A stretch of 64,000 nt of DNA. Source: Desulfobacterales bacterium. GTDB taxonomy: Bacteria; Desulfobacterota; Desulfobacteria; Desulfobacterales; JAHDSC01. The DNA lies in assembly GCA_016931455.1 (NCBI GenBank), contig JAFGES010000064.1:13664-77663 (forward strand), read 5' to 3'. How positions within the stretch are numbered: the first letter of the stretch is position 1; each line of letters opens with the position of its first letter. Made by a program: the position numbers and the translations under genes. Shown here one piece after another: positions 1 to 64,000 of the stretch. The notes below the pieces were generated by a model. It was given only the letters and a program-made list of their open reading frames with translations. It searched no databases and had not been told where the DNA came from.

Positions 1-18423: not shown

Positions 18424-18577
18424 TTCTGACTTGCTTCAATTCATATTTCAAAAAGCATTTAAATTAAAAATTATTACATAACAAAGTACTAAAAGCAAAT
18501 ACTTGACACAAAACCCAAATTTTATCTATACTTTTTCATTGTTGATCTTTTTGAATAAGCCGTTGTTTTAAGCCCTA

Positions 18578-19444
18578 GTGAAAGCTTATTTTATGGAAAC
18601 TTCGGTCAACCGGCAAATTGCCGGCAAATTACTCGAATTGGCCGGCCTGCTTGAACAACAAGAGGCGAATCCTTTTCGGGTAAATGCCTTCCGGCGCGCT
18701 GCGGATACGGTTTCTTCCCTTCAAACCAGTGTCAAAGAGATTATCGCAAAATCCGGAATCAATGGGTTGATTGAATTGCCCAATATCGGCGAGGGTATTG
18801 CGCGAGCGATTCATGAGATGATTACTACCGGCCGGTGGGTTCGGTTGGAACGCTTGCGGGGTACGTTGGAACCTCAAAAACTGTTTCAAACCATACCGGG
18901 CATTGGGCCGAATCTGGCCCAACGCATTCATGATACATTGTCCATAGAAAGTTTAGAGGCCTTAGAAACGGCAGCATATGATGGGCGGTTAAAACGCGTT
19001 CCGGGAATCGGCTTGTCGCGTTTGACGGCTATCCGGTCCGCTGTTTCAGAAATGTTGAGCCAACGTTTAAAAATCAATAGAAATCAACCCCGGGAGGAAC
19101 CGCCGGTAACATTTTTGCTCGAAGTGGATCAGACCTATATAGAAAAGGCGCAAAAAAAACAACTTCCAACCATTGCACCGAAACGTTTCAACCCGACCGC
19201 TGAGGCTTGGTTGCCTATTTTTCATACTCAGCAGGGTGCATGGCACTTTACGGCATTATATTCGAACACGGCCAGGGCACATGAATTGGGGCGTACACAT
19301 GACTGGGTGGTGATTTATTTTTATGACGATCACCACCGAGAGGGCCAGCGAACCGTGGTTACGGAAACACGCGGAGAACTGATCGGAAAGCGGGTCGTAC
19401 GAGGGCGTGAGGAAGAATGTAGAGCTTATTACCGGCGGGCTTAG
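18578..19444 (+). CDS. Helix-hairpin-helix DNA-binding protein resembling the N-terminal domains of Pol X/Pol beta
   Basis: NRQIAGKLLELAGLLE...NPFRVNAFRRAA, LPNIGEGIA and IPGIGPNLAQRI HhH motifs. The start may be ATG 18593. Confidence 0.55.
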   Translation: MKAYFMETSVNRQIAGKLLELAGLLEQQEANPFRVNAFRRAADTVSSLQTSVKEIIAKSGINGLIELPNIGEGIARAIHEMITTGRWVRLERLRGTLEPQKLFQTIPGIGPNLAQRIHDTLSIESLEALETAAYDGRLKRVPGIGLSRLTAIRSAVSEMLSQRLKINRNQPREEPPVTFLLEVDQTYIEKAQKKQLPTIAPKRFNPTAEAWLPIFHTQQGAWHFTALYSNTARAHELGRTHDWVVIYFYDDHHREGQRTVVTETRGELIGKRVVRGREEECRAYYRRA

Positions 19445-19491
19445 GAACGGAGATCAAATAAATTGCTCACAATTTATTTGATCTCCGTTCC
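19444..19491. terminator. Perfect 21-bp-stem hairpin between convergent genes (bidirectional terminator candidate)
   Basis: GGAACGGAGATCAAATAAATT-gctcac-AATTTATTTGATCTCCGTTCC. Confidence 0.7.
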
Positions 19492-19550
19492 TCAACTTTG
19501 ACAGCCTTGGACCGGCAATTTTTTTTCGGCTTTTCAATAACTCATAATAA

Positions 19551-19808
19551 TTAATCATAATAATAAATTAAATTGGCGCCTTTCTCCGTGAGTTTTAGAT
19601 TTAATGCGGGTGAATCTATATTTTCAATGATTCCTTTATAAATGAGTTCTTCAATGGCTTTTTCAAAAATCTTTTTTTCCTCCGGGTGCAGGCTTTTCAG
19701 GTACTGTTCTTTCAGCCAGAATGGGGGGAGAAAATAATCCTCGTCATCTGTTATCGATCTGAATTTGTCAAGAATATCTTTTTTAATGGTTTTTTTATCC
19801 TTATGCAT
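19551..19808 (-). CDS. Hypothetical 85-aa protein
   Basis: ORF with protein-like composition; no recognisable motif. Confidence 0.4.
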   Translation of the reverse strand: MHKDKKTIKKDILDKFRSITDDEDYFLPPFWLKEQYLKSLHPEEKKIFEKAIEELIYKGIIENIDSPALNLKLTEKGANLIYYYD

Positions 19809-20009
19809 AATTTTCCCCTTTCTTTTAGGCCAAGCTTATTTTATGTATTTACAGCTTGTTTTAATCAACTTTGTTATGTATTTCGGTTCGTTAATGAATT
19901 TACTGCAATAAAAGTGAAAAAGATTTTTTATCTTTTCAATCACGATTTATTTCTTCAAAATATCTTATGATTTAAAATTTACTATTTGTCCATAAGTAGA
20001 ATAATTCGT

Positions 20010-20095
20010 TTTCATAGGAAAAAAACACAATGTGTAGGAAATTGTCATAGGTTTTATGGGGGAAAAAAACAGAAAGATTTATCTATAGGCAAGTA
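20010..20095. repeat. Copy C (weaker) of the phased ATAGGAAA/GGGGAAA box array, upstream of rtcA
   Basis: Boxes CATAGGAAAAA (20013), GTAGGAAATT (20034), ATGGGGGAAAAA (20056) and TATAGGCAAG (20084); three of them are spaced ~21 bp apart. Confidence 0.4.
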
Positions 20096-20101
20096 ACGGA
20101 T

Positions 20102-21172
20102 ATGATCACAATCGACGGTAGCCAAAAATCGGGATCCGGTACAATTGTCAGGGACGCGGTGGCTTTTTCGGTTTTAATGGGAAAGAATCTTTGTCTGAAA
20201 AATATCCGCGCAAAAAGAGCCAAGCCGGGTTTGAGGGCTCAGCATTTGAAAGGTATTGAGGCCTCGGCCCAATTTTGTTCGGCTAGTTATAAGGGCTTAA
20301 GAATCGGATCAAAAGAAATCAGTTTTATGCCGGGACAATCGTTAAAAGGCGGCAATTTTATTTGGGATATCGGAACGGCCGGTTCAACGACCATGTTAGC
20401 CCTAAACGTAATTCCCTTAACGATTTTTGCTGATGAACCGACGATATTTAAGGTTTCAGGGGGACTTTTTCAGGATTTTGCTCCTTCGGTCTATCATCTC
20501 AAATATGTTTTATTGCCTATCCTCAGCAAGATGGGTATAGACTGTCGGCTTGAAATTATCCAACCGGGTTATGTGCCGAAAGGAAATGGAAAGATTGAAG
20601 TAAAAAGCTTTCCGATAAAAACGAAACTAAAGCCGATAAATCGGATTGATCAAGGGAAAATTATCGAGATAAAAGGTATTGCTTTGTCTTCCGAGTTAAA
20701 ATTCAGAAAAGTTTCAGAGCGAATGGCGCAACAATGTCTGAAAACATTAAACGCGAAAGGATATCACGTCGACATTGACGTTATCTATGATTCCAAGGAA
20801 AAACCTTATTATCAGGGGAGTCCAATCCAGGCGGGAGCGGCCCTGGCGGTTTGGGCCAGGACGGATACGGGCTGTTTAATCGGATCCGATATAGCGGGTG
20901 CGCTGGGCAGACCCGCTGAGTTTATTGGAGAAAAAGTCGCTGAAAATTTAATTGAAGATTTAAAAACCGGTGCGGCTGTCGATCGGCATTCAGCAGATCA
21001 ACTTATACCTTTTGCGGCGCTGGCTGAAGGTTCCAGCGTTTATTTGATCCCTAAAATGACCGAACATGTTGAGGCAAGGCTCTGGCTGGTTGAAAAGATA
21101 CTGGGAGCTAAAACAGAGGTGAAAAATAAGTTAATCAAAATTAGAGGAATTGGATACAGCCGTGTTAAATGA
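20102..21172 (+). CDS. rtcA: RNA 3'-terminal phosphate cyclase
   Basis: IDGSQKSGSGTIVR...IRAKRAKPGLRAQHL near the N-terminus and ADQLIPFAAL near the C-terminus match RtcA. No rtcB or rtcR is adjacent. Confidence 0.85.
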   Translation: MITIDGSQKSGSGTIVRDAVAFSVLMGKNLCLKNIRAKRAKPGLRAQHLKGIEASAQFCSASYKGLRIGSKEISFMPGQSLKGGNFIWDIGTAGSTTMLALNVIPLTIFADEPTIFKVSGGLFQDFAPSVYHLKYVLLPILSKMGIDCRLEIIQPGYVPKGNGKIEVKSFPIKTKLKPINRIDQGKIIEIKGIALSSELKFRKVSERMAQQCLKTLNAKGYHVDIDVIYDSKEKPYYQGSPIQAGAALAVWARTDTGCLIGSDIAGALGRPAEFIGEKVAENLIEDLKTGAAVDRHSADQLIPFAALAEGSSVYLIPKMTEHVEARLWLVEKILGAKTEVKNKLIKIRGIGYSRVK

Positions 21173-21181
21173 AAACGGACT

Positions 21182-22411
21182 TTACGTCTCTCTGACAATA
21201 TATTCTTTTATTCGGTTACCTTCCATTTCTTTTACGATCACTGCAAAGTTGCCGATAAAAATTTCTTCTTTTTCCTCAGGAATTCTTTCAATTTTATGAA
21301 GTACATATCCGGAAAATGTATCATAGTCCTTTGACTCAGGGATATTCATTCCTATTTTTTCATTGACTTCATCAATATCGGATTTGCCGAGCACCAACCA
21401 TTCCTTGTTCTTTAATTTTACAATGTGCGGTTCGATTTTGTCTGTTTCATCACTTATTTCTCCGACTAATTCTTCAAGAACATCTTCCAGTGTTATCAAT
21501 CCGGCAACACCGCCATGTTCATCGACAACAATGGCCATATGGTGTTTCCTCTTTTTGAATTGCTGAAGTAATTTGTCTAATTTTGTGTTTTCAGGAATGA
21601 AATAGGGCTTGACCATTATTTTTTGGATATTCGGCGCCTCTTTCGATTTCACCTGATGCCTAAATAGATCCTTGATATTAATAATGCCGATAACATTATC
21701 AAGATTGCCTTCGATAATAGGTATTCTAGTAAAACCGGACTCGATAAGGGTGTTAAACTCTAGTTTTTGATCTGCACCCACTGTAAACATATCTGCTCTA
21801 GGCGTCATGATCTCTGAAGCATTGGTATCGTCAAATTCAAATATATTATAGATCAATTTTTTTTCTTGGGCCTTAATTTCGCCTTCTTCTTCAACAACTT
21901 CAACCATTGTCATCAGCTCTTCTTCGGTTAGACTGGGAGTTTTTTTTATTTTAGATGCCATTTTGGGAATAAAATTGAGAATGACGATAATCGGATAAAA
22001 TAACAAAGATAACCAATATATTGGAAATATTACAAGCTTGGCAATCAGGATATTGTTTCGAGTGGCAATTGATTTTGGAAATACTTCACCAAAAACCAAT
22101 ATCAAAAATGTCATGATTCCTGTCGAAAGTCCAATCGAAAGTCCAACGGCATTAATTGCAACCATTTTGATTGTAATCGAGGTTGCCAATGCAGAGGCTC
22201 CTACATTGACTAGATTATTGCCGATTAGAATTGTAGAAAGAAGGCGGTGTGGATCGTCTTTCATTTTTTTGATCAGTAGATCTGATTTTTTTTTATTCTT
22301 TGCCATGTGTATAGCTCTTGTTCGACTTATGGAAAATAAAGCTGTTTCGGCTGAAGAAAAAAACGCGGAAAGAAAAAGTAAGACGATCAATACAATAATC
22401 TCATTTGACAT
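21182..22411 (-). CDS. CNNM/DUF21-CBS-CorC_HlyC family membrane protein (hemolysin/TlyC-like, Mg/Co efflux type)
   Basis: N-terminal multi-TM DUF21, a tandem CBS region and a C-terminal transporter-associated domain. Confidence 0.85.
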   Translation of the reverse strand: MSNEIIVLIVLLFLSAFFSSAETALFSISRTRAIHMAKNKKKSDLLIKKMKDDPHRLLSTILIGNNLVNVGASALATSITIKMVAINAVGLSIGLSTGIMTFLILVFGEVFPKSIATRNNILIAKLVIFPIYWLSLLFYPIIVILNFIPKMASKIKKTPSLTEEELMTMVEVVEEEGEIKAQEKKLIYNIFEFDDTNASEIMTPRADMFTVGADQKLEFNTLIESGFTRIPIIEGNLDNVIGIINIKDLFRHQVKSKEAPNIQKIMVKPYFIPENTKLDKLLQQFKKRKHHMAIVVDEHGGVAGLITLEDVLEELVGEISDETDKIEPHIVKLKNKEWLVLGKSDIDEVNEKIGMNIPESKDYDTFSGYVLHKIERIPEEKEEIFIGNFAVIVKEMEGNRIKEYIVRET

Positions 22412-22852
22412 AAAGATAGAATCCTTTTTTCAGTTTACATTTTCGGTATGAAGTCAAACTTTCACGGTATGGCGCATTGCTGCGTATCTGATCTGTAATT
22501 GCAATCATTTAGGTGAATTAAGGATCAATAAGGTAAAAAGAAAAGGCAAGTTCGTGTTTGATATCGAATTTAGATTAAGGGGTCTTAAAGGTGTGGGTAA
22601 ACGCAATCTATATGTCAATATGGATTAATTGGTTGATGGCATTAACGCCGTTAAAAAAAATAGCCCGCTCACTTTGAACTGTCTGAATTTAAATAAATTT
22701 ATGAATCTAAATAGAATTAATACATGAGAGGATTAAAATGGTCAAGAAAAAAATTACGGCAAGGACATACCTAAAGAATAAATAGGGCAGGGGGGTAACC
22801 TTATCTTTTTATATGATTTTTTGGGGTTGAAGGCAAAAACGGATAATATTCT

Positions 22853-23140
22853 CTATCCGTAGTTATAGATGGTATACTCGGTTTTTTGTCCCAATAAGGT
22901 ATCTATCTTCATTTGAATTTTTTCTCTGTCCTTGTTTAGTGCCCAATTTTTCCAGTCATCGGCAGACTGCCAGGTTCCAATAACGACATGGTCTGTGGGA
23001 TTTTCAAGACCTCTTAGAGTTTCCCCGGAAATATAACCGGGTTGTTCAATCGCGTGTTCGCGTAATTCCCTGAGCAATGGCATTAAAATTGGGTCTGCAT
23101 TTTTAGGCACAATACGCCTTATAATAATTTTTACAGTCAC
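22853..23140 (-). CDS. ABM (antibiotic biosynthesis monooxygenase-like) domain protein
   Basis: 95 aa with a ferredoxin-like dimeric alpha-beta-barrel pattern (...VVIGTWQSADDWKNW...). Confidence 0.65.
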   Translation of the reverse strand: MTVKIIIRRIVPKNADPILMPLLRELREHAIEQPGYISGETLRGLENPTDHVVIGTWQSADDWKNWALNKDREKIQMKIDTLLGQKTEYTIYNYG

Positions 23141-23201
23141 TTAGATCTCCCTCAGGTTTATCTGATTGCTGTTTTTGATGCTCGGCTATAGTTGCCGGCA
23201 A

Positions 23202-23549
23202 TCAGTTTAAATGAGAAATTGACTGCTGATTAACGGAAGAGCCGTTCTTTCGAGATAAGACTCGACTTACCGTTTGTTTGAGCCTATCAATGGAGTCATT
23301 GCTTTCGTTTACATAGAGAACCGCCGGCAATTTTGGATATTTTCTTTTAATGTCCCTGAAAGTATCCCAGCTCTCAAATCCATTTAGATAAAGATCCATA
23401 ATTACCAGATCAAATCGCAGATCTTTGAGAACATCCCACACCATTTCAGCACTACTTACGCTGACAATTCGGTGACCTTCCAAGCCTAAATCCAGAAAAA
23501 GAAGTTCCTGTATTTCCTGTTGATCATCAAGAATTAAGATGTTTGCCAT
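23202..23549 (-). CDS. Stand-alone CheY-like receiver domain
   Basis: ILILDD...DLVIMDLYL, with the phospho-acceptor Asp context. Confidence 0.8.
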   Translation of the reverse strand: MANILILDDQQEIQELLFLDLGLEGHRIVSVSSAEMVWDVLKDLRFDLVIMDLYLNGFESWDTFRDIKRKYPKLPAVLYVNESNDSIDRLKQTVSRVLSRKNGSSVNQQSISHLN

Positions 23550-23665
23550 GGCTTTTTCCTATTTGCGGGGTTCTATGTTGGATTAAAATATTGGTAGATC
23601 TCTACTTTAATATCAAAGAAGATATCTTAGCATGAAGATAATATCACAGATTTTAGATGTCTTGT

Positions 23666-23745
23666 CTATAAGGGAAATGTTTCATTTTGATAGGGGAATT
23701 TCCCGGGTAGTGGGAAATTGCCTTGTTCAGGGCGGGAAATTAAAT
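23666..23745. repeat. Copy B of the interspersed element: four GGGAAAT boxes phased ~19-21 bp apart
   Basis: ATAAGGGAAAT (23668), GATAGGGGAATTTCCC (23689), GTAGTGGGAAATT (23707) and CAGGGCGGGAAATT (23728). It shares GGGAA..TTT.ATTTTGATAGGG.GAAT..CC with copy A. Confidence 0.6.
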
Positions 23746-23812
23746 CATAATTTTACAGTTGACTTTGATTCGTATCCTTTTAAATTTTGAAGACTTATGA
23801 TCAAGACAAAGG

Positions 23813-23995
23813 TCAATGTTTTTTGGATGCATAACCATCTGCAAACCAACCCCCACCTTTTAATTCAAAAGTACAAGCGGAAATAATCTTTTTGGCCTTT
23901 TGACGGCATATTGGACATTCGATTTCTTTTGTATCCATTTTAACGAGTTTTTCGGTTACTTCCCCATTCGGACATTCAAATTCATAAACCGGCAT
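23813..23995 (-). CDS. FmdB-family zinc-ribbon protein
   Basis: MPVYEFEC...CPIC pattern typical of the family. Confidence 0.75.
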   Translation of the reverse strand: MPVYEFECPNGEVTEKLVKMDTKEIECPICRQKAKKIISACTFELKGGGWFADGYASKKH

Positions 23996-24174
23996 GATAC
24001 TTTTTTTCCTTTTTTTAAAAGCAGGTTAAATCTGCGGATTTCTCTATGTTCTAAATCTTTACTATTTATTAATTCAGTTTACAATTTCCTGTAGTATATA
24101 CTTATTATTTTTAATGTCAAGGCCTTGCCGTTAAAAATAAATTAAATCCGATCAAACGCACTTCCTCTCTTACA

Positions 24175-24471
24175 TCATTGGGTGGGTAGATAATCTTCTC
24201 TGACGGGTGAGAAGGTTTCTATCGCAACCGAATTTTCAATAGCTATCGCACTATGATCAACATTGCCGGGTATACACCAACTGTCGCCGGGTTCAACACG
24301 GTATTTTTCCTCTCCGATATTCAGATCTATTCGCCCGGAAACCAAATAACCCGTTTGTTCATGATAATGTTTATGGTTAGGTAAAATAGCACCTTTTCCA
24401 AGTTTGAATTCCGTAAGCAGTGTTTTTTCACCATAAACGAGCGTTTTTCGTTTTATGTTATCCAGAACTGA
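24175..24471 (-). CDS. Cupin-domain protein (98 codons) with no ATG/GTG/TTG start; possibly CTG-initiated or N-terminally decayed
   Basis: Not in the ORF track. Translation: SVLDNIKRKTLVYGEKTLLTEFKLGKGAILPNHKHYHEQTGYLVSGRIDLNIGEEKYRVEPGDSWCIPGNVDHSAIAIENSVAIETFSP (cupin motifs H.H.E...G and P....H). The frame opens directly after a TAA. CTG at 24465 has AAGGA 13 nt upstream. Confidence 0.5.
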   Translation of the reverse strand, partial: SVLDNIKRKTLVYGEKTLLTEFKLGKGAILPNHKHYHEQTGYLVSGRIDLNIGEEKYRVEPGDSWCIPGNVDHSAIAIENSVAIETFSPVREDYLPTQ

Positions 24472-24555
24472 TTAATTGTCCTTAAGGGTTATTTTGACAA
24501 AAGCGGCGTTTTCTGACAAAATTAATTCAGTAATTGATAATCAAAATAGATAAGG

Positions 24556-25398
24556 ATGAAAGATTTTATGTTCAAAAAAATCGTTTCAGGCGGACAAACC
24601 GTGGCTGAACGGGCAGCGCTGGACACTGCAATGAAACTGGGCATTTTGTATGGCGGCTGGATTTTAAAAGGACGGATGACATCGGAAGGCAGACTCCCAT
24701 ACAAATATAAACTAAAGGAAATGCCCGAAAGCAGTTACATCAAGTGTATCGAGAGGAATGTGATTGACTCTGATGGCACTTTGATAATTTCCTATGGAAA
24801 GCTCAACGATCGCACTTATGACGCGCGTAAAATGGCTGTAAAAAATAATCGCCCCCGGCTTCATATTGATCTGAATCAAATGGGCGCCTTTGAAGCGGCC
24901 TCCATTATCAATACTTGGCTTGAGAAATATGCCGTAAAAATCATTCATGTTGTCGGCTCTCAAGCTGACAAAGAGTCTAATATTTATGACAATACGATAA
25001 AAATCCTTGAGGCGGTTTTTTATTTACGTATTATTAAAGCTACTATGGGGCATTTGATCGACACTCAAGTTATAGAAACCGACTCTCAGGCGCCGCAAGA
25101 TCCATTGCCGCCCGGAACGGTTGAGGAAGCGGTTAACCGCTTAATCTCCGAATTGTCACTAAAGGACAAGATCGCTATTGCCGGGATGAGCGCATGGGAA
25201 CTCGGCTATATTCATCCATCTTTGGGAGGATATATCAAAAAAAACTTTGAACTCGATAGCGGAAATCAGATCTTGATATCATCTTGCCGTTTTTTATGTA
25301 GTAAAAATGAACTCAATAGTGATGAAGCCTCGCGTTTAATTATAAAGGCATTATGGAAAAAATTAATTAAAACCCATCGAATCAGAGTTGTGAAATAA
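24556..25398 (+). CDS. YpsA/'molybdenum-carrier' (SLOG superfamily, PF12694-like) domain protein with an uncharacterised ~150-aa C-terminal extension
   Basis: KIVSGGQTVAERAALDTAMKLGILYGGW..KGR...G.LP.KY.L.E.....Y...IERNVIDSDGTLII matches the family signature. The start may be ATG 24568. Confidence 0.7.
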   Translation: MKDFMFKKIVSGGQTVAERAALDTAMKLGILYGGWILKGRMTSEGRLPYKYKLKEMPESSYIKCIERNVIDSDGTLIISYGKLNDRTYDARKMAVKNNRPRLHIDLNQMGAFEAASIINTWLEKYAVKIIHVVGSQADKESNIYDNTIKILEAVFYLRIIKATMGHLIDTQVIETDSQAPQDPLPPGTVEEAVNRLISELSLKDKIAIAGMSAWELGYIHPSLGGYIKKNFELDSGNQILISSCRFLCSKNELNSDEASRLIIKALWKKLIKTHRIRVVK

Positions 25399-25402
25399 AT
25401 TA

Positions 25403-25912
25403 TTATCCCCAATATTCCTTGATCAAGACCTCTGCAATCTCCTTGCGATGAGATAGTTTATCGGGTTCGGCCGGGTATCCCAAGGCAACCACTGCCATCA
25501 ATTCCATTTGCTCGGGATAATCTAATAATATTCTGATTTTTTTACTATTTTTCAAAATTTCACCGAGCCAAACCGCCCCAAGTCCGAAGCTGTGAGCTGT
25601 AAGCAGCATGTTTTGGATACATGCGCCTATTGCCTGGTGATCCTTCAATTCATCATACATGGAATCTTTATCGGCAAGTACAACGATGCAAGCAGCGGCA
25701 TTTTCAATAATATGCCGATATTTTGTAAATTGTGCAAGCTTATGGTGAAGGGTTTTTTCATTTATAATGATAAAACGCCAAGGTTGATTGTTGAGACCCG
25801 ACGGCGCCCATGTGCCGGCTTTTATGATTTCGATCAACTGTTCCCGTTCGACGGGCTGTTCCGTGTATCGGCGAATACTTCTGCGAGTATATATTCCCTG
25901 CAGCAAATCCAT
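25403..25912 (-). CDS. Nitroreductase-family protein
   Basis: TRRSIRRYTEQPV...APSGLNNQPWRFIII signature. Confidence 0.85.
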   Translation of the reverse strand: MDLLQGIYTRRSIRRYTEQPVEREQLIEIIKAGTWAPSGLNNQPWRFIIINEKTLHHKLAQFTKYRHIIENAAACIVVLADKDSMYDELKDHQAIGACIQNMLLTAHSFGLGAVWLGEILKNSKKIRILLDYPEQMELMAVVALGYPAEPDKLSHRKEIAEVLIKEYWG

Positions 25913-26103
25913 TGTTATGCAATATCCTCCTGTTTCTATTGAGATTCGGTTTTAAGTGTATCTTTTCAATAAAGCATTGAGATTGATTTTGCAAATCCGT
26001 TTAAAGATATTTTTTAAACTATCGATTTAAAAACACTATGCACTTTTAAAACATCATGCTATAGGCTTATGAGTTGGGTGTTGAATATATTCGTTGGGAG
26101 ATA

Positions 26104-27885
26104 ATGATGAGAAAAATCCTTATATCAATAATGGCGTTGATGGTGCTGGTTGTCGCAGGATGCTCAAAAGATAAAAGTGAGGAGACTCTAGAAAATAAAC
26201 ACGCCTTGTCGATGAAGATTGATGAAAAGAGTCAAGATATCACTTTGTCTTTTCTGCCGGAACATACGGAATTTATGCTGAAAATAGGTTCGCTCGCAAA
26301 TGTTTGCACATATTTTCATTTGTCCGAGGCTTCCGAATCAACGGTTCCGTTGGATCAGCAGAATAAGCTGAAAGAGCAGATAGGATTTAATCCCTTTAAC
26401 TTGGAGGAAGTAAAGTCGAATGGATTTGATCCTGATAAAGAATTCGGCTTTGCCGTGGCTGATATCACAGTCGATGCAGACGATAATGAATTGGATTTTA
26501 ATCTGTTGGTGTTTATTCCGGTAATTGATGGTGAGAAAGCGGTCACAACGATACAAGATGCAATACAAAAAAAATCCCCGAATTTAAAAATTAAAAAAGA
26601 CGGTAAGCTGACGATTTTTGAAAACGGTGAGGCTCCGCAAACACTCTATCTGACGCTGAAAGATAAATATCTTCTAATGGCGGTAAACGCCGAAAGTGAT
26701 ATCAATGTGAAACCTTTTTTGGAAACCGCTTTAACCGGAGACCATACTTTAGGAAATGTTAAATATTACCAGGAAGTCATATCGAAGATCGAGCCCGGAG
26801 AAGAAATTTTTGCTTACCTTAACTTAAAAAGCATTGTTGAAAGAAATCTGGAATCCATAAAAAAAATGATGCAAGCCAATCTATCCGGTAAGGGTGCAAC
26901 TGATTTAGGGGCAAATTTAAGCTACCTGGTGGATTGTGAGGGTGCAGGGTTATCCGTTGATCTGGAAGGTATTGATTTTGTAATGAAAACCGTCGCCAAT
27001 TTTATTCCGGAAGCAAAATCCTTAAAAGCATTTAAAGACATCCGCGTTGATAGGAATATAATCCTGGGACTTAAGGAAAATCCGGTTTTTTTATTGTCTT
27101 TTGCAGTAAGCCTGCAACAATATTATAAAATGATCATGGAAAACTTATCTGAGACCGAAGCTGATAATTTGAAAACCTGGTTGGAAATGGTGAAATTAAA
27201 TTTCGACATTAATTTCGAACAAGAGATTATCAACAATATTGCCGGAAATTTCAACATGGCTGTTTATGATGGTGCCGGCATTAACTTAATGAACTACAAC
27301 ACCCTATTGACGCTAAATATTCAAGATGAATCAAGCATTAAAAACGTTATCGAAAAACTGATTGTCAAATTGCCGCCGGAGCAGCAAGCCATGCTGAACA
27401 AAGAAAAAATCGGTGATATCGATACTTATATCCTAATGGCAGGGCCGACTCAAATTTTTATGGGGTTGAAAGATAGAAATCTTATTTTTGCAGTTGGAAG
27501 ATCCATGTTTGAAAAAGCGATCAACGGCAACGTATCGTCCGGCTTTACTTTAAGTATGACCGACAAAGAACTTGTTGAAAAGATCAATAGCAGTAGTACT
27601 CTGTTTTACCTTAATATCGATGAAGCTTTTAAAATTTTCAAGAACTTCGAAATGATGGTAAAAGGATTCACCGGCGGCAAGGGAATTGACGGCAAAATTC
27701 AAGAAGCTCTAAATCAATTTGTGTACCTGATCATATCCGGCAAAATTGAGAACGAATCCATTCTAAGCGATTTTGTGATTAAAACAAAATTCACGGAACC
27801 TTTCTTTACAGGGGTAGAAAAACTTTTTACCCAACTTAAACAGCGACATCCATCTGAATCCGTTGGTGCGCCGCAAAGTCTTTGA
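26104..27885 (+). CDS. Large lipoprotein of unknown function
   Basis: Preferred start is ATGATG at 26104 (GGGAG RBS). Signal peptide with lipobox LVVAGC. Confidence 0.7.
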   Translation: MMRKILISIMALMVLVVAGCSKDKSEETLENKHALSMKIDEKSQDITLSFLPEHTEFMLKIGSLANVCTYFHLSEASESTVPLDQQNKLKEQIGFNPFNLEEVKSNGFDPDKEFGFAVADITVDADDNELDFNLLVFIPVIDGEKAVTTIQDAIQKKSPNLKIKKDGKLTIFENGEAPQTLYLTLKDKYLLMAVNAESDINVKPFLETALTGDHTLGNVKYYQEVISKIEPGEEIFAYLNLKSIVERNLESIKKMMQANLSGKGATDLGANLSYLVDCEGAGLSVDLEGIDFVMKTVANFIPEAKSLKAFKDIRVDRNIILGLKENPVFLLSFAVSLQQYYKMIMENLSETEADNLKTWLEMVKLNFDINFEQEIINNIAGNFNMAVYDGAGINLMNYNTLLTLNIQDESSIKNVIEKLIVKLPPEQQAMLNKEKIGDIDTYILMAGPTQIFMGLKDRNLIFAVGRSMFEKAINGNVSSGFTLSMTDKELVEKINSSSTLFYLNIDEAFKIFKNFEMMVKGFTGGKGIDGKIQEALNQFVYLIISGKIENESILSDFVIKTKFTEPFFTGVEKLFTQLKQRHPSESVGAPQSL

Positions 27886-27910
27886 ATTGATTGAGGCCTT
27901 CAATAGATTT

Positions 27911-29326
27911 TTAAAGTTTTTGTGCAACTTTACAGGTAAGAGAGGGGGAAAATAAAAGAAAATCTTTTTCTTTTTGCGAAGATATCCACTCTATAAAAAT
28001 GCTCACGCATTCCGGGCAAAGCTGCGTTCCACTAGCGCTTTCGATGATTGCGATTGCCTTGTCGTGGGGCATACCTTTTCGATAGGGCCGGTCGGTAGTC
28101 AGGGCGTTATAGGTATCGGCCACAGCCGTCATCCGTGCTTTTAAAGGAATTTTTTCGCCTTTAAGACCGGATGGATAACCCTTGCCGTCAAAGCGTTCGT
28201 GGTGACAAAGCACAATTGAGACAATATCTGCAAGACTGTCGATTGATTTTAAAATGTTTGCACCGATCACGGGATGTTGCTTGATATGGTCAAACTCTTC
28301 AGCCGTAAGTTTTCCGGTTTTCAAGAGGATGCTGTCCCGAATCCCTATTTTACCGATATCGTGCAGTCTTCCACCGATGTTTAAGCGTTCGATTTCCACT
28401 TTATCCAACCGCATGTGTTTGGCCATACCGGATAAAATTTCAGCAACGCATTCCGAATGTCCTTTCGTGTATGCGTCACGGGCTTCAAGTGCCGAGACAA
28501 GGCTTGTGATACTGGAAAGAATCAGATTTCTTTCGGCATCCAGACGTTGTTTTTCCTTGAGAAGCGAACGATATTGATCAAATAAAAATTTTTCAACAAG
28601 AAGAATTAAATGATCTATATTAAAAGGCTTTGTAATATAGGTTTCCGCCCCGATTTTAAGCATATTTTTCATATTGTTGCGATCTTGATTTGAGCTCATT
28701 ACGATAAAGGGAATCGATGATAGGTCGGGATCTGCGTGAACCGCTTTACAGAAGGCAAAACCATCCATTACCGGCATTTCAATATCGCTTAATATCAAAT
28801 CGGGTTGTCTTTTTTGAATTAGGGTTAATGCCTGCCGACCGTTTTCCGCTGTTATAATCTGAAAACCGGCCTTAGTCAAACCTCTTTCCAGCATTTGACG
28901 GATGATTCGAGAGTCATCAACGACCATGATCTGTTTGCTTTGGTGTGGATTCGAGTGAGATAAAATATCACGAATTGCATCCAGCAAGCAGTCTTTCGCC
29001 TCGCTTTTCGAAATATACTTGGACGCACCGGCCTGGAATCCTCTTTCAATATCGGTTTCAGAGTCAAACGAACTTTGAATGATAACCGGAATATTGCGTG
29101 TTTTGGGATTTGATTTTAACTGGAGGCAAAATTCGATACCATCCATGCCGGGCATATCGATATCGGTGATAATTAAGTCCAAATCGTTAACTAATACCTG
29201 TTGCAGTCCTTCTTTTCCATTACCGGCTTCTTTAATTTCAGCATTCAACGGATAAAGATATCTTTTTAACGCATTGCGCATTGCCACGCTGTCGTCGACA
29301 ACAAGAAGGCTGTATGCAGTCATCAA
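27911..29326 (-). CDS. Response regulator with two receiver domains and an HD-GYP c-di-GMP phosphodiesterase domain (RpfG type)
   Basis: Two REC domains (LLVVDD..., IMVVDD...), then HDIGKIGI and HHERFDGKGYP motifs. Confidence 0.85.
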   Translation of the reverse strand: MMTAYSLLVVDDSVAMRNALKRYLYPLNAEIKEAGNGKEGLQQVLVNDLDLIITDIDMPGMDGIEFCLQLKSNPKTRNIPVIIQSSFDSETDIERGFQAGASKYISKSEAKDCLLDAIRDILSHSNPHQSKQIMVVDDSRIIRQMLERGLTKAGFQIITAENGRQALTLIQKRQPDLILSDIEMPVMDGFAFCKAVHADPDLSSIPFIVMSSNQDRNNMKNMLKIGAETYITKPFNIDHLILLVEKFLFDQYRSLLKEKQRLDAERNLILSSITSLVSALEARDAYTKGHSECVAEILSGMAKHMRLDKVEIERLNIGGRLHDIGKIGIRDSILLKTGKLTAEEFDHIKQHPVIGANILKSIDSLADIVSIVLCHHERFDGKGYPSGLKGEKIPLKARMTAVADTYNALTTDRPYRKGMPHDKAIAIIESASGTQLCPECVSIFIEWISSQKEKDFLLFSPSLTCKVAQKL

Positions 29327-29454
29327 TTCCTCCTTCTGCTCCGGCAGAAATCACAAACCTTAAGGTTTGAAGTTCAAATTTGATTTTTTTTAATGTTTGG
29401 TACCGAATTTTCTTCATGAAAATTAATTCCGAGTATTTATTTCTATATCGACCT

Positions 29455-29515
29455 CTTATAGAAAGCCTTGAGGGGAGGTTCGTTGAGGATAGGGACTTCC
29501 GGGAATGCTTTTATG
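29455..29515. repeat. Copy D of the interspersed element, abutting the panB truncation point
   Basis: ATAGAAAGCCTTGAGGGGAGGTTCGTTGAGGATAGGGACTTCCGGGAATGCTTTTAT shares TGAGGGGA, GATAGGGA and GAATGC(C/T)TT with copy A. Confidence 0.55.
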
Positions 29516-29522
29516 TTATTAG

Positions 29523-29858
29523 ATAAATGGAAAACGAGGTAAAACCGAGGATGAAGCATTAAGGCTGATTGACGATGCCAAGGCTATTGAAGAAGCCGGA
29601 GCCGCGATGCTGGTATTGGAAAATATTCCACATGCTTTGGCCGGTCGAGTAACGGAAGCGTTAAGAATTCCAACAATCGGGATTGGTGCAGGACCAAATT
29701 GTGACGGCCAGGTGCAGGTTTTTCATGATTTGTTGGGATTGTTTCCCGATTTTGCCCCACGGCATGCTGTGAAATATGCGGATCTGGGGATTGAGATGAT
29801 TAATGTATTTAAGAAATATGCAGAAGATGTCCGGGCCGACAAACTCGTTTCCAAATAA
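29523..29858 (+). pseudogene. panB: 5'-truncated panB (3-methyl-2-oxobutanoate hydroxymethyltransferase): only the C-terminal ~110 aa remain
   Basis: The frame opens right after TAG 29520-29522. GKRGKTEDEALRLIDDAKAIEEAGAAMLVLENIP...IPTIGIGAGPNCDGQVQVFHDLLG matches the C-terminal third of PanB. The N-terminal ~160 aa are absent. Confidence 0.65.
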
Positions 29859-29963
29859 TGATAGTTGTTCGATGAAATAAAAAACCGATAGAGACTCTTA
29901 TCATAAACCCCGCCGTCGGCGGGGTTTTGAGAAAAGCGAATTCTTTTCACCCCCTGCCGGCTC

Positions 29964-30578
29964 TTAAACGGCTTTTGCCGTCTTAAATCCCCTCGGCTGT
30001 CGCCAATAAAGATATTCCAGTGCTTCCTTGATGGCTAGGTTGATCGGGCGCCTTCGAAAACCGATGTTCGGATTTAATGCGGCGATTCGCATGAAGGTTT
30101 CCTGGTAAACCGGTAACCGCAATCCCGCAGAAACCCCGATTCGAGCGCGCTGCACACCGTCCGGAGAAACAACCGTCATGTGTTTGCAGGGGCTGAATTC
30201 AAGTTCGTTCAGTCGGTTTCTTCTGCTCGCGAAACCAAAGAGCCGGCAGAGAAGGGGTCGGTAGGCATAATACGTGCAGCATCCGCAGTCGGCCCTGCTT
30301 GCATCCGGACGAAAGAGAACGCACGAAAAGTCGTTTTGTGAAACCTGTGCCTCCACGGTTTCCATCACTGAAATTTCTTCTCCCCGTTCAAAAATGGCTT
30401 CGGCGATTGGAATCGCCTCCAGAACCGTCGCTTCGATCTGTTGGGTTTTGCAGCAAGCCCCACATCCATCAGGGCAGCGTAGCGAGGCGACTTTTTGAAG
30501 TCGGTTTGTTTTGCGGTCGATGCTGCGATATATTCTGGAAATTTCATAAGAAAGAGACAGTATATCATTTGTATTCAA
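29964..30578 (-). CDS. YkgJ/UPF0153-family cysteine-cluster (zinc/iron-chelating) protein
   Basis: CPDGCGACCK...CTYYAYRPLLCRLFG pattern. Confidence 0.75.
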   Translation of the reverse strand: MNTNDILSLSYEISRIYRSIDRKTNRLQKVASLRCPDGCGACCKTQQIEATVLEAIPIAEAIFERGEEISVMETVEAQVSQNDFSCVLFRPDASRADCGCCTYYAYRPLLCRLFGFASRRNRLNELEFSPCKHMTVVSPDGVQRARIGVSAGLRLPVYQETFMRIAALNPNIGFRRRPINLAIKEALEYLYWRQPRGFKTAKAV

Positions 30579-30763
30579 GTTTAAATGCCATCCTACAGTT
30601 TCCGACTTTGTCCAAGGACCGGCTCGGAAATGCCTGCTTACAGACTGTAATTTTTACGAATCGATACATGAAATCTAATTCAGCGGCGGGGGATAATACG
30701 GATTTTTTTAAAAAAAGCAATATGAATTTCAGCACCTGAGAAAAATTAAAATTGAGCATATAC

Positions 30764-30809
30764 ATTGCATTGCATTATATTGCATTAAATGATAAATTAT
30801 ATATGCAAT
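30764..30809. promoter_or_regulatory. ATTGCAT repeat/palindrome cluster (operator candidate) in a divergent intergenic region
   Basis: ATTGCATTGCATTATATTGCATT, then 16 nt further, ATGCAAT (the inverted copy). Confidence 0.35.
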
Positions 30810-30931
30810 CATACCTAATATTGCGGTTTATATCGATTCCGTACAAATACAAAATTATAAAATTCCGATACATAGACTTTTCAAAAAGCAGGTTATTATC
30901 AACTCCAATATCAGAGGAAAGGAGAAGGGAA

Positions 30932-31252
30932 ATGAATCAGCGCATTTGTGGGAAGTATCTTATTATCTTGTTCAGTTTGATTGTCCTGTTTTTTCCCGTT
31001 TCGGCGACCTTTGGTGAAGAGATCTCCCCATCTCCCATAGCCACCGGAGATTCGAGTACCCCCACGAAAGATCCGGATTTAAAATTGAAACCGCCTATGA
31101 ACTTGAAATGCAGGGTATATCCATCTACCATGCAGAGGAAGAAGTTGCAGAAATCGAAATCAAAAGGGTACAAGACGATATATTCATCTGGTGAGAATCC
31201 GACAGTCTTGCCTTTTCCCCCAGAAAATCAGAACAAAGGAGAACGGAAATGA
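30932..31252 (+). pseudogene. Decayed tandem duplicate of the 5' end of the downstream MscS gene (106 codons, signal-peptide-like N-terminus)
   Basis: The RBS plus the first ~165 nt are ~75% identical to 31234-31412 (MNQRICGKYLIILFSLIVLFFPVSA.. versus MNQRIYGRYFILLSLIVLFFAVSA..). After that the frame loses similarity. The copies are offset by 317 bp. Confidence 0.5.
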
Positions 31253-32517
31253 ATCAGCGAATTTATGGAAGATATTTTATTCTTTTGAGTTTGATTGTTT
31301 TGTTTTTTGCTGTTTCGGCGGTGTTTTGCCAAGAGCTTCCCCCCTCTCCTGTAACCGCCGGAGATCCGAATATCCCGATGGAGAACCTAGATTTAATACT
31401 AAAACCGCTGACCCGGGAGGAATTGATCGTCGAAGCCGATGGATGGCGAGACCTGCTGAAAAAGAAGGTATCGGAAATCAGTATGGAGCAAATTCGGAGT
31501 AAAACCGCTGAAGATGTCGAAAAAGAGACTATTTTAAAACGGATTTCTCAACTTCGAGAAGAACGTACCGGCCTGATTGATCGTTTGAATACCGTTCTTA
31601 AAGCCTTGCTTGCCAAAGGCGGGGAAATAAAAGTTTATGAACAATATGCCAATGCGGTTTCAGGTATCGATATCGGCAGAGAGGACGCCTTTTCCACCTG
31701 GATGGCCATCCAGAGTTGGCTGTTTTCCAAAGAAGGGGGTATCCGCTGGGGGACAAATATCATCAAGTTCATCCTCATCCTGGTTGTTTTTAAAATTTTA
31801 GGCAACATCATTGCAGGGGTGACACGAAGAACACTAAAGAAAGCCAAGCTTTCGGAGTTGCTCAAGGACTTTGTGGCCAATACGGCTCAGAAAATCATGA
31901 TCATCTTGGGATTGATGATCGCCTTGTCCATGCTGGAAGTAAACATCGGGCCCCTTCTAGCCGGTCTCGGGGTCATCGGATTCGTCGTTGGGTTTGCTCT
32001 GCAGAATACCCTTTCCAATTTCGCTGCAGGATTCATGTTGCTGCTATACCGACCGTATGATATCGGTGAGGTCGTCAACGCCGGCGGCGCAATCGGAACG
32101 GTTGATTCCATGAATCTGGTATCCACCACCATTAAAACCCCCGACAACCAAAATGTGATCGTGCCCAACGGCAAAATCTGGGGGGATGTTATTACCAACA
32201 TTACCGGCAATGATATCCGACGCGTCGATTTTGTTTTCGGTATTGGATATGATGACGACATCGCCAAAGCCCAAAGTGTTCTGGAGCAAATCCTCAGCGA
32301 ACACCAAAAGGTTCTGAAAAGCCCTGCACCCCTTATCAAAGTCCATGAACTGGCCGATTCCTCAGTAAATTTTATATGTCGTCCCTGGGCGCGGACATCG
32401 GATTACTGGGATGTGTATTGGGATATCACACGGGCCGTCAAGGAAAGATTTGATGCGGAAGGCATCAGCATTCCATATCCCCAGCAGGATGTACACATAC
32501 ACCAGGTAACCGCCTGA
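31249..32517 (+). CDS. MscS-family mechanosensitive channel
   Basis: GFALQNTLSNFAAGFMLLLYRPYDIGEVV...GTVDSMNLVSTTIKTPDNQNVIVPNGKI is the canonical MscS core. Confidence 0.85.
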   Translation: MNQRIYGRYFILLSLIVLFFAVSAVFCQELPPSPVTAGDPNIPMENLDLILKPLTREELIVEADGWRDLLKKKVSEISMEQIRSKTAEDVEKETILKRISQLREERTGLIDRLNTVLKALLAKGGEIKVYEQYANAVSGIDIGREDAFSTWMAIQSWLFSKEGGIRWGTNIIKFILILVVFKILGNIIAGVTRRTLKKAKLSELLKDFVANTAQKIMIILGLMIALSMLEVNIGPLLAGLGVIGFVVGFALQNTLSNFAAGFMLLLYRPYDIGEVVNAGGAIGTVDSMNLVSTTIKTPDNQNVIVPNGKIWGDVITNITGNDIRRVDFVFGIGYDDDIAKAQSVLEQILSEHQKVLKSPAPLIKVHELADSSVNFICRPWARTSDYWDVYWDITRAVKERFDAEGISIPYPQQDVHIHQVTA

Positions 32518-32561
32518 TAGGATTTTTCAGCTCTTTTCGAATCACCATGCAACAAGCTCAT

Positions 32562-32609
32562 ATGATCGGGAATACTTCTTTTACCAAGAGGTTATTCCCG
32601 ATCATTTTT
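32562..32609 (+). terminator. Rho-independent terminator after the MscS gene
   Basis: 13-bp perfect stem ATGATCGGGAATA / TATTCCCGATCAT followed by a T-run. Confidence 0.7.
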
Positions 32610-32990
32610 AAGTGGTTCGATTAAATGAAATATTTGAAGAATAATTATTCCTACCTTTTCTCACCGGCAATGCGTACAAACCCCTTTGACAAAACTTCTT
32701 CACCGGTATTTTTGCAACCTTTTCCGCATGCATTGATTTTCGAATATATTCCGCTACAATTATGCCTTATGCGACATCGTCGGTCGATTGAGAATTGAGT
32801 TTGTCCAAAGCTTGTTCTCGCCTAAGCGAGGAAACAGTAATTTTGTTTGATGCGAAACGGTGGTTCCGGCTATTTTTATTGACACAAAGAAGGTCTTCTT
32901 TTAGGGAATAATAGATAGTCCAGTGATTTGCTCGGAAGAAAATGATGGAACCGAGATTTGATAGTAATTCCTAAATTCGGGGATTAAACA

Positions 32991-35900
32991 ATGCATGAAA
33001 ATGGAAAGGACAATGATTTCGATCCCTCAAAAGCTGCCAATATCCTGCACCTGTCCGATCTTCATTTCGGCGCCGACAAAGAATCAGACCCCGGTGCCGA
33101 TGCGGAAAAATGGTATGGCCGGCTTGTCGATGATCTCTGCAAAGAACTCGGTTGTGAACGCCTTCAGGCGATAATTCTTTCGGGGGATATCGGCAATTTT
33201 TCCGAGTCGGAGGAATACGAGGCGGCAGAGGTCTTTATAAACAAACTTTGCAAAAAATTCAGCCTGGGCCCCTCACAACTTAGTATTGTTCCTGGAAATC
33301 ACGATCTTAACTGGAAGCTCTCTAAAAATAGCTACCGGTTTCTCTATGAGGAAAATCACGATGAGGCTTTGAAAGAAGGGCATTTTATCAGAGTCAACGA
33401 AGATCTCATCGGTCTCAGGGATGATAATGCTTACAGGAAGCGGTTTGAGCATTTCAGCCGATTCCACGAAACCATCACCGGGACTTCCTATCCCCTTGAT
33501 CCAAATGAACAGGCAATCTTCAGCCATTTATCGGAGCTGAACCTGCTTATTGTGGGTTTTAATTCTTCATGGGAAACGGATCATCATTTCAAGACTAGAA
33601 TCTCCATCAATCCGGATGCCTTTGAATCTGCATTAGATCAGATCCGGGAACGGGAGGAATATAAAAACAGTATCAAATTTGCCGTCTGGCATCATCCTTT
33701 GTCGAGTCCGGGGGATGACCGTCTCAAGGATCACGGGTTTATGCAACGTCTGGCTCAGGCGGAGTTTTGTATTTGCCTCCATGGCCACATCCACAAATCC
33801 GATGCCGGCCTGTACCGATACGATATGGCTGCCGATGGTCGCCGAATCCATGTAATTGGCGCCGGAACTTTCGGTGCGCCGGTAAAAGATTGGACACCAG
33901 GGTACCCGCTGCAATACAATTTACTTCGGCTTTCAGAAAATTCCTTGCGGGTTGAAAGCCGCTGCCGCACGGAAATCAACGGCACGTGGGGCCCGGATCA
34001 TTTGTGGCGGCAGGGTCAGGGAAAGCCCAACTTGCCGTATTACGATATTTCCCTTGCACGTATTGATGCACAAAAACCCAAGCCGCCTCCTCCACCCGAT
34101 TTCGACCTGGAGAACCAAATCCGGGACTATTGCAAAAAGGCGGAGGGCCTGCACGAAAAACTGCCCTTATTCGGCTTCAAAACACGGCTCAAGGTTCCTA
34201 TCGATATTGCGGACATTTATGTTCCCCTTCGGGCCATGATCGACTTGCGGGCAACGGGGCACTCCTATTTCGCCGATGCCGAGGATGCGGAAAATTGTCT
34301 TCGTAAGCAGGGGGTTGATCGTGAAATCTCCGTCCCCGATGCCTTTCGGGAAGCGGAAAAGATGAAACCCCCGCGCCGGGGCATCGTCATCCTTGGGGAT
34401 CCGGGTTCCGGCAAGACCACCCACATGAAACGAATTCTGCTCTGGTGCCTACGCGGTGAACTCAGTCAGATAGGGCTTCCGGAAGACATGATCCCGGTCT
34501 TTTTGCCGCTACGCGAGCTGAAAGATGTCAATAGCGGGCTGGATGCTTTCATCCAGGGCCAGCTCGCTCATCCTCTTCTGGATACACCCAAAGATTTCGG
34601 AAAGCGGTTGTTGGACCGTGGTAGCCTTCTGTTTCTCCTTGACGGCTTGGATGAAGTGGCGGACCAGAATCTACGCAGCAAGGTCTCACGTTGGATCGAG
34701 ACTGCCTTGAAAGTCCATCGCAACTGCAGGTTTGTCGTCACCTGCCGGTTTGCGGGCTATACCGAGCAAGCGCGGCTCGACGCCGATTTTCTAGAGATGC
34801 ATGTCAGACCCCTTAATGAAAATCAGGCCGAAACCTTCATTCGAAACTGGTACCGCATCGTTGAAACCGGGCTTATTTCGGACCCGGTGCAGGCCAAGGC
34901 ATTGGCCTTGGAGAAGGCGGATCATCTGATCGATCGACTCCGTAAGCCTGAATTTCGAGCGCGACGGATCTTTGAAATGACCCGTAACCCCCTGTTGCTT
35001 ACCAATATCTGCCTGGTACACCAGAGCCGGAACAATCTGCCCCAAACCCGTGCGCTTCTTTATGATGAATGCATCGATGTGCTGCTGGAAAAGTGGCGGG
35101 GTGCTATCGGCTTCCAAAGTCGGATCAAAACTCAGGGCGGCCGCCTAGTGCTTCAGCCTGCGGCCTTGTGGATGCACCAGGAAGAGAATCGCAGACGGGC
35201 CTCGGCGGCTGAGCTGTCACCGATTATCGAACCGGCATTGAAAGCCGTGGGTTGGCAGCATGGGTCAGCGTCCGATTTCCTCGAGTTAATTCGGGATGAA
35301 AGCGGCCTGCTGACCGGCTGGAGCGGTGATCAATACGGCTTCATGCACCTGGGCTTTCAGGAATATTTGGCCGCCAGGGAAATTCAGAACCGGGCCTTTC
35401 GCGACCGGAAAATACTTCGAGAATTGGCAAAGCGCTTCGGAGAGAGCTGGTGGCAGGAGGTGACACTGCTCCTTTTGGCATTGGACAACCCCTGTCTTTT
35501 TGCGGAGTTTATGGAGGAAGTGGTCAAATTGTCCGCATTTGCGGATTATACTGAATTTATGGCGATGTGCCTGGAGGAATCATCGGAAAGGACCGTCGAG
35601 CCCTTTATGGAGTTGCTTAAGGCTGAGCCCGGAGAAAATGAAGAGTTTTGGGTTCGGCAGCTTGCGGCGCTACGAATCGTCGAGCGAATGGACAAAACTA
35701 CCCTCGAATCCATGGCATCGAAACTTCGAATGCATCCCTACAGCAAGATCAGGAAATGGTTTGAAACCCGGAACATTGAGACAGGACAGGAGGTCATTCA
35801 GGCAACGCAGGGCGGTTATGAACTTGTTTTTGTCCCGGGCGGCAGGTTCTTGATGGGATCTCCGGCTATGGAGCAAGGGCGTTATGATTGGGAAGGTCCT

Positions 35901-36527
35901 CAACATGAAGTGACCGTGCCTGATTTTTACATAGGCCGTTATCCGGTTACAAACGAGGAATATGGTCGGTTTATCCAAGCTACATCGTATCAAGAACCCG
36001 AATATTGGGGTGATCGTAGATACAACCAGCCCCGGCAGCCGGTTGTGGGGGTGAGTTGGCACGATGCAAAAGCCTTTGCCGAATGGGCCGGTCTGCAGCT
36101 TCCGTCTGAGGCTCAGTGGGAATATGCCTGCCGCGCGGGCACCACCACGCCGTATTACAGCGGAAATTCGGAGACTGATCTTGAGCGTGCCGGATGGTAT
36201 TATCGAAACTCAGGAGACAAATTGCATCCTGTCGGTGAAAAAGAACCCAATAATTTCGGTCTTTATGATATGCACGGCAATGTGTGGGAATGGTGTGAGG
36301 ATCATTGGCATAGCAATTACAAAGATGCACCGATCGATGGCAGTGCCTGGGTGGATCGAAATGAGGGCGGGAACCGGGTCCTTCGCGGCGGCTCGTGGGG
36401 CTACGGTGCCGGGTACTGCCGGACGGCGTCCCGCGTCAGGCGCGGCCCCGACCTCCGGGGCAACGACTACGGGTTCCGGCTTGTCCGCCTTCCAGGTCAC
36501 CGGGCCAGGTGGATGCCGGCCTGCTGA
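32991..36527 (+). CDS. NLR-like STAND NTPase (1178 aa): N-terminal calcineurin-like metallophosphoesterase, central NACHT P-loop NTPase, helical region, C-terminal FGE-sulfatase (C-type-lectin fold) domain
   Basis: MPE motifs LSDLHFG, GDIGN, VPGNHD, WHHP, LHGHIH. Walker A GDPGSGKTT and Walker B LLFLLDGLDEV. FGE motifs FLMGSP, YPVTNEEY, VVGVSWHDA, LPSEAQWEYA, YDMHGNVWEWC, RGGSW, YGFRLVR. Confidence 0.85.
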   Translation: MHENGKDNDFDPSKAANILHLSDLHFGADKESDPGADAEKWYGRLVDDLCKELGCERLQAIILSGDIGNFSESEEYEAAEVFINKLCKKFSLGPSQLSIVPGNHDLNWKLSKNSYRFLYEENHDEALKEGHFIRVNEDLIGLRDDNAYRKRFEHFSRFHETITGTSYPLDPNEQAIFSHLSELNLLIVGFNSSWETDHHFKTRISINPDAFESALDQIREREEYKNSIKFAVWHHPLSSPGDDRLKDHGFMQRLAQAEFCICLHGHIHKSDAGLYRYDMAADGRRIHVIGAGTFGAPVKDWTPGYPLQYNLLRLSENSLRVESRCRTEINGTWGPDHLWRQGQGKPNLPYYDISLARIDAQKPKPPPPPDFDLENQIRDYCKKAEGLHEKLPLFGFKTRLKVPIDIADIYVPLRAMIDLRATGHSYFADAEDAENCLRKQGVDREISVPDAFREAEKMKPPRRGIVILGDPGSGKTTHMKRILLWCLRGELSQIGLPEDMIPVFLPLRELKDVNSGLDAFIQGQLAHPLLDTPKDFGKRLLDRGSLLFLLDGLDEVADQNLRSKVSRWIETALKVHRNCRFVVTCRFAGYTEQARLDADFLEMHVRPLNENQAETFIRNWYRIVETGLISDPVQAKALALEKADHLIDRLRKPEFRARRIFEMTRNPLLLTNICLVHQSRNNLPQTRALLYDECIDVLLEKWRGAIGFQSRIKTQGGRLVLQPAALWMHQEENRRRASAAELSPIIEPALKAVGWQHGSASDFLELIRDESGLLTGWSGDQYGFMHLGFQEYLAAREIQNRAFRDRKILRELAKRFGESWWQEVTLLLLALDNPCLFAEFMEEVVKLSAFADYTEFMAMCLEESSERTVEPFMELLKAEPGENEEFWVRQLAALRIVERMDKTTLESMASKLRMHPYSKIRKWFETRNIETGQEVIQATQGGYELVFVPGGRFLMGSPAMEQGRYDWEGPQHEVTVPDFYIGRYPVTNEEYGRFIQATSYQEPEYWGDRRYNQPRQPVVGVSWHDAKAFAEWAGLQLPSEAQWEYACRAGTTTPYYSGNSETDLERAGWYYRNSGDKLHPVGEKEPNNFGLYDMHGNVWEWCEDHWHSNYKDAPIDGSAWVDRNEGGNRVLRGGSWGYGAGYCRTASRVRRGPDLRGNDYGFRLVRLPGHRARWMPAC
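36366..36497 (+). other. Candidate DGR variable region VR-1 (last 44 conserved codons of the FGE domain)
   Basis: See the first finding: compared with 39264-39395 there are 29 identical codons, and 18 of 20 differences fall at codon positions 1-2. Confidence 0.55.
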
Positions 36528-36530
36528 CCC

Positions 36531-36546
36531 GGACGGAATCCCGTCC
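36531..36546 (+). other. GC hairpin (6-bp stem, 4-nt loop) followed by TTTT, ~32 nt after VR-1. Either a terminator or a DGR target-recognition hairpin.
   Basis: GGACGG-aatc-CCGTCC, then CCGGTTTTAT. Confidence 0.4.
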
Positions 36547-36657
36547 CCGGTTTTATCTGGGGCGAAAACGCAACACCCTGCCGGGGCTGGTAGCTTGAGC
36601 GGATGCCTGGTGAAGGTCCCGACGGGTTTTTACACCATAAAAAATAAGTAGGTAAAT

Positions 36658-39419
36658 ATGGAAGATAAGAATCTTATTACCATTATCGTTGCTTTAGGTG
36701 TCGCGATTTTTTTGTGGGTGCTGACCCAAATATGCCAATTGGCCATGAAGGATGTATACAATTACCTGAAGGGATTGATAAAAAGAAAATCCCATAATAC
36801 AATCTCAACTAAATCCTCTGAAAACGATGTTCACATTCATCAGGGTGACGAAAAGGGTTGGGAAGAATCTAACCTAAAGCGTTACCTAAGGCGGCTTATT
36901 GCAAAATGTGATCCACTGGATCTTGCAGTGACGGAAGAGACATGCCAAACGTCTATCTCGGCGAATGATTTACCACCTATCCGGGTTTACCTCAAATACC
37001 CGGAACGTCGATCCGGTCAGTCGATAAAAGAAGCCATTGAACAAAGGGATAAAGAGGATGGTTTAAAAGAAGGAAAACAAATCCCTATCCAGGCCGTCGA
37101 GGCTACAGTCGCTGTTTCAAGGATGGTCATGCTCGGGCGGCCCGGGGGCGGCAAGAGCACCCTTGTCAATTATCTTGCCGCTCAGTTGGCCCAAAGACGG
37201 CTAGGCGAGCAGGAAAAAGAAGCTGGTTTGCTCGCCTGGCCTCCTGAAGATAAGCCGCTTCCGGTCAGAATTATTCTACGACAAATGGCTGCCTGGATTG
37301 GGGAAGAGGTGCAAAAAGGCACCGAAGGGCTTGTCTGGAGCTATCTGGAACACCTGCTTGGCGAATGGGGCTGTGCTGATTTTATATCTTATTGCAAACA
37401 TATTTTGGATGAAGAAGGCGGTATCATATTCTTTGACGGGTTGGATGAAGTGGGGGAGGCAGAAGAAAACCGCAAGCGAAGCTTAATCTTGCAGGCGGTG
37501 GAAGATTTTGCCAAACCATTGAAAAAGTGCCGTGTAATTGTGACCTGTAGAGAATATTCCTATAAAGAAAAAGAAAATGTCGGAGGTACACACTGGCGCC
37601 TGCCGGAGGCTGAATTTCCGGTAACCGAACTTGACTTGTTCCGGGATGAGCAGATCAAATCATTTTCACGTACCTGGTATCGGATCACGGGAAATCGAAA
37701 AGGGTGGGCTCCGGAAAAGTGTGATGCGGAAGCTAATGCTTTTTGCCAAGGCATTATGTCATCACCCAATCTCAGATCACTTGGGGAAAACCCGCTTCTT
37801 TTGACACTCATGGCTCAAATTCACGGTAGACTGGGATATCTGCCCAAGGACCGCGCAGATCTTTATGAGAAGGTGGTAAAGCTTCTGCTGGCACATTGGG
37901 AAAACCGAATTATCAGGGATGTCAATGGCACTTGTCGCATAGAACCTTGGATTGTCATGCGCCTGGGAGTGCCTGTCGATACGCTCAGGGTGCCCCTGGA
38001 ACGGGTAGCGATTTACGCCCATGAGCAGCAGGAAAATGCGCGTACAGACAAACTTACCTGCGCCGACATTCCTCGGGAAGATCTCCGAAGAGAACTGGCT
38101 GCAAACCTGAAAAATGATTTAAACAAAGCTGAAAAATTTATCGAGTATATAGAAAACCGCGCCGGACTTTTGCAGGCTGTTGATAACCGAATATTCAGGT
38201 TTCCGCACCGCACTTTTCAGGAGTATCTGACAGCCACCGGTATTATGCGAACAAGCAACCCTATAGACATGCTCATCGGACGATTGCGTCGTGATCCATC
38301 TTGGTGGCAGGAGGTGTTTTTGTTGGCCGCAGGTTCTACTCGCAACACACCGTTAAATATCTATTATCTTTTGGATGCGTTGTTGCCGGAAGATCCCGAT
38401 GCTGTTAATTTAACACCTGAAAATGTAAGAATGGCTGAAATTGCTGCCAGGGCGATTTACGAAACGGATTTTATGGATAGGTGGAAGAAGAAATTCGGGA
38501 TGATAAAGATAATGCCAAAAAATTTTCAAAAATTCATCGCCGAATTCAAAAATGGCTATCGACGGCAATGACCGCTGATACTGTGCTGACCCCCAAACAA
38601 CGCTGTGATGCGGGTAATGCGCTTAACTGGGTGAAAGATCCCCGATTCGATCCGGGCATATGGTATCTGCCGAATGACGAAAATCTGGGATTTGTGGATA
38701 TTCCAGCAGGTTCGTTTAAGATGGGAAGCGATAAAAATAGGGATTCTAAAGCCGCTGATAATGAATTCCCGCAACACATCGTTAAATTATCGTCTTATGC
38801 TATCGGCAAATATCCGGTTACTGTGGCTCAATACCGGGTGTTTGCCGAAGAGACAGAACGCAAATTGGATGAAAATTGGCAAAAATACAACCGCTACGAT
38901 AACCACCCCGTTGTGAAGGTTAACTGGCCTGATGGCATGGCCTATTGCAAGTGGATGACCGGTAAAATGAATAACATGGGGAAAGCCTGGATCATCACTT
39001 TGCCGACCGAAGCCCAATGGGAAAAAGCGGCCAGAGGAAATGACGCATGGATATATCCGTAGGGGGATGAACCGGATCCCAATAAAGCAAATTATGATAA
39101 AACAGGCATCAATACGACTACTCCGGTAGGATGCTTTTCCGGCGGAAAAAGTCCGTATGAAGTTTTGGATATGGCGGGCAATGTATGGGAGTGGTGCCGG
39201 GACTGGTATGCTAAAGATTATTATTATAAAAGTCCGGAAAAAGATCCTATCGGTCCCGATGATGGCGGGAACCGGGTCGTACGCGGCGGCGCGTGGTACT
39301 ACGATGCCGGGTACTGCCGGTCGGCGTACCGCGACGGGGACGTCCCCGACTTCCGGGACGGCATCTACGGGTTCCGGCTTGTTCGCCTTCCAGGTCAGCC
39401 TGGTGAGCCAAGCAAGTAA
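36658..39419 (+). pseudogene. Second NLR-like gene (N-terminal TM helix, NACHT, helical region, FGE-sulfatase domain), disrupted by a frame change within 38478-38571 and an in-frame TAG at 39060-39062
   Basis: Track pieces 36658..38571, 38481..39062 and 39165..39419. Walker A GRPGGGKST and Walker B IIFFDGLDEV. The FGE domain is split exactly at the conserved YPWGDE motif (reads YP*GDE, so TGG became TAG). The last two pieces share one frame. Confidence 0.7.
39264..39395 (+). other. Candidate DGR variable region VR-2
   Basis: Sister of 36366-36497. It retains A at more of the variable sites (TAC, GAT, TAC, GAC, GAC, GAC, ATC). Confidence 0.55.
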
Positions 39420-39441
39420 AGTGGGGGATGCGTAGTGCGGA

Positions 39442-39505
39442 ATCGATTGAATCATCCGTACGGAGCACTTCGGGACGAAGGCGGAGTCGGATGATTCATA
39501 TCGAT
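39442..39505. other. Long imperfect inverted repeat (17-18 bp arms, one bulge) enclosing a nested 5-bp hairpin, 47 nt after VR-2
   Basis: ATCGATTGAATCATCCG ... CGGATGATTCATATCGAT. The loop contains CTTCG-gga-CGAAG. Confidence 0.6.
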
Positions 39506-39636
39506 GGAGCACGGAGCATCCCGGTGTTCGGGAATCCAGTCGAAACACTAATTTACGGCAGCCGACGAGTGCCTGAAAATTTGATAAACGAATAATGATG
39601 AAACAAGGCAACAATAGAACAAGGAGGTAAAGGGTT

Positions 39637-40341
39637 ATGGAATTCAATGAATCCGTAAAAGAAATCATAAAACAGACACACGATGTCAAAAGTTTCAGGT
39701 TTAAAAGACCGTCAGGTTTTGATTATAAAGCCGGGCAATACATGTTCATCACGCTCAATATTCAGGGCGAAAAAACGCGCAAACCGTTTACCATCTCAAG
39801 CAGCCCGACTGAAAAAGCCCATCTGGAATTTACGAAAAAGCTCACCGGACATGATTTTTCAAATGCGCTCGATGCTCTATCCGTCGGTGATTCATTAGGT
39901 ATAGACGGTCCTTACGGGGAGATGACCTTTGAAGGGGAATACGATAAAATCGCCCTTCTAAGCGGAGGCATTGGAATTACTCCGATGATGAGTATCTGCA
40001 GGTACTGCACCGACCTGAAACTCGGAACCCAGGTAACTCTGGTAAGCAGTAATAAAACCGAGACAGACATTGTTTTCAGGGACGAACTTGAAAAAATGCA
40101 GGTGCAGAACAAAAACCTGAAAGTGGTGCATACCTTAACGCGCGCCGGAGATGACTGGAAAGGCAGCCGGGAGCGTATCAGCGCGAACCTGATAACCACG
40201 CAGATACCGGATTACAAGGAGCGCATGTTCTATCTATGCGGTCCCCCAAGGATGATGGAAGCCATTGAACCGCTGATGAAGGAACTGGGGATACCGGAAG
40301 AGCGTTTTAAAAAAGAAATTTTCAGCGGATATCAAAATTGA
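39637..40341 (+). CDS. Ferredoxin-NADP reductase-like FAD/NAD(P)-binding oxidoreductase
   Basis: RKPFTISSSP (the RxYS-type FAD motif), GGIGITPMMS (NAD binding) and LCGPPRMM. Confidence 0.8.
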   Translation: MEFNESVKEIIKQTHDVKSFRFKRPSGFDYKAGQYMFITLNIQGEKTRKPFTISSSPTEKAHLEFTKKLTGHDFSNALDALSVGDSLGIDGPYGEMTFEGEYDKIALLSGGIGITPMMSICRYCTDLKLGTQVTLVSSNKTETDIVFRDELEKMQVQNKNLKVVHTLTRAGDDWKGSRERISANLITTQIPDYKERMFYLCGPPRMMEAIEPLMKELGIPEERFKKEIFSGYQN

Positions 40342-40466
40342 CGGGCTAAAGGGAATCGACTCGGACACCTGCGGGAATGGGCCACTTATTTTGGTAACCG
40401 ATATTTCTTACATCCACAACCAATAAACACCGGCCTTCACATTCAAACCCGGTGAGCCTATCCATA

Positions 40467-41006
40467 TTATAAGCTGTTCATAACAAAAGTTTCTCCCAGA
40501 ATTTCAACCAGCTTATGGGTGCGATTGCGAAGGCGTTGTGAAACGACCTCGTACAATCTTGAAATAATCATATAGCCCAGTAAGGCGTCCTTATCGAACA
40601 TGGCTTTAAGATCGGCAGATGAAATGGAAAAAACCTGGGTCGGTTTGGTGCAGCGTGCGGCTGCTGTTTGATGCCCGCTGGTTAATAAGGCGGACCAACT
40701 GAAAATATCACCCGGACCGATCGTATCGACGGTAATCGGTTTTTTTTCTATCAGCAATCGATCCATTACACCTTTATTAGTACTGGATTCAATTGCCGAC
40801 TTCAGGACCTTATATTGAAACGTGAGTGTCAACTCCACTTCACCCGATAAGACCCCGTAAAGATTTTCAGCCGGCTCATCTTCCTTGAAAATCAAATCAT
40901 TTGTTTCAAAGTCGATAAGCCGGCAGCATTGAGCAATAGATGCCAGCTGATTTTCGTCGATCCCCGAAAAAATTGAAAAATCTTTTAATAGATTGGTGTC
41001 CGGCAT
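40467..41006 (-). CDS. Cyclic-nucleotide-binding domain protein
   Basis: cNMP-binding beta-barrel pattern (FKEDEPAENLYGVLSGEVEL...GPGDIFSWSALL). Confidence 0.7.
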   Translation of the reverse strand: MPDTNLLKDFSIFSGIDENQLASIAQCCRLIDFETNDLIFKEDEPAENLYGVLSGEVELTLTFQYKVLKSAIESSTNKGVMDRLLIEKKPITVDTIGPGDIFSWSALLTSGHQTAAARCTKPTQVFSISSADLKAMFDKDALLGYMIISRLYEVVSQRLRNRTHKLVEILGETFVMNSL

Positions 41007-41116
41007 TTTCCTTTTCCTCTCTTATTAAAATCGAAAATTAAGCCCCCTAGTTTTTACCAGGGGGCTCTAAGGCTTTAGTTGAACGGAAAGTCATCATTTA
41101 AGTACCTATGACAGCG

Positions 41117-42082
41117 TCAGCTTTTCCCCGGCAGCCGAATGCATTCGGAGACGATCTGCTCCATGAGGCTGTACGGATTTTCTTTATTGCTCAAAATCGC
41201 CTCGATCATTTTATCCATTCGGCCGTTTTCCGACAAATGCTTCTTGATGATACGAAACAGTTCATAATGAATCATCTGCAAAGTTTCCTGTCGGGTTCTT
41301 TCACGCCGTTTTTCCAAAAGCGACCCGGTTTCCACCTGGTGATTTCGATGAGACGTTATCGAATCCAACAACTCGGAAATTCCAATATCCTCTGTGGCAA
41401 CCGTCTGAATGATGGGCGGGGTCCAGGCTTTTTTTTTGAAATACGAATCCTGTGAAAGCCGATTGGTGACTTCGGCACAAAGCTGGTGAGCACCGGGAAG
41501 ATCAGACTTGTTGATGGCGTAAATATCGGCAATTTCCATCACACCGGCTTTCATGCTTTGGATCACATCGCCTAAACCCGGGACTAAAATGAGACACGTG
41601 GTATCGGCAATCCGCATGACTTCGACTTCATCCTGGCCCACACCCACGGTCTCGATCAGAATGATATCTTTCCCCGAGGCTTGCATGACCTTGACAACAT
41701 TTCCCGTGGCCTGAGATAAACCCCCTAGAAAACCACGGGTTGCCATACTTCGGATGAAAACGCCCGGATCATTGGTGAGCTCACTCATCCGCACTCGATC
41801 CCCGAGGATCGCGCCGCCGGTGAAGGGACTCGTCGGGTCGACCGCCACAATACCCACTGTAAGTCCATTGGAACGAAAATGATGGGTCAATTTATCCGTC
41901 AGAGAGCTTTTGCCGGCGCCGGGAGCACCTGTTATCCCCACCACATAAGAGTTTCCGGTGTGGGGGTAGAGCTTTTCCATGCAGGCTTTGGCGCGCTCAT
42001 CATCATTTTCCAACCAGGTAATCACCCGAGCAACTGCTCGCGGGGAACCTTTGAGGACTTCTTCGGCATAATCAATGGTCAT
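41117..42082 (-). CDS. meaB: Methylmalonyl-CoA mutase-associated G-protein chaperone (MeaB/ArgK)
   Basis: GITGAPGAGKSSL P-loop, VAVDPTSPFTGGAILGDR and IETVGVGQ motifs. Confidence 0.85.
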   Translation of the reverse strand: MTIDYAEEVLKGSPRAVARVITWLENDDERAKACMEKLYPHTGNSYVVGITGAPGAGKSSLTDKLTHHFRSNGLTVGIVAVDPTSPFTGGAILGDRVRMSELTNDPGVFIRSMATRGFLGGLSQATGNVVKVMQASGKDIILIETVGVGQDEVEVMRIADTTCLILVPGLGDVIQSMKAGVMEIADIYAINKSDLPGAHQLCAEVTNRLSQDSYFKKKAWTPPIIQTVATEDIGISELLDSITSHRNHQVETGSLLEKRRERTRQETLQMIHYELFRIIKKHLSENGRMDKMIEAILSNKENPYSLMEQIVSECIRLPGKS

Positions 42083-42202
42083 TGTTTTTCCGTCCTTTTT
42101 ATTTTTTAATTACTCCTCATTTCATAAAATTCACGACGCCTTGACTGAAACTTCTTATTTTGCCGTCTAATTTTGAATTTTTACGAGTTCATCAAAAAAT
42201 TT

Positions 42203-42601
42203 TCAGGAACGAACATTTTTTTTGATAAAATCTACAATTTCATCCGTTTTGGTTCCCGGACCGAAAATTTCAGCGATCCCCGCTTTTTTCAGATCGGGGA
42301 TGTCTTCCTTTGGAATGATGCCGCCGCCGACGATAAGCACATCATCCAGGCCTTTTCCCTTCAACGTTTTTACGACCATTGGAAAAAAATAATTGTGAAC
42401 GCCGGAAAGGCTGCTCAAGCCCACGACGTCCGCATCTTCTTGAAGCGCGGTTTCGGCGATCATCTCCGGCGTCTGTCTTAAGCCCGTGTAAACAACTTCC
42501 ATACCGGCTTCCGCAAAAATACGGGAAAGGAGTTTAGCCCCCCGATCATGTCCGTCGAGGCCCGGTTTTGCAACGATTATTTTTATCTTTTTCTCTGCCA
42601 T
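42203..42601 (-). CDS. Methylmalonyl-CoA mutase, small B12-binding subunit
   Basis: [14 protein letters not shown] (the DxHxxG cobalamin-binding motif) and GLSSLSG. Confidence 0.85.
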
Positions 42602-42620
42602 GGCAAGTTACCTCCGTTTT

Positions 42621-44300
42621 TTAAATAAATTCTTTGGGTCGATACTCACCAAAAACATCACGCCAGACATCACAGACTTCTCCCACTGTGGCCTTTGCCT
42701 TTACAGCCTCGATAACCGCCGGCATGACATTTTCGTCCGTTTTGGAAACTTCGCGCAGATGATCAAGAGCCTTTTGCCATGCTCCCTGATCGCGTTCGGC
42801 TCGAAGTTTTTTCAGTTTTTCAGCCTCGATTTCACCGAGGGCCATATCTACCTTGAGGAGATTTTTGGGCGGTTCTTCCTCCATCGTGTATTTGTTGATG
42901 CCGACATAGACTCGATCACCGGATTCGATTTCCTTTTGAAAACGGTACGAGCTGTTCTGGATTTCTTTTTGAATGTAGCCTTGATCAATCGCTGTTAAAG
43001 TTCCACCGATTTCATCGATTTTTTTGATATATTCATCGATTTCGGCTTCGATTTTATCCGTCATTTCTTCTATCAAATAACAGCCGGCAAGCGGATCAAT
43101 GGTCAAGGTGGCACCGCTTTCTTCCGCAACGATTTGCTGGGTTCTCAGGGCGACCGTCACCGCTTCCTGGGTGGGAAGGCAAAGGGCCTCATCATAGGAA
43201 TTGGTATGCAGGGACTGACATCCGCCCAATGCCGCTGCAAAAGTCTGCAGACCCACGCGAACGATGTTGTTTAAGGGTTGTTGGGCGGTGAGCGTTACGC
43301 CTCCGGTTTGCACATGATAACGCAGCATCATGGAACGAGGGTCTTTGGCGCCGAAGCGTTCCTTCATCACCTTGGCCCAATAACGTCGTCCGGCCCGGAA
43401 CTTGGCGACTTCTTCAATGACATTGGTAAAACAATTAAAGAAGAAGCTTAAACGTCCGGCAAATTTATCGACATCCATTCCGCGTTCAACACAGGCTTGG
43501 GCGTAAGCGATGCCGTCCGCAATGGTAAAGGCCATTTCCTGCGCGGCGGTAGATCCTGATTCGCGGATATGATAACCGCTGATGCTGATACTGTTCCAGC
43601 GCGGGACCTGCTTTTGGCAAAATTCTATCAGGTCTACGGTTAGACGCATAGTCGGCTTGGGAGGATAAATATATTGCCCCCTGCATATAATTTCTTTCAG
43701 AACATCGTTTTGAATGGTGCCGCCGACTTTATCCCACGAAACCCCTTGTTCTTCGGCAACCGCTAGATACATGGCAAGCAGCGCGGTGGCAGGGGCATTT
43801 ATCGTCATGGAGGTGGTAACCTTATCTAAAGGAATCTGATCAAAAAGAACCCGCATGTCCTCAATAGAATCAATTGCCGCTCCCACTTTGCCGACTTCAC
43901 CCATCGAGAGCGGATGGTCACTATCATATCCTGCCTGGGTGGGAAGATGGAAAGCGACACTTAAGCCGGTTTGACCCTGATCCAAAAGGTATCGATAACG
44001 CGCATTGGTTTCTTTGGCACTCCCAAAACCGGCATACTGACGCATGGTCCAGTATCGGCCGCGGTACATCGTCGGCTGAACGCCGCGGGTATAAGGATAT
44101 TCACCCGGGTAGCCGAGTTGATTATTATAATCCAAATCAGCCACTTCAAGCGGAGTATAACAGCGCTTGTAGGGAATGCCGGAGATGCTGGTAAATTCTT
44201 TTCGTTGTTCTCCTCGTTTACTTAACGTTTTTTCGAGGGTTCCTTTTTCCCATTCCTCTTTCTTCTGCTTGATTTTTTCTAATTCATTTTTGTCAAACAT
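42621..44300 (-). CDS. Methylmalonyl-CoA mutase, large catalytic subunit
   Basis: YPGEYPYTRG, TMRQYAGFG, LSVAFHLPTQ.GYDSD and other canonical MCM motifs. Confidence 0.9.
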   Translation of the reverse strand: MFDKNELEKIKQKKEEWEKGTLEKTLSKRGEQRKEFTSISGIPYKRCYTPLEVADLDYNNQLGYPGEYPYTRGVQPTMYRGRYWTMRQYAGFGSAKETNARYRYLLDQGQTGLSVAFHLPTQAGYDSDHPLSMGEVGKVGAAIDSIEDMRVLFDQIPLDKVTTSMTINAPATALLAMYLAVAEEQGVSWDKVGGTIQNDVLKEIICRGQYIYPPKPTMRLTVDLIEFCQKQVPRWNSISISGYHIRESGSTAAQEMAFTIADGIAYAQACVERGMDVDKFAGRLSFFFNCFTNVIEEVAKFRAGRRYWAKVMKERFGAKDPRSMMLRYHVQTGGVTLTAQQPLNNIVRVGLQTFAAALGGCQSLHTNSYDEALCLPTQEAVTVALRTQQIVAEESGATLTIDPLAGCYLIEEMTDKIEAEIDEYIKKIDEIGGTLTAIDQGYIQKEIQNSSYRFQKEIESGDRVYVGINKYTMEEEPPKNLLKVDMALGEIEAEKLKKLRAERDQGAWQKALDHLREVSKTDENVMPAVIEAVKAKATVGEVCDVWRDVFGEYRPKEFI

Positions 44301-44616
44301 AAATTACCTCCTTCAAGCTAGTTTTTTAACTATCCTTTGTACCATCAAATATTACAAACAAAGACGACCTATTTCGGATCTCAGTTGTAAGCATCAATAT
44401 AATTCTCAATTTTTAACGGGAAGGGCGTTTTCAGCTTCTTAGAAGGAGGATGGCATAAAGGATATTTATAAGATATGTGAATAATTTTTAAATCTTGCCA
44501 TCCACGTCTACTAAATCGATAACAATGAAGGAATGTATTGTCAAGATAAAATTAAATACAATAAAATTTAATATATATAATTCAGCAAATATATTAATTT
44601 AAATAATTATCTTTAG

Positions 44617-45147
44617 TTAATTAATTTTTATTAATTTTCCTTCAATCCGATAGAGATTTGCGCGTTTGACATAATCTTCGGCGGAATAATTAATTTTATC
44701 CATTACATCCTTATTGAAAGTCTGTTTGATTTTTCCCGGAATACCGGCAAATAATGAAAACGGCGGGACGGTTGTATTTTCTAAAATTACTGATCCGGCC
44801 GCAATGATACTGCCGCAGCCGATACTAGAACCGTTCATGACAACCGCGCCCATGCCGATGATGCAATTATCTTCTATCGTGCATCCATGAATGATGCAGC
44901 GATGACCAATCGTCACTTGGTTGCCGATAGTGATGGGTAGTCCCGGATCGGCATGTAAAACCGTAATGTCTTGAATATTTGATCTGTTTCCAATCGTAAT
45001 CGATTCAGCGTCCCCTCGGATAACGCAATTGAACCACACCGAAGAATATTCGCCGATGACGACATTACCGATAATCGATGCTGTCGGCGCGATATAAGTG
45101 GTCGCATGGCAAATCGGTTGTGAATTTTCAAATTTAAAAAACGTCAT
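44617..45147 (-). CDS. Gamma-carbonic-anhydrase-like / hexapeptide (LbH) transferase-family protein
   Basis: Preferred start is ATG 45147 (MTFFKFENS...). YIAPTASIIGNVVIGEYSSVWFNCVIRGD and HGCTIEDN hexapeptide turns. Confidence 0.8.
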   Translation of the reverse strand: MTFFKFENSQPICHATTYIAPTASIIGNVVIGEYSSVWFNCVIRGDAESITIGNRSNIQDITVLHADPGLPITIGNQVTIGHRCIIHGCTIEDNCIIGMGAVVMNGSSIGCGSIIAAGSVILENTTVPPFSLFAGIPGKIKQTFNKDVMDKINYSAEDYVKRANLYRIEGKLIKIN

Positions 45148-45344
45148 TTTTTTTAATCCTTGATATTTAATTGATTTCTTAAATTTAATAAAATATGATT
45201 TTAATATATTAATTGAATTATAATTCAATATGTAGATATATTGAACCGGTCCTTTCTCTTTTTAAAGTTTAACCTATCCAATTATATTCACAAGTTCAAT
45301 TTATAAACCGTCAAATGATCAAAGTGTTTTATTGCGTTTGAAAT

Positions 45345-46331
45345 TTGAACCTTGAAAGTAAATTCCAAATGGAGGTGTTTGTGAAATTAAGCAATGATAC
45401 TGTGAAAGCATGTAAGGACGGCTTTGAAACGCATACCCGATATCGAAAACAACTTCCCGGCGTAATCCGAAAAATCGTTGAAAGTTGTAAGGACAAGCAG
45501 TGTTTTGAACACATCGGCGCTCAATTGATCCCATCACGACAGTCTGTCATCGAAATTATTTTTCGAATTCGGGAGATTCTTTTTCCCGGATACTTTAATA
45601 CAACGGAGAAATTGGATTCCACGAATCTGTACTATCAAACGGGACGGTCTGTTGATATGTTGTTTGAAATTTTTTCGGAACAAATGACTCTCAGTTTTAA
45701 GCATGATTGTCTCCGTTACGATCAGCCCTGTGTTCAGTGCGTGAAATTGGGTTATGAACAGGCGCTTAAATTCCTTGAATCGATTCCCGAAATTCGGCAA
45801 GTATTGGCGACGGACATACGCGCCGCATATGAGGGAGATCCGGCGGCAAAAAGCTATGATGAAATTGTTTTTAGTTATCCGGGCATTTTTGCCATCATGG
45901 TTTACCGAATTGCGCATCAATTATTTCAACAGGAAGTTCCCCTCATCCCTCGAATTATGTCTGAATACGCTCACAGTGTTACCGGCATTGATATTCATCC
46001 GGGAGCACAAATCGGAGAAAGTTTCTTTATTGATCACGGCACCGGTGTCGTCATCGGGGAGACAAGTTCAATCGGCAAAAACGTGCGTATTTATCAAGGG
46101 GTCACATTAGGGGCGTTATCGCTTCCAAAAGATGCCGGAGATCTCTTGCGGGGCAGGAAACGTCATCCCACGATCGAAGATGAAGTTATCATTTATGCAG
46201 GTGCCACGATTTTAGGAGGTGAAACGATTATTGGGACGCGGTCTGTCATTGGAGGAAATGTTTGGATAACCGAATCCGTATTACCGGATACCCGGGTGAT
46301 ATTGGAAGCTCCGCGTTTAATCTATAAGTAA
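45345..46331 (+). CDS. cysE: Serine O-acetyltransferase (long form)
   Basis: [12 protein letters not shown]...YPGIFAI..YRIAH...[26 protein letters not shown]. Confidence 0.85.
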
Positions 46332-46380
46332 AAATCGTCTGCAGAAACATTTGTTCATATCACAACATCAGGAGGATGAA

Positions 46381-47307
46381 ATGTCTAAAATTTTTGGCGA
46401 TATTAATAAAACGATTGGAAATACTCCTCTTGTCCGGTTGAATAAAATAACGGGAGGCCTCAAAGCGAATATTCTCGTCAAATTGGAATTTTTCAATCCG
46501 CTTGGAAGCGTCAAGGATCGGATCGGTTCGGCAATGATCGCAGCCGCCGAACGTGAAGGACGAATTCGAAAAGACACGCTCATTGTGGAACCTACCAGCG
46601 GAAATACGGGGATTGCGCTCGCGTTTGTGTGCGCAGTAAAGGGATATCGTCTGTGTTTAACCATGCCGGATACGATGAGCATTGAACGTAGAAAGCTCTT
46701 AAAGCATTTGGGCGCCGAACTGGTTTTAACACCCGGAAGTGAAGGTATGAAAGGGGCTATCGCTAAGGCGGAGGAAATTCAGGTAAATGCTGAAGATGCC
46801 TATATGCCTGATCAGTTCAGTAACCCTGCCAATCCGCAAATACACCGCGAAACCACGGCCGAGGAAATTTGGAAGGATACGGATGGAAATATAGATATTC
46901 TGGTTGCAGGGGTCGGTACGGGGGGCACGATTACGGGAATATCGGAGGTCATTAAAGCGAAAAAACCATCATTTAAAACCATAGCGGTAGAACCGAAAGA
47001 CTCTGCCGTACTTTCCGGCGGTCAGCCGGGTCCCCATAAAATCCAGGGGATTGGAGCAGGATTTATACCCCAGGTATTAAATATCGATATCATCGACGAA
47101 GTGGTCACGGTAACAAATGATGATGCTTTCAAGACCGCTAGAAGATTGGCAAAAGAAGAGGGTATTCTTTGCGGAATCTCTTCCGGAGCTGTAGTGAAGG
47201 TTGCTTTGGAGATTGGAAAAAGGCCTGAAAATATCGGCAAACAAATTGTCGTCCCCCTTCCCAGTACCGGTGAGCGTTATCTGACAACCGATCTGTTTGA
47301 AAAGTGA
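46381..47307 (+). CDS. cysK: Cysteine synthase A (O-acetylserine sulfhydrylase)
   Basis: Preferred start is ATG 46381 (AGGAGGA RBS). [19 protein letters not shown] (PLP lysine), [12 protein letters not shown] and GTGGTITG. Confidence 0.9.
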
Positions 47308-47309
47308 GA

Positions 47310-47343
47310 AAAACAGGGCCACCTGATATTTTTACCCTGTTTT
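47310..47343. terminator. Hairpin between the convergent cysK and darP-like genes
   Basis: AAAACAGGG-(16 nt)-CCCTGTTTT. Confidence 0.55.
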
Positions 47344-47352
47344 ATCACAGCT

Positions 47353-47610
47353 TCAAATTTTTTCAAGCGCTTTAAGAATGGGTTCGGGGTCTACGTTGCG
47401 CATGAGAGTTCCGATATATTGTAGCTGCCGGCGTCTGGCCCCGTGCTTTTTAATGTTCTTGGCATCGAGCACCGCATCTTTGAGATCCGAAGGTAAATCC
47501 ATCCTTTGAATCTGTTCTACGGAAAGATCAACGAGAAGTTCTCCTATTTTTTGAAGTGCCGTCATCTCCCGCTTGATCTGAGAGCGACTTTTTTTTAGCT
47601 CTTCAGCCAT
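47353..47610 (-). CDS. Short YjgA/DarP-like (DUF615) ribosome-associated protein; 85 aa versus ~180 aa in E. coli
   Basis: SRSQIKREMTALQKIGELLVDL...LP..L..A.......K..GARRRQLQYIGTLMRNVDPEPI aligns to roughly residues 25-105 of YjgA. The C-terminal half is absent. Confidence 0.6.
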   Translation of the reverse strand: MAEELKKSRSQIKREMTALQKIGELLVDLSVEQIQRMDLPSDLKDAVLDAKNIKKHGARRRQLQYIGTLMRNVDPEPILKALEKI

Positions 47611-47636
47611 ATTTATACCTTAAAGTACAGTCGTTG

Positions 47637-47668
47637 CCCCCTTTTGCTTTGCAAGCGCGAAAAGGGGG
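47637..47668 (-). terminator. GC hairpin downstream of the parvulin gene
   Basis: CCCCCTTTT-(14 nt)-AAAAGGGGG. Confidence 0.45.
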
Positions 47669-47685
47669 TACGGTGCGTCAACCAA

Positions 47686-47964
47686 TTAACTCCGACTGAT
47701 AATATCAATAAGATGGTAGCCGAATTGTGTTTTCACGGGGCCGTGAATCTTGCCTATTTCTCCATTGAAAATAACCTTATCAAACTGAGGAACCATTTCC
47801 CCTTGAGAAAATTCTCCCAAATCGCCGCCGTTTTTACCGGAAGGACATTGTGAATATTTTTTTGCCAATTCGGCAAAATCGGATCCGTTTTCGATTTTTT
47901 TCTTCAGGTCTTCGCATTCTTTCTGTGTTTCAACCAAAATATGACGTGCTGAAGCAATACTCAT
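47686..47964 (-). CDS. ppiC: Parvulin-type peptidyl-prolyl cis-trans isomerase
   Basis: Preferred start is ATG 47964 (MSIASARHILV...). ARHILV, GGDLGEF..G.MV..F and T.FGYHLI motifs. Confidence 0.85.
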   Translation of the reverse strand: MSIASARHILVETQKECEDLKKKIENGSDFAELAKKYSQCPSGKNGGDLGEFSQGEMVPQFDKVIFNGEIGKIHGPVKTQFGYHLIDIISRS

Positions 47965-48151
47965 GTTTTTCCTCCAATCCAATGATAATTTTTGTGCCTG
48001 CCAATGGGGATACCATAAAAATTCAGATCTTGACAATCGAAAAAAAATTTATATTTTTTAACTTTTAAGAATTGCTTTGATTCATCCACCCAATGAGAAG
48101 TATAAGGATTTGGACAGGGTATAATCCTACTGATAAAATAAGGAGTTTAAA

Positions 48152-49132
48152 GTGATCATTGAGGAATTAAACCAACGGGTCGAAGAGAAGCATCTGCTGG
48201 TTAACAGCATCAAAAACGAAATCGGTAAAATTCTCGTAGGCCAGCGGAATCTGATAGAAAGTATGCTGATCGGCCTTTTTACCAAAGGCCATATTCTGAT
48301 CGAAGGCGTTCCGGGTTTAGCCAAAACCAGTGCCGTTATGGCCCTCGCCGGCACTGTCCATGCCGATTTTAAGCGCATCCAGTTCACCCCCGACCTGCTT
48401 CCGGCTGATTTGATCGGTACGGAAGTCTTTCGACCCAAAACCAGTGATTTTACGATAAAAAAAGGCCCTATTTTTCACAATATCATTTTAGCGGATGAAA
48501 TCAATCGGGCACCTTCCAAAGTACAGTCCGCATTGCTTGAGGCCATGCAGGAACGACAGGTGACTATTGGAGAGTCGACCTTCCCGCTTTCTGATCCATT
48601 CCTGGTGATGGCGACTCAAAATCCAATCGAGCAGGAGGGAACCTATCCACTGCCTGAAGCCCAGGTCGACCGATTCATGCTCAAAGTGATTATCGACTAC
48701 CCGGATAAAACCGAAGAAAAAGAAATCATGAGGCGCGTGGGCTTTGAAAATGCTTCTACAGTTAAAGAGGTTATTCACCCGGCTCAACTGAATGAAATTG
48801 TTGCGTTGATAAAAGAGATTTACATGGATGAAAAGCTCAAAGATTATATTGTCGATATCGTCTTTGCTACGCGCAAACCGGCTGATTACAAGATCGATAT
48901 ATGCGACTATGTTCAGTTCGGCGCTTCACCCCGGGCGACGATCTTTTTGAGCCTGGCTGCCAGGGCCTATGCTTTTCTGCAGGGTAGAGCCTATGTAACC
49001 CCACAGGATATCAAAACCGTGGCTCCAAGTGTCCTGCGTCATCGAATCATTTTGTCGTATGAAGCCGAGGCGGAAGATATTACAACGGAGCAAATTATCG
49101 GTCATGTGTTTGATTCCATCGAGGTTCCCTAA
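48152..49132 (+). CDS. moxR: MoxR-family AAA+ ATPase
   Basis: GHILIEGVPGLAKT Walker A, ILADEINRA Walker B and VMATQNPIEQEGTYPLPEAQ.DRF. Confidence 0.9.
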   Translation: MIIEELNQRVEEKHLLVNSIKNEIGKILVGQRNLIESMLIGLFTKGHILIEGVPGLAKTSAVMALAGTVHADFKRIQFTPDLLPADLIGTEVFRPKTSDFTIKKGPIFHNIILADEINRAPSKVQSALLEAMQERQVTIGESTFPLSDPFLVMATQNPIEQEGTYPLPEAQVDRFMLKVIIDYPDKTEEKEIMRRVGFENASTVKEVIHPAQLNEIVALIKEIYMDEKLKDYIVDIVFATRKPADYKIDICDYVQFGASPRATIFLSLAARAYAFLQGRAYVTPQDIKTVAPSVLRHRIILSYEAEAEDITTEQIIGHVFDSIEVP

Positions 49133-49138
49133 AATAAA

Positions 49139-50017
49139 ATGCTTTCGCCGGAATTTATTAAAAAAATAAAAAAGATCCATATCAAAAGCGGTCGTCTCGT
49201 CAATACCATGATGGCCGGCCAATATAAGTCCGTTTTCCGAGGTTCGGGAATTGAGTTTGAGGAAGTTCGAGAATACTGTCCGGGAGATGAGGTCAAAAGC
49301 ATTGATTGGAAAGTTTCGGCACGTCTGGGACGCCCCTTTGTCAAACTCTACAGGGAAGAACGTGAGTTGATGGTAATGCTGCTCGTGGACATGAGCGCTT
49401 CAGGATGCTTTGGAACCACCGATAACGTTAAAAAAGAAACTGCTGCAGAGGTTGCTTCGATTCTAGCATTTAATGCCATCCGTAATAACGACAAAGTCGG
49501 TGCGATTTTATTTACCGACCGGGTTGAAAAATATATTCCGCCCCAAAAAGGATCCGCTCATGTTTGGCGGGTCATCAAAGAAATCTTTGCATTTGAACCC
49601 CAACATAAAGCCACCGATATTGAAAATGCAATCCGTTATTTCGGCAGAGTTTGCCGGAAGAAAACCGTTTCCTTTCTAATTTCCGATTTTCTGTGTCAAG
49701 GCTATTTGCGGCAGCTTAAAATTGCCGGAAAAAAGCATGAACTTATCGGTGTCCTCCTATCTGATCCGGGGGAATTTAATTTGCCGGAGGCCGGTATTTT
49801 TGCGGTAGAGGATTTTGAAACCGGTGAGCATTATTTTTTCGATGCATCGGATAAAAAAACGCGGCAAGCATTTGAAAAACAGAAAAAGGATGAGTACCGG
49901 CAAACGCTTGAAATGCTCAAAAGCGCAGATATTGATTCCATTGAAGTCAGCACGGATTGCTCGGCAGCAGAGGCCCTGACTAAATATTTTCGATACCGGG
50001 AAAAAAGGATGCGATGA
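49139..50017 (+). CDS. DUF58 (vWA-like) protein, MoxR partner
   Basis: G.YKSVFRGSGIEFEEVREY.PGDEV..IDWKVSAR signature. Confidence 0.85.
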   Translation: MLSPEFIKKIKKIHIKSGRLVNTMMAGQYKSVFRGSGIEFEEVREYCPGDEVKSIDWKVSARLGRPFVKLYREERELMVMLLVDMSASGCFGTTDNVKKETAAEVASILAFNAIRNNDKVGAILFTDRVEKYIPPQKGSAHVWRVIKEIFAFEPQHKATDIENAIRYFGRVCRKKTVSFLISDFLCQGYLRQLKIAGKKHELIGVLLSDPGEFNLPEAGIFAVEDFETGEHYFFDASDKKTRQAFEKQKKDEYRQTLEMLKSADIDSIEVSTDCSAAEALTKYFRYREKRMR

Positions 50018-50691
50018 TGCTTCGTGTGCGTATGCTTATTTTGTTCGTCATGCTTTGCGGTTTAGGCAGCCCGCTTTTCGCCCGGACAAATCCGATGACA
50101 AGCCCGACGGACGCAAATCAGCTCATTGAAAATGTAGGTATGACTGAAAAAGGGGCGGTTGAAACTCAACCGCTGATGACCGATATCCATGACATTAAGC
50201 CGCCTGAAAAGCTTGGAATCAATCCGGCATTTTTACAGTATACGCTCTATGGTTTGATCGGTGTTTTGATTGCGGCATTTGTGGCTGCGGCTATTTATTA
50301 TTACCGGAAAAAACGCGGCAAAAAAGAAATCAAAACCGTTGTGCCCACCTTAGCACCGGATGAAGCGGCATTCAGGGCTTTGGATGAGTTGCTTGAACTA
50401 TTAAATTCGGACGGCAAAAAATTTTATTTCCGGATTTCAGCCGTCCTAAGAGGATATATTCAGCAGCGGTTTGACATCGATGCTTTGGAGATGACCACGG
50501 AAGAGCTGCTCCCGAGGGTCGGCGAAATGAAACTGGAAGATGTATTAAAAAAGGGCTTTCGAGAGTTTATATATACGAGTGATCCGATTAAATTTGCCGG
50601 ACGATTTGTCGACAAAGAAAAGATGCACGGGCATCTTGAGTTCGTGAGAGAATTTGTAGAAAAAACAACACCGGCTATAAGGTATAAGTGA
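50014..50691 (+). CDS. DUF4381-like membrane protein of the Bat operon
   Basis: Operon position, a single TM segment after the DIHDIKPP motif, and a 4-nt overlap with the upstream gene. Confidence 0.65.
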   Translation: MMLRVRMLILFVMLCGLGSPLFARTNPMTSPTDANQLIENVGMTEKGAVETQPLMTDIHDIKPPEKLGINPAFLQYTLYGLIGVLIAAFVAAAIYYYRKKRGKKEIKTVVPTLAPDEAAFRALDELLELLNSDGKKFYFRISAVLRGYIQQRFDIDALEMTTEELLPRVGEMKLEDVLKKGFREFIYTSDPIKFAGRFVDKEKMHGHLEFVREFVEKTTPAIRYK

Positions 50692-50780
50692 AAAAATATG
50701 AGCTGTCGATCGATGCAGCCATTAAAATGGTAGGTTTTTGTCGATAGTTCAAAAAGCAAAGATATAATTTTAGCATAAAT

Positions 50781-51779
50781 ATGTTTCGATTCGCATCGCC
50801 TTATTTCTTTCTGGTTCTCGCCGTTATACCAACGGCGCTTTATTATCAACGACGCAGACGGATTTATCCGGTGATGCGTGTATCCGGAACGTTTGCCCTT
50901 CGGGGCGTTCAGAAGTCGGTTTTCATAAAAATACGATGGCTTATGCCTCTTCTGAAATATACGGCATTCGGCTTGATGGTCATTGCCATGGCCCGGCCCC
51001 AGTGGGGCACCCGGCAAGTGAATATCTTGACGGAAGGTATCAATATCATTCTTGCCGTTGATGTATCCGAGAGCATGGCGGCGCTTGATTTCAAGCTTAA
51101 CGGCAAAATCGTCAACCGTCTGGAAGCCGTTAAAGGAGTAATCCGGAACTTTATCATGAAAAGAAACGGGGACAGAATCGGCATGGTGGTTTTTGGCTCC
51201 AATGCCTATACTCAGGTGCCCCTGACACGCGATTATACAACCATAGTCTCTATCCTCGAGCGCCTTAAAATCGGTGCAGCCGGTAAAAGTACGGCCATCG
51301 GTGATGCCGTCGGCATTTCACTCAAGAGGCTGGAAGATTTGAAAAGCGTGTCCAATATCATCATATTATTGACCGATGGACGTAGCAATACCGGTGAACT
51401 GTCTCCGTCGACGGCAACTGAAATTGCGGTTCAAAAAAAGGTCAAGATTTATACGATCGGGGTAGGCGGCAAAGGTCAGGCTCCGTTTCTGGTGAACCAT
51501 CCCTTGTTGGGTGAACGATATATCTACCAGCAGGTCGATATTGATGAAGATACATTGCAAGATATTTCTTCCAAAACCGGCGGATTATATTTCAGGGCCG
51601 AAAATACCGAAGGTTTACAAAAAATTTACGATACCATCGACACCCTGGAAAAAACCGAAGTTAAAGTCAAGACATTTGCGGAATATCGGGAACTTTATCG
51701 ATATTTTTTGATTCCGGCTTTCACCATCATGATTTTTTGGATCATTCTCATCAATACACGTTTCTTGAGGGTACCATGA
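50781..51779 (+). CDS. batA: BatA (TM plus von Willebrand factor A domain)
   Basis: ILAVDVSESM MIDAS motif, LLTDGRSN, and N- and C-terminal TM helices. Confidence 0.85.
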   Translation: MFRFASPYFFLVLAVIPTALYYQRRRRIYPVMRVSGTFALRGVQKSVFIKIRWLMPLLKYTAFGLMVIAMARPQWGTRQVNILTEGINIILAVDVSESMAALDFKLNGKIVNRLEAVKGVIRNFIMKRNGDRIGMVVFGSNAYTQVPLTRDYTTIVSILERLKIGAAGKSTAIGDAVGISLKRLEDLKSVSNIIILLTDGRSNTGELSPSTATEIAVQKKVKIYTIGVGGKGQAPFLVNHPLLGERYIYQQVDIDEDTLQDISSKTGGLYFRAENTEGLQKIYDTIDTLEKTEVKVKTFAEYRELYRYFLIPAFTIMIFWIILINTRFLRVP

Positions 51780-53566
51780 AGTTTGTCCAATTGGAAATGC
51801 TTTTGTCTATCTGGGCGATTCCGGTGCTTTTAATGGTATTTCTTTACGGTATGCACCGGCGGCGCACAATTCTTTCGCAATTTGCTTCCAATAAAGGATT
51901 GAAAGCCATTGTTCCGGAGGTGGATTTTAAGAAGCGTTGGATCAAAGCGGCTCTAATGCTTTGTACGCTTTTTTTTACGGCCTTGGCTCTTGCCGGCCCC
52001 CAGTACGGTTACAAATGGGAGGAAATTGAGCGTAAAGGGATTGATATCATTCTTGCCTTGGACTGCTCCAAAAGTATGTTGGCTGAAGATATGCAACCGA
52101 CGCGGCTGGACCGTGCCAAACGTGAGGTTTTTGATCTGCTGAACATGCTTCAAGGTGATAGGGTGGGGTTGGTCGCTTTTGCCGGCACTGCTTTTCTGCA
52201 GTGCCCGCTGACAATCGACTATGAGACCTTTCACCTTTTTTTAAATACCTTGACGCCCGACTTTCTGCCTGTCGGCGGCACCGACATTGCGGCAGCGATT
52301 CAGACTGCTCTTTCCGGATTCAACGAGAAAGACAATTCTGAAAAGGCCGTTATCCTTATAACGGATGGGGAAAATACGGGTGGTGATGCCGTCAAGGCCG
52401 CCGAAACCGCGTCCAAGGCAGGAGTAAAACTTTTCTGCATTGGTGTCGGCAGCGCTGAGGGGGTGCCGGTGCCGGATAAGCAAGGTGGGTTTAAAAAGGA
52501 TATAACCGGCAACATTGTGCTCACTCATCTGGATGAGGAGACTTTGAAGAAAATAGCCGTGTTGACCGGTGGCACCTATGTCCGCTCGGTTGCCGGGGAC
52601 ATGGATTTGGACATTATTTATCTGCAGGAAATTCGTGCTAAAATGGATGCGGCTACGCTTTCCAGCGGCAGAAAACAAGTTTGGGAGGACCGCTTTCAGT
52701 GGTTCCTATCTATTGCGTTGATTGCTCTGATAGTCGATTTTTTCTTGCCGGCCGTCAAAAAAAATAAGATGATTCTAATTTTATTATTAATTCCATTAGT
52801 TAATGTTTCGGCTGCTTTCGCTGCAAGCAATTACAAAAATCTACAGCAAGGGCTTGAAGCTTATGAAAAAGGCGATTATGAAAAAAGTTTGAAATTTTTT
52901 ATCGATGCCCAATTGGAGAATCCGGAAAGATCTGAAATTTATTATAATATCGGCAATGCATATTATAAAACCGGTGATTTTGAATCCGCATTAAAAAATT
53001 ATCAAGAAGCCTTGAAATGCAAAGACAATGCGCTGAAGGCCAAGACCTTTTATAATCTCGGCAATACCAATTATCGCAATGGTAAGCTGGAAGATGCGGT
53101 TACCAATTTCCAGCAGGCGCTTAAAATCAATCCCGAAGACAAACAAGCCAAGCAGAACTTGGAATTTGTAAAAAAAATAATCGCGCAGCAAAAACAGCCG
53201 CAGACGCAGAATCAGCCCCGAAACAATCAAGAAGAAAAAGACAAAGATAAAGAAAAGACCGAAGATCAGAAAAGTAAGAGCGAAAATCAATCGCAAAAGC
53301 CGGATGCCGGAAAATCCCGGAAGCAAGAAGCCGGCCCTGATAAATCTTCACAAACTGAATCTTCCGATCAGGAAAAAGATACGAGTAAAGGCAATAACAA
53401 CGATCAGGATCGAAATCAATCTGCCGAATCAATGTCTTTGCCGGAATCGGATACAAACGGCCCGGACAAAAATCAGGCCGAAAAAATGCTGAACCGCTTA
53501 CGTGATATGCCGGGCAGAGCCATGATTCCGTCTTACAGGGAAAAATATGTGGAAAAAGATTGGTGA
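51776..53566 (+). CDS. batB: BatB-BatC-like fusion: TM, vWA domain, TPR repeats and a long K/E/Q/D-rich tail
   Basis: Preferred start is ATG 51776 (ATGA overlap with batA). ILALDCSKSM, ILITDGEN, then TPR units (YYNIGNAYYKTGDFESA...). Confidence 0.85.
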   Translation: MKFVQLEMLLSIWAIPVLLMVFLYGMHRRRTILSQFASNKGLKAIVPEVDFKKRWIKAALMLCTLFFTALALAGPQYGYKWEEIERKGIDIILALDCSKSMLAEDMQPTRLDRAKREVFDLLNMLQGDRVGLVAFAGTAFLQCPLTIDYETFHLFLNTLTPDFLPVGGTDIAAAIQTALSGFNEKDNSEKAVILITDGENTGGDAVKAAETASKAGVKLFCIGVGSAEGVPVPDKQGGFKKDITGNIVLTHLDEETLKKIAVLTGGTYVRSVAGDMDLDIIYLQEIRAKMDAATLSSGRKQVWEDRFQWFLSIALIALIVDFFLPAVKKNKMILILLLIPLVNVSAAFAASNYKNLQQGLEAYEKGDYEKSLKFFIDAQLENPERSEIYYNIGNAYYKTGDFESALKNYQEALKCKDNALKAKTFYNLGNTNYRNGKLEDAVTNFQQALKINPEDKQAKQNLEFVKKIIAQQKQPQTQNQPRNNQEEKDKDKEKTEDQKSKSENQSQKPDAGKSRKQEAGPDKSSQTESSDQEKDTSKGNNNDQDRNQSAESMSLPESDTNGPDKNQAEKMLNRLRDMPGRAMIPSYREKYVEKDW

Positions 53567-53628
53567 TGTTCCCGGTTCGTTTGGAAATGTACAGGCCGCA
53601 AGATTTATAGAAAGCTTTAATATATAAA

Positions 53629-55368
53629 ATGAAAAGATGGGTTTTAATTATATCGTTTCTTTTAGTGACCTCTGCCTTCGCTCATGCTTTTGAAGTCCGG
53701 GCCTTTGTCGATCGGACGCAGACAATTCCAAGTGAATCGATTCATTTGACGGTAACGATCAATGGTGGGGAAGGCAATGTTGATGTTTCCGGAATTCAGG
53801 ATTTTAAGGTTGTCTCCACGGGAACCGGAAGCAGCATGCAGATTGTAAACGGCCGGGTTTCCAGGGAATTTAGTTGTAATTATACGTTGATTCCGCTGAA
53901 AGAAGGTCGATTGAAAATACCTCCGCTGGAAATTGATTCCGGTGGTAAGACCTATCGAACCCGTGAGATTATCATCCAGGTTCTGAAAGAATCCCAAAAA
54001 AATGCCGGCAATAGAAATATTTTTGTTGAAGCCCGTGTTTCCGACCCAAATCCATTTGTTGGGCAACAGATCACTTATAACTTCAAGCTTTACAATGCCG
54101 TCCGGATTACCAATGCCAACTTGCAGAAACCGGCTTTTTCCGGGTTTAGCGCCAAGGAGCTTGAAGACAGGCAATCCTATAAAACGGTTATTTCCGGGCA
54201 AGAATTTATGGTGACGGATCTTAAAATTGTTTTGGTACCGTTAAATGCCCGGAAAATGATTATTGAACCTGCCGTATTGGAATGTGATGTGGTTCAACAT
54301 AGAAAACGGCAAAGATCATCTGCATTTGATTCGTTTTTTGATGACCCGTTTTTCGGACGTACTGAACTGGAATCAAAAATATTTAGAACCGATCCGCTAC
54401 AGGTGGATGTAAAACCATTGCCGACGGACACTGAGAAACTGAAATTTTCCGGTCTGGTCGGCAGCTTTGAAATCAAGGCCGCATTGGAAGGCAGCCAAAT
54501 GAAAGTGGGTGATTCCATGACCTTGGCGATTACCATTCAAGGCAACGGAAATATTATGGATGCACAAGCACCTGATATTGAAATCCCCGCCGCATTCAAG
54601 GTATATATGGATACCCCCGAAGAGGAGATTAACGTTGATGAAAACGGATATTCAGGCAAAAAGGTTTTTCGCCTGGCCCTCGTGGCGATAGAAGCCGGTC
54701 AGTATGTGATTCCATCCATTCAATTGCGGTATTTTAATGTTTCCAAAAGCAGTTATGAAACCTATTCAACACTTCCGATTTCACTTCTTGTCAATCCCTC
54801 GTCGGAAGCAGATAAACTAAATGTTTTTAGTACGCCTCAGGCTAACGAGTCAGCCCCTGTTCTTAAAAAAAAGGTGGAATTTATAGGGCGCGATATTCTG
54901 CCGTTGAAAGAGGAATTAGATGCCTTGAAAAGCCATGGTGTTTTATCTTTTTATCAATTTGTTTTCTGGTTGCTGATCCCGGCTTTTTTTTGTTTGTTGG
55001 CCAAAGCGGTCTTGGTTTTGAGCCGAAAAAATGATTCCCCGGAAAAGATGATGGCGGAAAAAGCGCTTAAAGCATTGAAAAAAGCCTCACACATAAACGC
55101 TACCGGTCCGGAATTTCTTTCCTGCCTTTACCGGTCGGTTGTTGCCGCGATATTTTCAACAGCCGGTACAAAAGGGGAGTCGCTCACCTATATAGAGGCG
55201 GAAGAAATTCTAACAAAAAGAGGATATTCCGCTGAGGTTGCCGAACAGGCTGCCGAACTTTTAAGAAAAATCGAATCAGCGAAGTATAGTGGATCAAACA
55301 GCGATACCCCTTTGAGAGAAAATCTTCTTTCCGAGACAAAAAAACTGGTCAGGAGTTTATCGAAATGA
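53629..55368 (+). CDS. batD: BatD (oxygen-tolerance protein)
   Basis: Signal peptide, repeated Ig-like segments typical of BatD, C-terminal TM, and operon context. Confidence 0.8.
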   Translation: MKRWVLIISFLLVTSAFAHAFEVRAFVDRTQTIPSESIHLTVTINGGEGNVDVSGIQDFKVVSTGTGSSMQIVNGRVSREFSCNYTLIPLKEGRLKIPPLEIDSGGKTYRTREIIIQVLKESQKNAGNRNIFVEARVSDPNPFVGQQITYNFKLYNAVRITNANLQKPAFSGFSAKELEDRQSYKTVISGQEFMVTDLKIVLVPLNARKMIIEPAVLECDVVQHRKRQRSSAFDSFFDDPFFGRTELESKIFRTDPLQVDVKPLPTDTEKLKFSGLVGSFEIKAALEGSQMKVGDSMTLAITIQGNGNIMDAQAPDIEIPAAFKVYMDTPEEEINVDENGYSGKKVFRLALVAIEAGQYVIPSIQLRYFNVSKSSYETYSTLPISLLVNPSSEADKLNVFSTPQANESAPVLKKKVEFIGRDILPLKEELDALKSHGVLSFYQFVFWLLIPAFFCLLAKAVLVLSRKNDSPEKMMAEKALKALKKASHINATGPEFLSCLYRSVVAAIFSTAGTKGESLTYIEAEEILTKRGYSAEVAEQAAELLRKIESAKYSGSNSDTPLRENLLSETKKLVRSLSK

Positions 55369-56129
55369 ACCCCTTTAAAAAAATAGGTATATATTTTTTG
55401 ATATTTTTTGTCCCCCTGATTACCATAGTCGAAGCCGGTGAACGGATGGATTTGACCGAAGCATTCTTAAACGGAATAAAGCATTATAAAGTTGAAAATT
55501 TTGATGCCGCCGTCACCGAATTTAATAAAATAGTAGATGCAGGAATTCATAGCGGCAAAGTCTTTTATAATCTTGGCAACGCTTATTTAAAAAGTGGTGA
55601 TATCGGCCGTGCTATTTTTTGGTTCGAGCGTGCCGTTAAGCTCATGCCCCATGATCCTGATCTGAAATTCAATTTGGACTATGCTCTTTCTCTAGTAAAG
55701 GATGAAAAGGAAGATAAGACCGTGTCTGTTTATAACATACTGTTTTTTTGGAATAAAATATTAAATGCAAGGACTATTCAATGGATAGCCGTCATTTCAA
55801 ATGGACTTTTCTGGCTTTTTTTGGCACTGAAAATCTTGTTTCGAAAAAAGGTATTTAAATTGCAGGCTTATTTGGTTTTAATTCCGACCGCTATATTCAC
55901 CTTGACAACCTTCTTTAACTTATATGAGGCAAGATACATAAAACATGCGATCATTATTCCGGAGAAGGTAGCGGTTCGATCCGGTTTAAATAGAGACTCG
56001 ACTGAGCTTTTTGTCTTGCACGCCGGAACCAAAGTGAAAATCCAAAAGGAAAATAAAGACTTTTATAGAATTTATTTTTCAGATGGTAAGATCGGATGGA
56101 TAAGAAAATATGAGGTCGCTATTATTTGA
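55365..56129 (+). CDS. BatE-like TPR plus SH3-like protein
   Basis: TPR (FYNLGNAYLKSGDIGRAIFWFERA), TM helices, and a C-terminal SH3-like segment (GTKVKIQKENKDFYRIYFSDGKIGWI). Confidence 0.7.
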   Translation: MNPFKKIGIYFLIFFVPLITIVEAGERMDLTEAFLNGIKHYKVENFDAAVTEFNKIVDAGIHSGKVFYNLGNAYLKSGDIGRAIFWFERAVKLMPHDPDLKFNLDYALSLVKDEKEDKTVSVYNILFFWNKILNARTIQWIAVISNGLFWLFLALKILFRKKVFKLQAYLVLIPTAIFTLTTFFNLYEARYIKHAIIIPEKVAVRSGLNRDSTELFVLHAGTKVKIQKENKDFYRIYFSDGKIGWIRKYEVAII

Positions 56130-56306
56130 AAATTAATTCAAAATCTAAAATCTGCCAAAATTGAGCAAAAAAGCTGGCAAAAAATGTTACCTCCATAATT
56201 TATTACTTCCCTCAATCCCGACCATCCTTTACTCATCTCTAATGCAACTCATTAAATTATTTATATAATTTATTTGCCGATCACTTTTAAATAAATTTCG
56301 GCCAAA

Positions 56307-56322
56307 TGGCATCCCTTTTGCA
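56307..56322 (+). promoter_or_regulatory. Sigma-54 (-24/-12) promoter candidate ~180 nt upstream of the mglB/mglA-like operon
   Basis: TGGCAT-CCCTT-TTGCA matches TGGCAC-N5-TTGCW with correct GG/GC spacing. Confidence 0.5.
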
Positions 56323-56502
56323 CAATCTTTAGACATTATTAAAATAAAACACTATGCCATTAATCGAATTTTCCAAAAAATACTTTTAAGTCGTCTGTTG
56401 AATTTCTTCACCAATTTAAAACGGAAAATATCACGTATAGATATAGACGATGGAAAATAAAGCATATTAATCTCACCTAATCAATTTGCGGGAGGAAAAG
56501 CA

Positions 56503-56910
56503 TTGTCTTATATGTTTGGTCAAAAAGAACTCGATGGCATTGAAGAGATTTTACAAAAGGATTTTATGGATCTCGGGGTTCATTCTGTTGTGTTTATTGA
56601 TATGGCCGGCAATATTATTGCCAATCTAGACAATGGCGTAATGGGGCATGATATTTATTCCCTAGCCGCTCTGGCGGCCGGTAATTTCGGAGCAGTCAGC
56701 TCCATGGCAAAGATTATTGGAGAAGACGAATTTTCACTACTTTTTCATAAAGGGGAAAAAGAAAATATGCATTTTAGCAAAGTAATGACTGATTTTTTGT
56801 TGGTCATTATATTTGGTAATGAAGTATCTTTGGGCTTTTTGCGATTAAAAGTGGCTGAGGCGATCGAAAAGCTGAAGCTGATTTTAGAGCCTCTTCAGGT
56901 TCTCGATTAA
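56503..56910 (+). CDS. mglB: Roadblock/LC7-domain protein (MglB-like GAP candidate)
   Basis: Size, roadblock-like pattern, and position immediately upstream of the mglA homologue. Confidence 0.65.
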   Translation: MSYMFGQKELDGIEEILQKDFMDLGVHSVVFIDMAGNIIANLDNGVMGHDIYSLAALAAGNFGAVSSMAKIIGEDEFSLLFHKGEKENMHFSKVMTDFLLVIIFGNEVSLGFLRLKVAEAIEKLKLILEPLQVLD

Positions 56911-56973
56911 TAGTTTTTTCAATTGAAATTGAGCTGATTTTTCTGACATTGCCGTTTTGCGAGGTTTCTTCCC

Positions 56974-57579
56974 ATGGCATTTATAAATCCCAAGACAAAA
57001 GAGGTACAGACCAAAATTGTTTACTATGGTCCTGGAAGAGGGGGAAAAACGACTAATCTGGAGTATATATACAAAAAATTCAATCAGCGTATAAAAACAG
57101 ATATGGTTGTGATCAAAACCCATGGTGATCGAACTTTGTTTTTTGACTTTCTTCCCTTCGACATCGGAAAAATAAAAGGTTATGATATTAAAATTCAACT
57201 TTATACCGTTCCCGGACAAGTTAAATATGATGCAACTCGAAAGTTAGTCTTAAGAGGTGTGGACGGTATTGTTTTTGTTGCTGATTCCCTTGTCGTAAGA
57301 AGAGAGAAAAACATTCTTTCGCTAAAAAATCTTCGAGATAACCTTTCTCTGTACAAGAAGAATATTTCCGATATGCCACTTGTTCTTCAGTATAATAAAC
57401 GAGACCTTGCTGAACAGGGTATACCGCTTCTACCACTTCAGACTCTTGAACAGGACCTTAATAGCCAATTAAAGGTTCCGTCCTTTGAGGCTAGCGCCTT
57501 GTCGGGGACAAATGTTGCCCAAACGATGAAAAAAATAGTGTTAATGACCGTGGCTTCCTTACAGAAACAACTGATATAG
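56974..57579 (+). CDS. mglA: MglA-family Ras-like small GTPase
   Basis: KIVYYGPGRGGKTTNLEYIY, DRTLFFDFLP, LYTVPGQV.YDATRKLVLRGVDGIVFVADS and QYNKRDL are near-colinear with Myxococcus MglA. Confidence 0.9.
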   Translation: MAFINPKTKEVQTKIVYYGPGRGGKTTNLEYIYKKFNQRIKTDMVVIKTHGDRTLFFDFLPFDIGKIKGYDIKIQLYTVPGQVKYDATRKLVLRGVDGIVFVADSLVVRREKNILSLKNLRDNLSLYKKNISDMPLVLQYNKRDLAEQGIPLLPLQTLEQDLNSQLKVPSFEASALSGTNVAQTMKKIVLMTVASLQKQLI

Positions 57580-57590
57580 GAGAAAAAGAA

Positions 57591-58265
57591 TTGGTCGAAG
57601 AGAAAAATGGTTCCATAACTATCGAGGTGGAACAGCGATTGGATGAACTGTTCGGTGACAGTGACAATTCTAGCTTTGATCATTCAAGCCATCATCCGGA
57701 ATTTGAAGATTGTTCCGAAGCCTTGCCTTTCAGAGAATTAAAGTCAGCTGTTTTGTCGATTGATTGGGAAATTACGGATGATGCAATCAATCGCTTTATC
57801 AAACAATTAAATGAAATAAAAAGTGGGTATTCAAAAAATAAGATAATAATAAATATGATTCAGATTCTTAATTCGTTAGCGGTCTATCTTAAAATCAATA
57901 AGGGTAGAGCCCACCCGAACACGATGAAAGTTTTGAAGTCGGTCTTTAGTGGTTTGGAAAAAGTAGCTCTTTCTAAAAAACTATCGGAATCGGAAAAGAA
58001 AAAGACTTTATTTGTTGAGGTTGAAAAATTTAAAGAATTAAAGCAACAAATCATTGCTCTGAAAGCCGATAAGGCCAAAAAAACCGAGGCGAAACCAACT
58101 GAAGAGACGAAATCAAAGGTCAAAGAAACGCAAGAAACGCATTCTGATTCAACTATCCATATGATCTCGGAGAAAGCCTATCGATCTGCATTGGAGGACA
58201 TTAAAAAATTTATTAAAGTTGAATTTGATAAATTGAGAAAGGAATTAAATATGCACTCCTCATGA
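57591..58265 (+). CDS. Hypothetical protein of the MglA cluster (224 aa, K/E-rich C-terminus)
   Basis: ORF in the operon; no family recognised. Confidence 0.5.
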   Translation: MVEEKNGSITIEVEQRLDELFGDSDNSSFDHSSHHPEFEDCSEALPFRELKSAVLSIDWEITDDAINRFIKQLNEIKSGYSKNKIIINMIQILNSLAVYLKINKGRAHPNTMKVLKSVFSGLEKVALSKKLSESEKKKTLFVEVEKFKELKQQIIALKADKAKKTEAKPTEETKSKVKETQETHSDSTIHMISEKAYRSALEDIKKFIKVEFDKLRKELNMHSS

Positions 58266-58386
58266 ATCGGACTCATCTTTGAGAATAATAGTATGTTCCA
58301 ACTATATTCGGATAGCAGTTCGATTAACAATAGATTTTATAAAATACGAGACACTTATATAAAAAAAGCAGAGAGGAGGTTATGCA

Positions 58387-58857
58387 ATGGATATTTCGTC
58401 AGGCGAGATATCTGAAATGGTTTTTACACGTGAGATTAAAAATAACTTGGAGAAAATTTCTCTTGACAGTCAGATGCTCAGTGTACTGATGGAGGTAAAC
58501 GGCGAGAGTAGTCTGATAAAAATTTGTCAAAAAATTAGTATGAATATGAGTACGATACGAAAAGTCATTGATAAACTTTTGAAGCTTGAGCTTATTACAC
58601 CGGTTCAGAATACGGTTTCGATGATAGGTAAGGATTTCTTCAATGCGTTGGATGAGCAGCTTTCATTGGCTATCGGGCCGATTGCCGGTGTTTTGATCGA
58701 AGATGCCGTGATGGATTTAGGATATAATTTGTCACAAGTACCTCAACACCGGGCGGCTGAACTCGTTGGATTGCTTGATCGCGAAATTCTGGACGAAAAA
58801 AAAAAGCTCATCTTTAAACAGAATATGCTTACCCTCATCAAGGAAGAGGGATACTGA
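58387..58857 (+). CDS. Hypothetical 156-aa protein (wHTH-like N-terminus)
   Basis: ORF in the operon with a GGAGG RBS. Confidence 0.5.
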   Translation: MDISSGEISEMVFTREIKNNLEKISLDSQMLSVLMEVNGESSLIKICQKISMNMSTIRKVIDKLLKLELITPVQNTVSMIGKDFFNALDEQLSLAIGPIAGVLIEDAVMDLGYNLSQVPQHRAAELVGLLDREILDEKKKLIFKQNMLTLIKEEGY

Positions 58858-58973
58858 TCAGGATATTTCGGCGGATCAACCCTTTATTTATTAAAATGAT
58901 ATCTGAAAATGAAGGGTGCCGAAATATTTGTATAGGTTTGAAGATATAATGATCTAAATTAAGGAGTTCAGAC

Positions 58974-60305
58974 ATGATTGTTATTTGCGAAGAATGTGGG
59001 AAAAAATATCGTATCGATCCTGCAAAAGCTAACGAAAACAAAATCAGTTTCAAATGCAAAAATTGCGGACATCAGATCATGACTGATATTCCCAATTTTT
59101 CTGTAAAAGAGACAGATTCAAATGATCTATCTGCTGTTTCATCAATTTCTTCTTCTGAGTCAAAAAACGAATCGGTCGCGGAAGAAACATCTAAAACTTT
59201 TTTAAAAACGCAAAAGCGAAATAAGAAAAAGAAAGATTTTCGATTCGGATTGATCGCAAAGGTCGTTACGCCTTTGCTTATTGTTGGCTTGGTGCCCCTT
59301 GCAATATTTTGGGGAATTACGTTTAAACAAACAACAGACCGTATTCGCAGCGATACCGAAAATCTTTCGGCTCAGATCAGCTTGGGCCTTGCCAACCATG
59401 TGGATGAGTGGATTGATAAAAATGTAAGGGTCCTTAAATCACTATCAAAAATGGCTGATATCGTTTCAATGGACCGGATGCAGCAAGAGGCATTTCTTAA
59501 AATTGTCCAAAAGGAATATCCTTGGATGTATCTTGTTTTTACGACTGATGTCAATGGAATCAATGTGGCCAGAAATGATGATGAGCCCTTGAAGGATTAT
59601 TCTGATCGACAATATTACAAGGAAGTCATGAGCGGCAAGGAGTTAGCTTGGCAGACTTTAATTGGGAAAACATCCAAAAAACCGGCGCTTGTTTTAGCCG
59701 TTCCGATTAAAGAGGGTGATAAAATTGTGGGTGTTATGGCCAGCGCAATGGGTATTGATGCAATTTCACAACTGATAGCCAACTGGAAACAAGGAGAAAC
59801 CGGATATGCTTTTCTGGTTGATGAGAAAGGAAAAGTCGTGGCACATCAGAATCAGCAGTATGCGCTTCAATCAAAAAATTTAAGCGCGCATCCATTGGTT
59901 ATGGCTTCAAAAAACGGTCGTAGCGGCGCGGTATATTTTGAAAATGAACTGGGCGAATCAAGTTTGGGGCATGCGAGGAAAACAAACTATGGGTGGGTGT
60001 TAGCCATTCAGCAAGAAGAAAAAGAAATGTTGGATATTTTGAAGCAAGCACAATATTTTGCTTACTTACTTCTGGGTATAACTATTCTTGCGGTTTTATT
60101 TATCGCTTATCTTTCAGGCCGTGCGATTGTTAATCCGATAAGAAGATTAACCAATGCGGCCGACCGTATTAGTATCGGAGAATTAGATGTGAAGATTGAA
60201 TCAAATTCAAAAGATGAAATCGGTGACCTCGCGCAAGCGATTGTGCGAATGCAGGAGAGCATTCGGCTTTCTATCGAGCGCTTGCGTCGCCGTAGAGTAG
60301 CTTAA
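58974..60305 (+). CDS. Sensor protein with no output domain: MJ0042-type zinc ribbon, TM, Cache-like periplasmic domain, TM, HAMP
   Basis: CEECGKKYRI...FKCKNCGH zinc ribbon, a Cache-like region (YPWMYLVFTTDVNG...GYAFLVDEKGKVVAH) and HAMP (RRLTNAADRISIGELDVKI). Confidence 0.7.
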   Translation: MIVICEECGKKYRIDPAKANENKISFKCKNCGHQIMTDIPNFSVKETDSNDLSAVSSISSSESKNESVAEETSKTFLKTQKRNKKKKDFRFGLIAKVVTPLLIVGLVPLAIFWGITFKQTTDRIRSDTENLSAQISLGLANHVDEWIDKNVRVLKSLSKMADIVSMDRMQQEAFLKIVQKEYPWMYLVFTTDVNGINVARNDDEPLKDYSDRQYYKEVMSGKELAWQTLIGKTSKKPALVLAVPIKEGDKIVGVMASAMGIDAISQLIANWKQGETGYAFLVDEKGKVVAHQNQQYALQSKNLSAHPLVMASKNGRSGAVYFENELGESSLGHARKTNYGWVLAIQQEEKEMLDILKQAQYFAYLLLGITILAVLFIAYLSGRAIVNPIRRLTNAADRISIGELDVKIESNSKDEIGDLAQAIVRMQESIRLSIERLRRRRVA

Positions 60306-60315
60306 AGGAAAAATA

Positions 60316-61275
60316 ATGATCATTATTCCTAAAGAAAAACCTGTGATTGAAAATCTCAACAGTTATTACCTCAATGTGCCCAAATTGTTTGAACATTACC
60401 AAGGTGAAATCGGAGCCGGAGGTATCCATTTTAAATCTCCTGCCGCCGAAGGGGTGGTTTTTTTTGATAAAGATGATTTTTTAAACGGGTTTTTTCATGA
60501 TAAAACGACTAAATTATCGGGAAAAAATGCAATTGATTGTCTGATTGAGCCTTCTTCAAAATTTAATTTTTGCATAAATATTTATAGACTTGACTCCGGA
60601 CAAGTCTATTTTTGGGCTAATATGCCGGATGCAAAAAAAATATATAAAAATCTCAGCACGGAGTTCACTAATCTCGAAGCATTAATTAAAAAAATGAGTT
60701 CGGAAAAACTCACCGGTTATATTGATGTGCTTATTAAGGGCGAAAATGAGCGTGGTCTGATCTTTTTTATTAACGGAGAGATTATCGGCGGTTCATACTC
60801 GTGGGGCAAAGGTGAACTCAGTACTTCAGAAGAGAGTCGGGAACGGCTGATCAAAAAGACAAAGGAATACGGCGGAACTTTTGATGTCAACAGAATTCTT
60901 TTAACAAAAAGAAAAGAAAAAGAGGAGGGTATTGAATCTATATCCAAGTTGGAAGAGTTGTTGAACATCTTTGAAGATTTTATAAGATCAAATAAAAAAA
61001 ATAAATTAGATTTTAATACGCTTTTGAGAAAAAAATTTGTGCAAAAAGTAGAACAATATGCTTTTCTAGATCCTTTTACTGCCGAATTTGAATATCTTGA
61101 TCGAAAGATTAAATTTGTTGGAGACGCCGGTGAAGACGATCTATTTAAAGGGGTAACGGAATCGGTTAAAGAATTAGCTGATGAGCTTGATACATTACCT
61201 CAATTTACGAATGTGTTGAGTTCATGGTCTGAGAAATACAGACAGGATCTTGAGCGATTGGCAATTAACTTCTAA
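60316..61275 (+). CDS. Hypothetical protein with two DUF4388/PATAN-like segments (tentative)
   Basis: LTGYIDVLIKGENERGLIFFINGEIIGGSY resembles the PATAN pattern tG.l.v....g.iyf.~G.i..A. Confidence 0.45.
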   Translation: MIIIPKEKPVIENLNSYYLNVPKLFEHYQGEIGAGGIHFKSPAAEGVVFFDKDDFLNGFFHDKTTKLSGKNAIDCLIEPSSKFNFCINIYRLDSGQVYFWANMPDAKKIYKNLSTEFTNLEALIKKMSSEKLTGYIDVLIKGENERGLIFFINGEIIGGSYSWGKGELSTSEESRERLIKKTKEYGGTFDVNRILLTKRKEKEEGIESISKLEELLNIFEDFIRSNKKNKLDFNTLLRKKFVQKVEQYAFLDPFTAEFEYLDRKIKFVGDAGEDDLFKGVTESVKELADELDTLPQFTNVLSSWSEKYRQDLERLAINF

Positions 61276-61366
61276 AGGCGGTTGTTTTTACACGAAGGTT
61301 TTCGAGTCCCTTTGAATTGGGTGGTATCGCAGAGGAATTCATTTCACTTTGACGGATTAAAATTTA

Positions 61367-62404
61367 ATGAAATCAAAATCTTGTCGAATTTTTAATGATC
61401 ATTCAGACATCTGGAATAATGAGTTTATTGATAATATTCCAGTGGCAATTTATCGAACAACTTTTGAAGGTAATCTGGTTTTTTGTAACCGAGCATTGGC
61501 TCAAATCTTTGGCTTTGATACAGTTGAAGAATTAATTGATTACCCGATCATTGATCTTTACCGAAACAAAAGAGACAGAGGCCTTTTGATCCAAGCCCTC
61601 ACAAAACAAGGGCGAGTAGCAGATCTGCCATTGGCATTTATCCAAAAAACAGGAATTCCCATATGGTGTGCAATAACAGCCACGCCTGTTTTTGATGATG
61701 ATGGTTATTTATGCCTTTTAGATGGCATCGTTCGAGACATTACGCAAGAAATCGAAGAAAGTGATACGACGGTCCAATGGATTGACGAAACGATTGATCG
61801 CCTTAAGGATGTCATTATTATTTTTGATCTGCAGGGTGAATTCCTCGACATCAACAAAGCCGGTATAGAATTTTTAGGTATTCCCAAGCAAGATTTACTG
61901 GGCAAACCTTTGTTGGAATTTATTGTTCCCAAATACAGAGATGTTTTACCTCTTTTTTTCGCCGATATCTTGCGAACGGGACGTGAAGGCGGAATTTTAA
62001 CGGTAATGGATAGAAATGATAATGAGCATCATATTGAATTCGATGCCTTTTTAGTCAAGAAGGCCGGTCGAGCGCATCATGTCAAAGGTATTTTCCGGGA
62101 TGTAACCAAACGGATAAAATATCAAAGAGAACGTTTGAAAGAAGAGAAATTTCAAGGTGTTTTAGAAATGGCCGGCGGTGTCGCACACCGACTGAATCAG
62201 CCTTTAACCGTAATTAACAATATAATTAATGAAATTTTAACCGATTTAAAACCGAATTTGCCGATTTTTCAAAAGATTAATCAGTTGAATGAAAATGTTA
62301 ATGATTTAAATGAGATTATAAAAAAAATCGGAAACATAAAAAAATATGAAGCTATGGATTATGTCGCTGGTGTACGGATTGTAGATATCGATAAGGCAAT
62401 ATAA
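61367..62404 (+). CDS. PAS-PAS sensor ending in a HisKA-like H-box, with no HATPase domain
   Basis: Two PAS-like segments (...IVRDITQ..., ...GIFRDVTK...), then GGVAHRLNQPLTVI. The protein ends ~70 aa later. Confidence 0.65.
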   Translation: MKSKSCRIFNDHSDIWNNEFIDNIPVAIYRTTFEGNLVFCNRALAQIFGFDTVEELIDYPIIDLYRNKRDRGLLIQALTKQGRVADLPLAFIQKTGIPIWCAITATPVFDDDGYLCLLDGIVRDITQEIEESDTTVQWIDETIDRLKDVIIIFDLQGEFLDINKAGIEFLGIPKQDLLGKPLLEFIVPKYRDVLPLFFADILRTGREGGILTVMDRNDNEHHIEFDAFLVKKAGRAHHVKGIFRDVTKRIKYQRERLKEEKFQGVLEMAGGVAHRLNQPLTVINNIINEILTDLKPNLPIFQKINQLNENVNDLNEIIKKIGNIKKYEAMDYVAGVRIVDIDKAI

Positions 62405-62506
62405 TATTAAAAATAACTTGGAGATAAGACCCGTGAAAGGGAACAAGTCGTAAAAATGAAAAAAAGAAAGTAACTTATTGAAAAAATTAATCAAGGAGAG
62501 TCAATA

Positions 62507-63571
62507 ATGAGGAACGTTCTAGTTGTTGACGATGACCGGGCGATGTTATCAACGCTCAAAAAAGGGCTTGAAAAGTATGGGAAAAGTATTTCGGTTTTAA
62601 CTGCGGAAGATGGAATAATCGCTACCGAAAAGCTTAAAACCAAGATGATTTCCCTCTTAGTGACAGACTTGAAAATGCCCCGAATGAATGGATTTCACCT
62701 TCTTTCGCATGCCAGGGAACATTACCCGGAAATCCCTGTCATGATTATCACCGGTTACAGCACACCGGAAATCGAGCGACTAACTTCTGAAAAAGGCGCT
62801 GTTGCATGTTTCGGCAAACCTTTCATGATTGAGAATTTGACCGATAATATACTCAAAATTTTGGAGAATCAAGCCAGTGGCGGAAATTTAGGTAATGTCT
62901 CACCGGGTATATTTCTACAGTTGATCGAGATGGAAGAAAGGACCTGTACAATTCGCTTAATGGACGAATTTTCAAAAAATCAGGGTATATTGTTTTTTAA
63001 AGAAGGCGAACTTTATGATGCTCGGGTCAATGGGTTCAGCGGAGATAGGGCGGCATATGAAATTTTTTCATGGGATAAGGTTACCCTTTCTATTGAGAAT
63101 ATCTGTTTCCGGAAAGAAAAAAAAATTTATAGCGACCTACAGTCGATTTTTCTTGAGGCGATGCGATTGAAAGATGAAGCTAATCAAAGCGATGAGTCTC
63201 CGGAAACAAAAGCGATACTGGAAGAAGATGCAGAAACGGTTGAAGCTGAGACAATGCCTGAATCATTGGAAATTGAAGAATCGAAAGTTTTGGATACTAT
63301 TAAAGTCCGGCTGGAAAAAGAGATGGGGGCAAGGTGTGGGTTGGAAGATATTTACCGCGATAATTCATGGGACGACTTGATAGAAAAAATGAAGAAAGTC
63401 GGAACATTTTTTGAAGCCGGTCAACTAAGGCTTGGTTATATTAATAGAGATGAAAAGAATGATCTTATTATATTGCCGTTGAAAGAAACAGCCCTAATCG
63501 CCTTTAATTCTAAAAATCCCAGAGATCGAATCATTCAATTTTTAAGCAACTATTATAGCCAATGGATCTAA
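62507..63571 (+). CDS. Response regulator: receiver plus PATAN (DUF4388) domain plus a C-terminal region
   Basis: VLVVDDD...LLVTDLKMP receiver, then GNLGNVSPGIFLQLIEMEERTCTIRL....QGILFFKEGELYDA...G..AAYEIFSW. Confidence 0.75.
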   Translation: MRNVLVVDDDRAMLSTLKKGLEKYGKSISVLTAEDGIIATEKLKTKMISLLVTDLKMPRMNGFHLLSHAREHYPEIPVMIITGYSTPEIERLTSEKGAVACFGKPFMIENLTDNILKILENQASGGNLGNVSPGIFLQLIEMEERTCTIRLMDEFSKNQGILFFKEGELYDARVNGFSGDRAAYEIFSWDKVTLSIENICFRKEKKIYSDLQSIFLEAMRLKDEANQSDESPETKAILEEDAETVEAETMPESLEIEESKVLDTIKVRLEKEMGARCGLEDIYRDNSWDDLIEKMKKVGTFFEAGQLRLGYINRDEKNDLIILPLKETALIAFNSKNPRDRIIQFLSNYYSQWI

Positions 63572-63627
63572 TTACTTAATCTACGTTCTAAAGGACAAAA
63601 CCGACTAATTTTTGATTAAAGGAAGAT

Positions 63628-63990
63628 ATGAGAAAATTATTTAATGATATTCTTGTCATGGAGCAAGTGAACGGAGTCATGTTAATATCTTTTGAGGGGC
63701 AATTTATTTTTAAAGAATTTTTATCTTCAATTGCTGAATCCGTAGATTTAGAAAATCCCAGTTGGTGGTCATGTATTATCGATTCCCTTAGCGGTATCAA
63801 AGAAGCGGAAATGGTATTTACGAATAAACGACTTTATATAAGAAAAACAAATATTGGCTATCTAATGATATTAATGGGAATTTTTGCTCCAATTGCCATG
63901 ATGAGGCTTAATTGTGACATGCTGATACCGGCTTTAAATCAGGCTAAGGCAAATAAGGGGTTGAAAAGACTATTTAAAAAGAAAACATAA
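63628..63990 (+). CDS. Second small roadblock/LC7-like protein (tentative)
   Basis: 120 aa; VMEQVNGVMLISFEGQFIF pattern; cluster context. Confidence 0.45.
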   Translation: MRKLFNDILVMEQVNGVMLISFEGQFIFKEFLSSIAESVDLENPSWWSCIIDSLSGIKEAEMVFTNKRLYIRKTNIGYLMILMGIFAPIAMMRLNCDMLIPALNQAKANKGLKRLFKKKT

Positions 63991-64000
63991 ACATATATTC

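What the first reader, a model, noticed from the sequence alone, without database searches (positions are those of the whole stretch)
32991..36527. Metallophosphoesterase-NACHT-FGE/sulfatase-fold protein: an NLR-like candidate conflict/immunity gene
A single 1178-aa ORF combines three parts. The first is a complete calcineurin-like phosphoesterase motif set (DLH, GDIGN, GNHD, HH, GHIH), which fits an effector role. The second is a NACHT-type P-loop NTPase (GDPGSGKTT, LDGLDEV), which fits a switch. The third is a C-terminal FGE-sulfatase/C-type-lectin domain, which fits a sensor. Bacterial NACHT/STAND proteins with N-terminal effectors and C-terminal sensor domains are established antiphage or conflict modules, and FGE-type domains have been noted as STAND sensor modules in comparative-genomic work. 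I do not know of any experimental description of this exact effector-sensor combination, especially coupled to apparent DGR diversification. The locus also looks more GC-rich than its flanks and sits between unrelated housekeeping genes, which is island-like.
Basis: partly seen in the sequence, partly recalled or inferred. Interest (0 to 1): 0.7.

Follow-up and report, generated by a model that had tools for sequence, protein, structure and literature searches.

The report
NLR-like sensor gene with dead diversifier
This is an intact bacterial NLR-like gene (phosphodiesterase effector, NACHT switch, lectin-fold sensor) of a type already catalogued as a target of diversity-generating retroelements, but here the retroelement's reverse transcriptase has been cut out, so the sensor looks frozen.

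Summary
The 1178-aa ORF at 32991-36527 and all three of its domains are real. Pfam, two AlphaFold models and Foldseek support a metallophosphodiesterase (GpdQ/Rv0805-like), a NACHT module (NLRC4/NLRP3-like) and an FGE-sulfatase/C-type-lectin domain (PvdO/TvpA-like). The FGE catalytic Cys pair is broken.

The last ~46 codons are a DGR variable region. A second copy ends a neighbouring paralog that is frameshifted and carries a nonsense codon. The two copies differ mainly where related template repeats have adenines (p=2e-8).

The window holds no reverse transcriptase, HRDC gene or template repeat. In orthologous loci these sit between the two targets. Here the variable region runs straight into the structured RNA that normally follows the template repeat. 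I read this as a deletion scar from VR x TR recombination.

The gene belongs to a class already described by comparative genomics (Kaur 2020, Kibby 2022/23, Doré 2024), and at least 38 database clusters share the exact architecture. It is a new member of a known but experimentally untested kind. Immune function is inferred, not shown. A reverse transcriptase elsewhere in the MAG, or a misassembly, cannot be excluded.

The parts
32991..36527 (+). Target 1: intact 1178-aa Metallophos-NACHT-CLec (FGE-sulfatase fold) NLR-like gene
   Evidence: ORF and translation. Pfam. 100% identical to an NCBI protein of a Desulfobacterales MAG, with full-length orthologs at 46-71% identity.
33039..33797 (+). 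N-terminal calcineurin-like metallophosphodiesterase domain (residues 17-269), the predicted effector
   Evidence: Pfam PF00149. All metal-ligand motifs are invariant in a 61-sequence alignment. AF2 pLDDT 87.5. Foldseek hits to YydB, GpdQ, Rv0805, Lmo2642 and SMPDL3A at E 5e-15 to 1e-9, with Mre11 weaker. PADLOC PDC-S60 and a CBASS effector profile hit this domain.
34383..34853 (+). NACHT NTPase core (residues 465-621; Walker A K475, Walker B D551-G-L-D-E555)
   Evidence: Pfam NACHT E 2.4e-17. The model of residues 380-1178 aligns over about 560-580 columns with NLRC4, NLRP3, NOD2 and NLRP14 (E 3e-14 to 1e-10).
34854..35819 (+). Helical NLR-type region between NACHT core and sensor (residues 622-943)
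   Evidence: All-helical in the AF2 model and included in the NLRC4/NLRP3 structural alignments.
35820..36488 (+). C-terminal FGE-sulfatase / C-type-lectin-fold domain (residues 944-1166), the predicted ligand sensor; not a catalytic FGE
   Evidence: Pfam E 2.8e-61. PDB sequence hits PvdO 2e-37 and TvpA 7e-31. Foldseek PvdO target-normalised TM-score 0.81. The FGE segment GGSFLCHESYC aligns to GGSWGYGAGYC, so Tyr1138 replaces the first catalytic Cys.
36361..36499 (+). VR-like copy c1 (residues 1124-1170), with TR-type sequence at its 3' end
   Evidence: 139-nt repeat, 85% identical to c2. A-depleted: 12 A against 25-27 in real TRs. The c1/c2 differences fall on columns where related TRs have adenine. 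The 3' end reads CCAGGTCAC, which is VR-type GGT followed by TR-type CAC.
36495..36630 (+). Scar: the structured RNA element that normally lies 3' of the DGR template repeat ('Sp-like'), here directly after the VR and overlapping the stop codon
   Evidence: Aligns with the TR 3' flank of L002, not with VR flanks. In L002, L006, L007 and L008 the same element follows RT-TR. RNAalifold finds 43 pairs, 11 with compensatory changes. A covariance model built without the window hits at 114 bits, E 7e-21. The window copy has 32 WC, 8 GU and 3 broken pairs, against 37-40 WC in the others.
36658..38571 (+). Target 2, part 1: TM helix plus a NACHT-like NTPase and helical region (637-aa ORF)
   Evidence: Translation. 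The Pfam NACHT hit is 26.3 bits, just under the 26.7 cutoff. 32% identical to the second DGR target of L002.
38481..39419 (+). Target 2, part 2: FGE-sulfatase domain in another frame (frameshift within 38502-38535), interrupted by TAG at 39060-39062 in place of the Trp of YPWG. I read target 2 as a pseudogene.
   Evidence: Translation. Pfam on both halves, E 1.5e-27 and 1e-22. tblastn frame switch.
39259..39397 (+). VR-like copy c2, with a VR-type 3' flank
   Evidence: The flank CCAGGTCAGCCTGGTGAGCCAAGCAAGT matches the flank of all four VR-like copies in Desulfosarcina ovata.
39442..39505 (+). Long hairpin about 45 nt downstream of c2, in the position where L002 VRs also carry a long hairpin; absent after c1
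   Evidence: MFE folds. A role in target recognition is inferred by analogy with PMC3240598, whose title and abstract I saw but whose text I did not read.

Best explanation
The ORF encodes a cytoplasmic tripartite STAND/NLR-like protein. The C-terminal C-type-lectin-fold domain binds a ligand through a surface encoded by a DGR variable region. Ligand binding is proposed to release the NACHT NTPase for nucleotide-dependent oligomerisation, which would bring the N-terminal binuclear metallophosphodiesterases together and activate them. The effector would then hydrolyse a phosphodiester substrate, either nucleotide-derived signals or nucleic acid, stopping growth or an invader.

The gene was once one of two targets of an HRDC-type DGR laid out as target1-HRDC-RT-TR-Sp-target2. 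In this genome, recombination between the VR of target 1 and the TR removed HRDC, RT and TR. That left the VR fused to the TR's 3' structured RNA. Target 2 has since decayed, so the sensor specificity of target 1 is now fixed.

Shown here: the domain composition and folds, the broken FGE site, the VR footprint, the absence of RT/HRDC/TR from the 64 kb, the Sp-like scar, and the lesions in target 2. Inferred: the ligand, oligomerisation, the effector substrate, the immune role, and the deletion mechanism.
For: - **Domains and folds:**
- **Active-site motifs:** the phosphoesterase motifs are intact and invariant across 61 homologs.
- **FGE site:** the Cys pair is incomplete, and the window has no sulfatase gene.
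- **Effector modularity:** the same phosphoesterase module occurs alone or fused to EAD1, HEAT repeats, TIR or SAVED in filamentous cyanobacteria and Desulfobacterales. In NACHT-FGE relatives the N-terminus is swapped for TIR, DUF4062 (PF13271) and other modules.
- **Defence context:** ortholog P0020 lies among Eco57I RM, HigB, HEPN/MNT and AAA_15/21 genes.
- **VR footprint:** c1 and c2 differ at 15 of 27 columns where the TR of L006 has A, against 5 of 98 elsewhere (Fisher p=1.7e-8). Both copies are A-depleted.
- **Family-wide variability:** column entropy is 3.08 bits at TR-adenine codons, against 0.92 at other VR codons (p=3e-7).
- **Intact relatives:** L002 and L007 show target1-HRDC-RT-TR-Sp-target2 with clean A-only TR/VR differences.
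- **Missing machinery:** the window has no YxDD motif in any frame, no tblastn trace of RT or HRDC, and no third repeat copy.
- **Scar:** the Sp-like element sits directly after c1.
- **Target 2 lesions:**
- **Independent example:** a VR::Sp fusion without an RT also occurs in two other MAGs, L004 and L005, whose target is only 42% identical.
Against: - No experiment exists for any FGS-type NACHT protein or for this effector.
- Only 64 kb of a 113.7-kb contig of a MAG is visible, so an RT and TR elsewhere could still act in trans. Doré et al. describe 'degenerate' DGR loci, with machinery missing or pseudogenized, alongside one complete locus of the same class.
- The Sp-like copy is only mildly decayed.
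- The target-2 frameshift lies in a region of A-runs, and the TAG lies in a G-run, so both could be sequencing errors.
- Most orthologs (L001, L003, L009, L010, L011) also lack an adjacent RT yet show no scar. RT-less members are therefore common and need not arise by this route.
- The fold points to the cNMP/glycerophosphodiesterase clade but does not fix the substrate.
Confidence: 0.6

Rival explanations
1. The locus is a 'degenerate' DGR locus that is still serviced in trans. A complete HRDC-RT-TR locus of the same lineage elsewhere in the genome would keep diversifying one or both VRs.
For: Remote and degenerate loci are documented for this DGR lineage (PMC10907252). Only part of the MAG is visible. 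c2 keeps a VR-type 3' flank and a downstream hairpin. c1 and c2 are 95% identical at non-adenine columns, so homing was evolutionarily recent.
Against: c1 has lost the VR-type 3' flank, which is replaced by TR-flank sequence. The only copy with an intact flank, c2, sits in a pseudogene. c1 and c2 differ at 5 non-adenine columns, including one in the otherwise invariant 3' stretch. A trans RT cannot be seen or excluded.
Confidence: 0.2
2. Assembly artefact. The true genome has target1-HRDC-RT-TR-Sp-target2, and the assembler jumped from VR1 into the TR's shared 3' stretch, dropping about 1.8 kb.
For: VR and TR share an adenine-free identical stretch. Hypervariable VRs fragment metagenome graphs. 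L006 is a 1.9-kb orphan contig carrying just RT-TR-Sp, which shows that such pieces do assemble separately.
Against: The junction reads GGTCAC, VR-type then TR-type within 3 nt. A k-mer jump inside the longer shared stretch would give GCTCAC, as seen in L004. The shared stretch is shorter than typical final k-mers. The Sp copy carries its own substitutions that weaken the stems. The same type of junction appears in two separately binned MAGs for another locus.
Confidence: 0.08
3. Not immunity. The protein would be a STAND-regulated cyclic-nucleotide or other phosphodiesterase used for self or kin recognition, or for environmental signalling, in an aggregate-forming Desulfobacterales bacterium.
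For: The nearest folds of known activity are the phosphodiesterases GpdQ and Rv0805 (Lmo2642 also ranks high; its activity is from my own knowledge), closer than the Mre11 nucleases; the top hit, YydB, is uncharacterised. Sources annotate homologs as CpdA. A cNMP-binding-domain gene lies 1 kb downstream. Kaur et al. class this module with nucleotide-signal-degrading domains.
Against: The module is shuffled with TIR, SAVED and EAD adaptors typical of conflict systems. There is PADLOC similarity to candidate defence genes and a defence-island context for an ortholog. Hypervariable DGR sensors suit an open-ended set of ligands. The cNMP-binding neighbour is not conserved in ortholog loci.
Confidence: 0.12
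4. A genuine formylglycine-generating or EgtB/PvdO-type enzyme, as the NCBI product name implies (SUMF1/EgtB/PvdO family nonheme iron enzyme).
For: Strong Pfam FGE-sulfatase hit. The source's automatic name says so.
Against: The first catalytic Cys is replaced by Tyr1138, and that position lies inside the hypervariable VR. The best structural matches are the non-FGE members PvdO and TvpA. The window has no sulfatase gene. The domain is fused to NACHT and an effector.
Confidence: 0.01

Closest known systems
DGR 'clade 5D' STAND-CLec targets of multicellular bacteria (Doré et al. 2024, PMC10907252)
   Same: Usually two neighbouring targets, each with a central NACHT/nSTAND NTPase and a single C-terminal CLec domain carrying the VR. 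N-terminal effectors include TIR or peptidase. One Thiohalocapsa target carries PF00149, NACHT and CLec domains. Degenerate loci lacking machinery are reported.
   Different: Here the effector-NACHT-CLec protein has no vWA domain. The host is a Desulfobacterales MAG. The accessory gene in intact relatives is HRDC-type. The local RT/TR is deleted, leaving a VR::TR-flank chimera, a route not mentioned in the passages of that paper that I searched (they attribute degradation of DGR components to transposons and MITE-like repeats). I did not place the relatives' RTs in their phylogeny.
Bacterial NACHT proteins, 'antigen-receptor type, FGS domain' (Kibby et al., bioRxiv 10.1101/2022.07.19.500537)
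   Same: Tripartite layout of N-terminal effector, NACHT with the D[GAS]hDE Walker B signature, and a single C-terminal FGS domain proposed to be diversified by a DGR RT. Calcineurin-like phosphoesterases are listed among the effectors.
   Different: [quoted passage not shown] No FGS-type or phosphoesterase-type member has a reported phenotype in the papers I read.
Calcineurin-superfamily phosphoesterase effectors of NTP-dependent conflict systems (Kaur et al. 2020, PMC7159879)
   Same: The same module is found with EAD1 and other adaptor domains, TIR and SAVED in Moorena, Nostoc, Calothrix and Desulfobacterales. It is predicted there to act as a nucleotide phosphodiesterase.
   Different: Here it is fused directly to the NACHT switch rather than recruited through an EAD. 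The substrate is unknown in both cases.
Treponema denticola TvpA and Bordetella phage Mtd (prototype DGR variable proteins)
   Same: CLec/FGE-type fold with the VR at the extreme C-terminus. TvpA is the second-best PDB sequence hit (E 6.6e-31) and a structural hit.
   Different: From my own knowledge, those are surface or tail-fibre binding proteins without an NTPase or effector, and they have a functional adjacent RT/TR.
Animal NLRs (NLRC4, NLRP3, NOD2)
   Same: The NACHT module with its helical domains superposes over about 560-580 columns (E 3e-14 to 1e-10). The effector-switch-sensor logic is the same.
   Different: The sensor is a lectin-fold domain rather than LRRs. The effector is an enzyme rather than a CARD/PYD adaptor. 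Sequence identity is 15-18%.
PADLOC candidate PDC-S60 and CBASS 'Effector Endonuclease' profile PDLC00736
   Same: The N-terminal phosphoesterase domain matches both (E 2.5e-26 and 3.2e-14).
   Different: The best-scoring PDC-S60 stretch covers only positions 2-244 of the 1027-position profile (a second stretch was reported but not shown). No PADLOC Avs or NACHT-type model matched the whole protein, so this gene is not a member of a listed system.

Membership tests
Bacterial NACHT / NLR-like STAND NTPase | NACHT module with Walker A and Walker B carrying the D[GAS]hDE signature | tested here: met
   Pfam NACHT E 2.4e-17. GDPGSGKTT at 469 and D551-G-L-D-E555.
Bacterial NACHT / NLR-like STAND NTPase | NBD plus helical/winged-helix extension with an NLR-like fold | tested here: met
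   AF2 pLDDT 87.4. Foldseek hits to NLRC4, NLRP3 and NOD2 over about 560-580 columns, E down to 3e-14.
Bacterial NACHT / NLR-like STAND NTPase | Tripartite architecture: N-terminal effector, C-terminal sensor | tested here: met
   Metallophos 17-269, NACHT 465-621, FGE-sulfatase 944-1166.
Bacterial NACHT / NLR-like STAND NTPase | Protection against phage or other invaders | not testable with these tools
   Only indirect evidence: effector modularity, PADLOC similarity, and a defence-island context for ortholog P0020.
DGR target (variable protein) | C-terminal CLec/FGE-fold domain ending in a VR | tested here: met
   The repeat 36361-36499 ends 28 nt before the stop codon.
DGR target (variable protein) | Cognate TR differing from the VR only at adenines | tested here: inconclusive
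   No TR in the window. Against heterologous TRs, c1/c2 differences fall on adenine columns (15/27 against 5/98, p=1.7e-8), and both copies are A-depleted. The genome's own TR was not seen.
DGR target (variable protein) | DGR-type RT and accessory gene (Avd/HRDC) in the locus | tested here: not met
   No YxDD motif in six frames and no tblastn hit for the RT or HRDC of L002, L006 or L007. Both are present in orthologous loci L002 and L007.
DGR target (variable protein) | VR-type 3' boundary (IMH-like) and downstream hairpin | tested here: not met
   c1 ends GGTCAC and continues into the TR-flank element. c2 keeps GGTCAG plus the conserved flank and a hairpin.
Formylglycine-generating enzyme (SUMF1) | Catalytic Cys pair (human C336/C341) | tested here: not met
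   FGE GGSFLCHESYC aligns to GGSWGYGAGYC, so Tyr1138 replaces the first Cys and Cys1143 is kept. The human residue numbers are from my own knowledge.
Formylglycine-generating enzyme (SUMF1) | Sulfatase substrate gene nearby | tested here: not met
   No sulfatase domain among the 23 window ORFs scanned with Pfam. Smaller ORFs were not all scanned.
Calcineurin-like metallophosphoesterase | Five metal-binding motifs (DxH, GD, GNH[DE], H, GH) and the fold | tested here: met
   Motifs at residues 23, 65, 102, 234 and 265 are invariant in 61 homologs. Pfam is above the cutoff. Foldseek hits GpdQ and Rv0805 at E about 1e-11.
Known defence systems in PADLOC (Avs, bNACHT-type, PDC-S60) | Full-length match to a system's profile | tested here: not met
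   The best-scoring PDC-S60 stretch covers only the N-terminal domain (profile positions 2-244 of 1027); the profile range of a second stretch was not shown. No Avs or NACHT-type profile was reported.

The most novel reading that the evidence does not exclude
VR x TR recombination may be a recurrent, built-in way for these DGRs to switch themselves off. It would excise HRDC-RT and fix a selected receptor variant in an otherwise intact NLR-like gene. Because the chimera places the frozen VR directly upstream of a still-foldable TR-flank RNA at the 3' end of the target mRNA, that VR could itself serve as a new template if an RT of the same lineage is supplied in trans. That would amount to updating the template to a selected variant.
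Probability: 0.12. Interest if true: 0.6.

Novelty: new member of a known kind. Interest (0 to 1): 0.35.

Why it matters
DGR-diversified NACHT-lectin proteins have been proposed as bacterial analogues of antigen receptors, but none has been tested. This locus provides a complete, apparently functional Metallophos-NACHT-CLec gene whose variable region is no longer a moving target, which could make it a convenient member for biochemistry (ligand search, effector substrate). The VR::TR-flank scar, also seen independently in another Desulfobacteraceae lineage, points to a simple route by which DGRs are lost and 'orphan' lectin-fold NLRs arise. The covarying RNA element 3' of the TR is a candidate functional part of HRDC-type DGR RNAs. 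For annotation, the NCBI name 'SUMF1/EgtB/PvdO family nonheme iron enzyme' is misleading for this family.

Tried and rejected
1. I first took c2 (39259-39397) to be the TR of c1. I rejected this because the mismatches are not adenine-specific in either direction and both copies are A-depleted.
2. I searched for the genome's own TR. A degenerate VR pattern found nothing in genome contigs, although it matches both window copies. The exact protein is not in the contig index. The source MAG could not be inspected beyond the window.
3. The metagenome scan with the TR-flank motif returned one locus of the intact type, too few for a census.
4. Rfam has no family for the TR-flank element or anything else in 36.2-39.7 kb.
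5. Promoter and terminator consensus scans of 32.3-39.7 kb were not above the shuffled background.
6. A PDB sequence search with the N-terminal domain gave only marginal hits; the fold search was needed.
7. A literature search for YydB/YydD, the top fold hit, gave nothing informative.
8. I looked for the small HetE-N-like ORF that precedes or is fused to several orthologs. None is present in 32518-32990, and the upstream ORFs of L001 and L002 gave no significant Pfam hit.
9. I checked whether the closest ortholog locus (L001) has HRDC downstream. It has no hit.
10. The two genes after the D. ovata ortholog are not HRDC or RT.

Full report
**Observation**

The ORF at 32991-36527 (+) is real and encodes 1178 aa. 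Pfam gives three domains:
- Metallophos at 17-269 (28.3 bits, cutoff 21.5)
- NACHT at 465-621 (E 2.4e-17)
- a full-length FGE-sulfatase domain at 944-1166 (E 2.8e-61)

The locus 32991-39419 has the highest GC of any 6.4-kb stretch of the window: 0.506 against a mean of 0.437 (sd 0.038), with flanks at 0.409 and 0.445. It lies between an MscS channel gene and an FNR-like oxidoreductase, a cNMP-binding protein, MeaB and methylmalonyl-CoA mutase.

**Folds**

An AlphaFold2 model of residues 1-350, built from 61 aligned sequences, has pLDDT 87.5 and pTM 0.89. Its best PDB matches are B. subtilis YydB (E 5e-15), glycerophosphodiesterase GpdQ, Rv0805, Lmo2642 and SMPDL3A. Mre11 nucleases match several orders of magnitude more weakly. 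All metal-ligand residues are invariant in the alignment. The effector is therefore probably an active binuclear phosphodiesterase, but its substrate is not determined.

A model of residues 380-1178 has pLDDT 87.4. It matches NLRC4, NLRP3, NOD2 and NLRP14 over about 560-580 columns (E 3e-14 to 1e-10). It also matches PvdO (target-normalised TM-score 0.81), FGEs and T. denticola TvpA over the last ~260-290 residues.

In the HMMER alignment to Thermomonospora FGE, the segment GGSFLCHESYC aligns with GGSWGYGAGYC. Tyr1138 replaces the first copper-binding Cys, and only Cys1143 remains. No sulfatase gene is in the window.

**DGR footprint**

The last 139 nt of the FGE domain (36361-36499, copy c1) recur at 39259-39397 (copy c2) with 85% identity, although the rest of the two genes is far more diverged.

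c2 ends a second gene that is visibly damaged. A TM-NACHT ORF at 36658-38571 is followed by an FGE-sulfatase domain in another frame, with the frame switch inside 38502-38535. That domain is interrupted by TAG at 39060-39062, where the family motif YPWG has Trp.

c2 is not the template of c1: the mismatches are not adenine-specific either way, and both copies are A-poor. c1 has 12 A and c2 has 15 A in the 125-nt core. Genuine template repeats have 25-27 and the VRs of an intact relative have 6-8.

Projected onto the closest genuine TR I found (L006), 15 of the 27 adenine columns differ between c1 and c2, against 5 of 98 other columns (Fisher p=1.7e-8). Across 59 family members, VR codons with a TR adenine at position 1 or 2 have 3.08 bits of column entropy. 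Other VR codons have 0.92 bits and the rest of the domain 1.16 bits (p=3e-7). Both copies are therefore variable regions written from one adenine-rich template.

**Where is the retroelement?**

The window has none of the machinery:
- no YxDD motif in six frames
- no tblastn trace of the RT or HRDC proteins of relatives, all E>1
- no third repeat copy

The protein is 100% identical to an NCBI entry from a Desulfobacterales MAG on a 113.7-kb contig. I could not reach the rest of that genome.

Orthologous loci show what is missing. In L002 (66% identical ortholog) and L007 the order is Metallophos-NACHT-FGE, HRDC, RT, TR, then a second NACHT-FGE target. Their TR/VR differences fall almost only at adenines: 18 and 20 A sites for the two L002 VRs, plus 2 C sites in the 3' boundary.

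The 135 nt that follow c1 in the window (36495-36630) do not resemble VR flanks. They align with the sequence that follows the TR in L002, L006, L007 and L008. That element folds into a conserved multi-hairpin structure with 43 pairs, 11 of them with compensatory changes. A covariance model built without the window sequence finds it at 114 bits, E 7e-21. Rfam has no such family.

c1 ends CCAGGTCAC, which is VR-type GGT followed by TR-type CAC. c2 keeps the VR-type CCAGGTCAG plus a flank shared with all four VR-like copies in Desulfosarcina ovata, and it has a long downstream hairpin.

The simplest reading is a recombination between VR1 and the TR in their adenine-free 3' stretch. This would have excised HRDC, RT and most of the TR and left a VR::TR-flank chimera. 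The last nine residues of the protein (RARWMPAC plus the preceding His) are read from former non-coding RNA, but the Pfam domain is complete.

A second example occurs in two other Desulfobacteraceae MAGs (L004 and L005). There an FGE gene only 42% identical in the aligned region has its VR fused to the same element with no RT. The window's copy of the element is slightly weakened, with 32 Watson-Crick, 8 G-U and 3 broken pairs against 37-40 Watson-Crick pairs elsewhere. That fits relaxed constraint but is not strong evidence.

**Caveats on 'frozen'**
- An RT and TR elsewhere in the genome could act in trans. Doré et al. describe degenerate DGR loci, with machinery missing or pseudogenized, grouped by TR-VR match with one complete locus of the same class.
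- A metagenome misassembly could drop the RT module. However, a k-mer jump would be expected to give GCTCAC rather than the observed GGTCAC.
- The target-2 lesions lie in homopolymer contexts and could be sequencing errors.

I put about 0.6 on a true local loss with a fixed VR in target 1, about 0.2 on continued trans diversification, and just under 0.1 on an artefact.

Most other orthologs also lack an adjacent RT but have no scar. RT-less members are therefore common and arise in more than one way.

**Function**

The N-terminal module occurs alone or fused to EAD1 and other effector-associated domains, HEAT repeats, TIR or SAVED in Moorena, Nostoc, Calothrix, Fischerella and Desulfobacterales. 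In NACHT-FGE relatives the same N-terminal position is occupied by TIR, DUF4062 (PF13271), PNP_UDP (PF01048) or adaptor domains. This is the effector shuffling typical of conflict systems.

PADLOC's candidate PDC-S60 and a CBASS effector profile match the domain. Ortholog P0020 sits among Eco57I RM, HigB, HEPN/MNT and AAA_15/21 genes.

I therefore favour the following model: ligand capture by the lectin-fold surface, NACHT oligomerisation, proximity activation of the phosphodiesterase, and growth arrest. Only the parts list is shown here; every step of the mechanism is inferred. A non-immune signalling role (a cNMP phosphodiesterase under STAND control) remains possible, at about 0.12.

**Comparison with the literature**

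Each element, and essentially the combination, is already described:
- Kaur et al. 2020 (PMC7159879) describe FGS domains linked to DGRs and calcineurin-type phosphoesterase effectors.
- Kibby et al. (10.1101/2022.07.19.500537) define an 'antigen receptor type' of bacterial NACHT with a single FGS domain, probably diversified by a DGR RT. They list calcineurin-like phosphoesterases among the effectors.
- Doré et al. 2024 (PMC10907252) show a DGR lineage whose loci commonly have two NACHT/nSTAND-CLec targets, include a target with PF00149, NACHT and CLec domains, and include degenerate loci.
- A 2026 preprint catalogues FGE-sulfatase sensors among defence-associated STANDs.

None of these papers, in the parts I read, reports an experiment on an FGS-type member. 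At least 38 of the 120 best database clusters carry all three Pfam domains, in Desulfosarcina ovata, Desulfococcaceae and unnamed metagenome bins; a Ca. Scalindua japonica homolog aligns over 98% of the query, but its precomputed Pfam list lacks PF00149.

**Verdict**

This is a new member of a known, experimentally untested kind. The added value here is the evidence that the diversifier has been excised, the recurrent VR::TR-flank scar, and the covarying RNA element 3' of the TR. Interest 0.35.

Noticed in passing
window 36495-36630; L002 15405-15538; L006 349-483(-); L007 731-865(-); L008 315-450: A roughly 135-nt GC-rich structured RNA element lies immediately 3' of the template repeat in HRDC-type DGRs of Desulfobacterales. 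It has 43 predicted pairs, 11 with compensatory changes, and no Rfam family. It may be the counterpart of the spacer/priming region of the Bordetella phage DGR RNA; that comparison is from my own knowledge and was not tested.
   Followed up: partly
L004 1-1333 and L005 (same sequence, opposite strand): Two other Desulfobacteraceae MAGs carry an FGE-domain gene whose VR runs directly into the TR-flank element with no RT. It is followed by a 780-aa Walker-A protein with no Pfam hit, a PD-(D/E)XK nuclease and an AAA ATPase. This looks like an independent example of the same scar.
   Followed up: partly
L003 (Desulfosarcina ovata AP021879.1, 4896971-4920690): A cluster of four FGE-domain genes with VR-like ends, two of them split into a P-loop ORF plus an FGE ORF. 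They are interspersed with a Y1 transposase and several 80-300-nt repeat families, and no RT lies within 10 kb. This looks like a transposon-shaped, RT-less target array.
   Followed up: partly
window 3894-18423 (- strand): Cluster with a phage-tail-sheath-like protein (14348-15430), a 1405-aa NHL-repeat protein (3894-8111) and several large ORFs without Pfam hits. It may be an extracellular contractile injection system or a tailocin.
   Followed up: no
window 30907-31094 vs 31224-31408: The ribosome-binding site, start and first ~60 codons of the MscS gene are duplicated in tandem (73-81% identity). This gives a truncated upstream paralog inside ORF 30752-31252.
   Followed up: no
window 24556-25398: Gene with a circularly permuted YpsA SLOG domain plus DUF6794. 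From my own knowledge, SLOG domains are often tied to nucleotide signalling or conflict systems; I did not examine it further.
   Followed up: no
window 48152-55368: MoxR (AAA_3, with a weaker bpMoxR match), a vWA-TPR BatA/B-like protein and BatD. This looks like a Bat aerotolerance-type operon rather than a MoxR-vWA ternary conflict system, but I did not analyse it.
   Followed up: no
window 39442-39505: A long, near-perfect inverted repeat (about 17-bp stems) lies about 45 nt after the second VR-like copy. L002 VRs have a different long hairpin at the same relative position.
   Followed up: partly
L011 (JGI 3300027536 contig, around ortholog P0020): The ortholog lies in a dense defence island: an SLFN/AlbA_2-HATPase protein, an SMC_N/AAA_15/AAA_21 ATPase, an Eco57I-type RM, a HigB toxin and a HEPN/nucleotidyltransferase pair.
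   Followed up: no
window 38481-39419 vs 36658-38571: The FGE half of target 2 is 53% identical to the second target of L002, while its NACHT half is only 32% identical. This suggests domain-wise mosaicism of these targets.
   Followed up: no

What the first reader, a model, noticed from the sequence alone, without database searches (positions are those of the whole stretch)
36366..39395. The 3' ends of the two NACHT-FGE genes look like sister DGR variable regions; template repeat and reverse transcriptase are not in the window
I aligned 36366-36497 with 39264-39395 codon by codon (44 codons, both in frame). 29 codons are identical at all three positions. 14 codons carry non-synonymous changes. 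18 of the 20 nucleotide differences sit at codon positions 1-2, with the third base (nearly always C) retained. The pairs are GGC/TAC, GGT/GAT, ACG/TCG, TCC/TAC, GTC/GAC, AGG/GGG, CGC/GAC, GGC/GTC, CTC/TTC, GGC/GAC, AAC/GGC, GAC/ATC, TCG/GCG and CTT/GTA. There is only one purely synonymous difference (GTC/GTT). Just upstream the same genes diverge like ordinary old paralogs: in GNVWEWC the differences are GTG/GTA, GAA/GAG and TGT/TGC, and neighbouring residues are unalignable. Identity also ends abruptly after CTTCCAGGTCA. Perfect identity interrupted by scattered NNC-type codons, at the C-terminal end of a C-type-lectin/FGE-sulfatase fold, is what diversity-generating retroelements produce by adenine-specific mutagenesis of an AAC-rich template repeat copied into variable regions. 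Every variable site here can be explained by an A in a shared template. The consequence would be a hypervariable ligand-binding face on NLR-like STAND NTPases, that is, a diversifiable sensor on an immune-type switch. No RT, Avd or third copy is visible in these 64 kb, so the retroelement would have to act in trans.
Basis: partly seen in the sequence, partly recalled or inferred. Interest (0 to 1): 0.85.

Follow-up and report, generated by a model that had tools for sequence, protein, structure and literature searches.

The report
Orphaned retroelement repeats on NACHT sensor genes
The two matching gene ends are real products of a diversity-generating retroelement on bacterial NLR-like sensor genes, a kind already published. 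Here the reverse transcriptase and template have been cut out, leaving a recognisable scar, and the second gene is broken, so this is most likely a decaying relic rather than a working hypervariable sensor.

Summary
Window 36361-36499 and 39259-39397 are 85% identical GC-rich islands (75%/70% G+C; window 44%). They have 20 differences, 18 of them at codon positions 1-2, and there is no third copy and no RT in the window.

They are DGR variable repeats by homology. They align with the VRs and TRs of intact HRDC-RT-TR cassettes in related Desulfobacterales contigs. 15 of the 20 variable sites are adenines in the closest TRs (p~1e-8).

New here: the 140 nt after repeat 1 (36493-36632) is the structured element that directly follows the template repeat in every related locus where a TR is present (model built without the window: 111 bits, E=4e-23). 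Repeat 2 keeps the VR-type flank. The simplest history is VR1 x TR recombination that excised the HRDC and RT genes. Gene 2 also carries a frameshift and an in-frame TAG.

So this is a degenerate DGR locus. Diversification in trans is neither shown nor excluded. DGR-diversified STAND/NACHT-lectin sensors and degenerate loci were described by Doré et al. 2024 and Kaur et al. 2020. Interest is modest.

The parts
32991..36527 (+). Gene 1, an intact 1178-aa ORF: calcineurin-like phosphoesterase (Metallophos), NACHT, then FGE-sulfatase (C-type-lectin fold). It equals NCBI MBN1931273.1 from a Desulfobacterales MAG. Its last 9 codons (HRARWMPAC*) are now read from the TR-type flank.
   Evidence: Pfam: FGE-sulfatase 2.8e-61, NACHT 2.4e-17, Metallophos 2.8e-06. 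100% match to P0018. The FGE domain matches the PDB entry 2y3c, the T. denticola DGR variable protein TvpA, at E=4e-31.
36361..36499 (+). Repeat 1 (VR1): an adenine-poor DGR variable repeat that encodes the end of gene 1's FGE domain. It ends in the VR-type CAGGTCA.
   Evidence: Against the TRs of L027/L029 it mismatches at 17 of 27 TR adenines but only 12 of 101 other positions.
36493..36632 (+). TR-type 3' flank, a structured element of four helices. In related cassettes it directly follows the template repeat. Here it is fused to VR1, with the junction inside TCA at 36497-36499. This is the scar of the deleted cassette.
   Evidence: A covariance model built from four intact loci without the window scores 111.3 bits, E=3.7e-23, full length, and this is the only hit in the window. 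blastn against the L029 TR plus flank gives 81% over 227 nt, E=3e-58. The consensus fold has 44 pairs, 10 of them with compensatory changes. The window copy has 3 broken pairs, against 2 in the intact copies.
36658..38571 (+). Gene 2, N-terminal part (NACHT/STAND NTPase, 637 aa). It is cut off by a frameshift near 38520-38535.
   Evidence: Pfam NACHT scores 26.3 bits, just under the 26.7 cutoff. The L024 gene 2 protein aligns in one frame up to residue 595 and then continues in another frame. The same sequence is present in Logan contig L021.
38502..39419 (+). Gene 2, C-terminal FGE-sulfatase part, in a different frame. It is interrupted by TAG at 39060-39062 (YP*GD, from TGG to TAG). Gene 2 is a pseudogene.
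   Evidence: It is 52.6% identical to the C-terminal part of L024 gene 2 across the stop codon.
39259..39397 (+). Repeat 2 (VR2): a DGR variable repeat that ends in CAGGTCAG.
39391..39530 (+). VR-type 3' flank, homologous to the flanks downstream of VRs in L029, L031, L023 and L024. It contains a long imperfect hairpin at about 39448-39498.
   Evidence: blastn of the VR2 region against the L029 VR1 region gives 75% over 203 nt. Folding gives z=-2.86.

Best explanation
The two blocks are variable repeats (VRs) of a diversity-generating retroelement (DGR). The DGR belongs to the HRDC-accessory type found in Desulfobacterales and other multicellular or aggregating bacteria. In the past both VRs were overwritten by adenine-mutagenised cDNA copied from one template repeat (TR). 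That gave two NLR-like proteins (effector, NACHT and FGE/lectin sensor) different ligand-binding faces. In the closest locus with a long contig (L024) the order is target 1 with VR1, HRDC gene, RT gene, TR, a structured ~140-nt flank, then target 2 with VR2. In this window VR1 is joined directly to that TR-type flank, inside the trinucleotide TCA, and gene 2 starts about 25 nt after the flank ends. The inferred step is unequal recombination between the direct repeats VR1 and TR. It removed the HRDC and RT genes and the TR body. VR1 is therefore predicted to be frozen: it has lost the VR-type 3' flank, the part that target recognition needs in the Bordetella phage prototype. It also lacks the conserved RT 3'-end segment that precedes every intact TR, so it is unlikely to serve as a template. 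VR2 keeps its VR-type flank, but it sits in a gene with a frameshift and a nonsense codon. The locus is thus a degenerate DGR relic. Further diversification would need a second, compatible DGR elsewhere in the genome. Shown: VR homology, coincidence of variable sites with TR adenines, the TR-flank fusion, absence of RT and TR in the window, and the lesions in gene 2. Inferred: the deletion mechanism and present inactivity.
For: L024 is a textbook DGR. Its gene order is Metallophos-NACHT-FGE (66% identical to gene 1), HRDC, RVT_1, TR, NACHT-FGE. TR-to-VR mismatches fall at TR adenines in 17 of 18 and 19 of 20 cases. Its RT best matches the PDB reverse-transcriptase chain 8ub7_A (E=1.7e-36); that this entry is the Bordetella phage DGR enzyme is from memory, not from the table. 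The window VRs align with L024's VRs and TR. 15 of the 20 window-variable sites are A in the TRs of L027, L029 and L032 (p about 1e-8). Most non-adenine mismatches to those TRs are shared by VR1 and VR2, which points to one common template. Across the related loci compared, every TR ends CAGCTCA+CC and every VR ends CAGGTCA+G. Window repeat 1 reads CAGGTCA+CCGGGCC, a hybrid. The TR flank is conserved and covaries, and the model built without the window hits 36493-36632 at E=4e-23. There is no RT or HRDC trace in the window. An independent k=31 Logan contig from SRR13394437 spans 36267-39194 at 100% identity without a break. Gene 2 lesions are shown. Other degenerate products occur in the same clade. 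L025/L026 have an adenine-poor repeat at an FGE gene end followed by CAGCTCA and the TR flank, with no RT. L012 has lost HRDC and most of RT but keeps the RT 3' end, the TR and the flank. L031 has a TR 5' half joined to a VR 3' half with a VR-type flank.
Against: The window's own TR was never found, so A-specificity is tested only against heterologous TRs. 4-5 variable sites are not A in them. The junction lies in the last 3 nt of the VR/TR homology, which is an unlikely place for a random crossover. The flank shows almost no decay (3 broken pairs against 2). The deletion is therefore either recent or the element is still under selection. The closest gene 1 homologue (L023, 71% identical) shows no recognisable HRDC gene in the 768 nt before its contig ends, so the ancestral gene order is not certain. 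The NACHT part of gene 2 is only 32% identical to that of L024 gene 2. The rest of the 113.7-kb contig and of the MAG could not be read.
Confidence: 0.68

Rival explanations
1. [quoted passage not shown]
For: Trans-acting diversification of remote or incomplete loci is documented in Thiohalocapsa PB-PSB1 (PMC10907252). VR2 keeps a VR-type flank. Both VRs remain sharp GC islands. RT cassettes of this clade mostly assemble as contigs of about 1.7-2.1 kb and so are easily lost from MAGs.
Against: No RT or TR was recovered from the same sample. The three related Logan RT proteins that were looked up come from other runs. VR1 has a TR-type rather than a VR-type 3' flank. The gene carrying VR2 is a pseudogene. 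The Logan contig crosses VR1 and the flank unbranched, so VR1 shows no high-frequency heterogeneity and no second copy of the identical flank at similar coverage. In this clade the VR/TR end differs at two conserved bases.
Confidence: 0.22
2. No retroelement was involved. Recent gene conversion between two paralogues was followed by positive selection on binding residues.
For: There is a sharp-edged identity block between otherwise diverged paralogues (39% protein identity). The excess of non-synonymous changes could reflect selection.
Against: This does not explain the 70-75% G+C island in a 44% genome. It does not explain why the variable sites coincide with adenines of TRs from other organisms (p about 1e-8). 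It does not explain the homology of both blocks to VR/TR sets of intact DGRs. It does not explain the TR-type and VR-type flanks.
Confidence: 0.02
3. The junction is an assembly artefact. The real genome has the intact cassette, and the assembler jumped from VR1 into the TR flank through shared k-mers.
For: VR and TR are near-identical repeats, which are a classic cause of collapsed assemblies. Many RT contigs of this clade break at these repeats.
Against: In related loci, VR1 and a canonical TR share only TCA after the discriminating G/C base, which is too short for any k-mer join. Two different assemblies (the MAG contig and the Logan k=31 contig L021) give the identical junction, and L021 does not branch there. 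An independent MAG pair shows the same kind of fusion (L025/L026). However, both window assemblies probably come from the same reads.
Confidence: 0.06
4. The fusion of VR1 with the TR flank is functional. A selected VR variant has been captured next to the priming element and serves as a new template for an RT supplied in trans.
For: The flank is as well preserved as in intact loci (111 bits; 3 broken pairs against 2). A second fusion of this kind exists (L025/L026).
Against: Only 5 of the 20 VR1/VR2 differences have A in VR1, so VR2 was not written from VR1. VR1 lacks the conserved RT 3'-end segment (TTTGGGGTTCCGTCCTGA) that precedes every intact TR and is retained even in the RT-deleted locus L012. 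[quoted passage not shown]
Confidence: 0.03

Closest known systems
Clade 5 (5D-type) DGRs that diversify STAND-NTPase/C-type-lectin 'putative antigen sensors' in multicellular bacteria (Doré et al., PNAS 2024, PMC10907252)
   Same: There are two target genes, each with a single C-terminal CLec/FGE domain and a central NACHT/STAND NTPase. The VR lies at the 3' end. Degenerate loci that lack RT or TR occur. The RT relatives found here come from Desulfonema, Ca. Magnetoglobus, Ca. Magnetomorum and Desulfobacterales MAGs.
   Different: In the window the RT, accessory gene and TR are all absent, and one target is a pseudogene. In PB-PSB1 the disruption of DGR loci was linked to transposons. Here it is a clean fusion of the VR to the TR flank, with no mobile element nearby. 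Clade membership of the lost RT cannot be tested.
Bordetella phage BPP-1 DGR (Mtd / Avd / bRT / TR): IMH and hairpin target elements (PMC3240598) and TR-flanking RNA needed for cDNA priming (PMC6182149; 10.1101/2023.10.23.563531)
   Same: Adenine-specific TR-to-VR transfer in the relatives. A short TR/VR difference at the 3' end of the repeats (CAGCTCA against CAGGTCA). A structured sequence downstream of the VR. A structured RNA segment downstream of the TR.
   Different: The accessory protein is HRDC rather than Avd. The TR lies downstream of the RT. The flanks are longer (about 140 nt) and unrelated in sequence. That these flanks do the same jobs as in BPP-1 is inferred, not tested.
Treponema denticola TvpA (PDB 2y3c), a DGR variable protein with an FGE-type C-type-lectin fold
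   Same: The FGE domain of gene 1 matches TvpA at E=4e-31 over its C-terminal 145 residues, which include the VR.
   Different: TvpA is a lipoprotein with no NTPase. Here the domain is the C-terminal sensor of an NLR-like protein.
FGS/FGE-domain effectors linked to DGRs in NTP-dependent conflict systems (Kaur, Burroughs, Iyer, Aravind, eLife 2020, PMC7159879)
   Same: A hypervariable FGS domain always at the C-terminus, combined with NACHT/STAND and calcineurin-type phosphoesterase modules, in multicellular prokaryotes.
   Different: That work centres on MoxR-vWA ternary systems. This locus is a stand-alone effector-NACHT-FGE protein. The MoxR/Bat operon at 48-56 kb is unrelated housekeeping.

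Membership tests
Complete diversity-generating retroelement | A DGR-type reverse transcriptase gene | tested here: not met
   There is no ORF of 150 aa or more with YxDD. tblastn with the L024 RT finds nothing.
Complete diversity-generating retroelement | A template repeat whose mismatches to the VR fall at TR adenines | tested here: not met
   There is no third copy in the window. Scans of the genome, metagenome and viral collections found no cognate TR. Only heterologous TRs could be compared.
Complete diversity-generating retroelement | An accessory gene (Avd or HRDC) | tested here: not met
   tblastn with the L024 HRDC protein gives only noise.
DGR variable repeat (target side) | Sequence homology to VRs and TRs of demonstrably intact DGRs | tested here: met
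   73-81% nucleotide identity to the VR/TR sets of L024 and L029. L024 shows 17/18 and 19/20 adenine-specific mismatches.
DGR variable repeat (target side) | Variable positions correspond to template adenines | tested here: inconclusive
   15 of 20 sites are A in the TRs of L027, L029 and L032 (p about 1e-8), and 16 of 20 are A in at least one TR. The locus's own TR is unknown, and 4-5 sites are unexplained.
DGR variable repeat (target side) | Located at the C-terminal end of a C-type-lectin/FGE fold | tested here: met
   The Pfam FGE-sulfatase match runs to profile position 255 of 255 in both genes.
DGR variable repeat (target side) | VR-type 3' recognition flank | tested here: inconclusive
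   VR2 has it, by homology to the VR flanks of L029, L031 and L023. VR1 does not: it carries the TR-type flank instead. The function of the flank in this clade has not been tested.
DGR variable repeat (target side) | Ongoing diversification (within-population polymorphism at A-sites) | not testable with these tools
   Reads are not available. The only indirect hint is that Logan contig L021 is unbranched across VR1.
NLR-like STAND/NACHT NTPase | NACHT domain above the Pfam threshold, between an N-terminal effector and a C-terminal sensor | tested here: met
   Gene 1: NACHT scores 63.7 bits against a 26.7 cutoff, flanked by Metallophos and FGE. Gene 2: 26.3 bits, just below the cutoff, and the gene is disrupted.
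TR 3'-flank RNA element of this DGR clade (defined here; not in Rfam) | Match to a covariance model built from TR flanks of intact cassettes | tested here: met
   111.3 bits, E=3.7e-23, model positions 1-138 of 138. No Rfam family matches at E of 1 or less.

The most novel reading that the evidence does not exclude
Recombination between VR and TR may be a recurrent, possibly regulated, way for these sensors to leave hypermutation. The fusion would fix a selected sensor variant and excise the RT in one step. The retained TR-flank RNA could then keep a role, for example as a template or decoy for an RT supplied in trans. The window, L025/L026, L012 and L031 would then be different outcomes of one process rather than random decay.
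Probability: 0.07. Interest if true: 0.7.

Novelty: new member of a known kind. Interest (0 to 1): 0.33.

Why it matters
The finding confirms that sister-VR signatures (GC island, variation at codon positions 1-2, A-involved differences) can be recognised from raw sequence even without the TR. It also gives a warning: such a signature does not show that the system is active. This locus documents one concrete way a DGR can be lost. The VR and TR are direct repeats that bracket the RT, so one crossover removes the whole machinery and leaves a diagnostic scar, the TR-type flank after a VR. It also yields a conserved, covarying ~140-nt element downstream of the TRs of this DGR clade that is absent from Rfam. 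That element can be used to find TRs and deletion scars in fragmented metagenomes, where RT cassettes usually assemble as orphan contigs of about 2 kb.

Tried and rejected
Exact-protein look-ups of gene 1 (also as P0018) and of the 234-aa neighbour found no record. The NCBI contig could therefore not be extended beyond the window.

A 29-mer VR pattern found nothing in genome contigs. That pattern would also have missed a true TR, because related TRs read GAGAAC where both VRs read GGGTAC.

The metagenome scan returned only VRs of other organisms. These were useful as positive controls (L009, L010 and L012 are DGRs) but none is the cognate TR. The viral scans were empty.

A search with the VR peptide alone gave only distant short fragments.

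I tried to find an RT from the same sample by looking up related Logan RT proteins.

I considered repeat 1 itself as the TR for repeat 2 and rejected it, because only 5 of the 20 differences have A in repeat 1.

I considered the Logan contig breaks at 36267-36295 and at 39194 as signs of VR heterogeneity and rejected that. They lie in the conserved GNVWEWC motif about 65 nt upstream of each VR, not at the variable sites.

I considered pyrrolysine read-through of the TAG. It is unlikely to rescue the gene, because the codon replaces an invariant Trp and the gene is also frameshifted.

The ORF downstream of the gene in L023 is not HRDC.


Full report
**Observation.** The two segments are as described. 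The codon alignment of 36366-36497 with 39264-39395 gives 29 identical, 14 non-synonymous and 1 synonymous codon. The 20 differences fall at codon positions 9/9/2. The repeat finder gives one 139-nt pair, 36361-36499 and 39259-39397, at 85% identity. Identity collapses on both sides. The two FGE domains are only 39% identical in protein overall. The blocks have 75% and 70% G+C in a 43.7% G+C window. 13 of the 20 differences involve an adenine although A is 10.5% of the bases (null 0.27, p=4e-4). There is no third copy on either strand. There is no ORF of 150 aa or more with YxDD and no tblastn trace of an RT or HRDC protein.

**The genes.** Gene 1 (32991-36527) is an intact Metallophos-NACHT-FGE-sulfatase protein of 1178 aa. 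It is identical to MBN1931273.1 from a Desulfobacterales MAG, on a contig of 113.7 kb. Its FGE domain matches the DGR variable protein TvpA (PDB 2y3c) at E=4e-31.

Gene 2 is not intact. The homologous protein of L024 aligns in one frame up to residue 595 and then in another frame, so there is a frameshift near 38520-38535. A TAG at 39060-39062 replaces the Trp of YPWGD. Both lesions are also present in an independent Logan assembly of run SRR13394437, in contig L021, which is 100% identical over 36267-39194.

**What the repeats are.** The closest homologue of gene 1 on a long contig is P0020 (66% identical, a 4.4-Mb ENA contig, locus L024). It is followed by an HRDC gene, an RVT_1 gene, a 133-nt template repeat and a second NACHT-FGE gene. 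In L024 the TR-to-VR mismatches fall at TR adenines in 17 of 18 and 19 of 20 cases. The RT best matches the PDB reverse-transcriptase chain 8ub7_A at E=1.7e-36; I recall this entry as the Bordetella phage DGR enzyme, but the table names it only "Reverse transcriptase". The window repeats align with these VRs and this TR.

Closer TRs were found in L027, L029 and L032. 15 of the 20 window-variable sites are adenines in each of them (hypergeometric p from 1e-8 to 9e-8). Each window repeat mismatches them at 15-20 of 27-30 adenines but at only 11-13 of about 100 other positions. Most of those non-adenine mismatches are shared by both repeats, so the two repeats were written from one common template. 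Unrelated metagenome loci picked up by a VR pattern served as positive controls. L009/L014 and L010/L016 carry sister VRs plus an adenine-rich TR next to an RT, and their sister-VR difference spectra (61-68% involving A) match the window's 65%. Gene conversion plus selection cannot explain these facts.

**The new point.** The 140 nt after repeat 1 are not like the sequence after repeat 2. They are homologous to the sequence that follows the template repeat in L024, L028, L027, L029, L032 and L012. The window differs from L027 at a single base across the ~55 nt following TCA.

This flank folds into four helices: 44 predicted pairs, 10 of them with compensatory changes among five sequences. A covariance model built from four intact loci, without the window, hits 36493-36632 at 111 bits, E=3.7e-23, full length. 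That is the only hit in the window. The model also hits directly after the TRs of L012 and L029. Rfam has no matching family.

Repeat 2 keeps the other kind of flank. It is homologous to the sequences downstream of the VRs in L029, L031, L023 and L024, and it contains a long hairpin. Across the related loci compared, every TR ends CAGCTCA+CC and every VR ends CAGGTCA+G. Window repeat 1 reads CAGGTCA+CCGGGCC.

**Inferred history.** VR1 and the TR are direct repeats that bracket the HRDC and RT genes, about 1.8 kb apart in L024. One unequal crossover at their 3' ends would delete HRDC, RT and the TR body. It would leave gene 1 with VR1, then the TR flank, then gene 2, which is what the window shows. 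Gene 2 starts at 36658, about 25 nt after the flank ends.

Supporting context comes from three other loci in the same clade:
- L025/L026 (two Desulfobacteraceae MAGs) show another FGE gene whose adenine-poor repeat is followed by CAGCTCA and the TR flank, with no RT.
- L012 has lost HRDC and most of the RT but keeps the last RT codons (...FGVPS*), an adenine-rich TR and the flank.
- L031 has an RT followed by a TR 5' half joined to a VR 3' half with a VR-type flank. It is a single short-read contig and is not verified.

**Consequences (inferred).** In the Bordetella phage prototype, a structured sequence just downstream of the VR is required for efficient retrohoming (PMC3240598). RNA on both sides of the TR is required for cDNA synthesis (PMC6182149; 10.1101/2023.10.23.563531).

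VR1 has lost the VR-type flank, so it is probably no longer a recipient. It also lacks the conserved RT 3'-end segment (TTTGGGGTTCCGTCCTGA) that precedes every intact TR, and only 5 of the 20 differences have A in VR1. It is therefore not, and has not been, the template for VR2. VR2 could still be a recipient, but its gene is dead. I conclude that this is a degenerate DGR locus.

**Caveats.**
- The cognate TR was never found, and the remainder of the contig and MAG could not be read.
- The junction lies in the last 3 nt of the homology, an unlikely place for a random crossover.
- The flank shows almost no decay (3 broken pairs against 2), so the deletion is either recent or the element is still selected.
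- The closest gene 1 homologue (L023, 71% identical) shows no recognisable HRDC gene in the 768 nt before its contig ends.
- Misassembly is unlikely. After the discriminating base only TCA is shared, and the k=31 contig does not branch there. But both assemblies probably use the same reads.

**Comparison with the literature.** DGRs that diversify C-terminal C-type-lectin domains on STAND/NACHT proteins are already described in PMC10907252. That paper reports cassettes that commonly have two such targets, 'degenerate' loci lacking RT or TR, and trans activity. The link between FGS domains, DGRs and calcineurin-type effector modules is described in PMC7159879. The window adds a degenerate member from a Desulfobacterales MAG, a specific route of decay, and a candidate RNA motif.

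**Verdict.** The DGR origin of the repeats is supported (about 0.95). Deletion of the cassette by VR x TR recombination is the best explanation (about 0.7). Current trans activity is unproven (about 0.2). The kind of system is known, and interest is modest.

Noticed in passing
L012:1006-1470 (RCNG010053239.1): This is an RT-less locus. The VR with its VR-type flank is followed by a remnant of only the last RT codons (...PGFGVPS*), and then by an intact adenine-rich TR and the TR flank. The ~20 nt of RT 3' end (TTTGGGGTTCCGTCCTGA) are conserved at nucleotide level upstream of every TR seen. They may be part of the functional template RNA.
   Followed up: partly
L031:1740-2015 (Logan SRR7589087): An RT (called as a truncated 285-aa product) is followed by a chimeric repeat. 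The 5' half is TR-like (AAC-rich) and the 3' half is VR-like, ending CAGGTCAG with a VR-type flank. This looks like the reciprocal kind of TR x VR recombination, or else a graph artefact.
   Followed up: partly
L025:1-1320 and L026 (Desulfobacteraceae MAGs S24.Bin080 and S23.Bin075): A second example of an FGE gene whose adenine-poor repeat is followed directly by CAGCTCA and the TR-type flank, with no RT before the next gene.
   Followed up: partly
protein hits: Most contigs that carry RTs of this clade are only about 1.7-2.1 kb long, roughly the length of HRDC plus RT. This is as expected if assemblies break at the flanking VR and TR repeats, so such cassettes will often be missing from binned MAGs.
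   Followed up: no
C-termini of gene 1 homologues; window 39391-39419: Many homologues from different taxa end in ...GFRL(V/A)xLPGQPGEP..., beyond the lectin fold. This 'protein' conservation probably reflects DNA-level conservation of the VR 3' end and flank (CCAGGTCAGCC.GGTGAGCC).
   Followed up: partly
window 3894-16613 (- strand): A cluster that includes a phage-tail-sheath-like protein (14348-15430), a 1405-aa NHL-repeat protein, a 1141-aa coiled-coil-like protein and several ORFs with no Pfam match. It may be a contractile-injection-system-like locus.
   Followed up: partly
window 30907-31408: Direct repeats with a spacing of about 315 nt (64 nt at 81% and 132 nt at 73% identity). They span the start of ORF 30752-31252 and the start of the MscS-type channel gene 31249-32517, which suggests a tandemly duplicated N-terminal segment or small gene.
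   Followed up: no
window 48152-56129: A MoxR (AAA_3) - DUF58 - BatA/BatB (vWA) - BatD - TPR operon. It looks like the ordinary Bat aerotolerance-type cluster and is not linked to the NACHT-FGE genes. The 49-nt repeat at 51034/52035 lies in the two vWA paralogues.
   Followed up: partly
window 36267-36295 and 39165-39194: The Logan contigs of SRR13394437 break exactly in the GNVWEWC-encoding motif upstream of each VR. This implies that other FGE genes in that sample share ~30-mers there, so further paralogues or strains may be present.
   Followed up: no
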